Positions 1 to 32,000 of a stretch of DNA of 32,000 bases are shown piece by piece. The position numbers and the translations under genes were made by a program. This DNA is from Schaalia odontolytica. Lineage in GTDB: Bacteria > Actinomycetota > Actinomycetes > Actinomycetales > Actinomycetaceae. Under the pieces are notes generated by a model. It saw nothing but the letters and a program-made list of their open reading frames with translations. It had not been told where the DNA came from and searched no databases. The DNA is taken from assembly GCF_005696695.1 (NCBI RefSeq), contig NZ_CP040006.1, forward strand, positions 120,001-152,000, in the 5' to 3' direction. Each line of letters opens with the position of its first letter. Within the stretch, counting starts at the first letter, position 1.

Positions 1-462
1 GACGGGCTCGGTGAGGAGCCACTTTTCGCCGTCGACGTCGATGATCGGGTGCTCGGGGGACGCGGACGAGGCCGTGGCGGGGGCCGCGGGTCCCCGGCGG
101 TTTTCAGCGTCGACCTTCAGGGTGCCGCTGGGCTCGGAGGCGTCGGCGATGAATTCGATCGTGACGGGGCCGAGGAGGGAGTAGCCGTTCGCTGCGGCGT
201 GTTCGGTGGCCTGCTGGGCGAACTCGTCGGCGAGGACGTCGAGGGAGGCCTCGAGGGAGGTGAGGTCGGTGCGCGAGGCGTAGACCGAGAAGTGGTTCGC
301 GGCAATGATGCGCGAGGCGGAGACTTCCTGGACGGATTCGTCCATGGCGCGGCGGATCGCCGTGGTGATGTCCACGGGCTTGATCCCCGACCGGAACACA
401 CGCGAGAAGGCGCCGTTGACGCCTCTCTCGACGGCGCTCTCGAAGCGGTCGAAGATACTCAT
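1..462 (-). CDS. fhaA: FhaA-like FHA-domain signalling protein, N-terminal (DUF3662/FhaA_N-type) part; the 3' end lies outside the window
   Basis: Absent from the ORF track because it runs off the edge. My minus-strand translation from ATG 462-460 (GAGGAG 9 nt upstream) reads MSIFDRFESAVERGVNGAFSRVFRSGIKPVDITTAIRRAMDESVQEV... with no stop down to position 1. This N-terminus is the conserved start of actinobacterial FhaA (Rv0020c type). Confidence 0.7.
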   Translation of the reverse strand, partial: MSIFDRFESAVERGVNGAFSRVFRSGIKPVDITTAIRRAMDESVQEVSASRIIAANHFSVYASRTDLTSLEASLDVLADEFAQQATEHAAANGYSLLGPVTIEFIADASEPSGTLKVDAENRRGPAAPATASSASPEHPIIDVDGEKWLLTEPV

Positions 463-1066
463 AGTCGTGCTCTCCTCATTCCCCCGCGCTGTGCGCGCGA
501 CGTACGGTGTGGGTGGAAGCGAGGCCGCTCCCAGTCACAGTTTAGCCGCCGCGCGAAGTGGTGTGGCCCCATCTGTCGGGATGTTCCCGATGAGTAAAGG
601 CCCGCGCACTCGCATCGAAGGCCTGTCATGGCAGGGAATACCTTGTCATGATGCGCCTGTGACATTTGGTGCACATGTTACACGTGTGACGATAAGTGTG
701 TTGGAGCAAACAGAGTGTGGACAGGTCGCGTCGCATGTTTGGTCTCGCTTGGCTGCAATTTCGCTCCTGGACTTCTGTTTTGGGGGAGGTCGTGTCGAGG
801 TGTGTCCTGGCGGCACGCACATTGCGTCTGTTGCGCAGTGCACAATCGAAGGGTCTGACCAGGTGGTTGGTACTGCTGGCTCTTTCGTGTTGAGTGGCCG
901 AGTGTGGGGTGAGGATGTGAAAAAGTGAGTCGGGTCGCCATTTGGGAATGGAGAGCTCGGTCTGGCAGTAATTGTCTGCATGGTCCGTCGAATAGGGGTG
1001 CCCTGTTCCGTATGTATGGGTACAGATAAATACTGACCTAGAGGGTTGTGCGGGAACTAAGTCCCA

Positions 1067-1095
1067 TTGTTATGGTGAGTCGGTAACCATAACAA
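1067..1095 (+). promoter_or_regulatory. Perfect 10-bp inverted repeat (TTGTTATGGT, 9-nt spacer, ACCATAACAA) just upstream of the surface-protein RBS and start
   Basis: Read directly from the sequence: arms at 1067-1076 and 1086-1095. A GGGGG run at 1099-1104 and ATG 1108 follow. It could be an operator or a 5'-UTR hairpin. Confidence 0.3.
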
Positions 1096-1107
1096 CGTGG
1101 GGGCGGT

Positions 1108-3804
1108 ATGAGACTCACTGACATGCAGGGCGGCGTCCGCAGGAGTAGCGCTGCCGACCGAGACGACCATCCGCCGGCGGGTGGCCACCTGGCCGACCGC
1201 GCGGTGCAGGCGTCGCGCCTGTGTCGCATTACCGTGCGCGGAATCGTCGCCGCCGCACTGACGGGGCTTACCCTCTCCGGCCTCGTTCTGGTTCCTGGTG
1301 CAGCGCGAGCGGAGGCTCCCCTCGAGACCCCCGGCGCCGACAGCATCACCTTCAATCGATCCGAAGGGCGCATCGGCGCGGCCGTCCTCAACGACTCTGG
1401 TACTGACCGCACCACCGTCGTCGCCGACAACTCCTACTTCGGTATCGTGCCCGGTATGACGGTCTACAATTCCGCGGACCCCAACCAGCGCTCGGTTGCG
1501 TATCGAGCGGGATACTCCCAGGACTGGCTCGACGCGAATACAGCGAAGAGCGGTGACTACTGGTCCTATGTCACCCGAGGCGTTGCCTGGGACTACCACT
1601 TGGCCGCCTATTACCAGTACCCCTACTACGGCGAATACACGCCCGACGCGATCTCGACCTCGACGACGAGCGCGCTCGGCTACAAGCCGAACAATCCCGG
1701 AACCGTCCCGCTCAACAGCACCTTCCTGATCGGGGCCGTGCGCCACAACAACTTCCCTATCTACTCCCAGATCCACTGGGTGCACTCCTCGTTCGACATC
1801 CGCATCGGCAATCTGGAGGAGTCCTTCCCCTTCGACCAGCACGAGACGACGAACGACACGGACACGACCGCGGTCAAGCGTGAGGGTGGGCCCTACAAGG
1901 TGGCCTACCGTGCTTCCGCGCCGCGCACCTGCCCGTCGGACGCCCCCTACTACGCGCTCAACCGAAATACGGGTACCACGTGGTACTGCTACAAGTACGT
2001 GGGCGAGGGCAACGGCAACCGAGATATCTACACCGACTACCCGCAGAACTACCCCGAGTCCAAGGGTCGGCCCGACCAGACGCCCGACTCGGATGACGTC
2101 CTGACGATCACGAAGACCACCTCGGACCAGACGATCACCGTCAACGGGATCCCCTACCGCCTCGTCCTCTACGGATTCGTGCCCAACGCGGACGGCAACT
2201 GCCCCGCCACCCCGCCCGCCGGCTCGACCCCGGTCTCCACCTTCACGACGAAGGAAAGCCAGGCATCCTTCGGCTGCCTCTACGGCTCTTTCAGCCAGGA
2301 GCGCTACGTGCGCATCGCGAAAGCCGTCACCGAGGACTCTGAGCAGGTGGGTGACGCGATTCCCCCGTTCACCTTCACGACGATGGGCGTGGGTGACTGG
2401 GCCGCGCCCACGGGAACCCCGCTCACCACGAGCGTGACGGCCGACGGCTTCGTCGGGTGGAACTCCTTCGAGGATGCGAACCTGACCCCGACCGCCTACG
2501 GCGAGGCCGGGGCGGCCACCTCCGGCTACAGGGCCTTCATGCCCGGCTTCTCCCAGTTCATCATCGCCGAGACGGGGCCGCGAATCGCCGGCAGGTTCCC
2601 GTTGGCTTTTGGTGCGCAGGGGCGTTTCGGCCCCTGGAAGACCAACGACGACCCGAACTCCGCGCAGTGGAGCCTCGTCGACGTGACCTGCCTGAACGGT
2701 GTGGGCGAGCGAGTGAACGTCACCCGAGACGCTGAGACGGGCGGCGTGGATTTCTCCCAGGTTGCCCCGGCCTCGTCCCCGGCGGCCCTGCCGATCACCT
2801 GCACGTTCACCAACCGCGAGCAGGTGCCCAAGCTGCGCATTCAGAAGGAGCTTGAATCCGTCGAGGGCGCGACGACGGATGACATCACCGTCACCTACCG
2901 CATCACGGCCACGAACGACGGGACCCTCGCGGGCACGACCGGGCGCCTGACGGACACGCCGAACTTCGCGCCGGGCCTGACCGTGCGCTCCGCTACCGTC
3001 GTGAGCAGCCTCGACGGGCTTGATGCCGCGACCGCGCAGGCGGCCGCCGCCTCCTACGTCCTCACCGAGGGGGCGACCGTCGAGCCGGGCGCGTCCTCCT
3101 CATGGTTCATCCGCATGAAGGTCACGCGCGATAGTTCGGCCGCCGGGTATTCCGAGTCGCTGCTCGAGTGCGCCTCGTCGAACGACCGCCTCACCCCGGG
3201 CCACGGCCTCTACAACGCGGTGACGGGCGCCTACGATCACGATGGCGAGGCCAACAATGAGGCCTGTGCACCCGCGCGCCCCCGACCGATCCGCATCGAA
3301 AAGGCCGGCACACAGCCGGTCGGAACCCCCAACGACGACGGCACATACCCGCTCGACGGCGCGGCCTTCGCGATCTACGACAACGAGGCCCTGGCTGGGG
3401 ACCCGGTCTCCGTCCTCGATGGAGGGTCGCGCTTCGTGACCGCGCCCCTCGAAACCGGTAAGAACTACTGGCTCGTGGAGACCCGCGCGCCCGTCGGGCA
3501 CGCTCTGCTGCCCCGTCCCGTCGCCTTCCATATCGAGGCTGGCGCGGATGCTGACGCAACGACCGTCATTAAGACGGACTTCGGCGCCGACGAGGGCTTC
3601 AGCTCCGTGCGTGTCCTGCCCGCTTCGGGCAGCCTGCCCGGGGATCGCACGCCCGGCATTCGCGTCGTCGACACCCAGGTCGGCGTGCTCCCCAAGGCCG
3701 GATCCATCGGCATCTACCCCCAGCTCGTGGGCGGAGCTGCCTTGCTTGGCCTCGCCGGAGCATGCGCGTGGCTGCGCCGCCGAGAGCGGACGCAGGTCGC
3801 GTAA
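1108..3804 (+). CDS. Large cell-wall-anchored surface protein (sortase substrate) with a C-terminal SpaA/Cna-B-like domain; adhesin or pilin-like
   Basis: 898-aa ORF. N-terminal signal-like segment ...AAALTGLTLSGLVLVPGAARAEA. C-terminal LPKAG (3688-3702) followed by a hydrophobic stretch and an RRRERT tail, which is a sorting signal. The segment GAAFAIYDNEAL...GKNYWLVETRAPVGHALLPRPVAF resembles prealbumin-fold SpaA/Cna-B domains. An alternative start is ATG 1123. Confidence 0.85.
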   Translation: MRLTDMQGGVRRSSAADRDDHPPAGGHLADRAVQASRLCRITVRGIVAAALTGLTLSGLVLVPGAARAEAPLETPGADSITFNRSEGRIGAAVLNDSGTDRTTVVADNSYFGIVPGMTVYNSADPNQRSVAYRAGYSQDWLDANTAKSGDYWSYVTRGVAWDYHLAAYYQYPYYGEYTPDAISTSTTSALGYKPNNPGTVPLNSTFLIGAVRHNNFPIYSQIHWVHSSFDIRIGNLEESFPFDQHETTNDTDTTAVKREGGPYKVAYRASAPRTCPSDAPYYALNRNTGTTWYCYKYVGEGNGNRDIYTDYPQNYPESKGRPDQTPDSDDVLTITKTTSDQTITVNGIPYRLVLYGFVPNADGNCPATPPAGSTPVSTFTTKESQASFGCLYGSFSQERYVRIAKAVTEDSEQVGDAIPPFTFTTMGVGDWAAPTGTPLTTSVTADGFVGWNSFEDANLTPTAYGEAGAATSGYRAFMPGFSQFIIAETGPRIAGRFPLAFGAQGRFGPWKTNDDPNSAQWSLVDVTCLNGVGERVNVTRDAETGGVDFSQVAPASSPAALPITCTFTNREQVPKLRIQKELESVEGATTDDITVTYRITATNDGTLAGTTGRLTDTPNFAPGLTVRSATVVSSLDGLDAATAQAAAASYVLTEGATVEPGASSSWFIRMKVTRDSSAAGYSESLLECASSNDRLTPGHGLYNAVTGAYDHDGEANNEACAPARPRPIRIEKAGTQPVGTPNDDGTYPLDGAAFAIYDNEALAGDPVSVLDGGSRFVTAPLETGKNYWLVETRAPVGHALLPRPVAFHIEAGADADATTVIKTDFGADEGFSSVRVLPASGSLPGDRTPGIRVVDTQVGVLPKAGSIGIYPQLVGGAALLGLAGACAWLRRRERTQVA

Positions 3805-3825
3805 GAAACACTGCGAGACATAACG

Positions 3826-3863
3826 ACGTGGGTGTGCCCGCCATCTGGCGGGCACACCCACGT
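3826..3863. terminator. Bidirectional hairpin terminator between convergent genes
   Basis: Perfect 17-bp stem ACGTGGGTGTGCCCGCC / GGCGGGCACACCCACGT with a 4-nt loop (ATCT). It lies between the stop at 3804 (+) and the nrdF stop at 3931 (-). Confidence 0.75.
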
Positions 3864-3930
3864 GCGTCTCGAGGGGAGGTGGCCGGTCAGGCCGCGTCGT
3901 TTGCGTGGCCCGGCCCCGGCCTCGTGAAAC

Positions 3931-5426
<1,496 letters not shown>

Positions 5427-5484
5427 GACTGCGAACCTCCACTGTTAATGCTTGCTGCGACTTCGCCGTTGAGTCCAGTGCTCA

Positions 5485-5889
5485 TTAATCTTCTTCCTCC
5501 GAAAGCTCGAACTGCGGGAGGGGATCGCCGTTCTCGTCCAGCATTCTGTGGCGCTTCATGTACTGGTACCGAGGGTCTATCCATCGGGGTACGGGTATCG
5601 GTGAAAAATACCAGACAACACCGATGATGAAAATTGCCAAAGTTATTGCAATAAGTGTCAGTTGGACAAACTGCGGAAATCTTCCATCATTGCCGATTGT
5701 CACGAAGCTGCCGACCAGAAATGCACTTCCTGTTGCAAGGGTGCCGATTGATTGGTACTTGTCATTCATGCGTGTTGCTGAGCTAATGAAGCGCGCATTC
5801 TGGCCAAATTGCGAATCCGTATAAGTCTCGCAATACCACATAGCTAGAATTGCGAGGCTAAACGGTATGCCGATGATTCCCCAAATCAT
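5485..5889 (-). CDS. Small 3-TM membrane protein, paralogue 3 of the putative immunity family
   Basis: The ORF track extends to 6015, overlapping the upstream gene. ATG 5889 (GGAGGTGG upstream) gives MIWGIIGIPFSLAILAMWYCETYTDSQFGQNARF..., aligning with the N-termini of the other paralogues. The tail is [38 protein letters not shown]. Confidence 0.8.
   Translation of the reverse strand: MIWGIIGIPFSLAILAMWYCETYTDSQFGQNARFISSATRMNDKYQSIGTLATGSAFLVGSFVTIGNDGRFPQFVQLTLIAITLAIFIIGVVWYFSPIPVPRWIDPRYQYMKRHRMLDENGDPLPQFELSEEED
5496..5589 (-). repeat. Conserved 94-bp 3' gene module, copy in paralogue 3
   Basis: 6 mismatches in 94 against 8166-8259 by hand alignment. The rest of the gene is strongly diverged. 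Confidence 0.85.
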
Positions 5890-5968
5890 GAGGGTTGTCC
5901 ACCTCCGTGTATAGCGGAATAAGTAGCACTGTTGATGCCTGTTTTGACTTCTCGGTCGAATCCACTGC

Positions 5969-6394
5969 TCATGAATCTTCTTCCTCCGAAAGCTCGAACT
6001 GTGGGAGGGGATCACCGTTCTCGTCCAGCATGCCGTGCCGCTTCATGTATTGGTACCGAGCGTCGGCCCAGCGGGGGACAGGGAATGGGAAGAAGCAAAT
6101 GAAACCTATGACAATAAGTGCTAGCCCAACGATGGCGATACTGAGGGAAGGAATAAGGATGATGCGTATGTTGGGAAGGAGGTCGGTTAGAATTGCCGCC
6201 AGTGCAAACAGTGAGAATCCTGTTGAGATAAATAGTGGAGACAGGGAATCGCCGCTTGTGTTCTTATCGTTTCGATCGCCCATCTCTCGCCATAGTGCGG
6301 CAATAGGGGAGTCTGTGTAAGTTTCCACATACCATGAATACAGGCCGAATAGACCGATGGCTAGGCCCGCAAAGGACCATAGATAGCTCATCAT
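5969..6394 (-). CDS. Small 3-TM membrane protein, paralogue 2 of the putative immunity family
   Basis: 141 aa, beginning MMSYLWSFAGLAIGLFGLYSWYVETYTDSP. AGGAG lies upstream. The tail is [39 protein letters not shown]. Confidence 0.8.
   Translation of the reverse strand: MMSYLWSFAGLAIGLFGLYSWYVETYTDSPIAALWREMGDRNDKNTSGDSLSPLFISTGFSLFALAAILTDLLPNIRIILIPSLSIAIVGLALIVIGFICFFPFPVPRWADARYQYMKRHGMLDENGDPLPQFELSEEEDS
5983..6076 (-). repeat. Conserved 94-bp 3' gene module, copy in paralogue 2
   Basis: 5 mismatches in 94 against 8166-8259 by hand alignment. About 30 bp beyond the stop codon is also shared with the paralogue 3 copy. Confidence 0.85.
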
Positions 6395-6524
6395 CTGCTC
6401 CTATCTTCCGATTGAGCTGAGGAATGTCTCGTTAAATCTGCTTGCTATCGATTGATCCAATCGCGCTGTCGAAGAGCAGTCGTCGTAATGGTGTGTGCTC
6501 AGAAATGAACTGCGGCCTGCTGTA

Positions 6525-6541
6525 TGTCGTGGACGAGGTCA
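6525..6541 (+). repeat. Third, partial (17-bp) copy of the islet boundary repeat
   Basis: TGTCGTGGACGAGGTCA is identical to 9922-9938. As at 5016-5018, its TCA (6539-6541) is the stop codon of the minus-strand gene ending here. Confidence 0.7.
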
Positions 6542-6910
6542 GCTTGATGAGGAGGGGGTCACGGCTGTGATCTGCGTGTTCCCCGTCGGAACAGGGGCCG
6601 TGTACTTGTGGTTGTATTCGTCGTTGTAGCGTTGGATCTCGCGCATGACGTCCGCCACCGCGTCGTCCGTGCACTTGAAGTCCTCTGTTGCGGCCGCTAG
6701 GCCCAAGTAGATGCCGTTCAGGATCCACGCCATGTGGTTGAGTGTTGAGTTCAGAGCCGTGACGTGTTTGCTCAGAGTTGCATCGTGTTCGCTGCCCGTG
6801 TCGGATGTACTGAGGGCTGGCGTCTTCCTGAGTTCTGCGCACGCGTTGCTGAGCTTCGCAATGATCGAATTAACTTCGTCGTAATTCCATTCGAGAACGA
6901 CGTAAGTCAT
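6539..6910 (-). CDS. Small helical protein, possibly WXG100/ESAT-6-like (secretion-associated); function unknown
   Basis: The ORF track starts at 6961. ATG 6910 (GAGAGGAAA upstream) overlaps the upstream stop as ATGA. The ~123-aa product MTYVVLEWNYDEVNSIIAKLSNACAELRK...LGLAAATEDFKCTDDAVADVMREIQRY looks like a two-helix hairpin. No clean W-x-G motif is present. Confidence 0.6.
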   Translation of the reverse strand: MTYVVLEWNYDEVNSIIAKLSNACAELRKTPALSTSDTGSEHDATLSKHVTALNSTLNHMAWILNGIYLGLAAATEDFKCTDDAVADVMREIQRYNDEYNHKYTAPVPTGNTQITAVTPSSSS

Positions 6911-7596
6911 GGCAGTTTCCTCTCGGGTGAAAGGGCGAAGAGATACGTGATGAGTGCCCACAGCTGCGTGTTGTAGATGGGGTGGATGGGGATGTGAGGT
7001 CCGGTGCTGGGTGCGAAAAGCGGAGCCTCGACCCTGTAGGCGGCGGCTGGCGTGATGAACGTGGAGAGGGTAGAGGTCGGAACGAAGGAGCCCTTCTTCG
7101 TGCGCTCTTCCCGGATCCAGGTGGTGTATGCCCAGCGTTGGGCCACGAGAGCCTGCGCGAAGGCGGAATCTGAGGGGCCGTAGGAGGAGTAATTCTCGAG
7201 GAGCTGGGCCGTCTGTTCGGTCGTGCCTTGCTGTGCGGCGTACACGATGGCCGTCGGTAGCACGGGAGGTCCATCGAAGACGGCGGGGTTAGGCGTGAGC
7301 GGAGATATCGCCGCCGTGACGTGGGGAATTTCCTCGTTATCGATCTGATAAATGTGAGTCTCAGTGTCGCCGTCGGGGGTGGTAGCGGTGCGGGCGACGA
7401 CGCAGGGCCCCGCCTGCATCCAGATGAGAGCCTGGCGGCACTGGGAAGCATCCGGAGACGTGGTGGCGATGACCAATCGCGAGCGAGCCGTGCGCATGAG
7501 AGCCGCGAGATGGTCCGCGTCGCCGGTGAGTCCCTCGGAGGTGGCGAAGCTTGAGGTGACATCACCCGGAATGATGATGTGAGGACGGTCAGGCAT
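6907..7596 (-). CDS. Hypothetical cytoplasmic protein (229 aa); EspG-like secretion chaperone is a speculative assignment
   Basis: ATG 7596 has GGAGG 6 nt upstream. It overlaps the upstream gene end by 8 nt and the downstream gene by ATGA. No signal peptide or TM segment. The family was not recognised with confidence. Confidence 0.65.
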   Translation of the reverse strand: MPDRPHIIIPGDVTSSFATSEGLTGDADHLAALMRTARSRLVIATTSPDASQCRQALIWMQAGPCVVARTATTPDGDTETHIYQIDNEEIPHVTAAISPLTPNPAVFDGPPVLPTAIVYAAQQGTTEQTAQLLENYSSYGPSDSAFAQALVAQRWAYTTWIREERTKKGSFVPTSTLSTFITPAAAYRVEAPLFAPSTGPHIPIHPIYNTQLWALITYLFALSPERKLP

Positions 7597-8122
7597 TGCG
7601 CACCTCCAGGCTCATGATGATCGCGAGAACGTCATCGTTCAGGTCGCCGAAAGCGGGTGTCGTCATCGTCGCAGTCGCCGTGAGGAGGAAGTCATTCCCG
7701 CCGTCGGAATGAATCCACGCCCACTGGCAGGCGGTGATGGGGACGCTGCCCTGAATGTAGATTCCCGTGCGCAGGTGTGAAGATTCGGGTCGCGCCGGCC
7801 ACTCGCAATCCTCCAGCATGCGAAAGCCGGGAACCTGATCGGACATGGACTGTGCCGAGTCGGCGAGCGCCTGCGCGGGCGTCGTGCTCGCGGGGATAGG
7901 GGAGGCAAGCACGAGGAGGGTGGGGGTGAAATCGTAATCGGCATCGATGGGGCCGACGGCGAGGGCGATAACGCCACCTTCGGCCGGATGCTGATCGCTG
8001 TCTGGCGTTCGCTCTTGCGCGTCGCCGGCGCTCCCGAATGCCTGGTTGAGGATCGAGGAGATCTCCTCCTTCGGGCACGACGACCAGCGGGGAGGCATCA
8101 GCCAATAGGTCGACAGACTCAT
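7589..8122 (-). CDS. Hypothetical cytoplasmic protein (~177 aa); possible adaptor/chaperone (alpha/beta sandwich pattern)
   Basis: The ORF track starts at 8134. ATG 8122 overlaps the paralogue 1 stop as ATGA and has GGGGGA upstream. The C-terminal pattern GFRMLE...RTGIYIQGSVPITACQWAWIH...FLLTATATMTTPAFGDLNDDVLAIIMSLEV is reminiscent of DUF1795/LpqN-like folds (weak, by eye). Confidence 0.6.
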   Translation of the reverse strand: MSLSTYWLMPPRWSSCPKEEISSILNQAFGSAGDAQERTPDSDQHPAEGGVIALAVGPIDADYDFTPTLLVLASPIPASTTPAQALADSAQSMSDQVPGFRMLEDCEWPARPESSHLRTGIYIQGSVPITACQWAWIHSDGGNDFLLTATATMTTPAFGDLNDDVLAIIMSLEVRNA

Positions 8123-8559
8123 GGTGTCCCCCATCCCTGATCGTTGTCAGCGGACTCCTCGTCGTCCTCCGAAAGCTCGAACTGCGGGAGGGGATCGCCG
8201 TTCTCGTCCAGCATTCCGTGGCGCTTCATGTACTGGTACCGAGCGTCGGCCCAGCGGGGAATAGGCAATGGAGAAAAACGCCAGATCAGAGAAATGAGTA
8301 TGACAAGCAAGGTGAGGATAAGTAGAGAGTTGATAACGAGGTTTGGCAATTTAAGCTCGTTGCATATGATGACGATGGCTGCAAAAATGAATACGACTCC
8401 TGTTGCGGGGAATCCGATGGCATCTGACTTAGGATGTGCGTGAAAGGTTGTGCTAATAAAGCGTGAATTCTTCCCGTATGACGTATCCGTGAAGGTCTGA
8501 ATGTACCATGTCGCTAAAATAACTGTTCCGAATAGAAGGGCAAGTATTCCCAATAACAT
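8119..8559 (-). CDS. Small 3-TM membrane protein, paralogue 1; putative cognate immunity protein
   Basis: 146 aa, beginning MLLGILALLFGTVILATWYIQTFTDTSYGKNSRF. ATG 8559 lies 2 nt after the toxin stop, and its GGAGGA RBS is formed by the last codons of the toxin gene. The tail is [39 protein letters not shown]. Confidence 0.8.
   Translation of the reverse strand: MLLGILALLFGTVILATWYIQTFTDTSYGKNSRFISTTFHAHPKSDAIGFPATGVVFIFAAIVIICNELKLPNLVINSLLILTLLVILISLIWRFSPLPIPRWADARYQYMKRHGMLDENGDPLPQFELSEDDEESADNDQGWGTP
8166..8259 (-). repeat. Conserved 94-bp 3' gene module, copy in paralogue 1
   Basis: CCTCCGAAAGCTCGAACTGCGGGAGGGGATCGCCGTTCTCGTCCAGCAT...CCCAGCGGGG is shared with the three other paralogues. 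Confidence 0.85.
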
Positions 8560-8561
8560 TA

Positions 8562-9749
8562 TTATCCTCCGTGAATTGCTGTGTGTATCCCGTTGTTCGC
8601 TAGGTCTGCTAGGTAGCTTCCGGTGGCGCTTCCAATAAGTCCGCCAACTACTCCTCCGATAATTCCTCCAGCAAGAATGCCGACGGGGCCTCCGAATGCG
8701 CCAATGGTAGCGCCGATTTTTGCGCCTGCGACACCACCTGCGAAACCTAGTCCGCCGCTGGCACCGCCCTTGAGACCGGCTCTTGCTACCTTCTCGCCCT
8801 GTCCCATCTCCGGGTGGTGGTAGGAGTCCGACTGGTAGCTGTCGTAGGCGCTGACGACTCCGTCGAGGACCGCGCAGGCGCGGCCTGCGACTTTGCCGCC
8901 AATGCGCAATGCGTCGGCGGTCTTGATCGCTCGACTGCCGCCCTTGACGGCGTCCACCCCCGGGACTTTCCAGTTCTTGAGGTTCCCTCGCTCGGTGATC
9001 TGCTTCCAGGGGGACGCGTCTTTGATTCCGGCCGGCGCCTGGTACTTGGCGCCCTTCGCCTGTAGATAGACCGACTCGATCCCGTCTGCGAGGGTATTGC
9101 GCATGGTGTCCGCCCAGCCCGGTAGGCGAGCTGGCACATTCAACCCCGTGGGGAATCCGTACGTGCCGACGAATTTGTTGAACACGGGGAGGAGGGTCGA
9201 CTCCCAGACGGTGGGGTCGATACCCGCGAGGTCGTCGCCGAACAGTGTTTCCGCGTAGGCGAACTTCCTCTGGTTGATCTCGCAGCGTGAGCGCAGCGAC
9301 GCGAAGAAGGCGCCAACGCCGCCCGGGACGTTTGCTGGGTGGCTGATGGTCACTTTCGTTCCGTCACGAGAAACCGTGAGCCCGGCGCCGCTGGCGTCGG
9401 TGACAATGGCTCGAAACTCTGTCCTGATGGGTTTCAGGGTGCCCCCGTAGTCCTCCAGGGCGGATTGCAGCGAGCGGAAACATGACAGCGCATGCTCGCT
9501 CGCGGAGATGACATTCGTCAGGTGCTCGACGACGGTCTCCACCAGCCTGGCTCTCTGATGTTCGACCATCCCTCGGGCGGCCGTCGCGTCGCCAATGGCC
9601 TCGTCGAGTGCCGCGATCGGTTTGTCGCACTGGTCCTTCAGCGACAGGATCGCGTCCACCTTAACCGGAAAGTCCCACGAAAAGGACTCGGCGAATTCTA
9701 CGGTTCCTGCAGATGTGGGAACCGTTGAGGTGGCTGGAAGGGGGGGCAT
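8562..9749 (-). CDS. Putative secreted polymorphic toxin: helical N-terminal region plus C-terminal glycine-zipper (membrane-inserting) module
   Basis: The ORF runs to 9797 (411 aa). ATG 9749 has GGAG 7 nt upstream, giving ~395 aa. No Sec signal peptide. The N-terminal ~100 aa is helical (VKVDAILSLKDQCDKPIAALDEAIGDATAARGMVEHQRARLVETVVEHL...). The C-terminal ~60 aa is GGASGGLGFAGGVAGAKIGATIGAFGGPVGILAGGIIGGVVGGLIGSATG, a GxxxG/A zipper. Confidence 0.75.
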   Translation of the reverse strand: MPPLPATSTVPTSAGTVEFAESFSWDFPVKVDAILSLKDQCDKPIAALDEAIGDATAARGMVEHQRARLVETVVEHLTNVISASEHALSCFRSLQSALEDYGGTLKPIRTEFRAIVTDASGAGLTVSRDGTKVTISHPANVPGGVGAFFASLRSRCEINQRKFAYAETLFGDDLAGIDPTVWESTLLPVFNKFVGTYGFPTGLNVPARLPGWADTMRNTLADGIESVYLQAKGAKYQAPAGIKDASPWKQITERGNLKNWKVPGVDAVKGGSRAIKTADALRIGGKVAGRACAVLDGVVSAYDSYQSDSYHHPEMGQGEKVARAGLKGGASGGLGFAGGVAGAKIGATIGAFGGPVGILAGGIIGGVVGGLIGSATGSYLADLANNGIHTAIHGG

Positions 9750-9917
9750 TGCTTCACTCCGTTGGAACAATCGGGCGACATGCGTGTTGCGCATCACTTA
9801 TTGGTCAGCGTACTCCGGTTGTTTAACAATCTGCAGTGAAACCTGGCCGAAAAGTGCCGACGAATGATGTCGCCTGAGGTCGTGAGCGGATTTCCCATAC
9901 CGCCAGTGGCTGGAGTT

Positions 9918-9948
9918 TGCGTGTCGTGGACGAGGTCACCTCGGTGGG
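9918..9948 (+). repeat. 31-bp direct repeat, copy at the distal end of the islet
   Basis: TGCGTGTCGTGGACGAGGTCACCTCGGTGGG; see 4998-5028. It lies in the divergent intergenic region between the toxin gene and the 9964 gene. Confidence 0.85.
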
Positions 9949-9963
9949 GGTGGGGGCGGTATC

Positions 9964-10932
9964 GTGTTCGCCATGACGACGCCCACCTTCGCCGACGTTG
10001 ACGAGGCCCTCGCCCGCCACGACTACCGCGCGGCCCTGTCTATCCTCGAATCCCTCGAGGTCGTGGGTGAAGACGCCTGTTACCGTCGCGACGTCCAGGC
10101 CGCGGCCTGCGCCGACCGCCTCGGCCTGTACCCCCTGTGCGAGGAGTATGCGACGCGCGCACGCGCCTACGGCGACGACATGGCCGACCCCTTCGCGCTC
10201 ATCGCCCGCGCCCAGCGCCGCCAAGGCCTCGTCGCGGACGCGGAGGCCACGGCCTCGGCCGGCATGCGCCTGCATCCCCAATCCGCCGAGATAGCGCGTG
10301 AGCTGACCCTCTGCCTCGTCGACCTCGGACGCTACGACGAGGCGCGCCCGGTCTCCGAGATTGCCACCGACGGCCTTCCCAACGACGTCGAGCTCCTCAT
10401 GGCATACGGGCGCCTGTGGGCACCCGTGGAACCCAATGGCGCCCAGTGGGCCTTCGGGCGCGCCACCGCGAACGCCCCGGACCTGGCCGAAGCGAAGTTC
10501 GCATACGACTCCCTGGCCCACCCGCTCAAGGGAGCGGGGCGCTCCTCGTACGACATCGAGATGGAGCCGCCCGTCGCCGAGGCCTACGGACGGATGCTCA
10601 AGCGCGTGACCTTCGCCCTCGACAAAGCCTGGATTTTCGCCATTTTCTCGGGCTTCGGCTGCGGAATCGGCTACGTCGCAACCCTGCGAGTCATGACGGA
10701 TGAGCTCGCGCTGTTCTTCTTCCTCCTGTACGCCGTCATGTCGCTCAGCGGCTACCTCATGACGTTCGCGCAGATCGCGCTCTTCAATCGCGTCCTCCCG
10801 CGAGGCGTGCGCCTGACCTTCAGGATCCTGCGCAAGCGCTTCCCGGACCTGGGGAGCTCCGTCATGGACTTCGTTCGCATGATCGTGCTGGCGGGGCTCA
10901 TCCTCTTCGGGCTGATGGCGCTCACCCGCTGA
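9964..10932 (+). CDS. Hypothetical membrane protein: TPR-like helical N-terminal half plus a C-terminal multi-TM region
   Basis: 322-aa ORF (GTG 9964 or ATG 9973, with a G-rich RBS-like run upstream). Helical repeat-like segments are present (ALARHDYRAALSILESL..., LVDLGRYDEARPV...). The C-terminus has several hydrophobic spans (WIFAIFSGFGCGIGYVATL, LFFFLLYAVMSLSGYLMTF, MIVLAGLILFGLMAL). Confidence 0.7.
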   Translation: MFAMTTPTFADVDEALARHDYRAALSILESLEVVGEDACYRRDVQAAACADRLGLYPLCEEYATRARAYGDDMADPFALIARAQRRQGLVADAEATASAGMRLHPQSAEIARELTLCLVDLGRYDEARPVSEIATDGLPNDVELLMAYGRLWAPVEPNGAQWAFGRATANAPDLAEAKFAYDSLAHPLKGAGRSSYDIEMEPPVAEAYGRMLKRVTFALDKAWIFAIFSGFGCGIGYVATLRVMTDELALFFFLLYAVMSLSGYLMTFAQIALFNRVLPRGVRLTFRILRKRFPDLGSSVMDFVRMIVLAGLILFGLMALTR

Positions 10933-11019
10933 TCCCTGTCGCTGCGCAGTTTCAGTGATGACGGCGAAAAATGCTCATATCCTGACCAGTGAAAAAGTGT
11001 CTAACTGGGCATCGCATAG

Positions 11020-11643
11020 TTGCTTTGTAAGGCGCGAAAAATTAACGGACAGCGCTATTGTGAGGGCGTGACCTATCAGCCCTTGCAATTCGATGCCGCG
11101 CCCCGGCCCTACCGCCTGGGGAATGACCAGCTGCGCCGCTACAACCGCGTGCGCGCCGGCCAGCGAACGCAGGGCCGCGTCAACATCGCCATCGACGTCG
11201 TCACTATCCTCCTGATTGTCTCCGTCAGCGCCATCGTCGCTATCGTCGAGCTCTCTTCCATGCCCGACACGATCCTCGAAAAGCTCGCCGGCCTCGCCCT
11301 GACCCTCATCCTCGGAGGAGGACTCATCCTCCTCGCGCTCCTCGCCGCACTCCTCATCGCCGCCCGCCGCTGGCACCGCGAATGGGACGGCAACGAAGAC
11401 CTCGTCATCTTCTCCGAGTCCCACGCAGCCCTGCACGCAGCCCGGCAAGACGGCGCCGTCATGATCGCCTGCGCGCGCATGCAGCTGGCCTGGTTCATCG
11501 GCTTCCTCGCCGTCGGCTCCATCGCCGTCGCCACCGAATCCGCTCTCCTCGCCGCCCTCGTCTCCCTGCCCCTCGCCATGGGACTCCTCAACTCCTGGCG
11601 CTCCTGCCAAGCCCTGCGCCGCATCACCGGACGCACCCTCTGA
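11020..11643 (+). CDS. Hypothetical multi-TM membrane protein
   Basis: ORF with hydrophobic spans (VVTILLIVSVSAIVAIV, LALTLILGGGLILLALLAALLIAA, LAWFIGFLAVGSIAVA). The start is uncertain (non-ATG at 11020; GTG candidates near 11060). The opposite-strand 10975..11685 ORF is acidic low-complexity sequence and was rejected. Confidence 0.55.
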   Translation: MLCKARKINGQRYCEGVTYQPLQFDAAPRPYRLGNDQLRRYNRVRAGQRTQGRVNIAIDVVTILLIVSVSAIVAIVELSSMPDTILEKLAGLALTLILGGGLILLALLAALLIAARRWHREWDGNEDLVIFSESHAALHAARQDGAVMIACARMQLAWFIGFLAVGSIAVATESALLAALVSLPLAMGLLNSWRSCQALRRITGRTL

Positions 11644-11718
11644 CACGCGTCGGGCCCGCACGCCCACGCGCACGGACCCGATCACTGTGCCCCGGCCTCG
11701 TCGGCGCGGGACGGAAGG

Positions 11719-12237
11719 TCAGCCCTTCGAAAGTTTTTCTCGCACGGCTCCCGCGCCGAACGTCAGCGCGGTCAGGCCCGCTTCCAGAGCGCCCAGGGCC
11801 AGCCCCTGCCTCGTGTGGGCAAAACGAGCGCCCTGCGCACGGCGACCCTCACCGCGGCGGAACAGCCAGCGCTCCACGCCGACCGTGATCATCGCCGACC
11901 CCAGCGCCGCGCCCGCGAGAACCGCCAGCTCCGCCGGATCCGCCTCGGTGACACCCTCGAGCGGATCCTCACCCGCGACGGGGGATGACTTCGAGCAGTC
12001 CACGTCCTCGTCATCGTAGGGCGGAAGCTCCGAGGGCTCCGGCAGCTGCGCCACCATCGACCAGCCGAGCACCCCCAGCAGACCCGCCTTCACGAGACCG
12101 CGCAACGGACGCGAGCGCACGTAATCAGGCAGGGCGTACCACGCGACGGTCGCACCCACGCCCGCCGCAAACCCCGCGACCCGAGTCGGGTCCACCGAGC
12201 CAGCGCACGGACAAGAACAGCTAGATGAGGCGGCCAT
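11719..12237 (-). CDS. Hypothetical protein with hydrophobic segments and an N-terminal Cys-rich stretch
   Basis: The ORF track starts at 12252 (TTG). ATG 12237 has GAAAGGA upstream and gives MAASSSCSCPCAGSVDP.... No family was recognised. Confidence 0.55.
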   Translation of the reverse strand: MAASSSCSCPCAGSVDPTRVAGFAAGVGATVAWYALPDYVRSRPLRGLVKAGLLGVLGWSMVAQLPEPSELPPYDDEDVDCSKSSPVAGEDPLEGVTEADPAELAVLAGAALGSAMITVGVERWLFRRGEGRRAQGARFAHTRQGLALGALEAGLTALTFGAGAVREKLSKG

Positions 12238-12267
12238 GGCCAGTCCTTTCAATCGGGAGCGCGCGGA

Positions 12268-13578
12268 TCAATCCGCGAGCAGGTCAAGCAGGTGAGAGAC
12301 AACCTTTCCGCCCGAATAGGCGGAACCGTCGTGCTGGTACTCATTCGTGATGTAGTGGCGAGCGCCGATCAGCTCACCCGTCTCCACGGACAGCTCACGC
12401 GGCACGAACATGTCGTCGTAGTACACGGCCGCAGCCACCGGCACCGTGTTCTCGGCCAGCACATCCGGCAGGTACACGGGCGCCGCCTCCGTCGTCGACG
12501 CGAGGATCTCCGCGACGCCCTTCAGCGGCGCTAAGCCCGGGTCCTCGTCGTAGACGCGGCGCATGAAATGCTCGCCCGTCAGGTAGAACGGCTCGCTCTC
12601 ATCCAGAGGGTTCGCGTCCTTCGCGAAGCCCGGGATCTCCTCGGCCAGGCGATCCGCCGCCCAGCCCGTCGCCGTGCCCACCAGGTCCGGCGTCGCGCAC
12701 GCGTAGATGTACTCCTGGAACACGGCGTAAATCGGTGCGACGTCCACCTGCGAGCCGATCGCCGCCAGGAACTGCGACGAGAGACGTCGCTCGCCTCGAA
12801 CCGACGTCCACGGACCCTCGAGCAGGTAGTGCAGCTGATCCGTGTTGCCCTGGCCGCCCAGCATCATGCCGATCATGCGCAGGCGCGCGGGGGAGAGACG
12901 CTCGCCCGTCGGCAGCGTCTCCTCCGTGTCAGCCAGGTGCGCGCACAGCTCGCGCACCGTGCGCTCATCGCCCGGGTGGCGCTGGAAGTACGCGCGGTTG
13001 CGCGCCGCCGTGCGCTCATACGTCAGACGGTAGATCTCGTCCACATGGACGAGGCCGGGCAGACCTCCCGTGATCAGGCTGGCCTTCAGGCCCTGGGGAG
13101 CCAGCGACAGGTACGAGGTCGTGATAAAGCCGCCGAAAGACTGGCCGAGCGTCGTCCACGGGTCATCCCCGCACAGCTCGCGGCGCAACGCCTCCGCGTC
13201 GTACACGATCTGATCCTGGCGGAAGTGGCGCAGGTACGCGGCCTTCTCCTCGTCCGTATCCAAGTGGGAGAGCGCCTGGGCGTCCATGCGGGTCGACTGG
13301 CCCGTGCCTCGCTGATCGAGGAGCACCACGCGGTAATCCTGCAGGAGACGATTCATCCATCCGCCGGTAAACGTGCCGAAACGCGGGCTCGGGTAGCCCG
13401 GGCCACCCTGGAGAAACACCGCGTAGGGAGCGTCCTCGCGGCCCTTGCGCACGACCTCGCGCGCGAAAACCTGAATCGTCGGGTTGTCCTCGCCAGTGGG
13501 GCGCAGGTGATCAAGGGGAACGTCCAGGCGGTGTTCGTAAACGGTGTGACCGTGGTGCAGGTACGACTCTGTGTGCAT
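12268..13578 (-). CDS. Alpha/beta-hydrolase, S33 prolyl aminopeptidase-like
   Basis: The ORF track extends to 13779 through repeat DNA. ATG 13578 gives MHTESYLHHGHTVYEHRLDVPLDH.... Motifs: FLQGGPGYPSP (GGPG oxyanion region), DQRGTGQS, and the nucleophile elbow GQSFGG. Confidence 0.8.
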   Translation of the reverse strand: MHTESYLHHGHTVYEHRLDVPLDHLRPTGEDNPTIQVFAREVVRKGREDAPYAVFLQGGPGYPSPRFGTFTGGWMNRLLQDYRVVLLDQRGTGQSTRMDAQALSHLDTDEEKAAYLRHFRQDQIVYDAEALRRELCGDDPWTTLGQSFGGFITTSYLSLAPQGLKASLITGGLPGLVHVDEIYRLTYERTAARNRAYFQRHPGDERTVRELCAHLADTEETLPTGERLSPARLRMIGMMLGGQGNTDQLHYLLEGPWTSVRGERRLSSQFLAAIGSQVDVAPIYAVFQEYIYACATPDLVGTATGWAADRLAEEIPGFAKDANPLDESEPFYLTGEHFMRRVYDEDPGLAPLKGVAEILASTTEAAPVYLPDVLAENTVPVAAAVYYDDMFVPRELSVETGELIGARHYITNEYQHDGSAYSGGKVVSHLLDLLAD

Positions 13579-13646
13579 GGACACAATGGTAGCGGTTTTG
13601 CGGCGGTGCCGTTGTGGTCGTTTGTTGTCCCGTCTGTTTTCTGGGC

Positions 13647-14295
13647 GCTGCTTGTGGCCCCACGGGTGTTCCGGGCGCCGGAGGGCCCGGCCGCCCGCGA
13701 GGCTAGGCGTCCTCACTTCGTTCGGCGCCGCGCCTCGAAGCCCGCCCGTGCCCTCCGGTCCCTCCGGCGCCCTCCACACCTGTGGGGCTGGATCGCTGTG
13801 CTAGCCCGGCCAGGCCCCGCCGCCGCCCACGGGCACCGCAGCCTGGCCCTCAGGGTCCTCCGGTGCCCTCCACACCGGCGGCGCCTGGTCGCTGTTGTCT
13901 GGTTCGGTGCGTCGTCTCGAAGCCCGGCCAGGCCCCGCCGCCGCCCACGGGCCCGCAGTCAGGCCGTGCCAACCAGGCGGCCGGTTGTCTGAAACCGGTG
14001 TCGCCATTGCTCGTGCCTGCCTGCGTAGGGTTGAAACCGTCATCGCCTTTGCGGGTGCGAAATGGGTGTTTCTTAGTGCAGTTTTCGGGTGCAGAGGTGA
14101 TGTCGGTTTCAACGGTCCCTTGTCGGGGGTGAGCAGTGGTGTTGTTGGTTTCAACGTCGCTACGTTGTCGCACCTCGTGCGCGAAAAAGTTCGCCCTGCT
14201 TGGCCTGATGTGTGCGTGAGCGCGAAAAAGTTCGCCCTGCACGCTCAAAACACCCCAAAATCGGCGTTTTTACATTTGCTGGGCGAGTTTTTTCG
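13647..14295 (+). repeat. Long intergenic repeat element, copy 1 (GC-rich 5' module plus GAAACC/GGTTTC hairpin module plus 3' module)
   Basis: Collinear with 28127-28968 by hand alignment. Shared blocks include GGTGTTCCGGGCGCCG, GGTTCGG(T/C)GCGTCGTCTCGAAGCCCGGCCAGGCCCC, GTTGAAACCGTCATC(G/A)CCTTTGCGGG, GCGCGAAAAAG(T/G)TCGCCCTGCT and TGCTGGGCGA. Confidence 0.8.
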
Positions 14296-14720
14296 CGCCA
14301 ACCCCACCTGCGCCGATCTTGGATGCAGCGCCGCGCACTTCAGGCTGGCTGCCGATGGGGGTTTTGCAGCATTAGGAACTGGCTGTCGGCGTGTCGCCGG
14401 CGTGTCACACCCCTAATGACGCCATTCCCCCCGTTGCGTGGTGCTGAGGTTGCGGCGTGAGGGGGTGGACGCATCGATTGTGCTATTCAGCGCTGTAGGC
14501 GAGGCGGATGCGAGGCGGATCTGGTCGCTGGACCCCACTACTGGCACCCTTAACCCGCTAATGCGCAGCTAAACCCTATTGGTGGCATGGTGGGCAGGCC
14601 GCCCAGGGCGCCACCCATCGGGTTAACGTGCGCATGAAGGGGCCCAGGCCGCCACCTATCGGGTTAACGTGCGCGTAGGTCGGCCCTGGCGGTCCGAGCA
14701 GCTGGAGCCCAGCCAGCTCG

Positions 14721-15050
14721 TCAGAGCCAGTTGAGCAACGCGACGTAGCAGACCGTTCCGATGCCGACGCTCCACAGGAGCTTGCGGCCGCTCAGCAGGT
14801 GCGCCGCGACCGTCACCCCCGCCGCCACCAGCGCCGCCCACCAGCGGCCACCCGCCGCCTGCGCTCCCTGCGTCAGCGTGGAGAGCACCAGAATCAGCAT
14901 GATGCCCGGCGGCATCCACACCGCCATGTCGGAGACGAAACGCGAGTCGCGCAGCGGCTCGAGGATCTTGAACGGCAGAGCACGCAACGTAAAGTCGATG
15001 ACGAAGGTGATTGCCAGAAGCGCCAGCAGGTAGCCCAGCGTCGGAGTCAC
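14721..15050 (-). CDS. azlD: Branched-chain amino acid exporter small subunit AzlD-like
   Basis: 109-aa hydrophobic protein. Its GTG start overlaps the azlC stop (GTGA). The position and size are typical of AzlD next to AzlC. Confidence 0.8.
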   Translation of the reverse strand: MTPTLGYLLALLAITFVIDFTLRALPFKILEPLRDSRFVSDMAVWMPPGIMLILVLSTLTQGAQAAGGRWWAALVAAGVTVAAHLLSGRKLLWSVGIGTVCYVALLNWL

Positions 15051-15805
15051 TGCGCACCCCCTTCAGTCGCCTCATCCGCGGAGTGCAGGATGCCTCGGCG
15101 ATGAAGGACGTGGCGAACCACCAGGCACGCGACGAACAGCAGGAGCGCCACCAGCAGGCGCTGGCCGGGTGCCGCCACCATGGCCACCGCGAAGGATGTG
15201 CCAGCCAGGAGGATTGAGGGCAGCTCGCGCCTCGTGCGCGCCGCGTCCAGCGTCAGCGTGATGAACAGGGCCGTCAGCGCGAAGTCGAGTCCCTCGATCT
15301 GCGTAGGAATCAAGGATCCCGCGGACACGCCCACGAGGCTCGAGATCACCCACGTGAGGTTAAAGAGAGCCTGCATCGCCAACAGGCGAGGCTTCGTCCA
15401 CCCGTTCGGGCGGGCGGCGGTCAGCGCGTAGGCCTCGTCTACGAGGGCGTACATCGAGAAGAGGCGCGCAAAACGGCCCTCGATGACGTGCAACGGGAAC
15501 GAGAACGCGAAAAACAGGAGGCGGAAATTCACCAGCAGCATCGTCACCGCGATGACAGCCAGCGGCGTATTCTGCGCGGCCAGAGTGACGACGAGCAGCT
15601 CGGCCGACCCCGAGTAGGCGGCCAGGGAGAGCGACGGAGCCAACCACCACGGCAGGCCCAGCTGGATGACGAGAACGCCGTACGCCAGGCCCAGCGGGAT
15701 GTAACCCGCGGCCACGGGCGCCGTGATGCGCAGGCCTTCGAGGATCTCGCGGCGGGTAGGGCTAGCCGGCACGGGGAGGTTCACGGTGCGCGGTAGCTTG
15801 GGCAT
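15047..15805 (-). CDS. azlC: AzlC-family branched-chain amino acid permease/exporter
   Basis: The ORF track extends to 16006. ATG 15805 gives MPKLPRTVNLPVPASPTRREILEGLRITAPVAAGYIPLGLAYGVL..., a typical AzlC N-terminus followed by a multi-TM body. Confidence 0.85.
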   Translation of the reverse strand: MPKLPRTVNLPVPASPTRREILEGLRITAPVAAGYIPLGLAYGVLVIQLGLPWWLAPSLSLAAYSGSAELLVVTLAAQNTPLAVIAVTMLLVNFRLLFFAFSFPLHVIEGRFARLFSMYALVDEAYALTAARPNGWTKPRLLAMQALFNLTWVISSLVGVSAGSLIPTQIEGLDFALTALFITLTLDAARTRRELPSILLAGTSFAVAMVAAPGQRLLVALLLFVACLVVRHVLHRRGILHSADEATEGGAQ

Positions 15806-16047
15806 GGGTGCAATTGTGACGCGTGAGGCGGTAGGAGTGCGCGCTGGCAGGGCCGTGCGTGACGACTTGCACGCTCTCGTAGCGGGGGCGTTTCGCAGAG
15901 TGGGAAAGGGCCTCGTCGCGGACCTGTCACATAGTTTCAAAACGGGAAATAGCTCTCGCGCAATAAACCGTCCGGTGGAAATATCGTTCCTGTCGCCGAG
16001 GAACATACCCTCGGCGCTTCCATCGAAAACGCAGATCAGGAGCCCTC

Positions 16048-16950
16048 ATGAGCGCCACTCACGCACGCAAGAAGCCATTCCTTCGACTCGCCACGGCCGC
16101 CGTCGCCATGGTCGCAGCCCTCGGCATGGCCGCATGCTCTGGTGGCGCGTCCACCTCCTCGTCCTCCTCGTCGAGCGCGCAGGTCGGCGACCGCAGCCCC
16201 GAGCAGATCAAGGAAGCCGGCGAGATCGTCATCGGCATCTTCTCCGACAAGGCCCCCTTCGGCTACATCGACGCCGACGGCAAGCCCGCCGGATACGACG
16301 TCGTCTACGGCGACCGCATCGCCGCCGACCTGGGCGTCACCGCTAAGTACGTCCCCGTCGACGCCGCCGCCCGCACCGAGGTCCTCGCCTCCAACAAGGT
16401 TGACATCACCCTCGCGAACTTCACCGTCACGCCCGAGCGCGCCGAAAAGGTCGACTTCGCGAACCCCTACTTCAAGGTCTCCCTTGGCGTCGTCTCGCCC
16501 ACCTCGGCCGAAATCACCGACGTGAGCCAGCTGGCCGGCAAGACCCTCATCGTCACCAAGGGCACGACCGCCGAAGCCTACTTCGAGGCCAACCACCCCG
16601 AGGTCAAGCTCCAGAAGTACGACCAGTACTCCGACGCCTACCAGGCCCTCGAGGACGGCCGAGGCGACGCCTTCTCCACCGACAACACCGAGGTCATCGC
16701 CTGGGCGATCCAGCACCCCGGCTTCAGCGTCGGCATCAAGAGCCTGGGCGAAACCAGCTACATCGCGGCCGCCGTTAAGAAGGGCAACACCGCCCTCCTC
16801 GACTGGCTGAACAACCAGCTCGTTGAGCTCGGCAAGGAAAACTTCTTCCACAAGGACTACGAGCAGACCCTCGCCCCCGTCTACGGTGACGCCGCTACCC
16901 CCGACGACCTCGTCGTCGAAGGCGGCGTGGACACCACCTCCACCAACTGA
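16048..16950 (+). CDS. Polar amino-acid ABC transporter substrate-binding lipoprotein (family 3 SBP)
   Basis: The signal peptide has a lipobox-like AALGMAAC followed by an S-rich linker. The SBP_bac_3-like body includes IVIGIFSDKAPFGYIDADGKPAGYDV, ANFTVTPERAEKVDF and STDNTEVIAW. Confidence 0.9.
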   Translation: MSATHARKKPFLRLATAAVAMVAALGMAACSGGASTSSSSSSSAQVGDRSPEQIKEAGEIVIGIFSDKAPFGYIDADGKPAGYDVVYGDRIAADLGVTAKYVPVDAAARTEVLASNKVDITLANFTVTPERAEKVDFANPYFKVSLGVVSPTSAEITDVSQLAGKTLIVTKGTTAEAYFEANHPEVKLQKYDQYSDAYQALEDGRGDAFSTDNTEVIAWAIQHPGFSVGIKSLGETSYIAAAVKKGNTALLDWLNNQLVELGKENFFHKDYEQTLAPVYGDAATPDDLVVEGGVDTTSTN

Positions 16951-16957
16951 CGCAGGT

Positions 16958-17037
16958 ACGAGGCCGTGGCCCCCACCGGGGACAGCGCCCACCGCGGGTA
17001 AACGCCCCGGGCGGCCACGGCCTCGTCCCGGATTTTT
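16958..17037 (+). terminator. Intra-operon hairpin / partial terminator between the SBP and permease genes
   Basis: Perfect 14-bp inverted repeat ACGAGGCCGTGGCC (16958-16971) / GGCCACGGCCTCGT (17013-17026), followed by CCCGGATTTTT. This is a classic arrangement for raising SBP stoichiometry. Confidence 0.55.
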
Positions 17038-17040
17038 CCT

Positions 17041-17700
17041 ATGAATCTTGACATCCTGGCGCGATACGCGCCCCTGTACGTCGACGCCGCCATCCTCACC
17101 CTGAGGATCGCGGCTATCGGCATCGTCGGCTCCCTCGCGGTCGGCCTGCTCGTGGCCGCGATCCGGCAGTACCGGATCCCCGTCGCCACCCAGATCGCCG
17201 CCGCTTACGTCGAACTGTCGCGCAACACGCCCCTGCTCGTGCAGCTCTTCTTCATCTACTTCGGCCTGCCGCGCGTGGGCATCAAGTGGAGCGGCGAGAC
17301 CTGCGCGATCGTCGGCCTCATCTTCCTGGGCGGTGCCTACATGGCCGAGGCCCTGCGCTCCGGCCTCGACTCGATTGCCACGATCCAGTGGGAGTCCGCG
17401 TCCGCGCTCGGCCTCACACGCACCCAGACGCTGCGTCACGTCGCGCTCCCGCAGGCCATCGCGACCTCCGTGCCGCCGCTCGCCGCCAACGTCATCTTCC
17501 TCATCAAGGAAACATCCGTCGTCTCCGTCGTCGCGCTGCCCGACCTCGTGTACGTCGCGAAAGACCTCATCGGCATGTCCTACAACACCTCCGAAGCGCT
17601 GATCCTCCTGGTCATCGCCTACCTGGTGATCCTCCTGCCCGTGTCCATCGCGGCCCGACTCATCGAAAAGAAGGTGCGCCGTGGCGGATTTGGGAATTAA
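17041..17700 (+). CDS. Amino-acid ABC transporter permease (His/Glu/Gln/Arg/opine family)
   Basis: 219 aa, multi-TM. EAA-loop-like segment ESASALGLTRTQTLRHVALPQAI. Confidence 0.9.
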   Translation: MNLDILARYAPLYVDAAILTLRIAAIGIVGSLAVGLLVAAIRQYRIPVATQIAAAYVELSRNTPLLVQLFFIYFGLPRVGIKWSGETCAIVGLIFLGGAYMAEALRSGLDSIATIQWESASALGLTRTQTLRHVALPQAIATSVPPLAANVIFLIKETSVVSVVALPDLVYVAKDLIGMSYNTSEALILLVIAYLVILLPVSIAARLIEKKVRRGGFGN

Positions 17701-18358
17701 CGTCATCTTCGAGGGCCGCAACCTCGTACGCATCCTCGAGGGCCTGGGCGTCACCGTCGGCATCTCCGCGCTGTCCGTCGTGCTGTCGCTGGTGCTCGGC
17801 GTGTTCGTCGGCCTCGGCATGCGCTCGCGCTGGCGAGTCCTGCGCTGGCTCATGCAGCTCTACCTCGAGTTCGTGCGCATCATGCCCCAGCTCGTCCTCC
17901 TGTTCGTGGCCTACTTCGGGCTCACGCGCGTCGCGGGGATCAACCTGGACGGCATCACGGCGTCCGTCCTCGTCTTCACCCTGTGGGGCGGTGCCGAAAT
18001 GGGTGACCTGGTGCGAGGCGCGCTCATCGCGATCCCCCGCCACCAGTACGAGTCCGCCTACGCTCTGGGACTCACCCCGAGGCAGACCATGCGCCGCGTC
18101 ATCCTGCCGCAAACCCTGCGCAGGCTTGCGCCCCCGGCCGTCAACCTCATCACCCGTATGGTGAAGACGACGTCCCTCGTCGTGCTCATCGGCGTCGTCG
18201 AAGTCCTCAAGGTTGGACAGCAGATCATCGACGCCAACCGCTTCAACTACCCGACCGCCTCGCTGTGGATCTACGGCCTGATCTTCGTGCTGTACTTCCT
18301 CATCTGCTGGCCCATCTCGCTCCTCTCACGCCACATGGAGAAAACATGGCAGAACTGA
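17681..18358 (+). CDS. Amino-acid ABC transporter permease, second subunit
   Basis: 225 aa with a 20-nt overlap with the upstream permease. EAA-loop-like segment ESAYALGLTPRQTMRRVILPQTL. Confidence 0.9.
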   Translation: MADLGINVIFEGRNLVRILEGLGVTVGISALSVVLSLVLGVFVGLGMRSRWRVLRWLMQLYLEFVRIMPQLVLLFVAYFGLTRVAGINLDGITASVLVFTLWGGAEMGDLVRGALIAIPRHQYESAYALGLTPRQTMRRVILPQTLRRLAPPAVNLITRMVKTTSLVVLIGVVEVLKVGQQIIDANRFNYPTASLWIYGLIFVLYFLICWPISLLSRHMEKTWQN

Positions 18359-19113
18359 CCTCCGACCCGCAGCTGCGTCTCGTCGACCTTGACAAGACCT
18401 ACCCCGGCGGCCATCACGCCCTGCGCGGCGTCTCCCTCGACGTCGCCGACGGCGAAGTCGTCGTCATCATCGGCCCCTCCGGCTGCGGCAAGTCCACACT
18501 CCTGCGCACGATCAACGGCCTCGAGCCCATCAACTCCGGGCAGATCCTCTTCGACGGGACCGACCTGGCGGCCCCCGGCGTCTCCTGGCCCGATGTCCGC
18601 CGCCGTATCGGCATGGTCTTCCAGTCCTACGAGCTCTTCCCCCACCTGACCGTCATGGGGAACCTGACGCTCGCCCCCGGCCTCGTCGCGGGAGAATCGC
18701 GCGCCGACGCGAGCGCGCGGGCGCTGAAACTACTTGAGCGCGTCGGCCTGGCGGACCGCGCCGACGACTACCCGCGCCAGCTGTCCGGCGGCCAGCGCCA
18801 GCGCGTCGCCATCGTGCGTGCGCTCATGATGGACCCCGAGATCCTCCTCCTCGACGAGGTCACGGCCTCCCTCGACCCGGAGATGGTGCGCGAGGTCCTC
18901 GACGTCGTCCTCGAACTGGCTCGCACCGGCATGACGATGCTCATCGTCACCCACGAGATGGGCTTCGCCCGCGCGATCGCGGACCGCATCGTCTTCATGG
19001 ACGAGGGCCGCATCGTCGAGGTTGACCCGCCGCGCAAGTTCTTTGCGGACCCGTCCTCGGATCGTGCGCGCAAGTTCCTCGATATCTTCAGCTTCGAAGG
19101 CGCCAAGCTGTAA
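18346..19113 (+). CDS. Amino-acid ABC transporter ATP-binding protein
   Basis: The ORF track starts at 18265 inside the permease. ATG 18346 (GGAG upstream) gives MAELTSDPQLRLVDLDKTY. Walker A GPSGCGKST, signature LSGGQRQRV, Walker B ILLLDE. Confidence 0.92.
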   Translation: MAELTSDPQLRLVDLDKTYPGGHHALRGVSLDVADGEVVVIIGPSGCGKSTLLRTINGLEPINSGQILFDGTDLAAPGVSWPDVRRRIGMVFQSYELFPHLTVMGNLTLAPGLVAGESRADASARALKLLERVGLADRADDYPRQLSGGQRQRVAIVRALMMDPEILLLDEVTASLDPEMVREVLDVVLELARTGMTMLIVTHEMGFARAIADRIVFMDEGRIVEVDPPRKFFADPSSDRARKFLDIFSFEGAKL

Positions 19114-19145
19114 GGGTGTAGGAGCTCCTCGCGGAGGGGCTTGAG

Positions 19146-19185
19146 CGGGGGCGCAGGCTGGTGGCTTGCGCCCCCGTTGTTGTGC
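19146..19185 (+). terminator. Probable intrinsic terminator of the ABC operon
   Basis: CGGGGGCGCAGG ... CTTGCGCCCCCG stem (11 of 12 pairs) followed by T-rich GTTGTTGTGCTTGTT. Confidence 0.55.
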
Positions 19186-19500
19186 TTGTTGCTGTGCGCC
19201 CGGGATGTGTTCTGGGTGCCGGAGGGGTTGGCCTTGCTGGGCCCGGCTGCTTGGTGCGCCCGTGGGCGGCGGCCCGCCCGCGAGATCGCCACACGCGAGC
19301 CTTCGGCTCGGAGTGATCGATCAGATGCCCGGCCAGGCCTTGCCGCCGCCCACGGGCGCCGCAGCCTGGCCCTCCCGCCCGTGTTCTCGGTCCCACCGGC
19401 GCCCTTCCAACAGCAGGGGCTTCGTGTTCTGCTGGGATGTCTAGCCAGGCCTTGCCGCCGACCACGGGCGCCGCAGCCTGGATCACCAGTGTTCTGGTCC
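19182..19500 (+). repeat. Long intergenic repeat element, copy 3 (5' GC-rich module only)
   Basis: Shares CGTGGGCGGCGGCCCGCCCGCGAGATCGCCACACGCGAGC...CTCGGAGTG(A/G)TCGATC with 28264-28325. It carries two copies of CCAGGCC(TT/CC)GCCGCCG(C/A)CCACGGGC(G/A)CCGCAGCCTGG, as also seen at 13808-13848. Confidence 0.75.
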
Positions 19501-19526
19501 GGCACCTTCCGCGTTATGGCTTGTTC

Positions 19527-19549
19527 CTAAGTGGTGTGACACCACTTAG
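19527..19549. promoter_or_regulatory. 23-bp perfect palindrome CTAAGTGGTGT-g-ACACCACTTAG
   Basis: 11-bp arms around a single central base. This is too tight for an RNA hairpin, so it is more likely a dimeric protein-binding site. It contains the same GGTGT core as the neighbouring repeats. Confidence 0.5.
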
Positions 19550-19573
19550 CGGGGTATTACACCAGCTCGGAGG

Positions 19574-19626
19574 TGGTGTAATGCTCCCTAACTGGTGTAA
19601 TGCTCCCGAATTGGTGCAATGTCGCG
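19574..19626 (+). repeat. Three tandem 19-bp units TGGTGTAATGCTCCC-nnnn (third unit degenerate) plus an inverted copy ATTACACC at 19556-19563
   Basis: Unit starts are at 19574, 19593 and 19612, read directly from the sequence. Confidence 0.7.
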
Positions 19627-19643
19627 CAGGTGCCGTTGGGGCT

Positions 19644-19785
19644 CGCGGATAGGAAACGGCTACGTGGATAGGTTACGAGGATCCGGATAGGTTACGACGA
19701 TGCGGATAGGTTACGAGGATCCGGATAGGTTATGAGGATCCGGATACCTTAATAACCTATCCGCATGTACGCAACCTATCCGTGT
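19644..19785 (+). repeat. Iteron-like array: six direct 19-bp units (consensus CGGATAGGTTACGAGGATC) followed by two inverted copies
   Basis: GGATAGG occurs at 19646, 19665, 19684, 19703 and 19722, and GGATACC at 19742. Inverted CCTATCC occurs at 19756 and 19775. Unit junctions create ATCCGGAT palindromes. Confidence 0.8.
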
Positions 19786-19938
19786 AGGGGGCTGGGTTGG
19801 ACTGGGGGGCGTGCACCTGGCCGTCGAGGTGCCTATTCGCGTAGCGGCCCGGTGCCCTGCGTGGTGATCCGGTGCATTGAGCACGCGCGAGAGTTGAGAC
19901 TGCGCGAGTAGAGCCCACCCGCGACAGAATTTCCCGTT

Positions 19939-20985
19939 TCAGCCGATCAGCGTCGACTGGTGGTGCACCATGATCAGGCGCGATTCGCCAGACGTCGCCG
20001 GCGCCCACACGCTGGATTCCAGCGACGCGCCGCCCTCCCAGCGCACCCGGTAGCGCGTCAGGAACGACCCGCCCAGGTCGTGCGCGTCGATGCGGCCGAT
20101 CGCCGGGGAAGCGGGCGAGGGGCCCGCCAGCGTCGTGGTCGCGCCGCCACCCGGCCAGATGCGCGTCGTGCGCTCGTCGGTCATGGCCGCCAGTGCCTCC
20201 TCGTCGCCGCCGGTCCACGCCAGGATGAACTCGCGCTCGCGGGCGACCGCATCCTCGGTGGTCGGAGCGCTCACGGACGAGGCTGGGGCCGCCTCCGCTG
20301 GTTCAATCGGCTCAGCAGAAGCAGAGAAAACGCTGGGATGAGAACGGAATGTCGACGTGGCGGCCTCGTCGGTGGAGGTGTCGTGTGAAGCGGGAGCGCT
20401 CCCTTGGGCATCAGTAGTAGCGGGCACGTTGTGCGGCTCGACGGACGTGGGCGCAGAGGTAGCACCCCCGGATGCCTGATCCGCCGACGCAGTGCCACGT
20501 GACGCAGTGCCACGCGACGCGCCGCCCCCGAACCCGGGGCCCGGCTCGGGCGTGCGCCCAGCCTGGTAGGCCTCGGCGCATGCGCGCGCGAGGTCGTCGG
20601 CCCGCTCGTTCATATGGTGCCCAGCGTGGCCCTTGACCCACTCGAAGGTGACGCGGCGCCCCTCCATGGCCCGATCGATCTCCTGGATGAGCTCCAGGTT
20701 CTTGATGGGTTTCTTGTCGGCCTTCGTCCAGCCGCGCTTCTTCCAGCCGAGCCGCCACTTGGATACGACGTTGATCGCGTACTGCGAGTCGGCGAGGATG
20801 TGCAGCTCTTCGCCGGTCTCGGCCGTGGCCTCGAGCAGACGCAGAATCGCGGTCAGCTCGCCTAGGTTGTTGGTGCCCTGCGGCCAGCCGCCCGCGTCCC
20901 ACGTGTCCTCGTCCACGTACCAGGCCCACCCCGCGGGCCCAGGATTGCCGAGGGAAGAACCGTCCGCCGCCGCCGTAATCGTCAT
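19939..20985 (-). CDS. rnhA: RNase HI fused through a low-complexity linker to a C-terminal NTF2/SnoaL-like (DUF4440-like) domain
   Basis: The N-terminal ~150 aa has type 1 RNase H hallmarks: MTITAAADGSSLGNPGPAGWAWY...TNNLGELTAIL...ILADSQYAINV...WVKGHAGHHMNERADDLA. An S/T/A/P-rich linker follows. The C-terminal ~100 aa (EREFILAWTGGDEEALAAMTDERTTRIWPGG...RYRVRWEGG...LIMVHHQSTL) is assigned by eye only. Confidence 0.85.
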   Translation of the reverse strand: MTITAAADGSSLGNPGPAGWAWYVDEDTWDAGGWPQGTNNLGELTAILRLLEATAETGEELHILADSQYAINVVSKWRLGWKKRGWTKADKKPIKNLELIQEIDRAMEGRRVTFEWVKGHAGHHMNERADDLARACAEAYQAGRTPEPGPGFGGGASRGTASRGTASADQASGGATSAPTSVEPHNVPATTDAQGSAPASHDTSTDEAATSTFRSHPSVFSASAEPIEPAEAAPASSVSAPTTEDAVAREREFILAWTGGDEEALAAMTDERTTRIWPGGGATTTLAGPSPASPAIGRIDAHDLGGSFLTRYRVRWEGGASLESSVWAPATSGESRLIMVHHQSTLIG

Positions 20986-21112
20986 GCCCTCATCCTATCG
21001 GCATCCCGCTTGCCTGATCGGAAGGGGGACGAGGCCGGGGCCGCCTCAGCCTCGTGCCCTAGACTCTGGGGTGGGCGTGGTCGCGCCCTTCGCTGCACAG
21101 ACGAGGACGGAG

Positions 21113-22474
21113 ATGACCATGAGTACACACAACGGTGAGAAGCGTGAGACGGGTGCCGACGAACAAGAGCAAGGCAGCTCGAAGAAACCGGATCGTTCCC
21201 GCCGATGGGCTTTCCTGACGCTCGCTCTCCCGATTGCGCTGCTCGCGTGGAGTTGCGTTCCGAAGGCTTCCCTGCCGGTGACGCCGACCAACAAACTGGC
21301 CATCGGGGATGCCGTCATTGCTGTGCAGCTGGGTGAAGCACAATCGCAGTCGGGCCTTGAATCCCCAATTCAGAACAACTTGGTTGCACTTGTTGACATG
21401 CAAGGGGAGCAGGATATCGTGCGTATCGGCAACCAGTGGGAAGGTAGGATCCTGTGGTCTGATCGCGGTATCTCCTTCGGTGCCGACCAATGGGAGTACC
21501 AGACGACAGAAAACGGAACGAGTAGCCAAGAAATTAAGGACTGGCGGGCCTCGAACGTCCAGCGTTATGAGTTGTCGGATGGTCGATTCATCGTGGTTTC
21601 TTACTCGTCAGACTTGGGCTATCGGGTCGATACGATCGAACGTGATGGAAGCGTGACGAGTGTGTCAACTCCCGGAACGCGCGGGGACATGGGGCAGTGT
21701 GGGGATCGGATCCTGTCGATCGTTGACACGAAGCAATTCCCGCGTGTGAGAACGGAGGCTTTCGAGGCTTACGCCGCACAGTCGGGCGGCGATGGCGAGC
21801 AACCGGAGGAGCTGTCTGTCGTCATTCAGTTGAATGATCGCGATGGTGACACTCCTCGGATCATTGGCGTCGCGCCAATGATCGACGGCTTGGTGTCGGG
21901 ACAGAGAGAGTTCGCCTGTGAGGGGGACGTGATCACGATGCCGAGCGTCCAAACGGGCGACTCTCGAGTCGTTCGTGTGATGGCAGATGGTGGAGAGACG
22001 GGAACGATGGTTCTCGAGCGCTGGGATCTGGCGACTGGGGAGCGCACGATTATTCCCGTGGTCGACGAGCAGGAAAATCCCATCGAAGTGAACAGGGACC
22101 GCAGCATTTTCGACTATCAGGGGATCCAGGTCGGTGATGAGTACCGGTTCATCAGTGAAGGCGGGGATGCGTTTGCAGTGGACCTGAGGAGCGGTCGAGG
22201 CCGCTACCTGTTCTCTTATTCCGGTACACGAATCAACCAGCGAATGGTGTACCAGGTGAGTGAGACGGGCGTATACGCGCTCGAGGGCCGCCGGGAGGAT
22301 CACAATGTCACCCTCTCTTACCGGCCGTGGGATGGGGGAGCATACCGGGACGTCATCACAATGGACAAGCTGGCAGACTACGTCTGGTTGGAAGGCGGTT
22401 TCATGTCGTCGGGCCACTGGCGAAGGATTCAGTCGTTCTCTCTGCGCCCCGGCTGGGATGGCGGCGCGCAGTAA
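21113..22474 (+). CDS. Hypothetical exported protein, paralogue A (twin-arginine-like signal plus lipobox-like Cys); beta-rich body of unknown family
   Basis: The ORF track starts at 20633, antisense to rnhA. ATG 21113 or 21119 gives M(TM)STHNGEKRETGADEQEQGSSKKPDRSRRWAFLTLALPIALLAWSCV.... The C-terminus IQSFSLRPGWDGGAQ is shared with paralogue B. Confidence 0.75.
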   Translation: MTMSTHNGEKRETGADEQEQGSSKKPDRSRRWAFLTLALPIALLAWSCVPKASLPVTPTNKLAIGDAVIAVQLGEAQSQSGLESPIQNNLVALVDMQGEQDIVRIGNQWEGRILWSDRGISFGADQWEYQTTENGTSSQEIKDWRASNVQRYELSDGRFIVVSYSSDLGYRVDTIERDGSVTSVSTPGTRGDMGQCGDRILSIVDTKQFPRVRTEAFEAYAAQSGGDGEQPEELSVVIQLNDRDGDTPRIIGVAPMIDGLVSGQREFACEGDVITMPSVQTGDSRVVRVMADGGETGTMVLERWDLATGERTIIPVVDEQENPIEVNRDRSIFDYQGIQVGDEYRFISEGGDAFAVDLRSGRGRYLFSYSGTRINQRMVYQVSETGVYALEGRREDHNVTLSYRPWDGGAYRDVITMDKLADYVWLEGGFMSSGHWRRIQSFSLRPGWDGGAQ

Positions 22475-22607
22475 CGTTGTTCGGTTGTCCGGGGTTCCCG
22501 CTCGGTCGGGACGTCACTCGATGGGACGAGGACGGGGCAGCCTCGGCCTCGTGCCCTAGACTCTGGGGGTGGGCGTGGAAGCGCCCGCTGCCGCGATGAG
22601 AGGGAAG

Positions 22608-23963
22608 ATGCGCATGGGGGAACGCCTCGACGAGCTTTGTGAGACGGCTGCCGACGAGCAGGAGCATGGCCACCCGAAGAAGCCGAAGCGTTTCCGCCGA
22701 TGGGCTCTCCTCGTCGTCGTGCTCTCGGTTGCCGCGCTGGCGTGGAGCTGCGTTTTCCATGGGGGATTGACCAGAAAACCGGCTAGTTTTCTCGCGACGA
22801 ATGACGCGGTCGTTGCCGTGCGTCTGGGGTCCGGATGGTCCACGGTGGCCGAGGATTTTCGGTATAACGACTATGACGGCTGGATCGTGCTTCTCGACGC
22901 CGACGGGCGCGGCCAGGTTGCTGCCGTGAACAATGTGCTTGATGGCGATGTGGTGTGGAATGAGCGGGGCGTCTTCTACGCGGCGTCTTCTCACGACTTC
23001 CTCACGACCCAGGCGGGAACGCAGGAAATTGGACGAGGAGACCGCAGCGACGAGCGTCAACGCTATGCACTCCCCGATGGCGCGCTCGCGGTTGTGAGTG
23101 GTGAAGAGTTTGGGTATGAGGTTGACACCGTCCACGTTGATGGACGTGTGGCGAGCGTCGAGAATGACAAGACAGGAGGCTCTGTCGGGCAGTGTGGGGC
23201 GCGGATCTTGGCGATCACCGACACGAAGGAGTCTCGCGGCATCAGTGCCGCAGCGTTCGCGGCGTATGCTGCTCGATCGGGCGACGAGAAGCCGCCGACC
23301 ACCCTCGCGGCTGTTGTTCAGCTCAATGACCACGATGGCGAGGAGTCTCCAGTCCTCGCGGTAGCGCCGATGATCGACGGCTTGGGGTCGCGACAACACA
23401 TGTTTGCCTGCGAAGGGGACGTCATCACGATGCCGACCGAGCTGTCGGACGAGGCCGCTGCCTCAAGCCATGGTTCGACGAGCGAGCGGCAGCGAACGGT
23501 GGTTCTTGAGCGGTGGGACCTGTCAACGGGTGAGCGCTCGATCATTCCCGTCCTCGACGAGGCCGGCAACCCCCTTGAGTTGAATGATGAGCAGGGCGTT
23601 TCCGAGTACGAGGCGATTCGCGTGGGCAACGAGTACAGGTTCGTGTCGTGGGGTGGGGATGCTTTCGCTGTCGACCCGGCGAGTGGCCAGGGACGTTACT
23701 TGTTTTCGCTTGATACGCCAACGTATGGGCCGGACGGATACTTGGCGACCTTCCAGGTGACCGAGACCGGCGTCTACGCGCTGAAGGATCGTCGCTCTGA
23801 CCGCGTCGTGACCCTCTCGTACAGGCCCTGGGAAGGTGGCGAGTGGCGTGACATCTTCACGACCCGTGACCTGGCCTATTTCCTCAAGAAAGGCGAGTTG
23901 ACGCCGACGGCGGACATCCAGTCCTTCGCCCTGCGGCCCGGCTGGGACGGTGGCGCGCAGTAA
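22608..23963 (+). CDS. Hypothetical exported protein, paralogue B of 21113..22474
   Basis: ATG 22608 (GAGAGGGAAG upstream; ATG 22614 is also possible) gives MRMGERLDELCETAADEQEHGHPKKPKRFRRWALLVVVLSVAALAWSCV.... It is collinear with paralogue A through shared GQCG.RIL, VVQLND.DG, APMIDGL, FACEGDVITMP, LERWDL.TGER.IIPV, GDAFAVD, TLSYRPW and LRPGWDGGAQ. Confidence 0.75.
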   Translation: MRMGERLDELCETAADEQEHGHPKKPKRFRRWALLVVVLSVAALAWSCVFHGGLTRKPASFLATNDAVVAVRLGSGWSTVAEDFRYNDYDGWIVLLDADGRGQVAAVNNVLDGDVVWNERGVFYAASSHDFLTTQAGTQEIGRGDRSDERQRYALPDGALAVVSGEEFGYEVDTVHVDGRVASVENDKTGGSVGQCGARILAITDTKESRGISAAAFAAYAARSGDEKPPTTLAAVVQLNDHDGEESPVLAVAPMIDGLGSRQHMFACEGDVITMPTELSDEAAASSHGSTSERQRTVVLERWDLSTGERSIIPVLDEAGNPLELNDEQGVSEYEAIRVGNEYRFVSWGGDAFAVDPASGQGRYLFSLDTPTYGPDGYLATFQVTETGVYALKDRRSDRVVTLSYRPWEGGEWRDIFTTRDLAYFLKKGELTPTADIQSFALRPGWDGGAQ

Positions 23964-24000
23964 CGCGTGCAGCCGCGCGGCACAGTGATGCAACGCGAGA

Positions 24001-24028
24001 GGGGCGGTCCTCCAATGAAGACCGCCCC
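24001..24028. terminator. Bidirectional hairpin between convergent genes
   Basis: GGGGCGGTC (24001-24009) / GACCGCCCC (24020-24028) with a 10-nt loop, between the stops at 23963 (+) and 24035 (-). Confidence 0.6.
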
Positions 24029-24034
24029 CACCTG

Positions 24035-26464
24035 TTACACCGTGACGCCCACCTGGCCCAGCGCGAAGGCGAACTCCTCGCAGCGCGCCGCCCACCGGCC
24101 CTCGCGCCCGGACGGGCCGGCGTGCCCGGCGACCATCTCGGTGCGCAGGATGATCGGACGCTCGAGCGGGTCGCGTGCGGCGACGAGGCCGTGGCCGGCC
24201 TCCCCGCTCGCGCTCGCCTCGCCGGCCTCCGAATCGCAGCAATTGCAGCGCTGCCCAGCCCCGGCCTCGTCCGTGGAGGGAACCTGGCCGGTGGCCTCGC
24301 GCAGGCGCTGCACCCACTTGGTGGGCTCGACGAACTCGACGCGCGTGTCGTTGACCGACGTCGTCGCCATGATCGCGGGCAGGAGCGCGCCGTCGGGCAC
24401 GTTCTCGTAGGGTGTGTAGCGGCTCATCGCGTCGAACACGGCGCGCGAGGTGAGTGGGTTGCCCCACTCCTCCCATTCGCCGACGGTGAGAGGCAGGGAC
24501 GGGTCCAGGATTGTTGACAGCGCGTCCACGAAGGGCACGCCCGCCAGGATCGCGCGGAAACGGTCGGGTGCGGCGTTGGTGACCGCGCCCATGAGCAGGC
24601 CGCCGGCGCTGCGGCCCTCCGCGACGAGGCGGCCGGGCGCCACCCACCCGGAGTCGACCAGCCAGTCGGCCACGTCGATGAAGTCCGTGAACGTGTGCTC
24701 CTTGACCAGCTCCTTACCGTCCTCGTACCAGGCGCGGCCCATCTCGCCGCCGCCGCGCACGTGCGCGATCGCGTAGACGACGCGGCGCAGGATCGGCAGG
24801 CGCAGGGTCTCGAACTCGGGGTCGTAGCTGACCTCGTACGAGCCGTACCCGATCTGCCAGCCCGCGTGCGTGCCGTCCGGGCGCGCGTCGCGGTGGTGGA
24901 TGAGGGTGACAGGGATGCGGGTCGCGCCGTCGCGCGCGAGCACCCACACGCGCTCCTCGACATACTCGGCAGGGTCCCAGCCGGGCGCCTCGCGGGTGCG
25001 CAGGGTCCGCACGGTCAGGGCCGCGCCTTCGGGGTTTTCGGGGGACGAGGCCGGGGCCGGGGTGGGCAGGGACACCTCGGCGACCGTGGGGGGCACGGTC
25101 TGTGACTGGAACTCAACCCGAAGCGGATCCTCCCACGGGGTCGGCACGGTCGCGATCGTGCGCACCGGGGCGTCCACCTCCACGCGCCGCCACGCGGGTG
25201 AGGGTTCGCGGCGATCCCACACGTCGACCTGCGTCAGAGAGCCCGAACGAAGCGAGAGCGCCACGTAGTCCGCGTGAGCCTCGACGTCGGTGATGCGCTC
25301 GCCGGGGCCGGGGCTGCGCAGCGGCTCCCAGGACTCAAACGGCGTGAGGGGTGCGGGCTCGTCCTCCGGCAGGGGAGTGCCCGGCGTGCGATCCGCCAGG
25401 GAACCCCGCGAGAACGCGGAGGAGGACGTGACGCCGAGGCCCGCCAGGGCCTCGGGCGAACCCCCTGCAGGCAGCATCGCCTGCGCGAGCGAGCCCTCCT
25501 GCGTCAGCCCCGTATGCACGATGAACAGGCGATCCCCGGCCGAATCCGCCGACACCAGCGTGCGCGGGCGCACCGGCATGAGCGGCAGCGGGCGCACGTC
25601 CGGGTGGGCGGGCAGCCATAGCCACGCGCGGCCCGCCGTCGACGACGAGGCGTGAATGACGACGTGCCCCGGGAAACCCGAGGGCGCGAACCCCATCTCG
25701 AAGCCCTCGTCCGGCTCCACCAGCAGCAGCTCGTCGGCCTCACGAGGCGTGCCCAGGCGGTGCAGCCACACGTCGCACGCGCGCCACGCGTCGTCTACGC
25801 CCATGTAGATAAAGGAGGCGGAATCATCCGCCCACGCGAAGCCGTACCCGGCGTCCACCACGGCCTCGTCGATGACGCGGCCCGACGCCTCCTGCACGAC
25901 CCACGTGTAGCGCTCATCCCCGCTCGTGTCCCGAGCCCACGCGATCAGGCGCCCATCCGGGGACGGGTACATGTCCGCCAGGCGGAAAAACTCCTGCCCG
26001 CGCGCCCACTCATTCTCATCGACGAGGAGCTCCTCGCCCCGCGTCGGCACGCCCGGTTCGGGGACGAGCGGGACCGGCACCCCGGCCTCGTCGCGCTCCA
26101 CCGGCGCGCGATGATGCGTCGCGTACGACTCGCCCTCCGCGAAACGCCGAAAATACCAGAACTCGCCCTCGCGGATCGGAACCGTCACGTCGGTGAGCGC
26201 CGTGGAGGCCTTGACCTCCTCCACGAGGCGCGCGGCCGCCTCGCGCGTCGGCGCCGTCACCGCGTCCGCCCACGCGTTCTCCGCCTCCAAATGAGCCCTG
26301 ACCTCGGGATCCTCACCGTCACGCAACCAATCCCACGGGTCATCAAAATGCTGCCCGAACTGGTCGCGCACCCGGTACCCGTAACGCTTCGGGGCAACCG
26401 GGGGAGTGTTCATCGACGAGGCATTGGCCGCCTCACGCGTAGTCGTGTCAGTCATGTGGACCAT
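24035..26464 (-). CDS. ptrB: S9A prolyl oligopeptidase family, oligopeptidase B (protease II)-like
   Basis: 809 aa. The catalytic-domain motifs are GGGEMGRAWYEDGK, the nucleophile elbow GRSAGGLLMGAV, NDTRV (Asp) and VAGHAGPSGR (His). The N-terminal part is beta-propeller-like. The start is ATG 26464 or 26455. Confidence 0.88.
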   Translation of the reverse strand: MVHMTDTTTREAANASSMNTPPVAPKRYGYRVRDQFGQHFDDPWDWLRDGEDPEVRAHLEAENAWADAVTAPTREAAARLVEEVKASTALTDVTVPIREGEFWYFRRFAEGESYATHHRAPVERDEAGVPVPLVPEPGVPTRGEELLVDENEWARGQEFFRLADMYPSPDGRLIAWARDTSGDERYTWVVQEASGRVIDEAVVDAGYGFAWADDSASFIYMGVDDAWRACDVWLHRLGTPREADELLLVEPDEGFEMGFAPSGFPGHVVIHASSSTAGRAWLWLPAHPDVRPLPLMPVRPRTLVSADSAGDRLFIVHTGLTQEGSLAQAMLPAGGSPEALAGLGVTSSSAFSRGSLADRTPGTPLPEDEPAPLTPFESWEPLRSPGPGERITDVEAHADYVALSLRSGSLTQVDVWDRREPSPAWRRVEVDAPVRTIATVPTPWEDPLRVEFQSQTVPPTVAEVSLPTPAPASSPENPEGAALTVRTLRTREAPGWDPAEYVEERVWVLARDGATRIPVTLIHHRDARPDGTHAGWQIGYGSYEVSYDPEFETLRLPILRRVVYAIAHVRGGGEMGRAWYEDGKELVKEHTFTDFIDVADWLVDSGWVAPGRLVAEGRSAGGLLMGAVTNAAPDRFRAILAGVPFVDALSTILDPSLPLTVGEWEEWGNPLTSRAVFDAMSRYTPYENVPDGALLPAIMATTSVNDTRVEFVEPTKWVQRLREATGQVPSTDEAGAGQRCNCCDSEAGEASASGEAGHGLVAARDPLERPIILRTEMVAGHAGPSGREGRWAARCEEFAFALGQVGVTV

Positions 26465-26483
26465 CTTAGAGGTGGGCCAACTG

Positions 26484-27128
26484 ATGGGGATCCACGAAAC
26501 AGCGGCGCGACCGTGCGAGACTAGGGGGGTGAACGACGAACAAGCTCCCTCGCGCGGATCCGCTGCCGCGCTCGAACCCGAGTCCCCTGTGCTCGACCCC
26601 GCGGCGCTCGCGGACCGACCTGCGCCCCTTGCTCAGCCCGGCACCCGAGGGCAGGTGGATGGGGGAGCGGCCCCGGCCTCGTCCCTGAGCCTCACCGAGC
26701 GACTCCTCGCCTGGGTGCGCGAATTCATTCAATTCGGCATGGTCGGAGCCACCGCGTACATCGTCGACGCCGGACTGTTCAACCTGCTCCAGCACGGGCC
26801 GCTCGGCGTGCTCGCCGGTCACCCCAACACCGCGCAATTCGTCGCCGCCGCGACCGCGACCCTGTACTCGTGGATCGCCAACCGCCTGTGGACCTACCGT
26901 GGACGCACCCAGGCAAACGCCACGCGCGAAGCTGTCCTCTTCTTCTTCGCCAACGCCTGCGGCATCGGCATCACCCAGTTCTGCCTCTTGTTCACCCACC
27001 ACATCCTCGGGTACACCTCGGCGCTGGCAGACAACATCGCCGCCTACGTCGTCGGCTTCGCCCTGGGCACCGCGTTCCGCTTCTTCTTCTACCACTACGT
27101 GGTCTTTACAGGACATACGCGCGCGTAG
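26484..27128 (+). CDS. GtrA-family membrane protein
   Basis: The ORF track starts at 26406, overlapping ptrB. ATG 26484 has GAGGTGGG upstream. The GtrA-like core is FIQFGMVGATAYIVDAGLFNLL...ATLYSWIANRLWTYR...FALGTAFRFFFYHYVVF. Confidence 0.8.
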   Translation: MGIHETAARPCETRGVNDEQAPSRGSAAALEPESPVLDPAALADRPAPLAQPGTRGQVDGGAAPASSLSLTERLLAWVREFIQFGMVGATAYIVDAGLFNLLQHGPLGVLAGHPNTAQFVAAATATLYSWIANRLWTYRGRTQANATREAVLFFFANACGIGITQFCLLFTHHILGYTSALADNIAAYVVGFALGTAFRFFFYHYVVFTGHTRA

Positions 27129-27156
27129 GTTCGAGGCGCGGCTGTAGGGTCGAAAC

Positions 27157-28089
27157 GTGAAGGAAACGGCAGAGCACTACCCGACCCCCGAAGAGTCCAT
27201 CGCCACGATGGTCACCATCGACGACACCGCCCTCGTGTTCGAAGGCGGCGGCATGCGCAACGCCTACACGGCCGCGCTCGTGAACCGACTCATCGCCGAA
27301 GGCATCAACTTCCCCCATATTTCCGGGGTTTCTGCGGGTTCCAGCCACCTGTGCAACTTCACCTCCCGCGACGCGCAGCGTTCCCACGACACCTTCGTCG
27401 ACCTCGTCGAAGACCCCGAATTCGGCGGACTCAAGCACTTCCGCAAGGGCCACGGCTACTTCAACGCCGAGTACATCTACCAGCAGATCTGCTACCCCGA
27501 CGGCGCCCTGCCCTTCAACATGGATGCGTTCCTGGCGAACCCGGCGACCACGCGCGTCGCCACCTTCAACGCGTCGCGTGGGCAGGTCCGCTGGTTCTCC
27601 AAGGAAGAAATGAGCACCCTGGACACGCTCGGACCCATCATCCGCGCCTCCTCCACGCTGCCGATCCTCATGCCTCCCGTCGAGATCGACGGCGACACCT
27701 ATGTCGATGGTGCGCTCGGCCCCAACGGCGGCCTGCCCTTCGACCAGCCCCTGCGCGAGGGCTATCGCAAACTCCTCGTCGTCCTCACTCGCCCCCGCGA
27801 CTACGTTAAGGGCCCCATGCCCGCCAGCGTCGGCGCGCTCCTGCGTACCGCCTACCGCCAGTTCCCCTCCGTGTTCGAGGGCGTGGCTCGCCGCCCCGAC
27901 CGCTACAACGCGGGACGCCGCTTCCTCTTCGAGCTTGAGGAACGAGGCCAGGCCTACGTGTTCGCCCCCGACAACCTGTGGATCAACAACACCGAGTCGC
28001 GGCGCGAACGCCTGGAAGCGACCTACCGTGCCGGCCTGGTGCAGGCCGTGCGCGAAATGCCCGCGATCAAGGCGTTCCTGGGGCTGTAG
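27157..28089 (+). CDS. Patatin-like phospholipase
   Basis: Motifs: ALVFEGGGMRNAY (GGGxR oxyanion), GVSAGS (GxSxG nucleophile) and YVDGALGPNGG (catalytic Asp). The start is GTG 27157, with ATG 27208 as an alternative. Confidence 0.88.
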   Translation: MKETAEHYPTPEESIATMVTIDDTALVFEGGGMRNAYTAALVNRLIAEGINFPHISGVSAGSSHLCNFTSRDAQRSHDTFVDLVEDPEFGGLKHFRKGHGYFNAEYIYQQICYPDGALPFNMDAFLANPATTRVATFNASRGQVRWFSKEEMSTLDTLGPIIRASSTLPILMPPVEIDGDTYVDGALGPNGGLPFDQPLREGYRKLLVVLTRPRDYVKGPMPASVGALLRTAYRQFPSVFEGVARRPDRYNAGRRFLFELEERGQAYVFAPDNLWINNTESRRERLEATYRAGLVQAVREMPAIKAFLGL

Positions 28090-28092
28090 GCT

Positions 28093-28122
28093 TTCCTGTT
28101 CCTGTTCCTGTTCCTGTTCCTG
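28093..28122 (+). repeat. Hexanucleotide microsatellite (TTCCTG)x5
   Basis: Five perfect tandem units starting 4 nt after the patatin stop codon. Confidence 0.95.
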
Positions 28123-28126
28123 TGGT

Positions 28127-28968
28127 GGTGCTTGTTGCGCCGCTGGTGTTCCGGGCGCCGCGTGTGCTTTGTGGGGCCGGGCTGCCCGCGTGATTTCCAG
28201 CCGCCGCCTGATCTCCGGCCGCCGCGTGGCCTGCTGTTTTTGGGTGTGTCTGCTCTGTGCGCTCGTGGGCGGCGGCCCGCCCGCGAGATCGCCACACGCG
28301 AGCTTCGCTCGGAGTGGTCGATCTCGAGGCCCGCCCTGGCCCTGCCGCCGCCCACGAGCGCCGCAGCCACACTCCTATTGCCCCGCAGGCCCTGCGGTGG
28401 TCTCCAATCGGGCGGGCATGTGTGTGCCCTGGCCCCGCCGCCCACCGGCACCGCGGCCAGGCCCTCCGGTCCCTCCGGCGCCCTCCACACCAGTGGTGCC
28501 TGGCGTGCTGCTGACATGTGGTTCGGCGCGTCGTCTCGAAGCCCGGCCAGGCCCCATAGGCCAGGCGGTTCGGTTCTTTGAAACCCCTGTCGCCTTTGCG
28601 CGCTCGTACGTGCCTGGGGTTGAAACCGTCATCACCTTTGCGGGCCGGCGAGGTGCGCCAGTTGAAACCACCATCGCCTTTGCGGCTATGAAACGGGCGA
28701 TTTTGGTGCGTTTTTTGGTTGCAGTGGTGACGGTGGTTTCAACGGTTGCTATTCAAGGGCGCGCAGTGGTGATGGGGGTTTCATGCTGACCTGCAGCAGC
28801 GGTCGTAGAGGTGTCATTGGTTTCAATATCGCCACGTCGCCGCTTCCTGCGCGCGAAAAAGGTCGCCCTGCTCGGTCTGATGGTGGACGCGAGCGTGACT
28901 ATATTCGCCCTGCAGGCGAAAAAGTACCCAAAATTGGCGTTTTATGGCGTGCTGGGCGAATTTTGTAC
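28127..28968 (+). repeat. Long intergenic repeat element, copy 2 (the longest; three nested hairpin arm pairs)
   Basis: Collinear with 13647-14295 and, in its 5' third, with 19182-19500 (hand alignment). Confidence 0.8.
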
Positions 28969-29063
28969 CGGATGCGCTGATGAAGGGCCTGTGTCGGGCG
29001 AGTTATGTCCCGGACCTTGCATCTAGGGCCTCTTGCTGCCGATATGTTCCTGGATCTGCGGGA

Positions 29064-29079
29064 CGACTAGATGTTGCCC
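29064..29079. promoter_or_regulatory. NrdR-box-like site
   Basis: cgaCTAGATGTTGccc fits the core pattern C-w-A-n-A-T-n-T-w-G of the published 16-bp NrdR box consensus (acaCwAtATaTwGtgt). Confidence 0.4.
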
Positions 29080-29137
29080 CACGATCTCGTGCTATCTGGC
29101 CGATCTGTTTCTCGGTCTGCGGCGCGCCCAGATGCGC

Positions 29138-29178
29138 CCCCTAGATGTAGGGCTCGTGTCGGCCCCTAGATCTAGGGT
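29138..29178. promoter_or_regulatory. Two NrdR-box-like sites (29138-29153 and 29163-29178)
   Basis: cccCTAGATGTAGggc and cccCTAGATCTAGggt. The second contains the perfect 14-bp palindrome CCCTAGATCTAGGG. Confidence 0.5.
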
Positions 29179-29274
29179 GCGCCTCCCGTTGGAGGCGCGC
29201 GTGGGTGCCTCGCTCAGACCCCATGCGACCGCCTTTCCGCATGATTCCGGCCATTTCGCCAAAAATGCCACTCA

Positions 29275-29323
29275 CCCCTATATCTAGGGGCGCTTAGTCG
29301 CCAACGACCCCTAGATGTGCGGG
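29275..29323. promoter_or_regulatory. Two NrdR-box-like sites (29275-29290 and 29308-29323), centres 33 bp apart
   Basis: cccCTATATCTAGggg and cccCTAGATGTGCggg. The tandem spacing is close to the ~31-32 bp typical of paired NrdR boxes. Confidence 0.5.
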
Positions 29324-29454
29324 TGCGACACGCCCAAGAGTGCCACCAAAGAGTGTGACGCTCGACATCTTTCAGGTGGTTGGCAGGTGGTTATGCACAG
29401 GGTGGTGATGCGCTCGTCCACAGGGTGCACAGGTGTGTGTGAGGGTGGTGGAGA

Positions 29455-29470
29455 CCCCTAGATGTGCCCG
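29455..29470. promoter_or_regulatory. NrdR-box-like site
   Basis: cccCTAGATGTGCccg, nearly identical to the 29308-29323 site. Confidence 0.4.
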
Positions 29471-29613
29471 TGGGTTAGTCGCAAACCCCAATGTTTGCGC
29501 GCATCTTCGCGCACCTGTGCGGAGGGGGCGACAAATCGCAAAGGCCTCTCCGAGATCCTGACCGCTCGCTCCATCCACAGACCCCTCCTGCCTCGTCCAC
29601 AGTTGGGGCGGCG

Positions 29614-29629
29614 CACACAACATCTAGGG
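29614..29629. promoter_or_regulatory. NrdR-box-like site nearest to nrdH (about 115 nt upstream of the start)
   Basis: acaCAACATCTAGggg; the left half matches the consensus aca-C-w-A exactly. Confidence 0.55.
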
Positions 29630-29744
29630 GGCGCTTGCGTGGGCGGCCACGAGGTGTAGTGTTGTCGTGTTCGCGGCGAACGAGCCGCCAGAAAGACAAC
29701 ACAGGATGCCAACGTCCGGCCTCGAGCCGCAAGGAGACACGAAC

Positions 29745-29996
29745 ATGTCGATCACCGTCTACTCCAAGCCCCGCTGCCCCCAGTGCGACGCGACCTACCG
29801 CGCCCTCGACAAGCAGGGCGTCTCCTACGAGAAGATCGACGTCACCCAGGACGCGGAATCCCTCGCCTTCATTAAGGGCCTCGGCTACCAGCAGGCCCCC
29901 GTCGTCGTGGCCGGCGAGGATCACTGGTCCGGCTTCCGCCCCGACCGCATCAAGGCCGTCGCTGCCGCAGCTGCCCCCCTGGCGCTGCAGGCCTGA
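29745..29996 (+). CDS. nrdH: Glutaredoxin-like protein NrdH
   Basis: The ORF track starts at 29667. ATG 29745 has AAGGAGA 7 nt upstream and gives MSITVYSKPRCPQCDATYRAL..., with the CPQC redox motif and the NrdH signature WSGFRPD. Confidence 0.93.
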   Translation: MSITVYSKPRCPQCDATYRALDKQGVSYEKIDVTQDAESLAFIKGLGYQQAPVVVAGEDHWSGFRPDRIKAVAAAAAPLALQA

Positions 29997-30011
29997 GTCG
30001 CGCCGACAAGT

Positions 30012-30029
30012 CCCGGCCGCGAGGCCGGG
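30012..30029 (+). other. Hairpin in the 280-nt nrdH-nrdI spacer (possible attenuator or processing site)
   Basis: CCCGGCC-gcga-GGCCGGG followed by GCTTTCGCG (a weak U tract). Confidence 0.3.
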
Positions 30030-30277
30030 GCTTTCGCGTATCTGGGCGGGAACGGGGCCGGGGCGCACCCCTCGGTGGATATGGGGAAATGAGCGGCCAA
30101 CTGGCCGTGAGGATTTGCCGCCCACGGCCGCATACATACGCCGCCAGCGACTGCGTGCCCTCGCCAAGCCGGCCGCGTCGATCATCCCACATGGGACACG
30201 CGTGCGAGGCAACCCCGCCCGGGCCTCGGGGGTGAGACACTAGAGATTCAGCATCCCGCCTAGCAGGAAGGATCACC

Positions 30278-30694
30278 ATGGGCATCGTCGTCTACTTCTC
30301 GTCGGCGACGGGCAACACCCGCCGTTTTGTCGAAAAGCTCGGCCTCCCGGCGGCGCGAATCCCGTTGCTTCCCAAGGATGAACCCCTGCGCGTGACCGAG
30401 GAGTACGTGCTCGTCGTGCCCACCTACGGCGGCGGAAATCTCAAGGGAGCGGTGCCCAAACAGGTCATCAAGTTCCTCAATGACCCCGACAATCGGGCCC
30501 TGTGTAGGGGCGTCATCTCGTCGGGAAACACTAACTTCGGCAAGGCCTACTGCATCGCGGGCGACATTATCGCGGCCAAGCTGGGGGTCCCCCACATGTA
30601 TAAGTTCGAGCTCCTCGGTACGCCCGAGGACGTCTCCAGAGTTCGCGAAGGACTGGAACAGTTTTGGCAGAAAACTACACCGACACAGGCGTAG
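30278..30694 (+). CDS. nrdI: Flavodoxin-like NrdI
   Basis: [23 protein letters not shown]...VPTYGGG... is a typical NrdI N-terminus, and the gene lies between nrdH and nrdE. Confidence 0.93.
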
Positions 30695-32000
30695 AGGAAG
30701 CTCCCTCCCCGGAGCTGGACTACCACGCGCTGAACGCGCAGCTTAACCTGTACGACGCGAACGGACACATTCAGTTCGACGCGGACCGTGCGGCGGCTCG
30801 CCAGTACTTCCTCCAGCACGTCAACCAGAACACGGTGTTCTTCCACGACCTGGAAGAGAAGCTGAAGTACCTGGTAGACGAGGGCTACTACGAGAAGCAC
30901 GTCCTGGACCAGTACGACTTCGCGGACATCAAGGAGCTGTACAAGCAGGCCTACGCCCACAAGTTCCGCTTCCCGACGTTCCTGGGCGCGTTCAAGTACT
31001 ACACGTCGTACACGCTCAAGACTTTCGACGGTAAGCGCTACCTGGAGCGCTTCGAGGATCGTGTCGCCATGGTGTCGCTGTACCTGGCGCGCGGCGACAT
31101 CGAGCTTGCTCGTAGCTTCGTGGACGAGATCATGACGGGCCGCTTCCAGCCTGCCACCCCGACCTTCCTCAACGCCGGTAAGGCGGCGCGCGGCGAGCTG
31201 GTCTCCTGCTTCCTGCTGCGCATCGAGGACAATATGGAGTCGATCGCGCGAGGCATCAACTCGGCCCTGCAGCTGTCCAAGCGCGGTGGCGGCGTCGCCC
31301 TGCAGCTGACGAACCTGCGTGAGTCGGGTGCCCCCATTAAGAAGATTCAGAACCAGTCCAGCGGCGTCGTGCCCGTCATGAAGCTGCTCGAGGACTCCTT
31401 CTCCTACGCGAACCAGCTGGGTGCGCGTCAGGGCGCGGGCGCTGTGTACCTGCACGCGCACCACCCGGACATCATGCAGTTCCTGGACACCAAGCGTGAG
31501 AACGCGGACGAGAAGATCCGCATCAAGACGCTGTCCCTGGGCGTCGTCATCCCGGACATCACGTTCGAGCTGGCCCGCAAGAACGAGGACATGTACCTGT
31601 TCAGCCCCTACGACGTGGAGCGCGTGTACGGCGTGCCCTTCTCCGAGATTTCGGTGACGGAGAAGTACCACGAGATGGTGGACGACGGCCGTATCCACAA
31701 GCGCAAGATCAACGCTCGTCGCTTCTTCCAGACGATCGCGGAGATCCAGTTCGAGTCCGGCTACCCCTACATCGTCTTCGAGGACACGGTGAACAAGGCG
31801 AACCCGATCAAGGGTCGCATCACCATGTCGAACCTGTGCTCGGAGATCCTCCAGGTGTCCGAGGCTTCGACCTACAACGACGACCTGTCCTACGCCCACG
31901 TCGGCAAGGACATCTCCTGCAACCTGGGCTCGCTCAACATTGCGAAGACCATGGATTCCCCGGACTTCTCCAAGACGATTGAGATGGCGATCCGCGGCCT
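30664..32000 (+). CDS. nrdE: Class Ib ribonucleotide reductase alpha subunit (5' part; continues beyond the window)
   Basis: Not in the ORF track because it is open at the edge. My translation reads ...[24 protein letters not shown]...[25 protein letters not shown]...[19 protein letters not shown]...NLCSEILQV.... The frame opens after TAA at 30601-30603 and has no in-frame ATG or GTG before the conserved LDYHALN, so TTG 30664 is the likely start, overlapping nrdI by 31 nt. Confidence 0.9.

Follow-up and report, generated by a model that had tools for sequence, protein, structure and literature searches.

[quoted passage not shown] The systems closest to the Schaalia odontolytica locus described here are EsxX/ExiAB/ExiCD, TelE/TipE and TspA/TsaI, all of the T7SSb type, and the actinobacterial Eat loci; the likeness to EsxX, TelE and TspA is one of architecture and description rather than of aligned toxin-module sequences. 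TspA has a C-terminal domain that depolarises membranes, as we propose for the Schaalia toxin; TsaI, like the candidate immunity protein of Schaalia, is a polytopic membrane protein, and several immunity paralogues follow downstream in both loci. The N-terminus of TspA, however, is of LXG type and its zipper is shorter, and TsaI belongs to another family (DUF443). We know of no toxin-tail remnants at TspA/TsaI loci.

Glycine-zipper T7SS toxins depolarise membranes, and some of them have soluble as well as polytopic immunity proteins, the latter also present as orphan copies (PMC12744356; PMC10434224). TspA of Staphylococcus aureus is a membrane-depolarising T7SSb toxin too (cited in PMC12744356). 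Tse4/5 and CdzC/D also belong to the functional class of glycine-zipper membrane toxins. EsxX of S. aureus ST398 (T7SSb) combines, like the Schaalia toxin, a signal-less helical N-terminus of T7SS type with a C-terminal glycine zipper. In both loci a polytopic membrane protein is encoded beside the toxin, with such genes also found as orphan immunity genes, and conserved soluble proteins, which in the case of EsxX sequester the zipper in the cytoplasm, and small helical partner proteins are co-encoded (PMC12744356). The differences are several. Schaalia is an actinobacterium with a T7SSa-type Esx system, and the N-terminus of its toxin appears WXG100-like rather than LXG (no Pfam LXG match). 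The soluble proteins of EsxX are DUF5085/GyrI-like, whereas one of those in Schaalia is probably DUF1795/LpqN-like and the other is without a family. The candidate immunity determinant is a single 3-TM gene instead of a pair of 6-TM proteins, and the small helical gene lies downstream in Schaalia and upstream in EsxX.

TelE of Streptococcus gallolyticus, a T7SSb toxin, likewise carries a C-terminal zipper, which is essential for its membrane damage; several toxin variants occur among isolates, and the gene order of toxin, multipass membrane protein and soluble proteins is the same (PMC10434224). However, TelE has an LXG domain and the protein proven to confer immunity to it is TipE, a soluble DUF5085 protein (PMC10434224), whereas allelic variation in Schaalia is centred on a tail of ~25 residues and tied to the membrane protein. 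T7SS toxins are spread across Actinomycetota, and the Eat loci (EatA, TapA1/A2, EatI) resemble ours in having a polymorphic toxin with a helical N-domain in T7SSa-bearing hosts, one or more small helical accessory proteins and a downstream immunity gene that fits the target compartment (PMC13444075). EatA itself is an arabinanase of family GH183 whose inhibitor is a lipoprotein, and the Tap genes lie upstream (PMC13444075). The Eat loci are not known to us to include a glycine-zipper payload, a DUF1795-like accessory protein or displaced cassettes.

Viewed beside these systems, the locus is probably, on the evidence of its sequence, a polymorphic, Esx-exported glycine-zipper toxin–immunity locus of oral Schaalia/Pauljensenia (Actinomycetaceae). 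The sequence anatomy, homology network, operon coupling, co-variation and orphan cassettes that lead to this reading were directly observed and are described below.

Putative toxin gene and C-terminal module

The window analysed here is a stretch of 32,000 nucleotides of S. odontolytica contig NZ_CP040006.1, and all features are given in window positions. The toxin gene occupies 8562..9797 (−) and encodes 411 aa if read from the GTG at 9797 to the stop codon at 8562–8564. An ATG at 9749 (residue 17, MPPLPATS...) is preceded at 10 nt by a GGAG and is the start used by most homologues, so that the product is likely the 395-aa protein; residue numbers refer to the 411-aa reading unless stated otherwise. 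In the ten genome loci compared, which are from Schaalia, Pauljensenia or Actinomyces, the flanks were constant, with a TPR-membrane gene on one side and nrdF on the other. The locus was also found on hundreds of oral-metagenome contigs. An ORF at 9823..10521 (−) was rejected as an upstream gene, as it is without support and overlaps the conserved TPR gene on the opposite strand.

The first-pass annotation of this DNA had proposed a C-terminal glycine zipper long enough for two membrane helices, quoting a string that corresponds to residues 345–396. Such a zipper is present at residues 341–395 (8613..8777, −). Glycine makes up 40% of these 55 residues, compared with 4% of residues 1–120 and 11% of residues 121–340. 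The segment contains 16 overlapping GxxxG motifs against a mean of 7.9 in shuffled sequences (p<1e-5); none of 100,000 random permutations of these residues reached 16, and therefore the i+4 periodicity of glycine exceeds what composition gives. The GxxxG motifs form two ladders split by G-G-P371. In 35 diverse relatives, the invariant columns were precisely those of two ladders of glycine at i+4 spacing (G358/G362/G366 and G373/G377/G381/G385), with the near-invariant Pro371 between them. This pattern fits two zipper helices with a GGP turn between them, in keeping with the length that had been claimed. The segment is hydrophobic and not charged, and the Kyte-Doolittle transmembrane threshold was clearly exceeded by the second zipper helix only. 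The Pfam family Gly-zipper_Omp matched the toxin below threshold (E 0.018); apart from this, searches of the toxin against Pfam and NCBIfam gave nothing at E<=10.

While the zipper was confirmed, the extent of the C-terminal module had to be revised, as the conserved unit is larger (~296–404). In the module (8565..8912, −; residues 296–411), the two-helix glycine zipper comes after a helix and the conserved loop 'SYQSDSYHHPEMGxGEK'. These last ~110 residues recur as the C-terminus of hundreds of proteins. A search of representative sequences returned 444 matches at E<=1e-3, most of them common only over residues ~280–390 (395-aa numbering), and the module formed the extreme C-terminus in nearly all of 136 matching proteins. 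Both PAAR-like proteins and the tape-measure proteins of phages were also found to carry the same zipper module. In the PDB, the only matches to the module profile were stretches of zipper, namely those in a tape-measure protein, in the cargo protein of a crAss-like phage and in SlyB, and a word-indexed search with this profile returned mostly short fragments and generic glycine-zipper proteins. Homology supports the assignment of the zipper to a conserved, portable C-terminal module of toxin type rather than to a generic anchor.

N-terminal hairpin and candidate secretion route

The toxin had been described as a signal-less protein with a helical N-terminus resembling T7SS substrates, though with no clean WxG or LxG motif. 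Its first 140 residues indeed contained neither a hydrophobic N-terminal segment nor an RR pair (no Sec/Tat signal), and WxG and LxG motifs were absent from the same residues. The suggested structure prediction was of partial use: the N-terminal part was predicted to be helical, but AlphaFold2 on the shallow alignment gave a poor model (pLDDT 41.9). A Foldseek search of the PDB with this model returned only meaningless matches, all with E>1, and model and search were discarded.

The suggested profile search of the N-terminus likewise succeeded in part. WXG100, WXG100_2, T7SS_signal and LXG did not match the toxin itself even at E<=10, but they did match its relatives. Among 93 module-bearing relatives scanned against Pfam, 16 matched WXG100 (best E 7.4e-8), seven WXG100_2, five T7SS_signal, one LXG (E 0.0088), one PPE and two DUF4280 (PAAR-like). 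The WXG100, WXG100_2 or T7SS_signal matches lay at the position of the toxin's N-terminal helical hairpin (9399..9692, −; residues 36–133), many relatives carried WxG at positions 42–50, and some also matched the central region of the toxin. One relative (P0197) scored 31.1 bits against WXG100 (cutoff 27.3) and aligned to toxin residues 85–381. The central region (8913..9398, −; residues 134–295) opens with a conserved 'A..AGLTV' motif common to the WxG-bearing relatives.

In hhalign comparisons, the hairpin alone matched the WxG-bearing relatives with a probability of 95.8% (E 6.5e-9) and an intermediate group with 97.4% (E 9e-12), and the intermediate group matched the WxG group with 99.2%. 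Residues Q81-R-A83 of the toxin fell on the W-x-G position of the relatives. Searched against the PDB, the hairpin profile found predominantly generic and designed coiled coils, with S. aureus EsxA matched end to end but weakly (E 0.016). The hairpin matched no non-secretion family. These results support the interpretation of the N-terminus as a divergent, WXG100-like T7SS-substrate hairpin and putative targeting domain. The presence of an EspC-like gene in the operon and of Esx in the genus (PMC13622651) is consistent with it. S. odontolytica F0309 has a functional Esx system, and each of its distal candidate substrates adjoins a WXG100-like hairpin gene (PMC13622651).

Operon, candidate immunity genes and orphan cassettes

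The toxin heads a translationally coupled operon of five genes, in the order toxin, 3-TM protein, probable DUF1795/Eag-like protein, 229-aa protein and EspC-like small helical protein. The junctions are, in this order, a 2-nt gap, ATGA, an 8-nt overlap and ATGA. The candidate for the cognate immunity gene (8119..8559, −) has its ATG 2 nt after the toxin stop and encodes 146 aa with three predicted transmembrane (TM) segments and a conserved cytoplasmic tail. Pfam/NCBIfam scans of the toxin's neighbours gave nothing above threshold, and the called genes of a near-identical locus were without Pfam matches.

The next gene (7589..8122, −) shares an ATGA between its start codon and the stop codon of the immunity gene, and encodes a soluble protein of 177 aa. 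One orthologue (P0464) is named 'DUF1795 domain-containing' in UniRef. Lpp-LpqN matched 20 of 24 orthologues (best E 0.0098) and DcrB (PF08786) two of the 24 (E 0.19), all under the cutoff. The AlphaFold2 model of the protein was poor (pLDDT 38.6, pTM 0.42), and its top Foldseek matches in the PDB were MTC28, LpqN, SciW-Rhs1 TMD, EagT6-Tse6 and DcrB (E 7.5e-4 to 7e-2, TM 0.29–0.45). Because the model is poor, the hints are weak, though convergent, and we consider a DUF1795/Lpp-LpqN (Mog1/PsbP-like, Eag-chaperone-like) fold probable. The Eag (DUF1795) chaperones of the pairs EagT6-Tse6 and SciW-Rhs1 (PMC7773334; PDB 6xrf, 6xrr), which are among these model-based matches, are likewise encoded beside an effector whose hydrophobic helices must stay soluble before export. 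However, Eag proteins serve the Gram-negative type VI secretion system (T6SS) and bind the N-terminal TM domains of prePAAR effectors (PMC7773334), whereas Schaalia is Gram-positive, the hydrophobic helices of its toxin are C-terminal, and the 177-aa fold is of low confidence and its binding putative.

The soluble and conserved 229-aa protein (6907..7596, −; 85% mean identity), whose gene overlaps the preceding one by 8 nt, had no detectable family. DUF5085 (ExiA/ExiB/TipE) matched neither of the two soluble operon proteins nor their orthologues. The two were also rejected as an ExiA/ExiB-like paralogue pair, as hhalign showed no mutual similarity. The last gene (6539..6910, −; ATGA overlap with the preceding gene) encodes a helical protein of ~123 aa. 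Four orthologues (55–63% identity) scored 19.6–23.4 bits against T7SS_ESX_EspC (PF10824), just under the cutoff of 23.5, over profile positions 19–97 of 100. The window's own copy had no EspC match, and hhalign found no similarity between the ~123-aa protein and the toxin hairpins. PDB sequence searches with the three accessory proteins (177, 229 and ~123 aa) returned nothing. We regard the ~123-aa protein as a candidate secretion partner from the WXG100 superfamily. Its gene lies downstream of the toxin, a position that sets it apart from the Lap/Tap genes in described loci.

The toxin ends in a hypervariable tail (8565..8639, −; residues 387–411, LIGSATGSYLADLANNGIHTAIHGG), which represents one of seven tail classes. 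In 71 Schaalia/Pauljensenia loci, the contingency table of the seven tail classes against immunity classes was perfectly diagonal, with a one-to-one correspondence, and the tail class predicted the class of the downstream immunity gene. The metagenome scan was made with a narrow module alignment that recovers only close Schaalia-type loci, and was used for co-variation and not for distant contexts. In 11 loci, the toxin C-terminus co-varied with the immunity protein (Mantel r=0.72, p=5e-5), and the N-terminal identity of the toxin was uncorrelated with it (rho −0.005). Physical adjacency alone could account for part of this linkage. Identity between classes was 0.33 for the toxin tail and 0.33 for the TM part of the immunity protein, compared with 0.93 for the zipper core, 0.81 for the N-terminal and central parts of the toxin, 0.80 for the 177-aa protein and 0.98 for nrdF. 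Hypervariability is therefore confined to the tail and the immunity TM region, while the flanking segments retain 67–98% identity between classes.

Four paralogous 3-TM proteins are encoded in the window; their TM parts diverge, whereas their tail is conserved. Three of them belong to orphan cassettes. Orphan cassette 1 (5969..6448, −) consists of a class-D tail remnant ('IASRFNETFLS', 6416–6448) and immunity paralogue 2 (5969–6394), orphan cassette 2 (5485..5945, −) of a class-B remnant (KTGINSATYSAIHGGGQP, 5892–5945; tblastn E 9.5e-8) and paralogue 3 (5485–5889), and orphan cassette 3 (5016..5464, −) of a class-C remnant (EVAASINSGGSQ, 5429–5464) and paralogue 4 (5016–5426). All three orphan immunity genes thus follow a remnant of the matching toxin-tail class. 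The other loci contain zero to five orphan immunity genes each. CDI (cdiA-CT/cdiI) and Rhs orphan modules also consist of displaced 3' toxin fragments with cognate immunity genes downstream of the full-length toxin; the Schaalia remnants differ in keeping only the last ~10–20 toxin codons, the variable unit being a short tail and not a whole domain. The locus shows the hallmarks of polymorphic toxin–immunity systems, namely a conserved N-terminal part, a variable C-terminal part, a co-varying adjacent gene and downstream orphan cassettes. The co-varying 3-TM gene and the three cassettes of tail remnant and immunity gene support the earlier interpretation of the protein as an effector or toxin.

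Proposed mechanism and alternatives

By analogy with EsxX, TelE and TspA, we infer secretion, membrane depolarisation and protection, and propose the following for the secretion route, chaperoning, membrane activity, protection and target. The WXG100-like hairpin would target the toxin to Esx (type VII), probably paired with the EspC-like protein of the same operon. Before export, the producer's soluble 177-aa DUF1795/Eag-like protein probably keeps the hydrophobic zipper soluble and harmless, possibly joined by the 229-aa protein in shielding it. In a neighbouring cell, the two zipper helices would insert into the cytoplasmic membrane and assemble there as an oligomeric channel that conducts ions, which would dissipate the membrane potential of this target cell. 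The 3-TM protein encoded directly after the toxin would guard against toxin from outside, with specificity set by the immunity TM region and the last ~25 residues of the toxin. Recombination at the conserved flanks may exchange tail-plus-immunity cassettes, and displaced cassettes would stay downstream as orphan immunity genes that protect from the alleles of other strains. The locus points to strain-against-strain warfare in the mouth.

We consider it unlikely that the locus is a toxin–immunity cassette that works without a T7SS, either as a bacteriocin- or holin-like toxin released by lysis or another route, or as an intracellular abortive-infection or addiction module with the 3-TM protein as antidote. 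In favour of such a cassette, the toxin has no direct match to any T7SS family and T7SS core genes are absent from the 32-kb window. The module also occurs on PAAR-like and phage tape-measure proteins and is therefore independent of the delivery system. However, the N-terminal hairpin is homologous to the WXG100/T7SS_signal hairpins of relatives, an EspC-like gene lies within the same operon, and S. odontolytica has a working Esx system whose distal substrates are laid out in this way (PMC13622651). Orphan immunity arrays, moreover, are typical of toxins that come from other cells instead of addiction modules. That the C-terminus is a mere anchor, or an intrinsically disordered region like that of AesB, in a non-toxic tail-anchored or glycine-rich disordered protein is very improbable. 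Although only one zipper helix clearly passes the Kyte-Doolittle threshold, AlphaFold failed to model the region and S. odontolytica AesB has a glycine-rich disordered region (PMC13622651), neither anchoring nor disorder agrees with strict i+4 ladders that are invariant in 35 diverse proteins and periodic beyond composition, with a hydrophobic rather than charged segment, or with a portable module fused to secretion domains. The hypervariable tail is also tied to the class of a membrane protein, and displaced cassettes are kept. A simple anchor accounts for none of the ladders, the portability, the tail linkage or the retained cassettes.

Saccharibacteria (TM7) epibionts, and not sister strains, might alternatively be the target of the Esx effector, in which case the 3-TM proteins would shield the producer's own membrane. 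In S. odontolytica, Esx keeps the proliferation of TM7 in check, and infection with TM7 induces five distal candidate substrates; a glycine-zipper toxin was, however, not linked to the phenotype in that study (PMC13622651). Seven co-varying classes, together with orphans against alleles that the strain itself does not make, are best explained by inter-Schaalia intoxication, and we regard an exclusive TM7 target as quite unlikely. Targets in TM7 and in sister strains are not mutually exclusive.

As an Esx-exported toxin–immunity locus, this DNA would provide a concrete and very abundant actinobacterial example of a glycine-zipper T7SS toxin, in which tail and immunity TM region make up a clear allelic specificity code, the displacement of cassettes has left a record, and the accessory proteins lie outside the known Bacillota families. 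It raises the question of whether a C-terminal zipper bound for T7SS export is kept shielded by an Eag-like protein, and it bears on ecology at the level of strains in the oral microbiome and perhaps on conflict between host and epibiont. A broader and more tentative possibility is that actinobacterial Esx systems export widespread, so far undescribed glycine-zipper channel toxins with a warhead chaperoned by a DUF1795/Eag-like protein and with the tail/TM specificity code. The T6SS and T7SS would then have converged on, or exchanged, both the warhead, whose module is also found on PAAR-like proteins, and its chaperone. DUF1795/Eag-like TM-domain chaperones, so far tied to the Gram-negative T6SS, would serve Esx, and competition between Schaalia strains in the human mouth would be structured by a minimal, swappable code of specificity that consists of the ~25-residue tail and the TM region of the 3-TM immunity protein. 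Such a toxin might act on Saccharibacteria epibionts as well. A genetically tractable host is available in S. odontolytica, for which an allelic-exchange plasmid and an eccC mutant exist.

Candidate toxin and its C-terminal module

The candidate toxin was encoded on the minus strand by a 411-aa ORF with a GTG start (8562..9797), on which residues are numbered unless stated otherwise. Since an ATG at 9749 (MPPLPATS...) was the start in most of 248 close homologues and was preceded by GGAG 10 nt upstream, the product is probably 395 aa long. Residues 1–140 contained no hydrophobic N-terminal segment, twin arginine, WxG or LxG, in agreement with the first-pass annotation, which had reported neither a Sec or Tat signal nor a clean LxG/WxG motif. 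Glycine made up 40% of residues 341–395, compared with 4% of residues 1–120 and 11% of residues 121–340. Residues 341–395 contained 16 overlapping GxxxG motifs; the mean in 100,000 shuffles of the same 55 residues was 7.9, and none reached 16. When 35 diverse relatives were aligned, the invariant columns formed two i+4 ladders (G358/362/366 and G373/377/381/385) with a near-invariant Pro371 between them, a pattern that fits two zipper helices and an intervening GGP turn. The earlier description of a zipper in the last ~60 residues was accurate, but the conserved C-terminal unit (the C-module) was larger, spanning approximately residues 296–404.

Direct Pfam and NCBIfam scans of the query gave no match, including to LXG, WXG100 or T7SS signal models, except a sub-threshold one to Gly-zipper_Omp. 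A set of 1.84 billion representative proteins was searched exhaustively and yielded 444 matches (E<=1e-3). Only a handful were full-length relatives (27–41% identity); most shared only residues ~280–390 (395-aa numbering) with the query, and the module was located at the extreme C-terminus in nearly all of 136 matched proteins. A Pfam scan of 93 module-bearing proteins detected WXG100 (16/93, best E 7.4e-8), WXG100_2 (7/93), T7SS_signal (5/93), LXG (1/93), PPE (1/93) and PAAR-like DUF4280 (2/93). Many module-bearing relatives had W-x-G at positions 42–50. Because relatives sharing the module differed in their N-terminal domains, it behaves like a portable warhead, carried mainly by type VII and occasionally by type VI targeting domains. 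In P0232 and P0238, DUF4280 N-termini were fused to the same zipper module, so the putative warhead is common to T7SS-type and T6SS-type carriers. The zipper-module profile also matched a segment of phage tail tape-measure proteins (P0256, P0258 and others; PDB 9ki1_g, E 1.3e-6), which may mean that both use one kind of membrane-insertion device, or that they are alike in composition alone.

N-terminal hairpin and operon

A T7SS-substrate N-domain of WXG/LXG-like type had been proposed for the toxin, and comparison with its relatives favoured the WXG-like form. The alignment with the relative P0197, which has a WXG100 domain at 8–91 above the Pfam cutoff, spanned query residues 85 to 381. N-terminal hairpins alone, with all downstream sequence excluded, were then compared profile to profile (hhalign). 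The query family matched the WxG-bearing group of relatives with 95.8% probability (E 6.5e-9) and an intermediate group with 97.4% (E 9e-12); the latter two groups matched each other with 99.2% (E 7.5e-20). Q81-R-A83 of the query aligned with the W-x-G position of the other hairpins. A PDB profile search with the hairpin returned mostly coiled-coil noise, with S. aureus EsxA and an ESAT-6-like protein matched end to end (E 0.016–0.03). Our conclusion, based on homology rather than curated family membership, is that a divergent WXG100-type hairpin, its motif lost, forms the N-terminus.

The toxin gene (8562–9749) was the first of five translationally coupled minus-strand genes. It was followed after a 2-nt gap by the gene for a 146-aa protein (8119–8559) with three predicted TM segments and a conserved basic/acidic tail, the immunity candidate. 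Next came genes for a 177-aa protein (7589–8122, ATGA overlap), a 229-aa protein (6907–7596, 8-nt overlap) and a ~123-aa helical protein (6539–6910, ATGA overlap). The 177-aa protein is probably a DUF1795-like accessory protein, as suggested by hints that are individually weak but agree. One orthologue was labelled 'DUF1795 domain-containing protein' in UniRef, and sub-threshold matches among orthologues were to Lpp-LpqN (20/24) and DcrB (=DUF1795; 2/24). The AlphaFold model was poor (pLDDT 38.6); its best PDB matches were MTC28, LpqN, SciW with the Rhs1 transmembrane domain, EagT6-Tse6 and DcrB. In the Eag chaperones, DUF1795 is the Mog1/PsbP-like domain, and these proteins hold the TM helices of effectors for the T6SS (PMC3239186, PMC7773334). 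Four orthologues of the ~123-aa protein (55–63% identity) aligned with almost the whole T7SS_ESX_EspC profile at 19.6–23.4 bits (cutoff 23.5); the window's own copy had no match to this profile. The 229-aa protein matched nothing in Pfam, NCBIfam or PDB, even with eight orthologues scanned, and is a strongly conserved family without assignment, tied to this toxin system. In the homologous MAG locus L006 (11685–12228 and 13334–14225), the 177-aa gene was apparently frameshifted and two orphan immunity genes were in fragments, which could be pseudogenisation or assembly error.

Putative immunity genes and displaced cassettes

Three paralogues of the 146-aa protein followed the operon (5969–6394, 5485–5889 and 5016–5426). 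They were 39–50% identical to it, with conserved tails and diverged TM parts. Across 11 loci, the identity of the toxin C-terminus correlated with that of the membrane protein encoded next to it (Mantel r=0.72, p=5e-5), in contrast to the toxin N-terminus (rho −0.005). After 80 metagenome loci were added, 71 loci were usable and fell into 7 toxin-tail classes and 8 immunity classes, one of the latter being a sub-variant of another; the contingency table was perfectly diagonal. Mean between-class identity over 66 non-identical loci was 0.33 for both the toxin tail and the immunity TM part. It was 0.81 for the N-terminal and central parts of the toxin, 0.74 for the zipper head, 0.93 for the zipper core, 0.67 for the immunity C-terminal tail, 0.80, 0.85 and 0.72 for the 177-, 229- and ~123-aa proteins, and 0.98 for nrdF. 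Given these values, sequence comparison places the hypervariable unit in the last ~25 toxin residues and the immunity TM region, between conserved flanks.

Ahead of each of the three orphan immunity genes in the window lay a short piece of the matching toxin tail, out of its normal context: class D (IASRFNETFLS, 6416–6448), class B (KTGINSATYSAIHGGGQP, 5892–5945, tblastn E 9.5e-8) and class C (EVAASINSGGSQ, 5429–5464). In other strains, the orphan-type immunity classes were found in cognate position beside full-length toxins with those tails. This pattern is a signature of cassette displacement and resembles the displaced toxin-fragment/immunity cassettes of CDI and Rhs systems. As the genes are adjacent, tail-immunity linkage by itself is no proof of functional interaction; the argument is based on where the diversity lies and on the fact that displaced cassettes are kept. 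We consider it very likely that this is a polymorphic toxin-immunity locus.

The GC content of 5000–7000 was 0.51–0.54, compared with 0.62–0.73 for most of the remaining window. The orphan immunity array and the EspC-like gene coincide with this dip, as would fit cassettes that were imported or turn over quickly. In Schaalia sp. ORNL0103 (L010:10955–12330), an ISL3-type transposase gene (436 aa) interrupted the toxin after residue ~299, with the immunity and accessory genes intact; the toxin was lost and immunity kept.

Proposed mode of action, alternatives and genomic setting

The membrane-depolarising effector proposed in the first-pass annotation gained comparative support from the portable module, the co-varying adjacent 3-TM gene and the displaced cassettes. 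The anatomy, homology, operon coupling, co-variation and cassettes are direct results of the sequence comparison; how the toxin is secreted and chaperoned, how it acts on membranes, what it targets and how cells are protected, we infer by analogy with characterised systems. The hairpin would target the toxin to Esx, probably bundled with the EspC-like protein. Until export, the zipper would be held in a soluble, harmless state by the conserved soluble proteins, among which the DUF1795-like one is the foremost candidate. Outside the producer, the two zipper helices would enter the membrane of a neighbour and assemble there into an oligomeric ion channel. In sister cells, the cognate 3-TM protein would block channel action, and the orphan copies would shield from other toxin alleles. 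We regard this mechanism in full as reasonably likely.

Its working principle would be like that of EsxX, TelE and TspA. EsxX, a glycine-zipper toxin of the T7SS, depolarises membranes and is neutralised in the cytoplasm by the soluble ExiAB pair and from outside by the polytopic ExiCD pair, which also occurs as orphans (PMC12744356). The zipper of TelE is required for membrane damage, and its locus has the same order as here: toxin, multipass membrane protein, soluble proteins (PMC10434224). In S. odontolytica, eccC deletion abolished Esx secretion, and eight distal candidate Esx substrates each lie beside a WXG100-like hairpin gene (PMC13622651). Across Actinomycetota, T7SS toxins that have a helical N-domain, small helical partners and an immunity gene downstream are widespread (PMC13444075), and the organisation here is like that of the Eat loci of this phylum. 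Unlike EsxX, TelE, TspA and Eat, this locus combines a motif-less WXG100-like hairpin, a C-module and a 3-TM immunity family that both lack a curated family, a probable DUF1795-like accessory protein, a downstream EspC-like gene, and specificity concentrated in a ~25-residue tail. Profile tests for membership in LXG and DUF5085-based systems failed, which places the locus outside both. The papers cited here do not describe this locus, and the Schaalia Esx preprint does not mention a zipper toxin (PMC13622651).

A toxin independent of the T7SS, or an addiction module, would account for the absence of T7SS core genes from the 32-kb window and for the presence of the module in other delivery systems. 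We consider this unlikely, given the homology to WXG100-type hairpins, the EspC-like gene within the operon and the orphan immunity arrays. A plain membrane anchor or disordered glycine-rich region is contradicted by the invariant i+4 glycine ladders, the portability of the C-module and the cassette biology; a mere anchor would hardly explain the displacement of cassettes. An effector against Saccharibacteria is possible and compatible with the exported, immunity-matched toxin that we favour, but the allelic immunity code indicates conflict among strains of Schaalia.

Ten related reference-genome loci were from the oral Actinomycetaceae Schaalia, Pauljensenia or Actinomyces. In one record titled Xylanimonas cellulosilytica strain 352_XCEL (NZ_JVKM01000047.1), the locus had full synteny and 89% identity with those of Schaalia (nrdF 99%), and the organism name of the record is probably wrong. 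The remaining window was ordinary chromosome (SpaA-type pilin, nrdF, alpha/beta hydrolase, AzlC, ABC transporter, RNase H, S9 peptidase and patatin-like protein). The cluster was flanked in all loci by nrdF on one side and a divergently transcribed TPR-plus-TM gene on the other. The latter (9964–10932, plus strand) encoded TPR repeats with three C-terminal TM segments, had 86% mean identity among all genomes, and could be regulatory. Beyond nrdF, the window contained the SpaA-type pilin gene (1108–3804), unlike a locus with a 97% identical toxin (L011:16090–21221), in which nrdF was followed by an fhaA-fhaB-PP2C-ftsW/rodA-PBP operon; this border thus differs by rearrangement or insertion.

Follow-up and report, generated by a model that had tools for sequence, protein, structure and literature searches.

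The 32,000-nt stretch of the Schaalia odontolytica XH001 chromosome analysed here (contig NZ_CP040006.1, positions 120,001 to 152,000; hereafter the window, with positions counted from its first letter) contains three long gaps between genes, at 13579-14720, 19114-19938, and 28090-29744. Their lengths of 1142, 825, and 1655 nt amount to approximately 3.6 kb of gene-free DNA, close to the 3.5 kb or so claimed in an earlier note made from the letters of this DNA. The first gap lies between an alpha/beta hydrolase gene (12268-13578) and azlD (14721-15050), both on the minus strand; the second separates an amino-acid ABC transporter ATPase gene (18346-19113, plus strand) from an RNase H gene (19939-20985, minus strand); and the third extends from a patatin-like gene ending at 28089 to the nrdH-nrdI-nrdE genes starting at 29745, all of which are on the plus strand. 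Part of the third gap (29020-29740) is the upstream region of nrdHIE, which has its own palindromes and is separate from the repeat described below.

Each gap carries one copy of a repeat element, namely copy A in the first, copy C in the second, and copy B in the third. The earlier note had proposed by eye that these three largest gaps hold collinear copies of one element in the same orientation, and a computed MAFFT alignment together with a repeat finder upholds this proposal: copies A, B, and C are homologous, collinear, and all on the plus strand. The A region (13647-14295) and the B region (28127-28968) align collinearly over their full length in MAFFT with 71-89% identity per block, while the similarity of 19182-19500 (copy C) is confined to the GC-rich 5' part of A and B, so that its description as a 5'-only copy also stands. 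The refined limits are 13649-14298 for the core of copy A, which is followed by modules X (14300-14440) and Y (14515-14680), 28129-29012 for copy B, and 19183 to approximately 19515 for copy C. Three motifs of the elements occur in the window far more often than expected, i.e., GCGCGAAAAAGNTCGCCCTGC with four matches (0.02 expected), GTTGAAACCNNCATCNCCTTTGCGG with four (0 expected), and GGCCAGGCCNNGCCGCCGCCCACGGGC with five (0 expected), and a scan of nine unit consensus sequences over the 32 kb detected no units outside the three gaps. The three regions are copies of a non-coding modular interspersed repeat family of oral Schaalia bacteria.

Every full element of this family is a chain of 0.6-1.4 kb made up of long imperfect foldback hairpins in a fixed order, and at all loci the mapped modules follow the order Ha..Hb-(I/S/G)n-F(n)-L-R(n)-T(n)-E(m)-X-Y. 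The head Ha, at the 5' end of the family, begins with TGCTTGTGGCCCCACGGGTGTTCCGGGCGCCGGAGGG (also TGCTTGTGGCCCCAC or TGCTTGTGGCCCCACGGGTGTTCCGGGCGCC; TGCTTGTTGC in copy C) and pairs with Hb (CCGGCGCCCTCCACACC.GTGGGGC); the distance between the two is 64 nt in copy A and approximately 340 nt in copy B, where I, G, and S units are nested. The G units are GGCCAGGC...GCCTGGCC stems around CCGCCGCCCACGGGC and represent the duplicated GC-rich stem motifs previously noticed in the 5' module. In the central module, n F units (TGAAACCGCCATCGCCTTTGCGG) in direct orientation lead to an apical loop, beyond which roughly the same number of R units (GCAGAGGTGATGGCGGTTTCA) follow inverted, with F/R numbers of 2+2 in copy A and 3+3 in copy B; the GAAACC/GGTTTC hairpins that had been described here are these F/R foldback arrays, and their motifs are above chance. 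The 3' module is organised alike, with n direct copies of the T unit (GCGCGAAAAAGTTCGCCCTGC) separated by a 36-nt loop from m inverted copies of the E unit (TGCTGGGCGAGTTTTTTCGCG). Both motifs that the earlier note had assigned to this module are present above chance, but they are not separate features, being the two arms of one hairpin.

The arrays contain from 1 to at least 9 units, whose spacing is 41-42 nt for T (107 of 112), E (80 of 89), F (64 of 68), and R (72 of 76). Of 57 innermost F-R hairpins, 54 measure 83 nt, and of 70 innermost T-E hairpins, 68 measure 85 nt; in both, the loop lengths are constant while the loop sequences vary. The 21-nt units hold a small palindrome, GCGAA-N4-TTCGC. 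Common ancestry of the F/R and T/E units was considered as the source of the 42-nt period and rejected, because their alignment scores fall within the shuffled null. The layout of the T/E hairpin (A-tract, G+C-rich stem, and T-tract) is similar to that of a bidirectional terminator. In 68 aligned copies its stem comprises 9 bp (UUCGCCCUGC / GCUGGGCGAG) with one U.U mismatch, followed by 5-6 U, and it thus has the G+C-rich stem and U-run of an intrinsic terminator, together with a structured 36-nt loop that is atypical. A simple terminator scanner run on copies A and B left the T/E hairpin uncalled and made terminator calls at chance rate.

The individual modules could be placed on the plus strand of each copy. 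In copy A, the head hairpin Ha/Hb (13649-13790; -93 kcal/mol, z = -5.9) forms a stem of approximately 34 bp around an inner hairpin and is followed by GC-rich units at 13791-13985, which were located by the repeat finder and a motif scan (G at 13808-13848, an Hb-like unit at 13856-13884, S at 13901-13925, and a second G at 13926-13964). Next come the central foldback array at 13990-14153 (F at 13990-14012 and 14032-14054; R at 14091-14111 and 14133-14153) and the 3' foldback array at 14179-14298 (T at 14179-14199 and 14220-14240, the 36-nt loop, and E at 14277-14297). The two tail modules of copy A are optional in the family: X, a hairpin of the form GGGGG..CATTAG / CTAATG..CCCCC, follows E in approximately one third of the members, and Y, which contains TTAACCCG / CGGGTTAA hairpins, follows E or X in at least ten other loci. 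The GC-rich part of copy B (28129-28544) includes Ha at 28129-28165, Hb at 28471-28499, and S at 28520-28544, with an I unit (28265-28345) and two G-like units (28333-28373 and 28426-28464) nested between Ha and Hb. Its central array (28579-28825) has F units at 28579-28601, 28621-28643, and 28663-28685 and R units at 28721-28741, 28763-28783, and 28805-28825, and its 3' array (28851-29012) has T at 28851-28871, a degenerate T at 28893-28913, and E at 28950-28970 and 28992-29012, again with 42-nt unit spacing. Copy C consists of the GC-rich part alone, with I at 19262-19330 and G at 19331-19371 and 19443-19483.

Long open reading frames (ORFs) cross the elements and had been regarded as non-coding. 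Consistent with this, eight such ORFs gave no match in Pfam, and a GC3-based gene finder called no gene inside any of 82 elements of the family and detected no codon-position signal. Searches of the window against Rfam at gathering score revealed no match, including to group II intron domains, HEARO/omega RNAs, and Actinomyces-1, and at E <= 5 only two chance matches were observed, both outside the elements. A tRNA/tmRNA scan found none, a sigma-70 promoter scan of copies A and B detected no promoter-like site in or upstream of them, and blastn against 72,556 plasmids and 50,697 phages yielded no match. When the two unit motifs were scanned on viral contigs, only 3 matches were obtained, each at the edge of the fetched locus, compared with 109 bacterial loci, and there is thus no sign of a phage-borne family. 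With no Rfam, phage, or plasmid match and no coding signal, the copies are not fragments of a known IS, prophage, or gene, in agreement with what had been suggested before.

Hallmarks of mobile elements were also searched for. There are no whole-element terminal inverted repeats, as the 3' ends (E, X, and Y) have no inverted counterpart of the 5' end, and the inverted repeats of an element are internal to each module. The junctions of A, B, C, and other elements, where the 3' boundary varies and no clean empty site is available, show no direct repeat indicative of a target-site duplication. A tblastn search of 0.98 Mb of partial Schaalia genomes with three approximate Y1 transposase queries gave chance matches only (E > 2). 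A CRISPR array was rejected because the 21-nt 'spacers' are conserved (identical over the nine units at locus L059) and the arrays split into direct and inverted halves. On the other hand, traits of two known repeat types are present, namely the 21-23-nt conserved cores that form imperfect palindromes in intergenic DNA, as in REP/BIME, and the constant module order with a variable number of tandem internal units, as in BOX-type elements. A description of the family was not found in the searchable literature on Schaalia, Actinomyces odontolyticus, XH001, repeats, MITEs, and non-coding RNA.

To place the family among other genomes, the 21-mer of the T unit was located in GTDB contigs representing one genome per species, where it occurs at 109 loci. 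Nearly all of these belong to Schaalia/Pauljensenia or 'Actinomyces sp.' (about 100 loci in about 25 species genomes), and one genome has 19 and another 15 21-mer-positive 8-kb blocks. Six non-actinomycete loci (in Parvibaculum, Hydrogenophaga, Brucella, Robiginitomaculum, an alphaproteobacterial MAG, and a Ruminococcaceae MAG) lack all other modules of the family and were set aside as chance matches. Two matched records bear the names Xylanimonas cellulosilytica 352_XCEL and Sanguibacter keddieii 250_SKED; since the matched loci share synteny with the window, the records are probably mislabelled. The family is restricted to the lineage of Schaalia/Pauljensenia, the Actinomyces odontolyticus group. 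The view of the elements as a modular multi-copy family is borne out by these approximately 100 further loci, in which module order and polarity are identical and unit numbers variable, with as many as nine identical T units at L059. Independent isolates and metagenome assemblies carry the same elements at the corresponding sites. GC-rich-only copies like C stand alone at other loci too, and the head is tandem or nested (Ha Ha) at L030 and L056. An autonomous parent, i.e., an ORF between family ends, was also sought, and the sole candidate (L004) was rejected since it maps as two separate elements flanking a 361-aa ORF.

Elements keep their positions from species to species, with site groups of 5-10 members, and orthologous copies are 84-87% identical compared with 75-80% for the paralogues A and B. 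Such persistence at the same site, together with orthologues being closer than paralogues, implies that dispersal is old or rare. Copy C is missing from the orthologous gap in the relative L020 (95% coding identity). At site C, ten strains with identical ABC ATPase differ by whole I or G units, with short direct repeats such as GGCCTTGCCG at the breakpoints; the patatin-nrdH gaps of ten genomes with identical NrdH range from 1390 to 2345 nt and differ in their module complements. As judged from the compared sequences, unit numbers evidently change through slippage and through deletions between pairs of short direct repeats.

Relative to shuffles, whole elements folded on the plus strand have z scores of -8.8 (copy A) and -8.4 (copy B). 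In the sense strand, the central and 3' modules of 39 of 39 elements fold better than in the antisense strand, the difference being 12.7 kcal/mol per 100 nt; the values are -43.3 (sense) and -28.5 (antisense) for the innermost F-R hairpin of copy A and -50.0 and -33.2 for the central array of copy B. The folds of these modules contain 687 G.U pairs in the sense strand versus 95 in the antisense strand. In ungapped alignments of the stems, G.U outnumbers A.C by 318:26 for F-R and 101:8 for T-E (419 versus 34 in total), and at positions with a Watson-Crick consensus the minority G.U and A.C pairs number 83 and 23, respectively. The excess of G.U arises from both C>T and A>G changes, and deamination of one strand alone is thus inadequate to explain it; C-to-T deamination of the non-template strand as the sole cause was rejected because A>G exceeds T>C (36 versus 10). 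The GC-rich 5' part has no G.U asymmetry and folds slightly better in the antisense strand in 33 of 39 elements.

Compensatory covariation is absent in the F-R and T-E stems, as 201 and 458 of 500 column shuffles, respectively, reach the observed pairing, and the variation in the stems is one-sided, mainly towards G.U. Therefore, support for the structure consists of palindromy, the asymmetry between G.U and A.C, and conservation of sequence. Many of the G.U pairs are family-consensus features inherited from the common ancestor. Between XH001 and its orthologue L020, the unit cores are identical at 145 of 151 positions (0.96), the spacers and loops at 0.78, and the third codon positions of the flanking genes at 0.83-0.94. 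That the cores are more alike than the flanking third codon positions implies either sequence constraint or homogenisation. A protein that recognises the units in DNA would likewise be consistent with the conserved arms and with a lattice of four DNA helical turns.

The orientation of the elements was counted over 41 orthologous site groups, into which the 82 elements collapse. In 27 groups the element shares the strand of its upstream gene and in 3 it lies on the opposite strand (binomial p = 8e-6), whereas for the downstream gene the counts are 16 shared and 14 opposite; adjacent genes have a baseline co-orientation of 0.67. Comparison of 27:3 with 16:14 implies that the orientation tracks the upstream gene only, and the occurrence of both orientations within one 136-kb contig suggests that the local gene rather than the replichore sets it. 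A terminator-like hairpin with a T-rich tail was detected within 90 nt upstream of 26 of the 38 head (5') junctions, compared with 3 of 38 control windows. The terminators preceding elements include those of tRNA genes, and their distance to the element varies from 5 to 58 nt; copy C, for example, begins 7 nt past the terminator hairpin of the ABC ATPase gene (19147-19175). Other elements begin 12-40 nt after a stop codon with no separate terminator, among them copy B, which starts 40 nt past the patatin stop codon and right behind a (TTCCTG)5 run. At site A, in a conserved departure from the orientation rule, the element is antisense to both neighbors in XH001 and in the orthologues. The orientation by the upstream gene, the strand-asymmetric stems, the foldback arrays on a 42-nt lattice, the recognition of the motifs as hairpin arms, and the lack of a detectable target-site duplication or terminal inverted repeat are features beyond those of the earlier note.

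Several known repeat systems share parts of this design. REP/BIME sequences of enterobacteria are conserved imperfect palindromes clustered in 3' untranslated or intergenic DNA and linked with RAYT transposases, and their roles include protection of mRNA 3' ends and attenuation of transcription; the REP units are 20-40 nt long, have a conserved GTAG-type head, and alternate in orientation. The Schaalia family likewise has short clustered palindromes whose arms are conserved rather than covarying, but its units are arranged as n direct and then m inverted copies with 42-nt phasing. Hairpin MITEs of the ERIC/Correia type (summarised in PMC3049150) each consist of one unit of 100-160 bp bounded by terminal inverted repeats and target-site duplications, are co-transcribed with their neighbors, and form long hairpins that are processed, by which mRNA stability is altered; MITE-type ends of this kind were not found in the Schaalia family. 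Foldback (FB) transposons occur in eukaryotes, are mobilised by a transposase that some copies encode, and show no link to gene 3' ends. They and the Schaalia family both have long inverted arms of tandem sub-repeats, whose number varies between copies and between arms, and this likeness is architectural only.

The BOX element of Streptococcus pneumoniae has the structure boxA-boxB(n)-boxC (Croucher et al. 2011, PMC3049150). BOX and the Schaalia family are both composite intergenic repeats with fixed end modules and variable tandem internal units, are predicted to form tight stem-loops if transcribed, are each confined to one species group, and are over-represented downstream of genes with no known mobilising enzyme (PMC3049150). 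The Schaalia family differs in its host lineage, in its G+C content of 65-75%, in elements that are 3-10 times longer, and in its foldback arrays of direct and then inverted units on a 42-nt lattice. Its orientation is also stricter, at 27:3 relative to the upstream gene, compared with approximately 61% of BOX elements on the leading strand (PMC3049150). Considering composition and host lineage, homology to boxA, boxB, or boxC is unlikely. SPRITE, another repeat of S. pneumoniae, resembles the T/E hairpin in combining a hairpin with a U-rich tract similar to a Rho-independent terminator; it is strongly enriched near gene 3' ends and between convergent genes, and its co-option as a terminator has been proposed (PMC3049150). 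However, SPRITE is a single duplex of about 18 bp plus a tail (PMC3049150), whereas T/E is the last module of a much larger chain and its arms are themselves tandemly repeated. The Schaalia family stands apart from all these analogues in size, foldback arrays, 42-nt lattice, orientation by the upstream gene, and strand asymmetry. It is apparently undescribed, and on present evidence it does not amount to a new principle.

We infer both the mobility and the function of the family. The explanation that we consider best, and to which we would give about an even chance, is that a BOX/SPRITE-like repeat family is transcribed as sense RNA at gene 3' ends and acts there as a 3'-end structure. An element would lie directly 3' of a gene on the same strand, either behind an intrinsic terminator or replacing one, and its sense-strand RNA would be made as the tail of the upstream transcript or of its read-through. 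This RNA would fold into very long G.U-rich helices ending in the terminator-like T/E hairpin, and the folded RNA could function as a transcription stop and insulator, or as a barrier to exonucleases, shielding the neighboring convergent or downstream units; the T/E hairpin might serve as a bidirectional terminator. Little RNA may extend into those elements that follow a good terminator. The family must have spread to dozens of sites in an ancestor, probably via a trans-acting mechanism, and is now inherited mostly vertically at fixed sites, with its 21-23-nt unit cores under sequence constraint. In a more far-reaching version, which appears rather doubtful to us, the elements would be host-maintained transcribed RNA domains of 0.6-1.4 kb, whose helices of about 22 bp every 42 nt would dock, or be processed by, a dedicated factor such as RNase III or a lineage-specific RNA-binding protein. 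If true, these domains would constitute a new class of bacterial 3'-end RNA scaffold or regulator at dozens of Schaalia genes, as opposed to inert repeats.

The main rival to a 3'-end RNA structure, possible but clearly weaker, is a selfish non-autonomous mobile element (foldback/MITE-like or REP/PATE-like) that would be mobilised in trans, in the form of single-stranded DNA, by an enzyme recognising hairpins and preferring the T-rich tails of terminators; the orientation, the tolerance of G.T, and the conservation of the cores would then reflect recognition of one DNA strand by the enzyme. Such an element could account for the dozens of dispersed copies per genome, the lack of copy C in the orthologous gap of L020 at 95% coding identity, the conservation of both unit arms without covariation (as in transposase-recognised REP sequences), the terminator hairpins adjoining most 5' ends, and the tandem or nested heads at L030 and L056. 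However, neither whole-element terminal inverted repeats nor a target-site duplication was found at the junctions, and the distance from terminator to element varies between 5 and 58 nt. The orientation tracks the upstream gene rather than both neighbors, and persistence at the same sites across species, with orthologues at 86% identity versus 75-80% for paralogues, gives no sign of recent movement. No Y1/RAYT-like gene was found in the 0.98 Mb of partial Schaalia genomes either, which is a weak argument since the queries were approximate.

Free-standing genes for very large structured non-coding RNAs (ncRNAs), each with its own promoter, are less likely than such a mobile element, and so are arrays of binding sites on duplex DNA. 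The extreme folding scores, the G.U pairing specific to the sense strand, the terminator-like 3' hairpin, and the conserved cores would all suit ncRNA genes, which we nevertheless regard as unlikely: no promoter-like site was found in or upstream of A or B, Rfam gave no match even at permissive thresholds, covariation is absent, 5'-part-only copies such as C exist, and module content differs widely among strains at one site, which is hard to square with one defined RNA. Slightly less likely still are arrays of sites in double-stranded DNA that would be bound by a protein of the nucleoid, of segregation, or of regulation, for which 42 bp would correspond to four helical turns. The strict 41-42-bp lattice common to two sequence-unrelated unit families, the fixed loop lengths despite varying loop sequences, and the conservation of sequence rather than pairing are consistent with such arrays, but the direct and inverted units differ in a way that gives G.U on one strand (318:26 and 101:8), from which a duplex-binding protein would gain nothing; moreover, orientation depends on the upstream gene, and the elements lie at gene 3' ends, not at promoters. 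An artefact, i.e., chance GC-rich similarity, an assembly error, or diverged coding sequence, might be suspected in DNA of high G+C content with long spurious ORFs crossing the elements. It is highly improbable, given motif counts far over the shuffled expectation, identical sites in independent isolates and metagenome assemblies, and the lack of both a codon-position signal and a Pfam match.

Exact protein matches locate the window on LLVT01000001.1 of the XH001 assembly GCA_001462375.1. Schaalia (Actinomyces) odontolytica XH001 is the host of the TM7x epibiont (PMC4742689). Since it serves as a model host of Saccharibacteria, transcript boundaries in this strain matter for the published RNA-seq and Tn-seq data, and the elements are likely to affect 3' ends, read-through into neighbors such as nrdHIE, and read mapping. 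By extrapolation from the census, about 1% of the 2.3-Mb genome would belong to the family if approximately 20 T-bearing loci per genome of approximately 0.8 kb each hold. The combination of a BOX-like build, a SPRITE-like end, a foldback lattice, and strand asymmetry offers a clean system for testing RNA-level selection on repeats, and the family is worth an experiment at the RNA level. Differences in unit number among strains with identical flanking proteins might also serve as markers for strain typing. In addition, the elements break short-read assemblies, and many short-read contigs end inside element A.

Many copies of the hairpin-array repeat family are present in records deposited as 'Xylanimonas cellulosilytica strain 352_XCEL' (NZ_JVKM01...; loci L003, L012, L028, L059, and others) and 'Sanguibacter keddieii strain 250_SKED' (NZ_JVOJ01...; L025, L095, L108, and others). 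Both records also hold loci syntenic with the Schaalia window, such as L095, which includes the orthologue of site A (the gap between azlD and a hydrolase gene). On sequence grounds, the organism names of these Xylanimonas and Sanguibacter records are probably wrong. In one genome, nine perfectly identical 42-nt T units (the direct unit of the 3' foldback array of the family) lie in tandem on the minus strand of L059 (4712-5026), where a tRNA gene and its terminator are located directly 5' of the element and small coiled-coil-like ORFs come next after it. Among the azlD-bearing metagenome and Logan contigs (L137-L142), many stop within or just short of element A; the hairpin-array repeats evidently break short-read assemblies.

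Shorter repeats were also observed near copy C. Directly adjoining it, at 19530-19625, are 19-nt short repeats of the GGTGTAATGCTCCC type, whose place is taken by a different 19-nt tandem repeat (GATCGGGTGCACTGCCACT, approximately 6560-6680) in L020, a related locus that lacks copy C in the orthologous gap. A second kind of foldback array is found at 19645-19790, with CGGATAGGTTA units on a strict 19-nt lattice (five or six direct units followed by two inverted ones), and the number of units varies among strains with identical flanking proteins. Arrays of at least three CGGATAGGTTA units were present in 10 of the 110 sequences examined. A related CTGGATAGGAA array, consisting of three direct and three inverted units, occupies the same site in nine other strains but is missing from strain XH001.

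Copy B is preceded by a (TTCCTG)5 microsatellite (28092-28121), which lies between the patatin stop codon, directly 5', and the head of the copy, just 3'. Upstream of nrdH (29745-29996), nrdI (30278-30694), and nrdE, several palindromes of the CCCTAGATnTAGGG type occur at 29020-29300 and also at 29620-29645, with a spacing that is often 25 nt. They resemble NrdR boxes and account for part of the DNA beyond the right end of copy B that the earlier note had counted as gene-free.

Compared with the syntenic locus of Actinomyces sp. HMSC035G02 (L091), the window has approximately 4.9 kb of extra DNA at 5027-9920, with a direct repeat of 31 bp at its two ends (4998-5028 and 9918-9948, 97% identical) that adjoins nrdF (3931-5019, minus strand). 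G+C content falls to 46-56% in this insertion, which contains the internal paralogous repeats D1 and D2, and a Pfam scan of six minus-strand ORFs within it gave no match. It looks like an integrated element.

The stretch 21026-23963 contains two paralogous genes in tandem (21119-22474 and approximately 22569-23963), 71-72% identical across repeat blocks D5 and D7. Pfam scanning of the long ORFs spanning them (20633-22474 and 22569-23963) returned no match. Only one copy of the gene is present in Actinomyces sp. HPA0247 (L024). Each paralogue is preceded by a 46-nt leader containing a hairpin (21026-21071 and 22523-22568), and the two leaders are 93% identical to each other.

Follow-up and report, generated by a model that had tools for sequence, protein, structure and literature searches.

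The nested hairpin at positions 28577-28827 of the window (the whole 32,000-nt stretch of Schaalia odontolytica DNA analyzed here) is a single member of a family of modular, non-coding repeats dispersed over the chromosomes of Schaalia/Pauljensenia-type Actinomycetaceae. A preliminary description of this DNA had read the feature as a candidate structured RNA encoded on the + strand, citing wobble pairs and apparently compensatory substitutions between two copies. We favor, at a probability of about one half, the reading that the family is an intergenic repeat of a BOX/ERIC/MITE-like kind, which would act, if it acts at all, as a strand-specific RNA hairpin within 3′ untranslated regions. Literature searches returned no account of this repeat family.

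Searching the window with the arm pattern GTTGAAACCNNNRTCRCC, allowing up to three mismatches, returned 18 matches, compared with 2.1 ± 1.6 in shuffled sequence. The ten best of these 18 lie at 13988 and 14030 on the + strand, 14113 and 14155 on the − strand, 28577, 28619, and 28661 on the + strand, and 28743, 28785, and 28827 on the − strand, which places all ten arms where the preliminary description had put them. They form two foldback arrays: copy 2 (28577-28827), with three forward and three reverse units, and copy 1 (13988-14155), which is indeed of like design, with two arm pairs (2+2). In both copies, units on the same side are exactly 42 nt apart, and the start of the innermost forward unit is separated from that of the innermost reverse unit by 82-83 nt.

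The forward arm of copy 2 (28577-28686, + strand) consists of units at 28577-28602, 28619-28644, and 28661-28686, each of the form GTTGAAACC-nnn-ATCGCCTTTGCGG, with a 42-nt period and 16-nt spacers. It leads into the asymmetric center of an 83-nt core (28687-28717, + strand), which has the family consensus GTGAGAAATGGGCGTTTTTGGTGCGTTTTTCGG and forms a G·U-rich hairpin apex, and then into the reverse arm (28718-28827, + strand), whose units at 28718-28743, 28760-28785, and 28802-28827 keep the 42-nt period and have the reverse complement form GTTGAAACC-nnn-ATCACCWCTGC. On the upstream side, a conserved left flank (28510-28576, + strand; family consensus ...GCCGCAGCCGGGCCCTGCAGGCCAGGTGGCCCGGTTG) runs up to the first forward unit. 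On the downstream side lies a second, partly degenerate foldback array, the right-hand module (28828-29013, + strand), with the consensus unit GCGCGAAAAAGTTCGCCCTGC in forward orientation at about 28849 and 28893, an apical hairpin AAAA..CCCAAAAT.GGCGTTTT, and GCTGGGCGAGTTTTTTCGCGG-type reverse units at about 28949 and 28992. The corresponding parts of copy 1, likewise given for the + strand, are a conserved left flank at 13891-13987, the array itself at 13988-14155 (forward units at 13988 and 14030, an 84-nt core at 14030-14113, and reverse units ending at 14113 and 14155), and a right-hand module at 14156-14298, with forward units at 14179-14199 and 14220-14241 and a reverse unit at 14277-14298.

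Copy 2 sits in a 1.5-kb spacer between a gene for a patatin-like lipase (+ strand, ending at 28089) and nrdH (+ strand), and copy 1 sits between azlD and a hydrolase gene, both on the − strand, so that it is antisense to both neighbors. The window is chromosomal and also carries azlC, nrdI, genes for an S9 peptidase and a GtrA-like protein, and others. Homologues of its patatin bear the name Schaalia, which assigns the window to that genus. No open reading frame with coding-type GC3 was found over 28089-29628 or over either array, and no tRNA or tmRNA was found in the window. Simple scans of the element detected no promoter-like (sigma-70-type) sites, and intrinsic terminators (a G+C-rich stem followed by a U-tract) are absent at and after either array, their counts in both regions being no higher than in shuffles.

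Scanning one genome per species with a sequence pattern yielded about 32 loci in Actinomyces, Schaalia, Pauljensenia, and Actinomycetaceae MAGs, plus chance single matches elsewhere. Metagenome contigs, scanned next with a pattern restricted to the invariant core columns, added at least 120 further loci. After cleaning, the two scans together comprise at least 166 arrays in at least 150 loci, with 157 of the arrays complete. All arrays found share a uniform layout of one to five forward units, a conserved asymmetric core, and one to six reverse units. Each 42-nt unit is formed from a 26-nt conserved arm and a 16-nt spacer, the latter falling into a few recurring types. Among the matches listed, 433 of 448 unit intervals show the 42-nt period, the core measures 83 nt in 157 arrays and 84 nt in 9, and the commonest unit numbers are 2+2 (61 arrays), 2+3 (33), and 3+3 (13). 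The core consensus, GTTGAAACCGCCATCGCCTTTGCGGGTGAGAAATGGGCGTTTTTGGTGCGTTTTTCGGTTGCAGAGGTGATGTCGGTTTCAAC, describes a symmetric imperfect-palindrome hairpin in which position i pairs with position 84-i, and the unit contains two invariant blocks, TGAAACC and TCRCCTTTGC, separated by about five freely varying, non-covarying bases. Tandem Repeats Finder misses these 42-nt arrays because the spacers make the copies too dissimilar.

The array, 125-335 nt in length, is embedded in a composite of about 430-600 nt: among independent loci, conservation extends past the array by about 55 nt on the left and about 190 nt on the right, then tapers off without a sharp edge. The right-hand module is usually present after the main array as a second, smaller foldback array of like design, in which two forward GCGCGAAAAAGTTCGCCCTGC units, spaced about 41-42 nt, lead into a small apical hairpin that is followed by one or two reverse units. 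The arrays are small, non-coding, and multi-copy and have inverted ends, as MITEs do. Among the collected loci, only eight orphan units lie outside arrays, no transposase gene stands beside an array, no transposase-like gene stands beside an orphan unit, and no parent insertion sequence whose ends match the element was found. The spacer of one array-free relative allowed neither a target-site duplication nor a clean empty site to be defined.

A CRISPR array was ruled out by the two opposed blocks of units, the few recurring types of 16-nt spacer, and the housekeeping character of the flanking genes. The unit length would also suit a protein-coding repeat of 14 codons (42 = 3 × 14), but two of the three frames of the common unit hold a TGA and the third stops in the core. 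Plasmid or phage origin was dropped because blastn found no match to the element in either the plasmid or the phage collection. In the viral collection, the core is present in four contigs only, all from one sample.

Orthologous loci, which we recognized by their flanking genes, differ in unit number. At the patatin-nrdH spacer, where in an orthologous locus a glutaredoxin-type nrdH and nrdE adjoin the patatin gene, the window has 3+3 units, L005 has 2+6, L076 has 2+3, and L105 has 2+2. In a four-species alignment of this spacer the array and the right-hand module align well, unlike the spacer sequence upstream of them. No array is present in one relative that shares the patatin-nrdH synteny and whose patatin is 82% identical; there, 624 nt of unrelated, repeat-rich sequence replaces window positions 28089-29232, with no readable junction. 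Hence, the element has been gained or lost between these lineages. More distant Schaalia species have lost the patatin synteny. The numbers of forward and reverse units are nearly uncorrelated (Spearman 0.23 when all arrays are counted; 0.13 and not significant when each locus contributes one array), and since the two arms vary almost independently, a fully nested hairpin is not maintained. Units are gained and lost quickly, probably by slippage or unequal exchange, which results in the different arm lengths at orthologous loci.

Folded as + strand RNA, the segment 28570-28835 forms one near-continuous nested hairpin of −142.7 kcal/mol (z = −9.3), and 0 of 200 shuffles folds as well. Taken with the 18 pattern matches in the window, this rules out a chance origin of the arms and their fold, and the nested hairpin of the preliminary description is real and non-random. 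Re-pairing its innermost arms (28661-28686 with 28718-28743) gives 20 Watson-Crick pairs, 4 G·U pairs, and 2 mismatches (A·C and U·U), in agreement with the earlier pairing. As − strand RNA, the same segment reaches −98.0 kcal/mol (z = −4.5), and with DNA parameters the values are −64 kcal/mol for the + strand (z = −6.0) and −55 kcal/mol for the − strand (z = −4.6). The + strand specificity that had been claimed for the wobble pairs of the window holds across the family: with arrays oriented by the asymmetric center of the core rather than by folding, RNA of the top strand folds more stably than that of the bottom strand in all 34 arrays tested, by a mean of 37 kcal/mol, and the right-hand module is more stable on the top strand in 31 of 35 independent loci.

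The asymmetry originates from fixed transitions between forward and reverse units (TCGCCTTTGCGGG versus TCACCTCTGCAAC), with G versus A at unit position 16 and T versus C at position 20. Because these transitions separate the two kinds of unit, G·U pairs arise on the top strand at about nine positions of the core; across 149 distinct cores, a G·U is conserved at about 9-10 core pairs, on one strand only. Over whole arrays, 426 transition mismatches between the arms are G·U-compatible on the top strand, compared with 68 on the bottom strand. A long nested hairpin, held partly by G·U pairs, can therefore form on one strand (35% G, 30% T, 21% C, and 14% A) and not on its complement. However, G·T pairs are tolerated in single-stranded DNA too, and the wobble argument alone cannot separate RNA from single-stranded DNA.

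Compensatory covariation, which a structured RNA would be expected to display, is not supported. In an alignment of 35 cores, 89.1% of cells are paired, compared with 88.7 ± 0.3% when the 3′ partners are shuffled (79 of 500 shuffles equal or exceed the observed value), and variable positions are often mismatched, pair 11/75 being unpaired in 24 of the 35 cores and pair 14/72 in 16. In a larger set of 146 distinct cores, with whole arms swapped between cores, the variable segment pairs at 67.8% versus 65.9 ± 1.25% (41 of 500 shuffles as high), and the overall pairing excess is under one percentage point. A small excess of apical pairing (71.4 versus 69.7) tracks sub-family structure. Diverged sub-families keep the hairpin with different apical sequences, which could reflect selection or, equally, intrastrand template switching, the process of quasi-palindrome mutagenesis by which palindromes arise and get corrected.

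Between the two window copies, one pair does change from G-C to A-U and one U·U becomes C-G, but one A-U becomes A·C, and across the family such changes are no commoner than chance. The argument from compensatory substitution thus does not survive the extension to a larger set of copies that had been suggested for it, as no significant covariation is found among either 35 or 146 cores. What keeps the helix is conservation of the sequence itself, and this points to shared ancestry, homogenization between copies, or sequence-specific recognition, rather than to selection for pairing. Comparison with Rfam, also suggested earlier, was equally negative: the Rfam 15 covariance models gave no match anywhere in the window at gathering thresholds, and at E ≤ 10 the region 28100-29500 drew microRNA-precursor hairpin models only, the best scoring 23.4 bits against a cut-off of 51. 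We regard these weak matches as generic hairpin noise, and a known RNA family is ruled out.

The position of the arrays relative to genes was assessed in 53 independent loci, defined by clusters of flanking proteins. Reliable orientation was not possible for about 17 diverged arrays, and the counts given here are those of canonical, securely oriented arrays. A raw count, in which the upstream gene lies on the same strand as the element in 23 of 27 cases, is misleading: a convergent gene pair scores "same" whatever the orientation of the element, and hence only co-directional pairs are informative. In these, the folding strand coincides with the sense strand at 9 of 10 independent loci (two-sided binomial p = 0.021), the lone antisense locus being that of copy 1 in the window. 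Convergent spacers account for 7 of the 19 resolved loci and divergent spacers for 2, whereas among the array-free gene pairs of this DNA 40 of 309 are convergent (p = 0.007), an approximately threefold enrichment of arrays between convergent genes. The elements are found mainly downstream of genes, usually with the folding strand in sense, a bias that comes from few loci.

To the extent that this bias fits an effect on transcripts, the earlier proposal of RNA-level rather than DNA-level structure retains some force, although the wobble pairs on which it was built would serve single-stranded DNA as well. With ten informative loci, the sense orientation could instead mirror the direction of replication; GC skew of the flanks, taken as a proxy for that direction, was uninformative (positive in 16 of 35), and in the window its sign tends to follow the coding strand. 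The upstream genes are unrelated housekeeping genes, among them those for a UvrD-type helicase, pyruvate phosphate dikinase, ABC and P-type ATPases, a sugar transporter, and ribosomal protein S1. Among the flanking genes of the collected loci, no particular gene, including any candidate protein gene, is linked to the arrays.

In the reading that we favor, the element would be transcribed within the 3′ untranslated region of the upstream gene and there form a very stable RNA hairpin, which could mark or protect the 3′ end of the transcript or attenuate read-through. In the opposite orientation it would yield an unstructured, C-rich, G-poor RNA, and this could be disfavored by selection between co-directional genes, for instance if it served as a Rho entry site. 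Three observations weigh against a purely structural RNA, namely the missing covariation, the invariant blocks around a free 5-nt segment, and the independent arm lengths, and they leave room for a sequence-specific partner protein, a single-stranded-DNA mechanism, or neutral selfish DNA. An unlikely elaboration would make the family a domesticated, genome-wide, orientation-dependent transcript-boundary device, in which the sense G·U-rich hairpin blocks 3′ exonucleases or slows RNA polymerase with a strength set by the number of 42-nt units, the antisense RNA (35% C, 21% G) recruits Rho, and TGAAACC and TCRCCTTTGC are read by a putative dedicated RNA- or DNA-binding protein.

Alternatively, although we consider this somewhat unlikely, the family could be selfish or neutral palindromic minisatellite DNA whose transcript has no role, in which case strand-biased mutation, together with selection against insertions damaging to promoters or operons, would have produced the G+T-rich strand and the placement as by-products. 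Such an origin would sit well with the absence of covariation, with the rapid turnover of units, which proceeds largely independently in the two arms, with the missing array in the patatin-nrdH spacer of the relative with an 82% identical patatin, and with the limited excess of G·U over A·C variants at polymorphic positions with a Watson-Crick consensus (only 274 to 143, counted as alignment cells and not as independent events). It is less easily reconciled with G·U positions that are fixed differences common to copies of several species, as opposed to local mutation, with an array and right-hand module that stay conserved amid an unalignable spacer, or with the 9:1 sense orientation between co-directional genes. 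Independently varying arm lengths are also compatible with a double-stranded DNA array of protein-binding sites. Here the 26-bp unit would be a bipartite site, its two invariant blocks (TGAAACC and TCRCCTTTGC) lying on either side of about five free, non-covarying bases, and the very strict 42-bp phasing (four helical turns, exact in 433 of 448 intervals among the matches listed) would align sites on one face of the helix. We find this decidedly unlikely: one duplex-reading protein would have no need of systematic differences between forward and reverse units at positions 16 and 20, duplex DNA explains neither the folding asymmetry nor the sense-orientation bias, tandem duplication of a 42-nt unit is by itself enough to produce the 42-nt period, and no gene for a candidate protein is linked to the arrays among the flanking genes collected.

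A strand-specific hairpin of conserved sequence in many dispersed copies could also be a single-stranded-DNA element, moved or copied by a hairpin-specific enzyme comparable to those of REP/RAYT systems or the IS200/IS605 transposase, for which the G·T-tolerant hairpin would be the substrate. The + strand is still favored when folded as DNA (−64 versus −55 kcal/mol), and neighboring arrays on one contig share the same orientation (in the window, L013, L049, and L059). What makes this reading very unlikely in our view is that no array in the collected loci adjoins a transposase gene and orphan units there number only eight, that single units, unlike REP units, are not self-complementary, and that neither a target-site duplication nor a clean empty site is definable. 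For a discrete, trans-acting structured non-coding RNA gene on the + strand, as the preliminary description had it, the very stable strand-specific fold and the conserved core sequence would be natural. Against it, the hairpin is a dispersed repeat in many copies with variable unit number, covariation and Rfam matches above hairpin noise are absent, simple scans show no promoter-like or terminator-like signals, and copy 1 is antisense to both of its neighbors; we therefore hold that interpretation to be highly improbable.

The repeat family shares sequence with none of BOX, ERIC, BrickBuilt, REP/BIME, or FB elements, and it is set apart from all five by its architecture: phased tandem units, oppositely oriented on the two sides of a fixed core, make up both arms of the hairpin, and a second, like array follows. 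Its closest analogue is the composite BOX element of pneumococci. BOX of Streptococcus pneumoniae, with the structure boxA-(boxB)n-boxC, is a composite intergenic repeat whose number of tandem modules varies between strains, which is predicted to form stem-loops if transcribed, which is over-represented between convergent genes, and to which no dedicated gene is linked (PMC3049150). The Schaalia family resembles it as a composite modular intergenic repeat with a variable tandem module, a predicted stem-loop, enrichment between convergent genes, and no dedicated linked gene. With its conserved end modules, variable tandem module, and convergent enrichment, the family may be called BOX-type by analogy, not by membership, as it is unrelated in sequence and its host is a high-G+C actinobacterium. 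Moreover, boxB is inserted centrally and shows little pairing with boxA or boxC, whereas the 42-nt Schaalia units form both arms of the hairpin.

ERIC elements (IRUs) of enterobacteria are, like the Schaalia family, long imperfect palindromes in transcribed intergenic regions, transcription being presumed in the Schaalia case. De Gregorio et al. 2005 reportedly found that ERIC folds well in one orientation owing to G·U pairs. The effect of ERIC on transcripts depends on its orientation (PMC3049150). ERIC differs in that its unit is fixed at about 127 bp and contains no tandem sub-units, and its sequence and host range are unrelated. BrickBuilt of Porphyromonas gingivalis is a MITE with an internal minisatellite, strictly intergenic and species-restricted, with a variable repeat number and a conserved leader and tail (PMC4596501). 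Both it and the Schaalia family are lineage-restricted, intergenic, multi-copy, non-coding elements of oral bacteria in which a variable tandem repeat lies between conserved flanks. However, BrickBuilt consists of a single direct array, in which 23-nt repeats follow one another without spacers, and has small inverted ends, in contrast to two opposed arrays of 42-nt units with spacers, and for the Schaalia family no terminal inverted repeat with target duplication is definable.

REP/BIME elements are dispersed, hairpin-forming extragenic repeats, clustered with conserved linkers at the 3′ ends of genes and proposed to stabilize the upstream mRNA. The Schaalia family likewise forms dispersed clusters of hairpin-forming sequence at gene 3′ ends. 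REP units, however, are small palindromes of alternating orientation, whereas Schaalia units are non-palindromic and arranged in blocks of the same orientation; read directly, the unit GTTGAAACCGCCATCGCCTTTGCGGG has no self-complementarity beyond CGC/GCG. No RAYT was seen beside the arrays of the collected loci. Foldback (FB) transposons of Drosophila also have long inverted arms of short tandem sub-repeats, with arm lengths that vary between copies. They are eukaryotic, kilobase-scale, and demonstrably transposing, and the likeness is architectural only.

For genome scanning, the case carries a lesson, as a striking G·U hairpin with apparent compensatory change was traced to a repeat family rather than to a structured-RNA gene. 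Schaalia odontolytica and its relatives, which are abundant in the mouth and serve as the model hosts of Saccharibacteria (TM7) epibionts, evidently carry many copies of this repeat in their genomes, together with several companion repeats. Being long and mutually similar, the arrays could be expected to break short-read assemblies or draw spurious gene calls. Because unit numbers vary between close relatives, the arrays could be used as VNTR-type markers for strain typing, for which MIRU loci in mycobacteria and BOX-PCR in pneumococci are precedents. Canonical U-tract terminators are scarce in high-G+C actinobacteria. If the orientation bias reflects a role at the RNA level, the arrays would offer a natural, tunable series of hairpins for 3′-end formation in these bacteria, and if the transcript-boundary reading is true, the family would be a repeat-encoded regulator of transcript ends that is tunable by copy number.

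The intergenic spacers that hold the arrays, with their 26-nt GAAACC units, also contain a second family of repeats, distinct from the arrays: a G+C-rich dispersed module, GCCCGGCCAGGCCCCGCCGCCGCCCACGGGCACCGCAGCCTGG, which occurs five times in the window, at 13801-13846, 13919-13964, 19324-19369, 19436-19481, and 28326-28371. Close to copies of this module lie perfect 18-nt inverted repeats formed by GCGCYCGTGGGCGGCGGC and its complement (28259-28276 with 28344-28361, and 19256-19273 with 19342-19359). One more dispersed module is the inverted repeat GGGGGTTTTGCAGCATTAGG ... CCTAATGACGCCATTCCCCC at 14357-14431, whose arms stand on both sides of a GGCGTGTCGCCGG motif, and of which similar copies are present in the spacers of three database loci, L241 (approximately 5388-5460), L102, and the orthologous patatin-nrdH spacer L105. 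The patatin gene itself is followed, beginning 4 bases past its stop codon, by a perfect (TTCCTG)x5.2 microsatellite (28093-28123).

Two regions of the window contain longer repeats. Side by side at approximately 20633-22474 and 22569-23963 are two paralogous genes, which share repeated segments (21026-21259 with 22523-22754, and 21825-21960 with 23317-23452) and are each preceded on the 5' side by a 46-nt sequence, GGGACGAGGCCGGGGCCGCCTCAGCCTCGTGCCCTAGACTCTGGGG, that is 93% identical between the copies. The arrangement resembles the tandem duplication of a gene together with its upstream region. The second region, 5000-9000, has a G+C content of 0.51-0.57, compared with 0.62-0.73 in the rest of the window, and carries four copies of a direct repeat of 111-156 nt, at 5056, 5522, 6009, and 8192. 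These copies sit among short minus-strand ORFs, only some of which display coding-type GC3, and the region may be an island of foreign DNA or else a small family of genes.

Among the database records, arrays are present in several that are named Sanguibacter keddieii 250_SKED or Xylanimonas cellulosilytica 352_XCEL (loci L004, L005, L028, L073, L095, L113, and L120), and L005 matches the window at 91% identity across 2.9 kb. The assemblies behind these records seem to be mislabelled as to species, and the organisms are Schaalia-like. The pattern used to scan for the array core was also found in four IMG/VR contigs classed as viral (L247-L250), all from a single sample (3300045988), which may be prophage-flanking pieces or misclassified chromosomal DNA.

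A further foldback-type array is formed by a tandem repeat of a 19-nt unit, GGATAGGTTACGAGGATCC (19666-19746; 4.3 copies, 91% matches), followed by inverted copies of a GGATAGGTTA motif at 19753-19787. This motif recurs 5' of the arrays in L028 and L048, and also at 5101-5140 in the L241 spacer, which has no array. A related foldback family, with the unit GTGAAATATTCTTCGCCCTG, is found in L047 (5347-5471) and in L128, L187, and L189. The sequence of this unit is intermediate between those of the GAAACC and GCGCGAAAAAGTTCGCCC units, which suggests that such foldback arrays form a superfamily.
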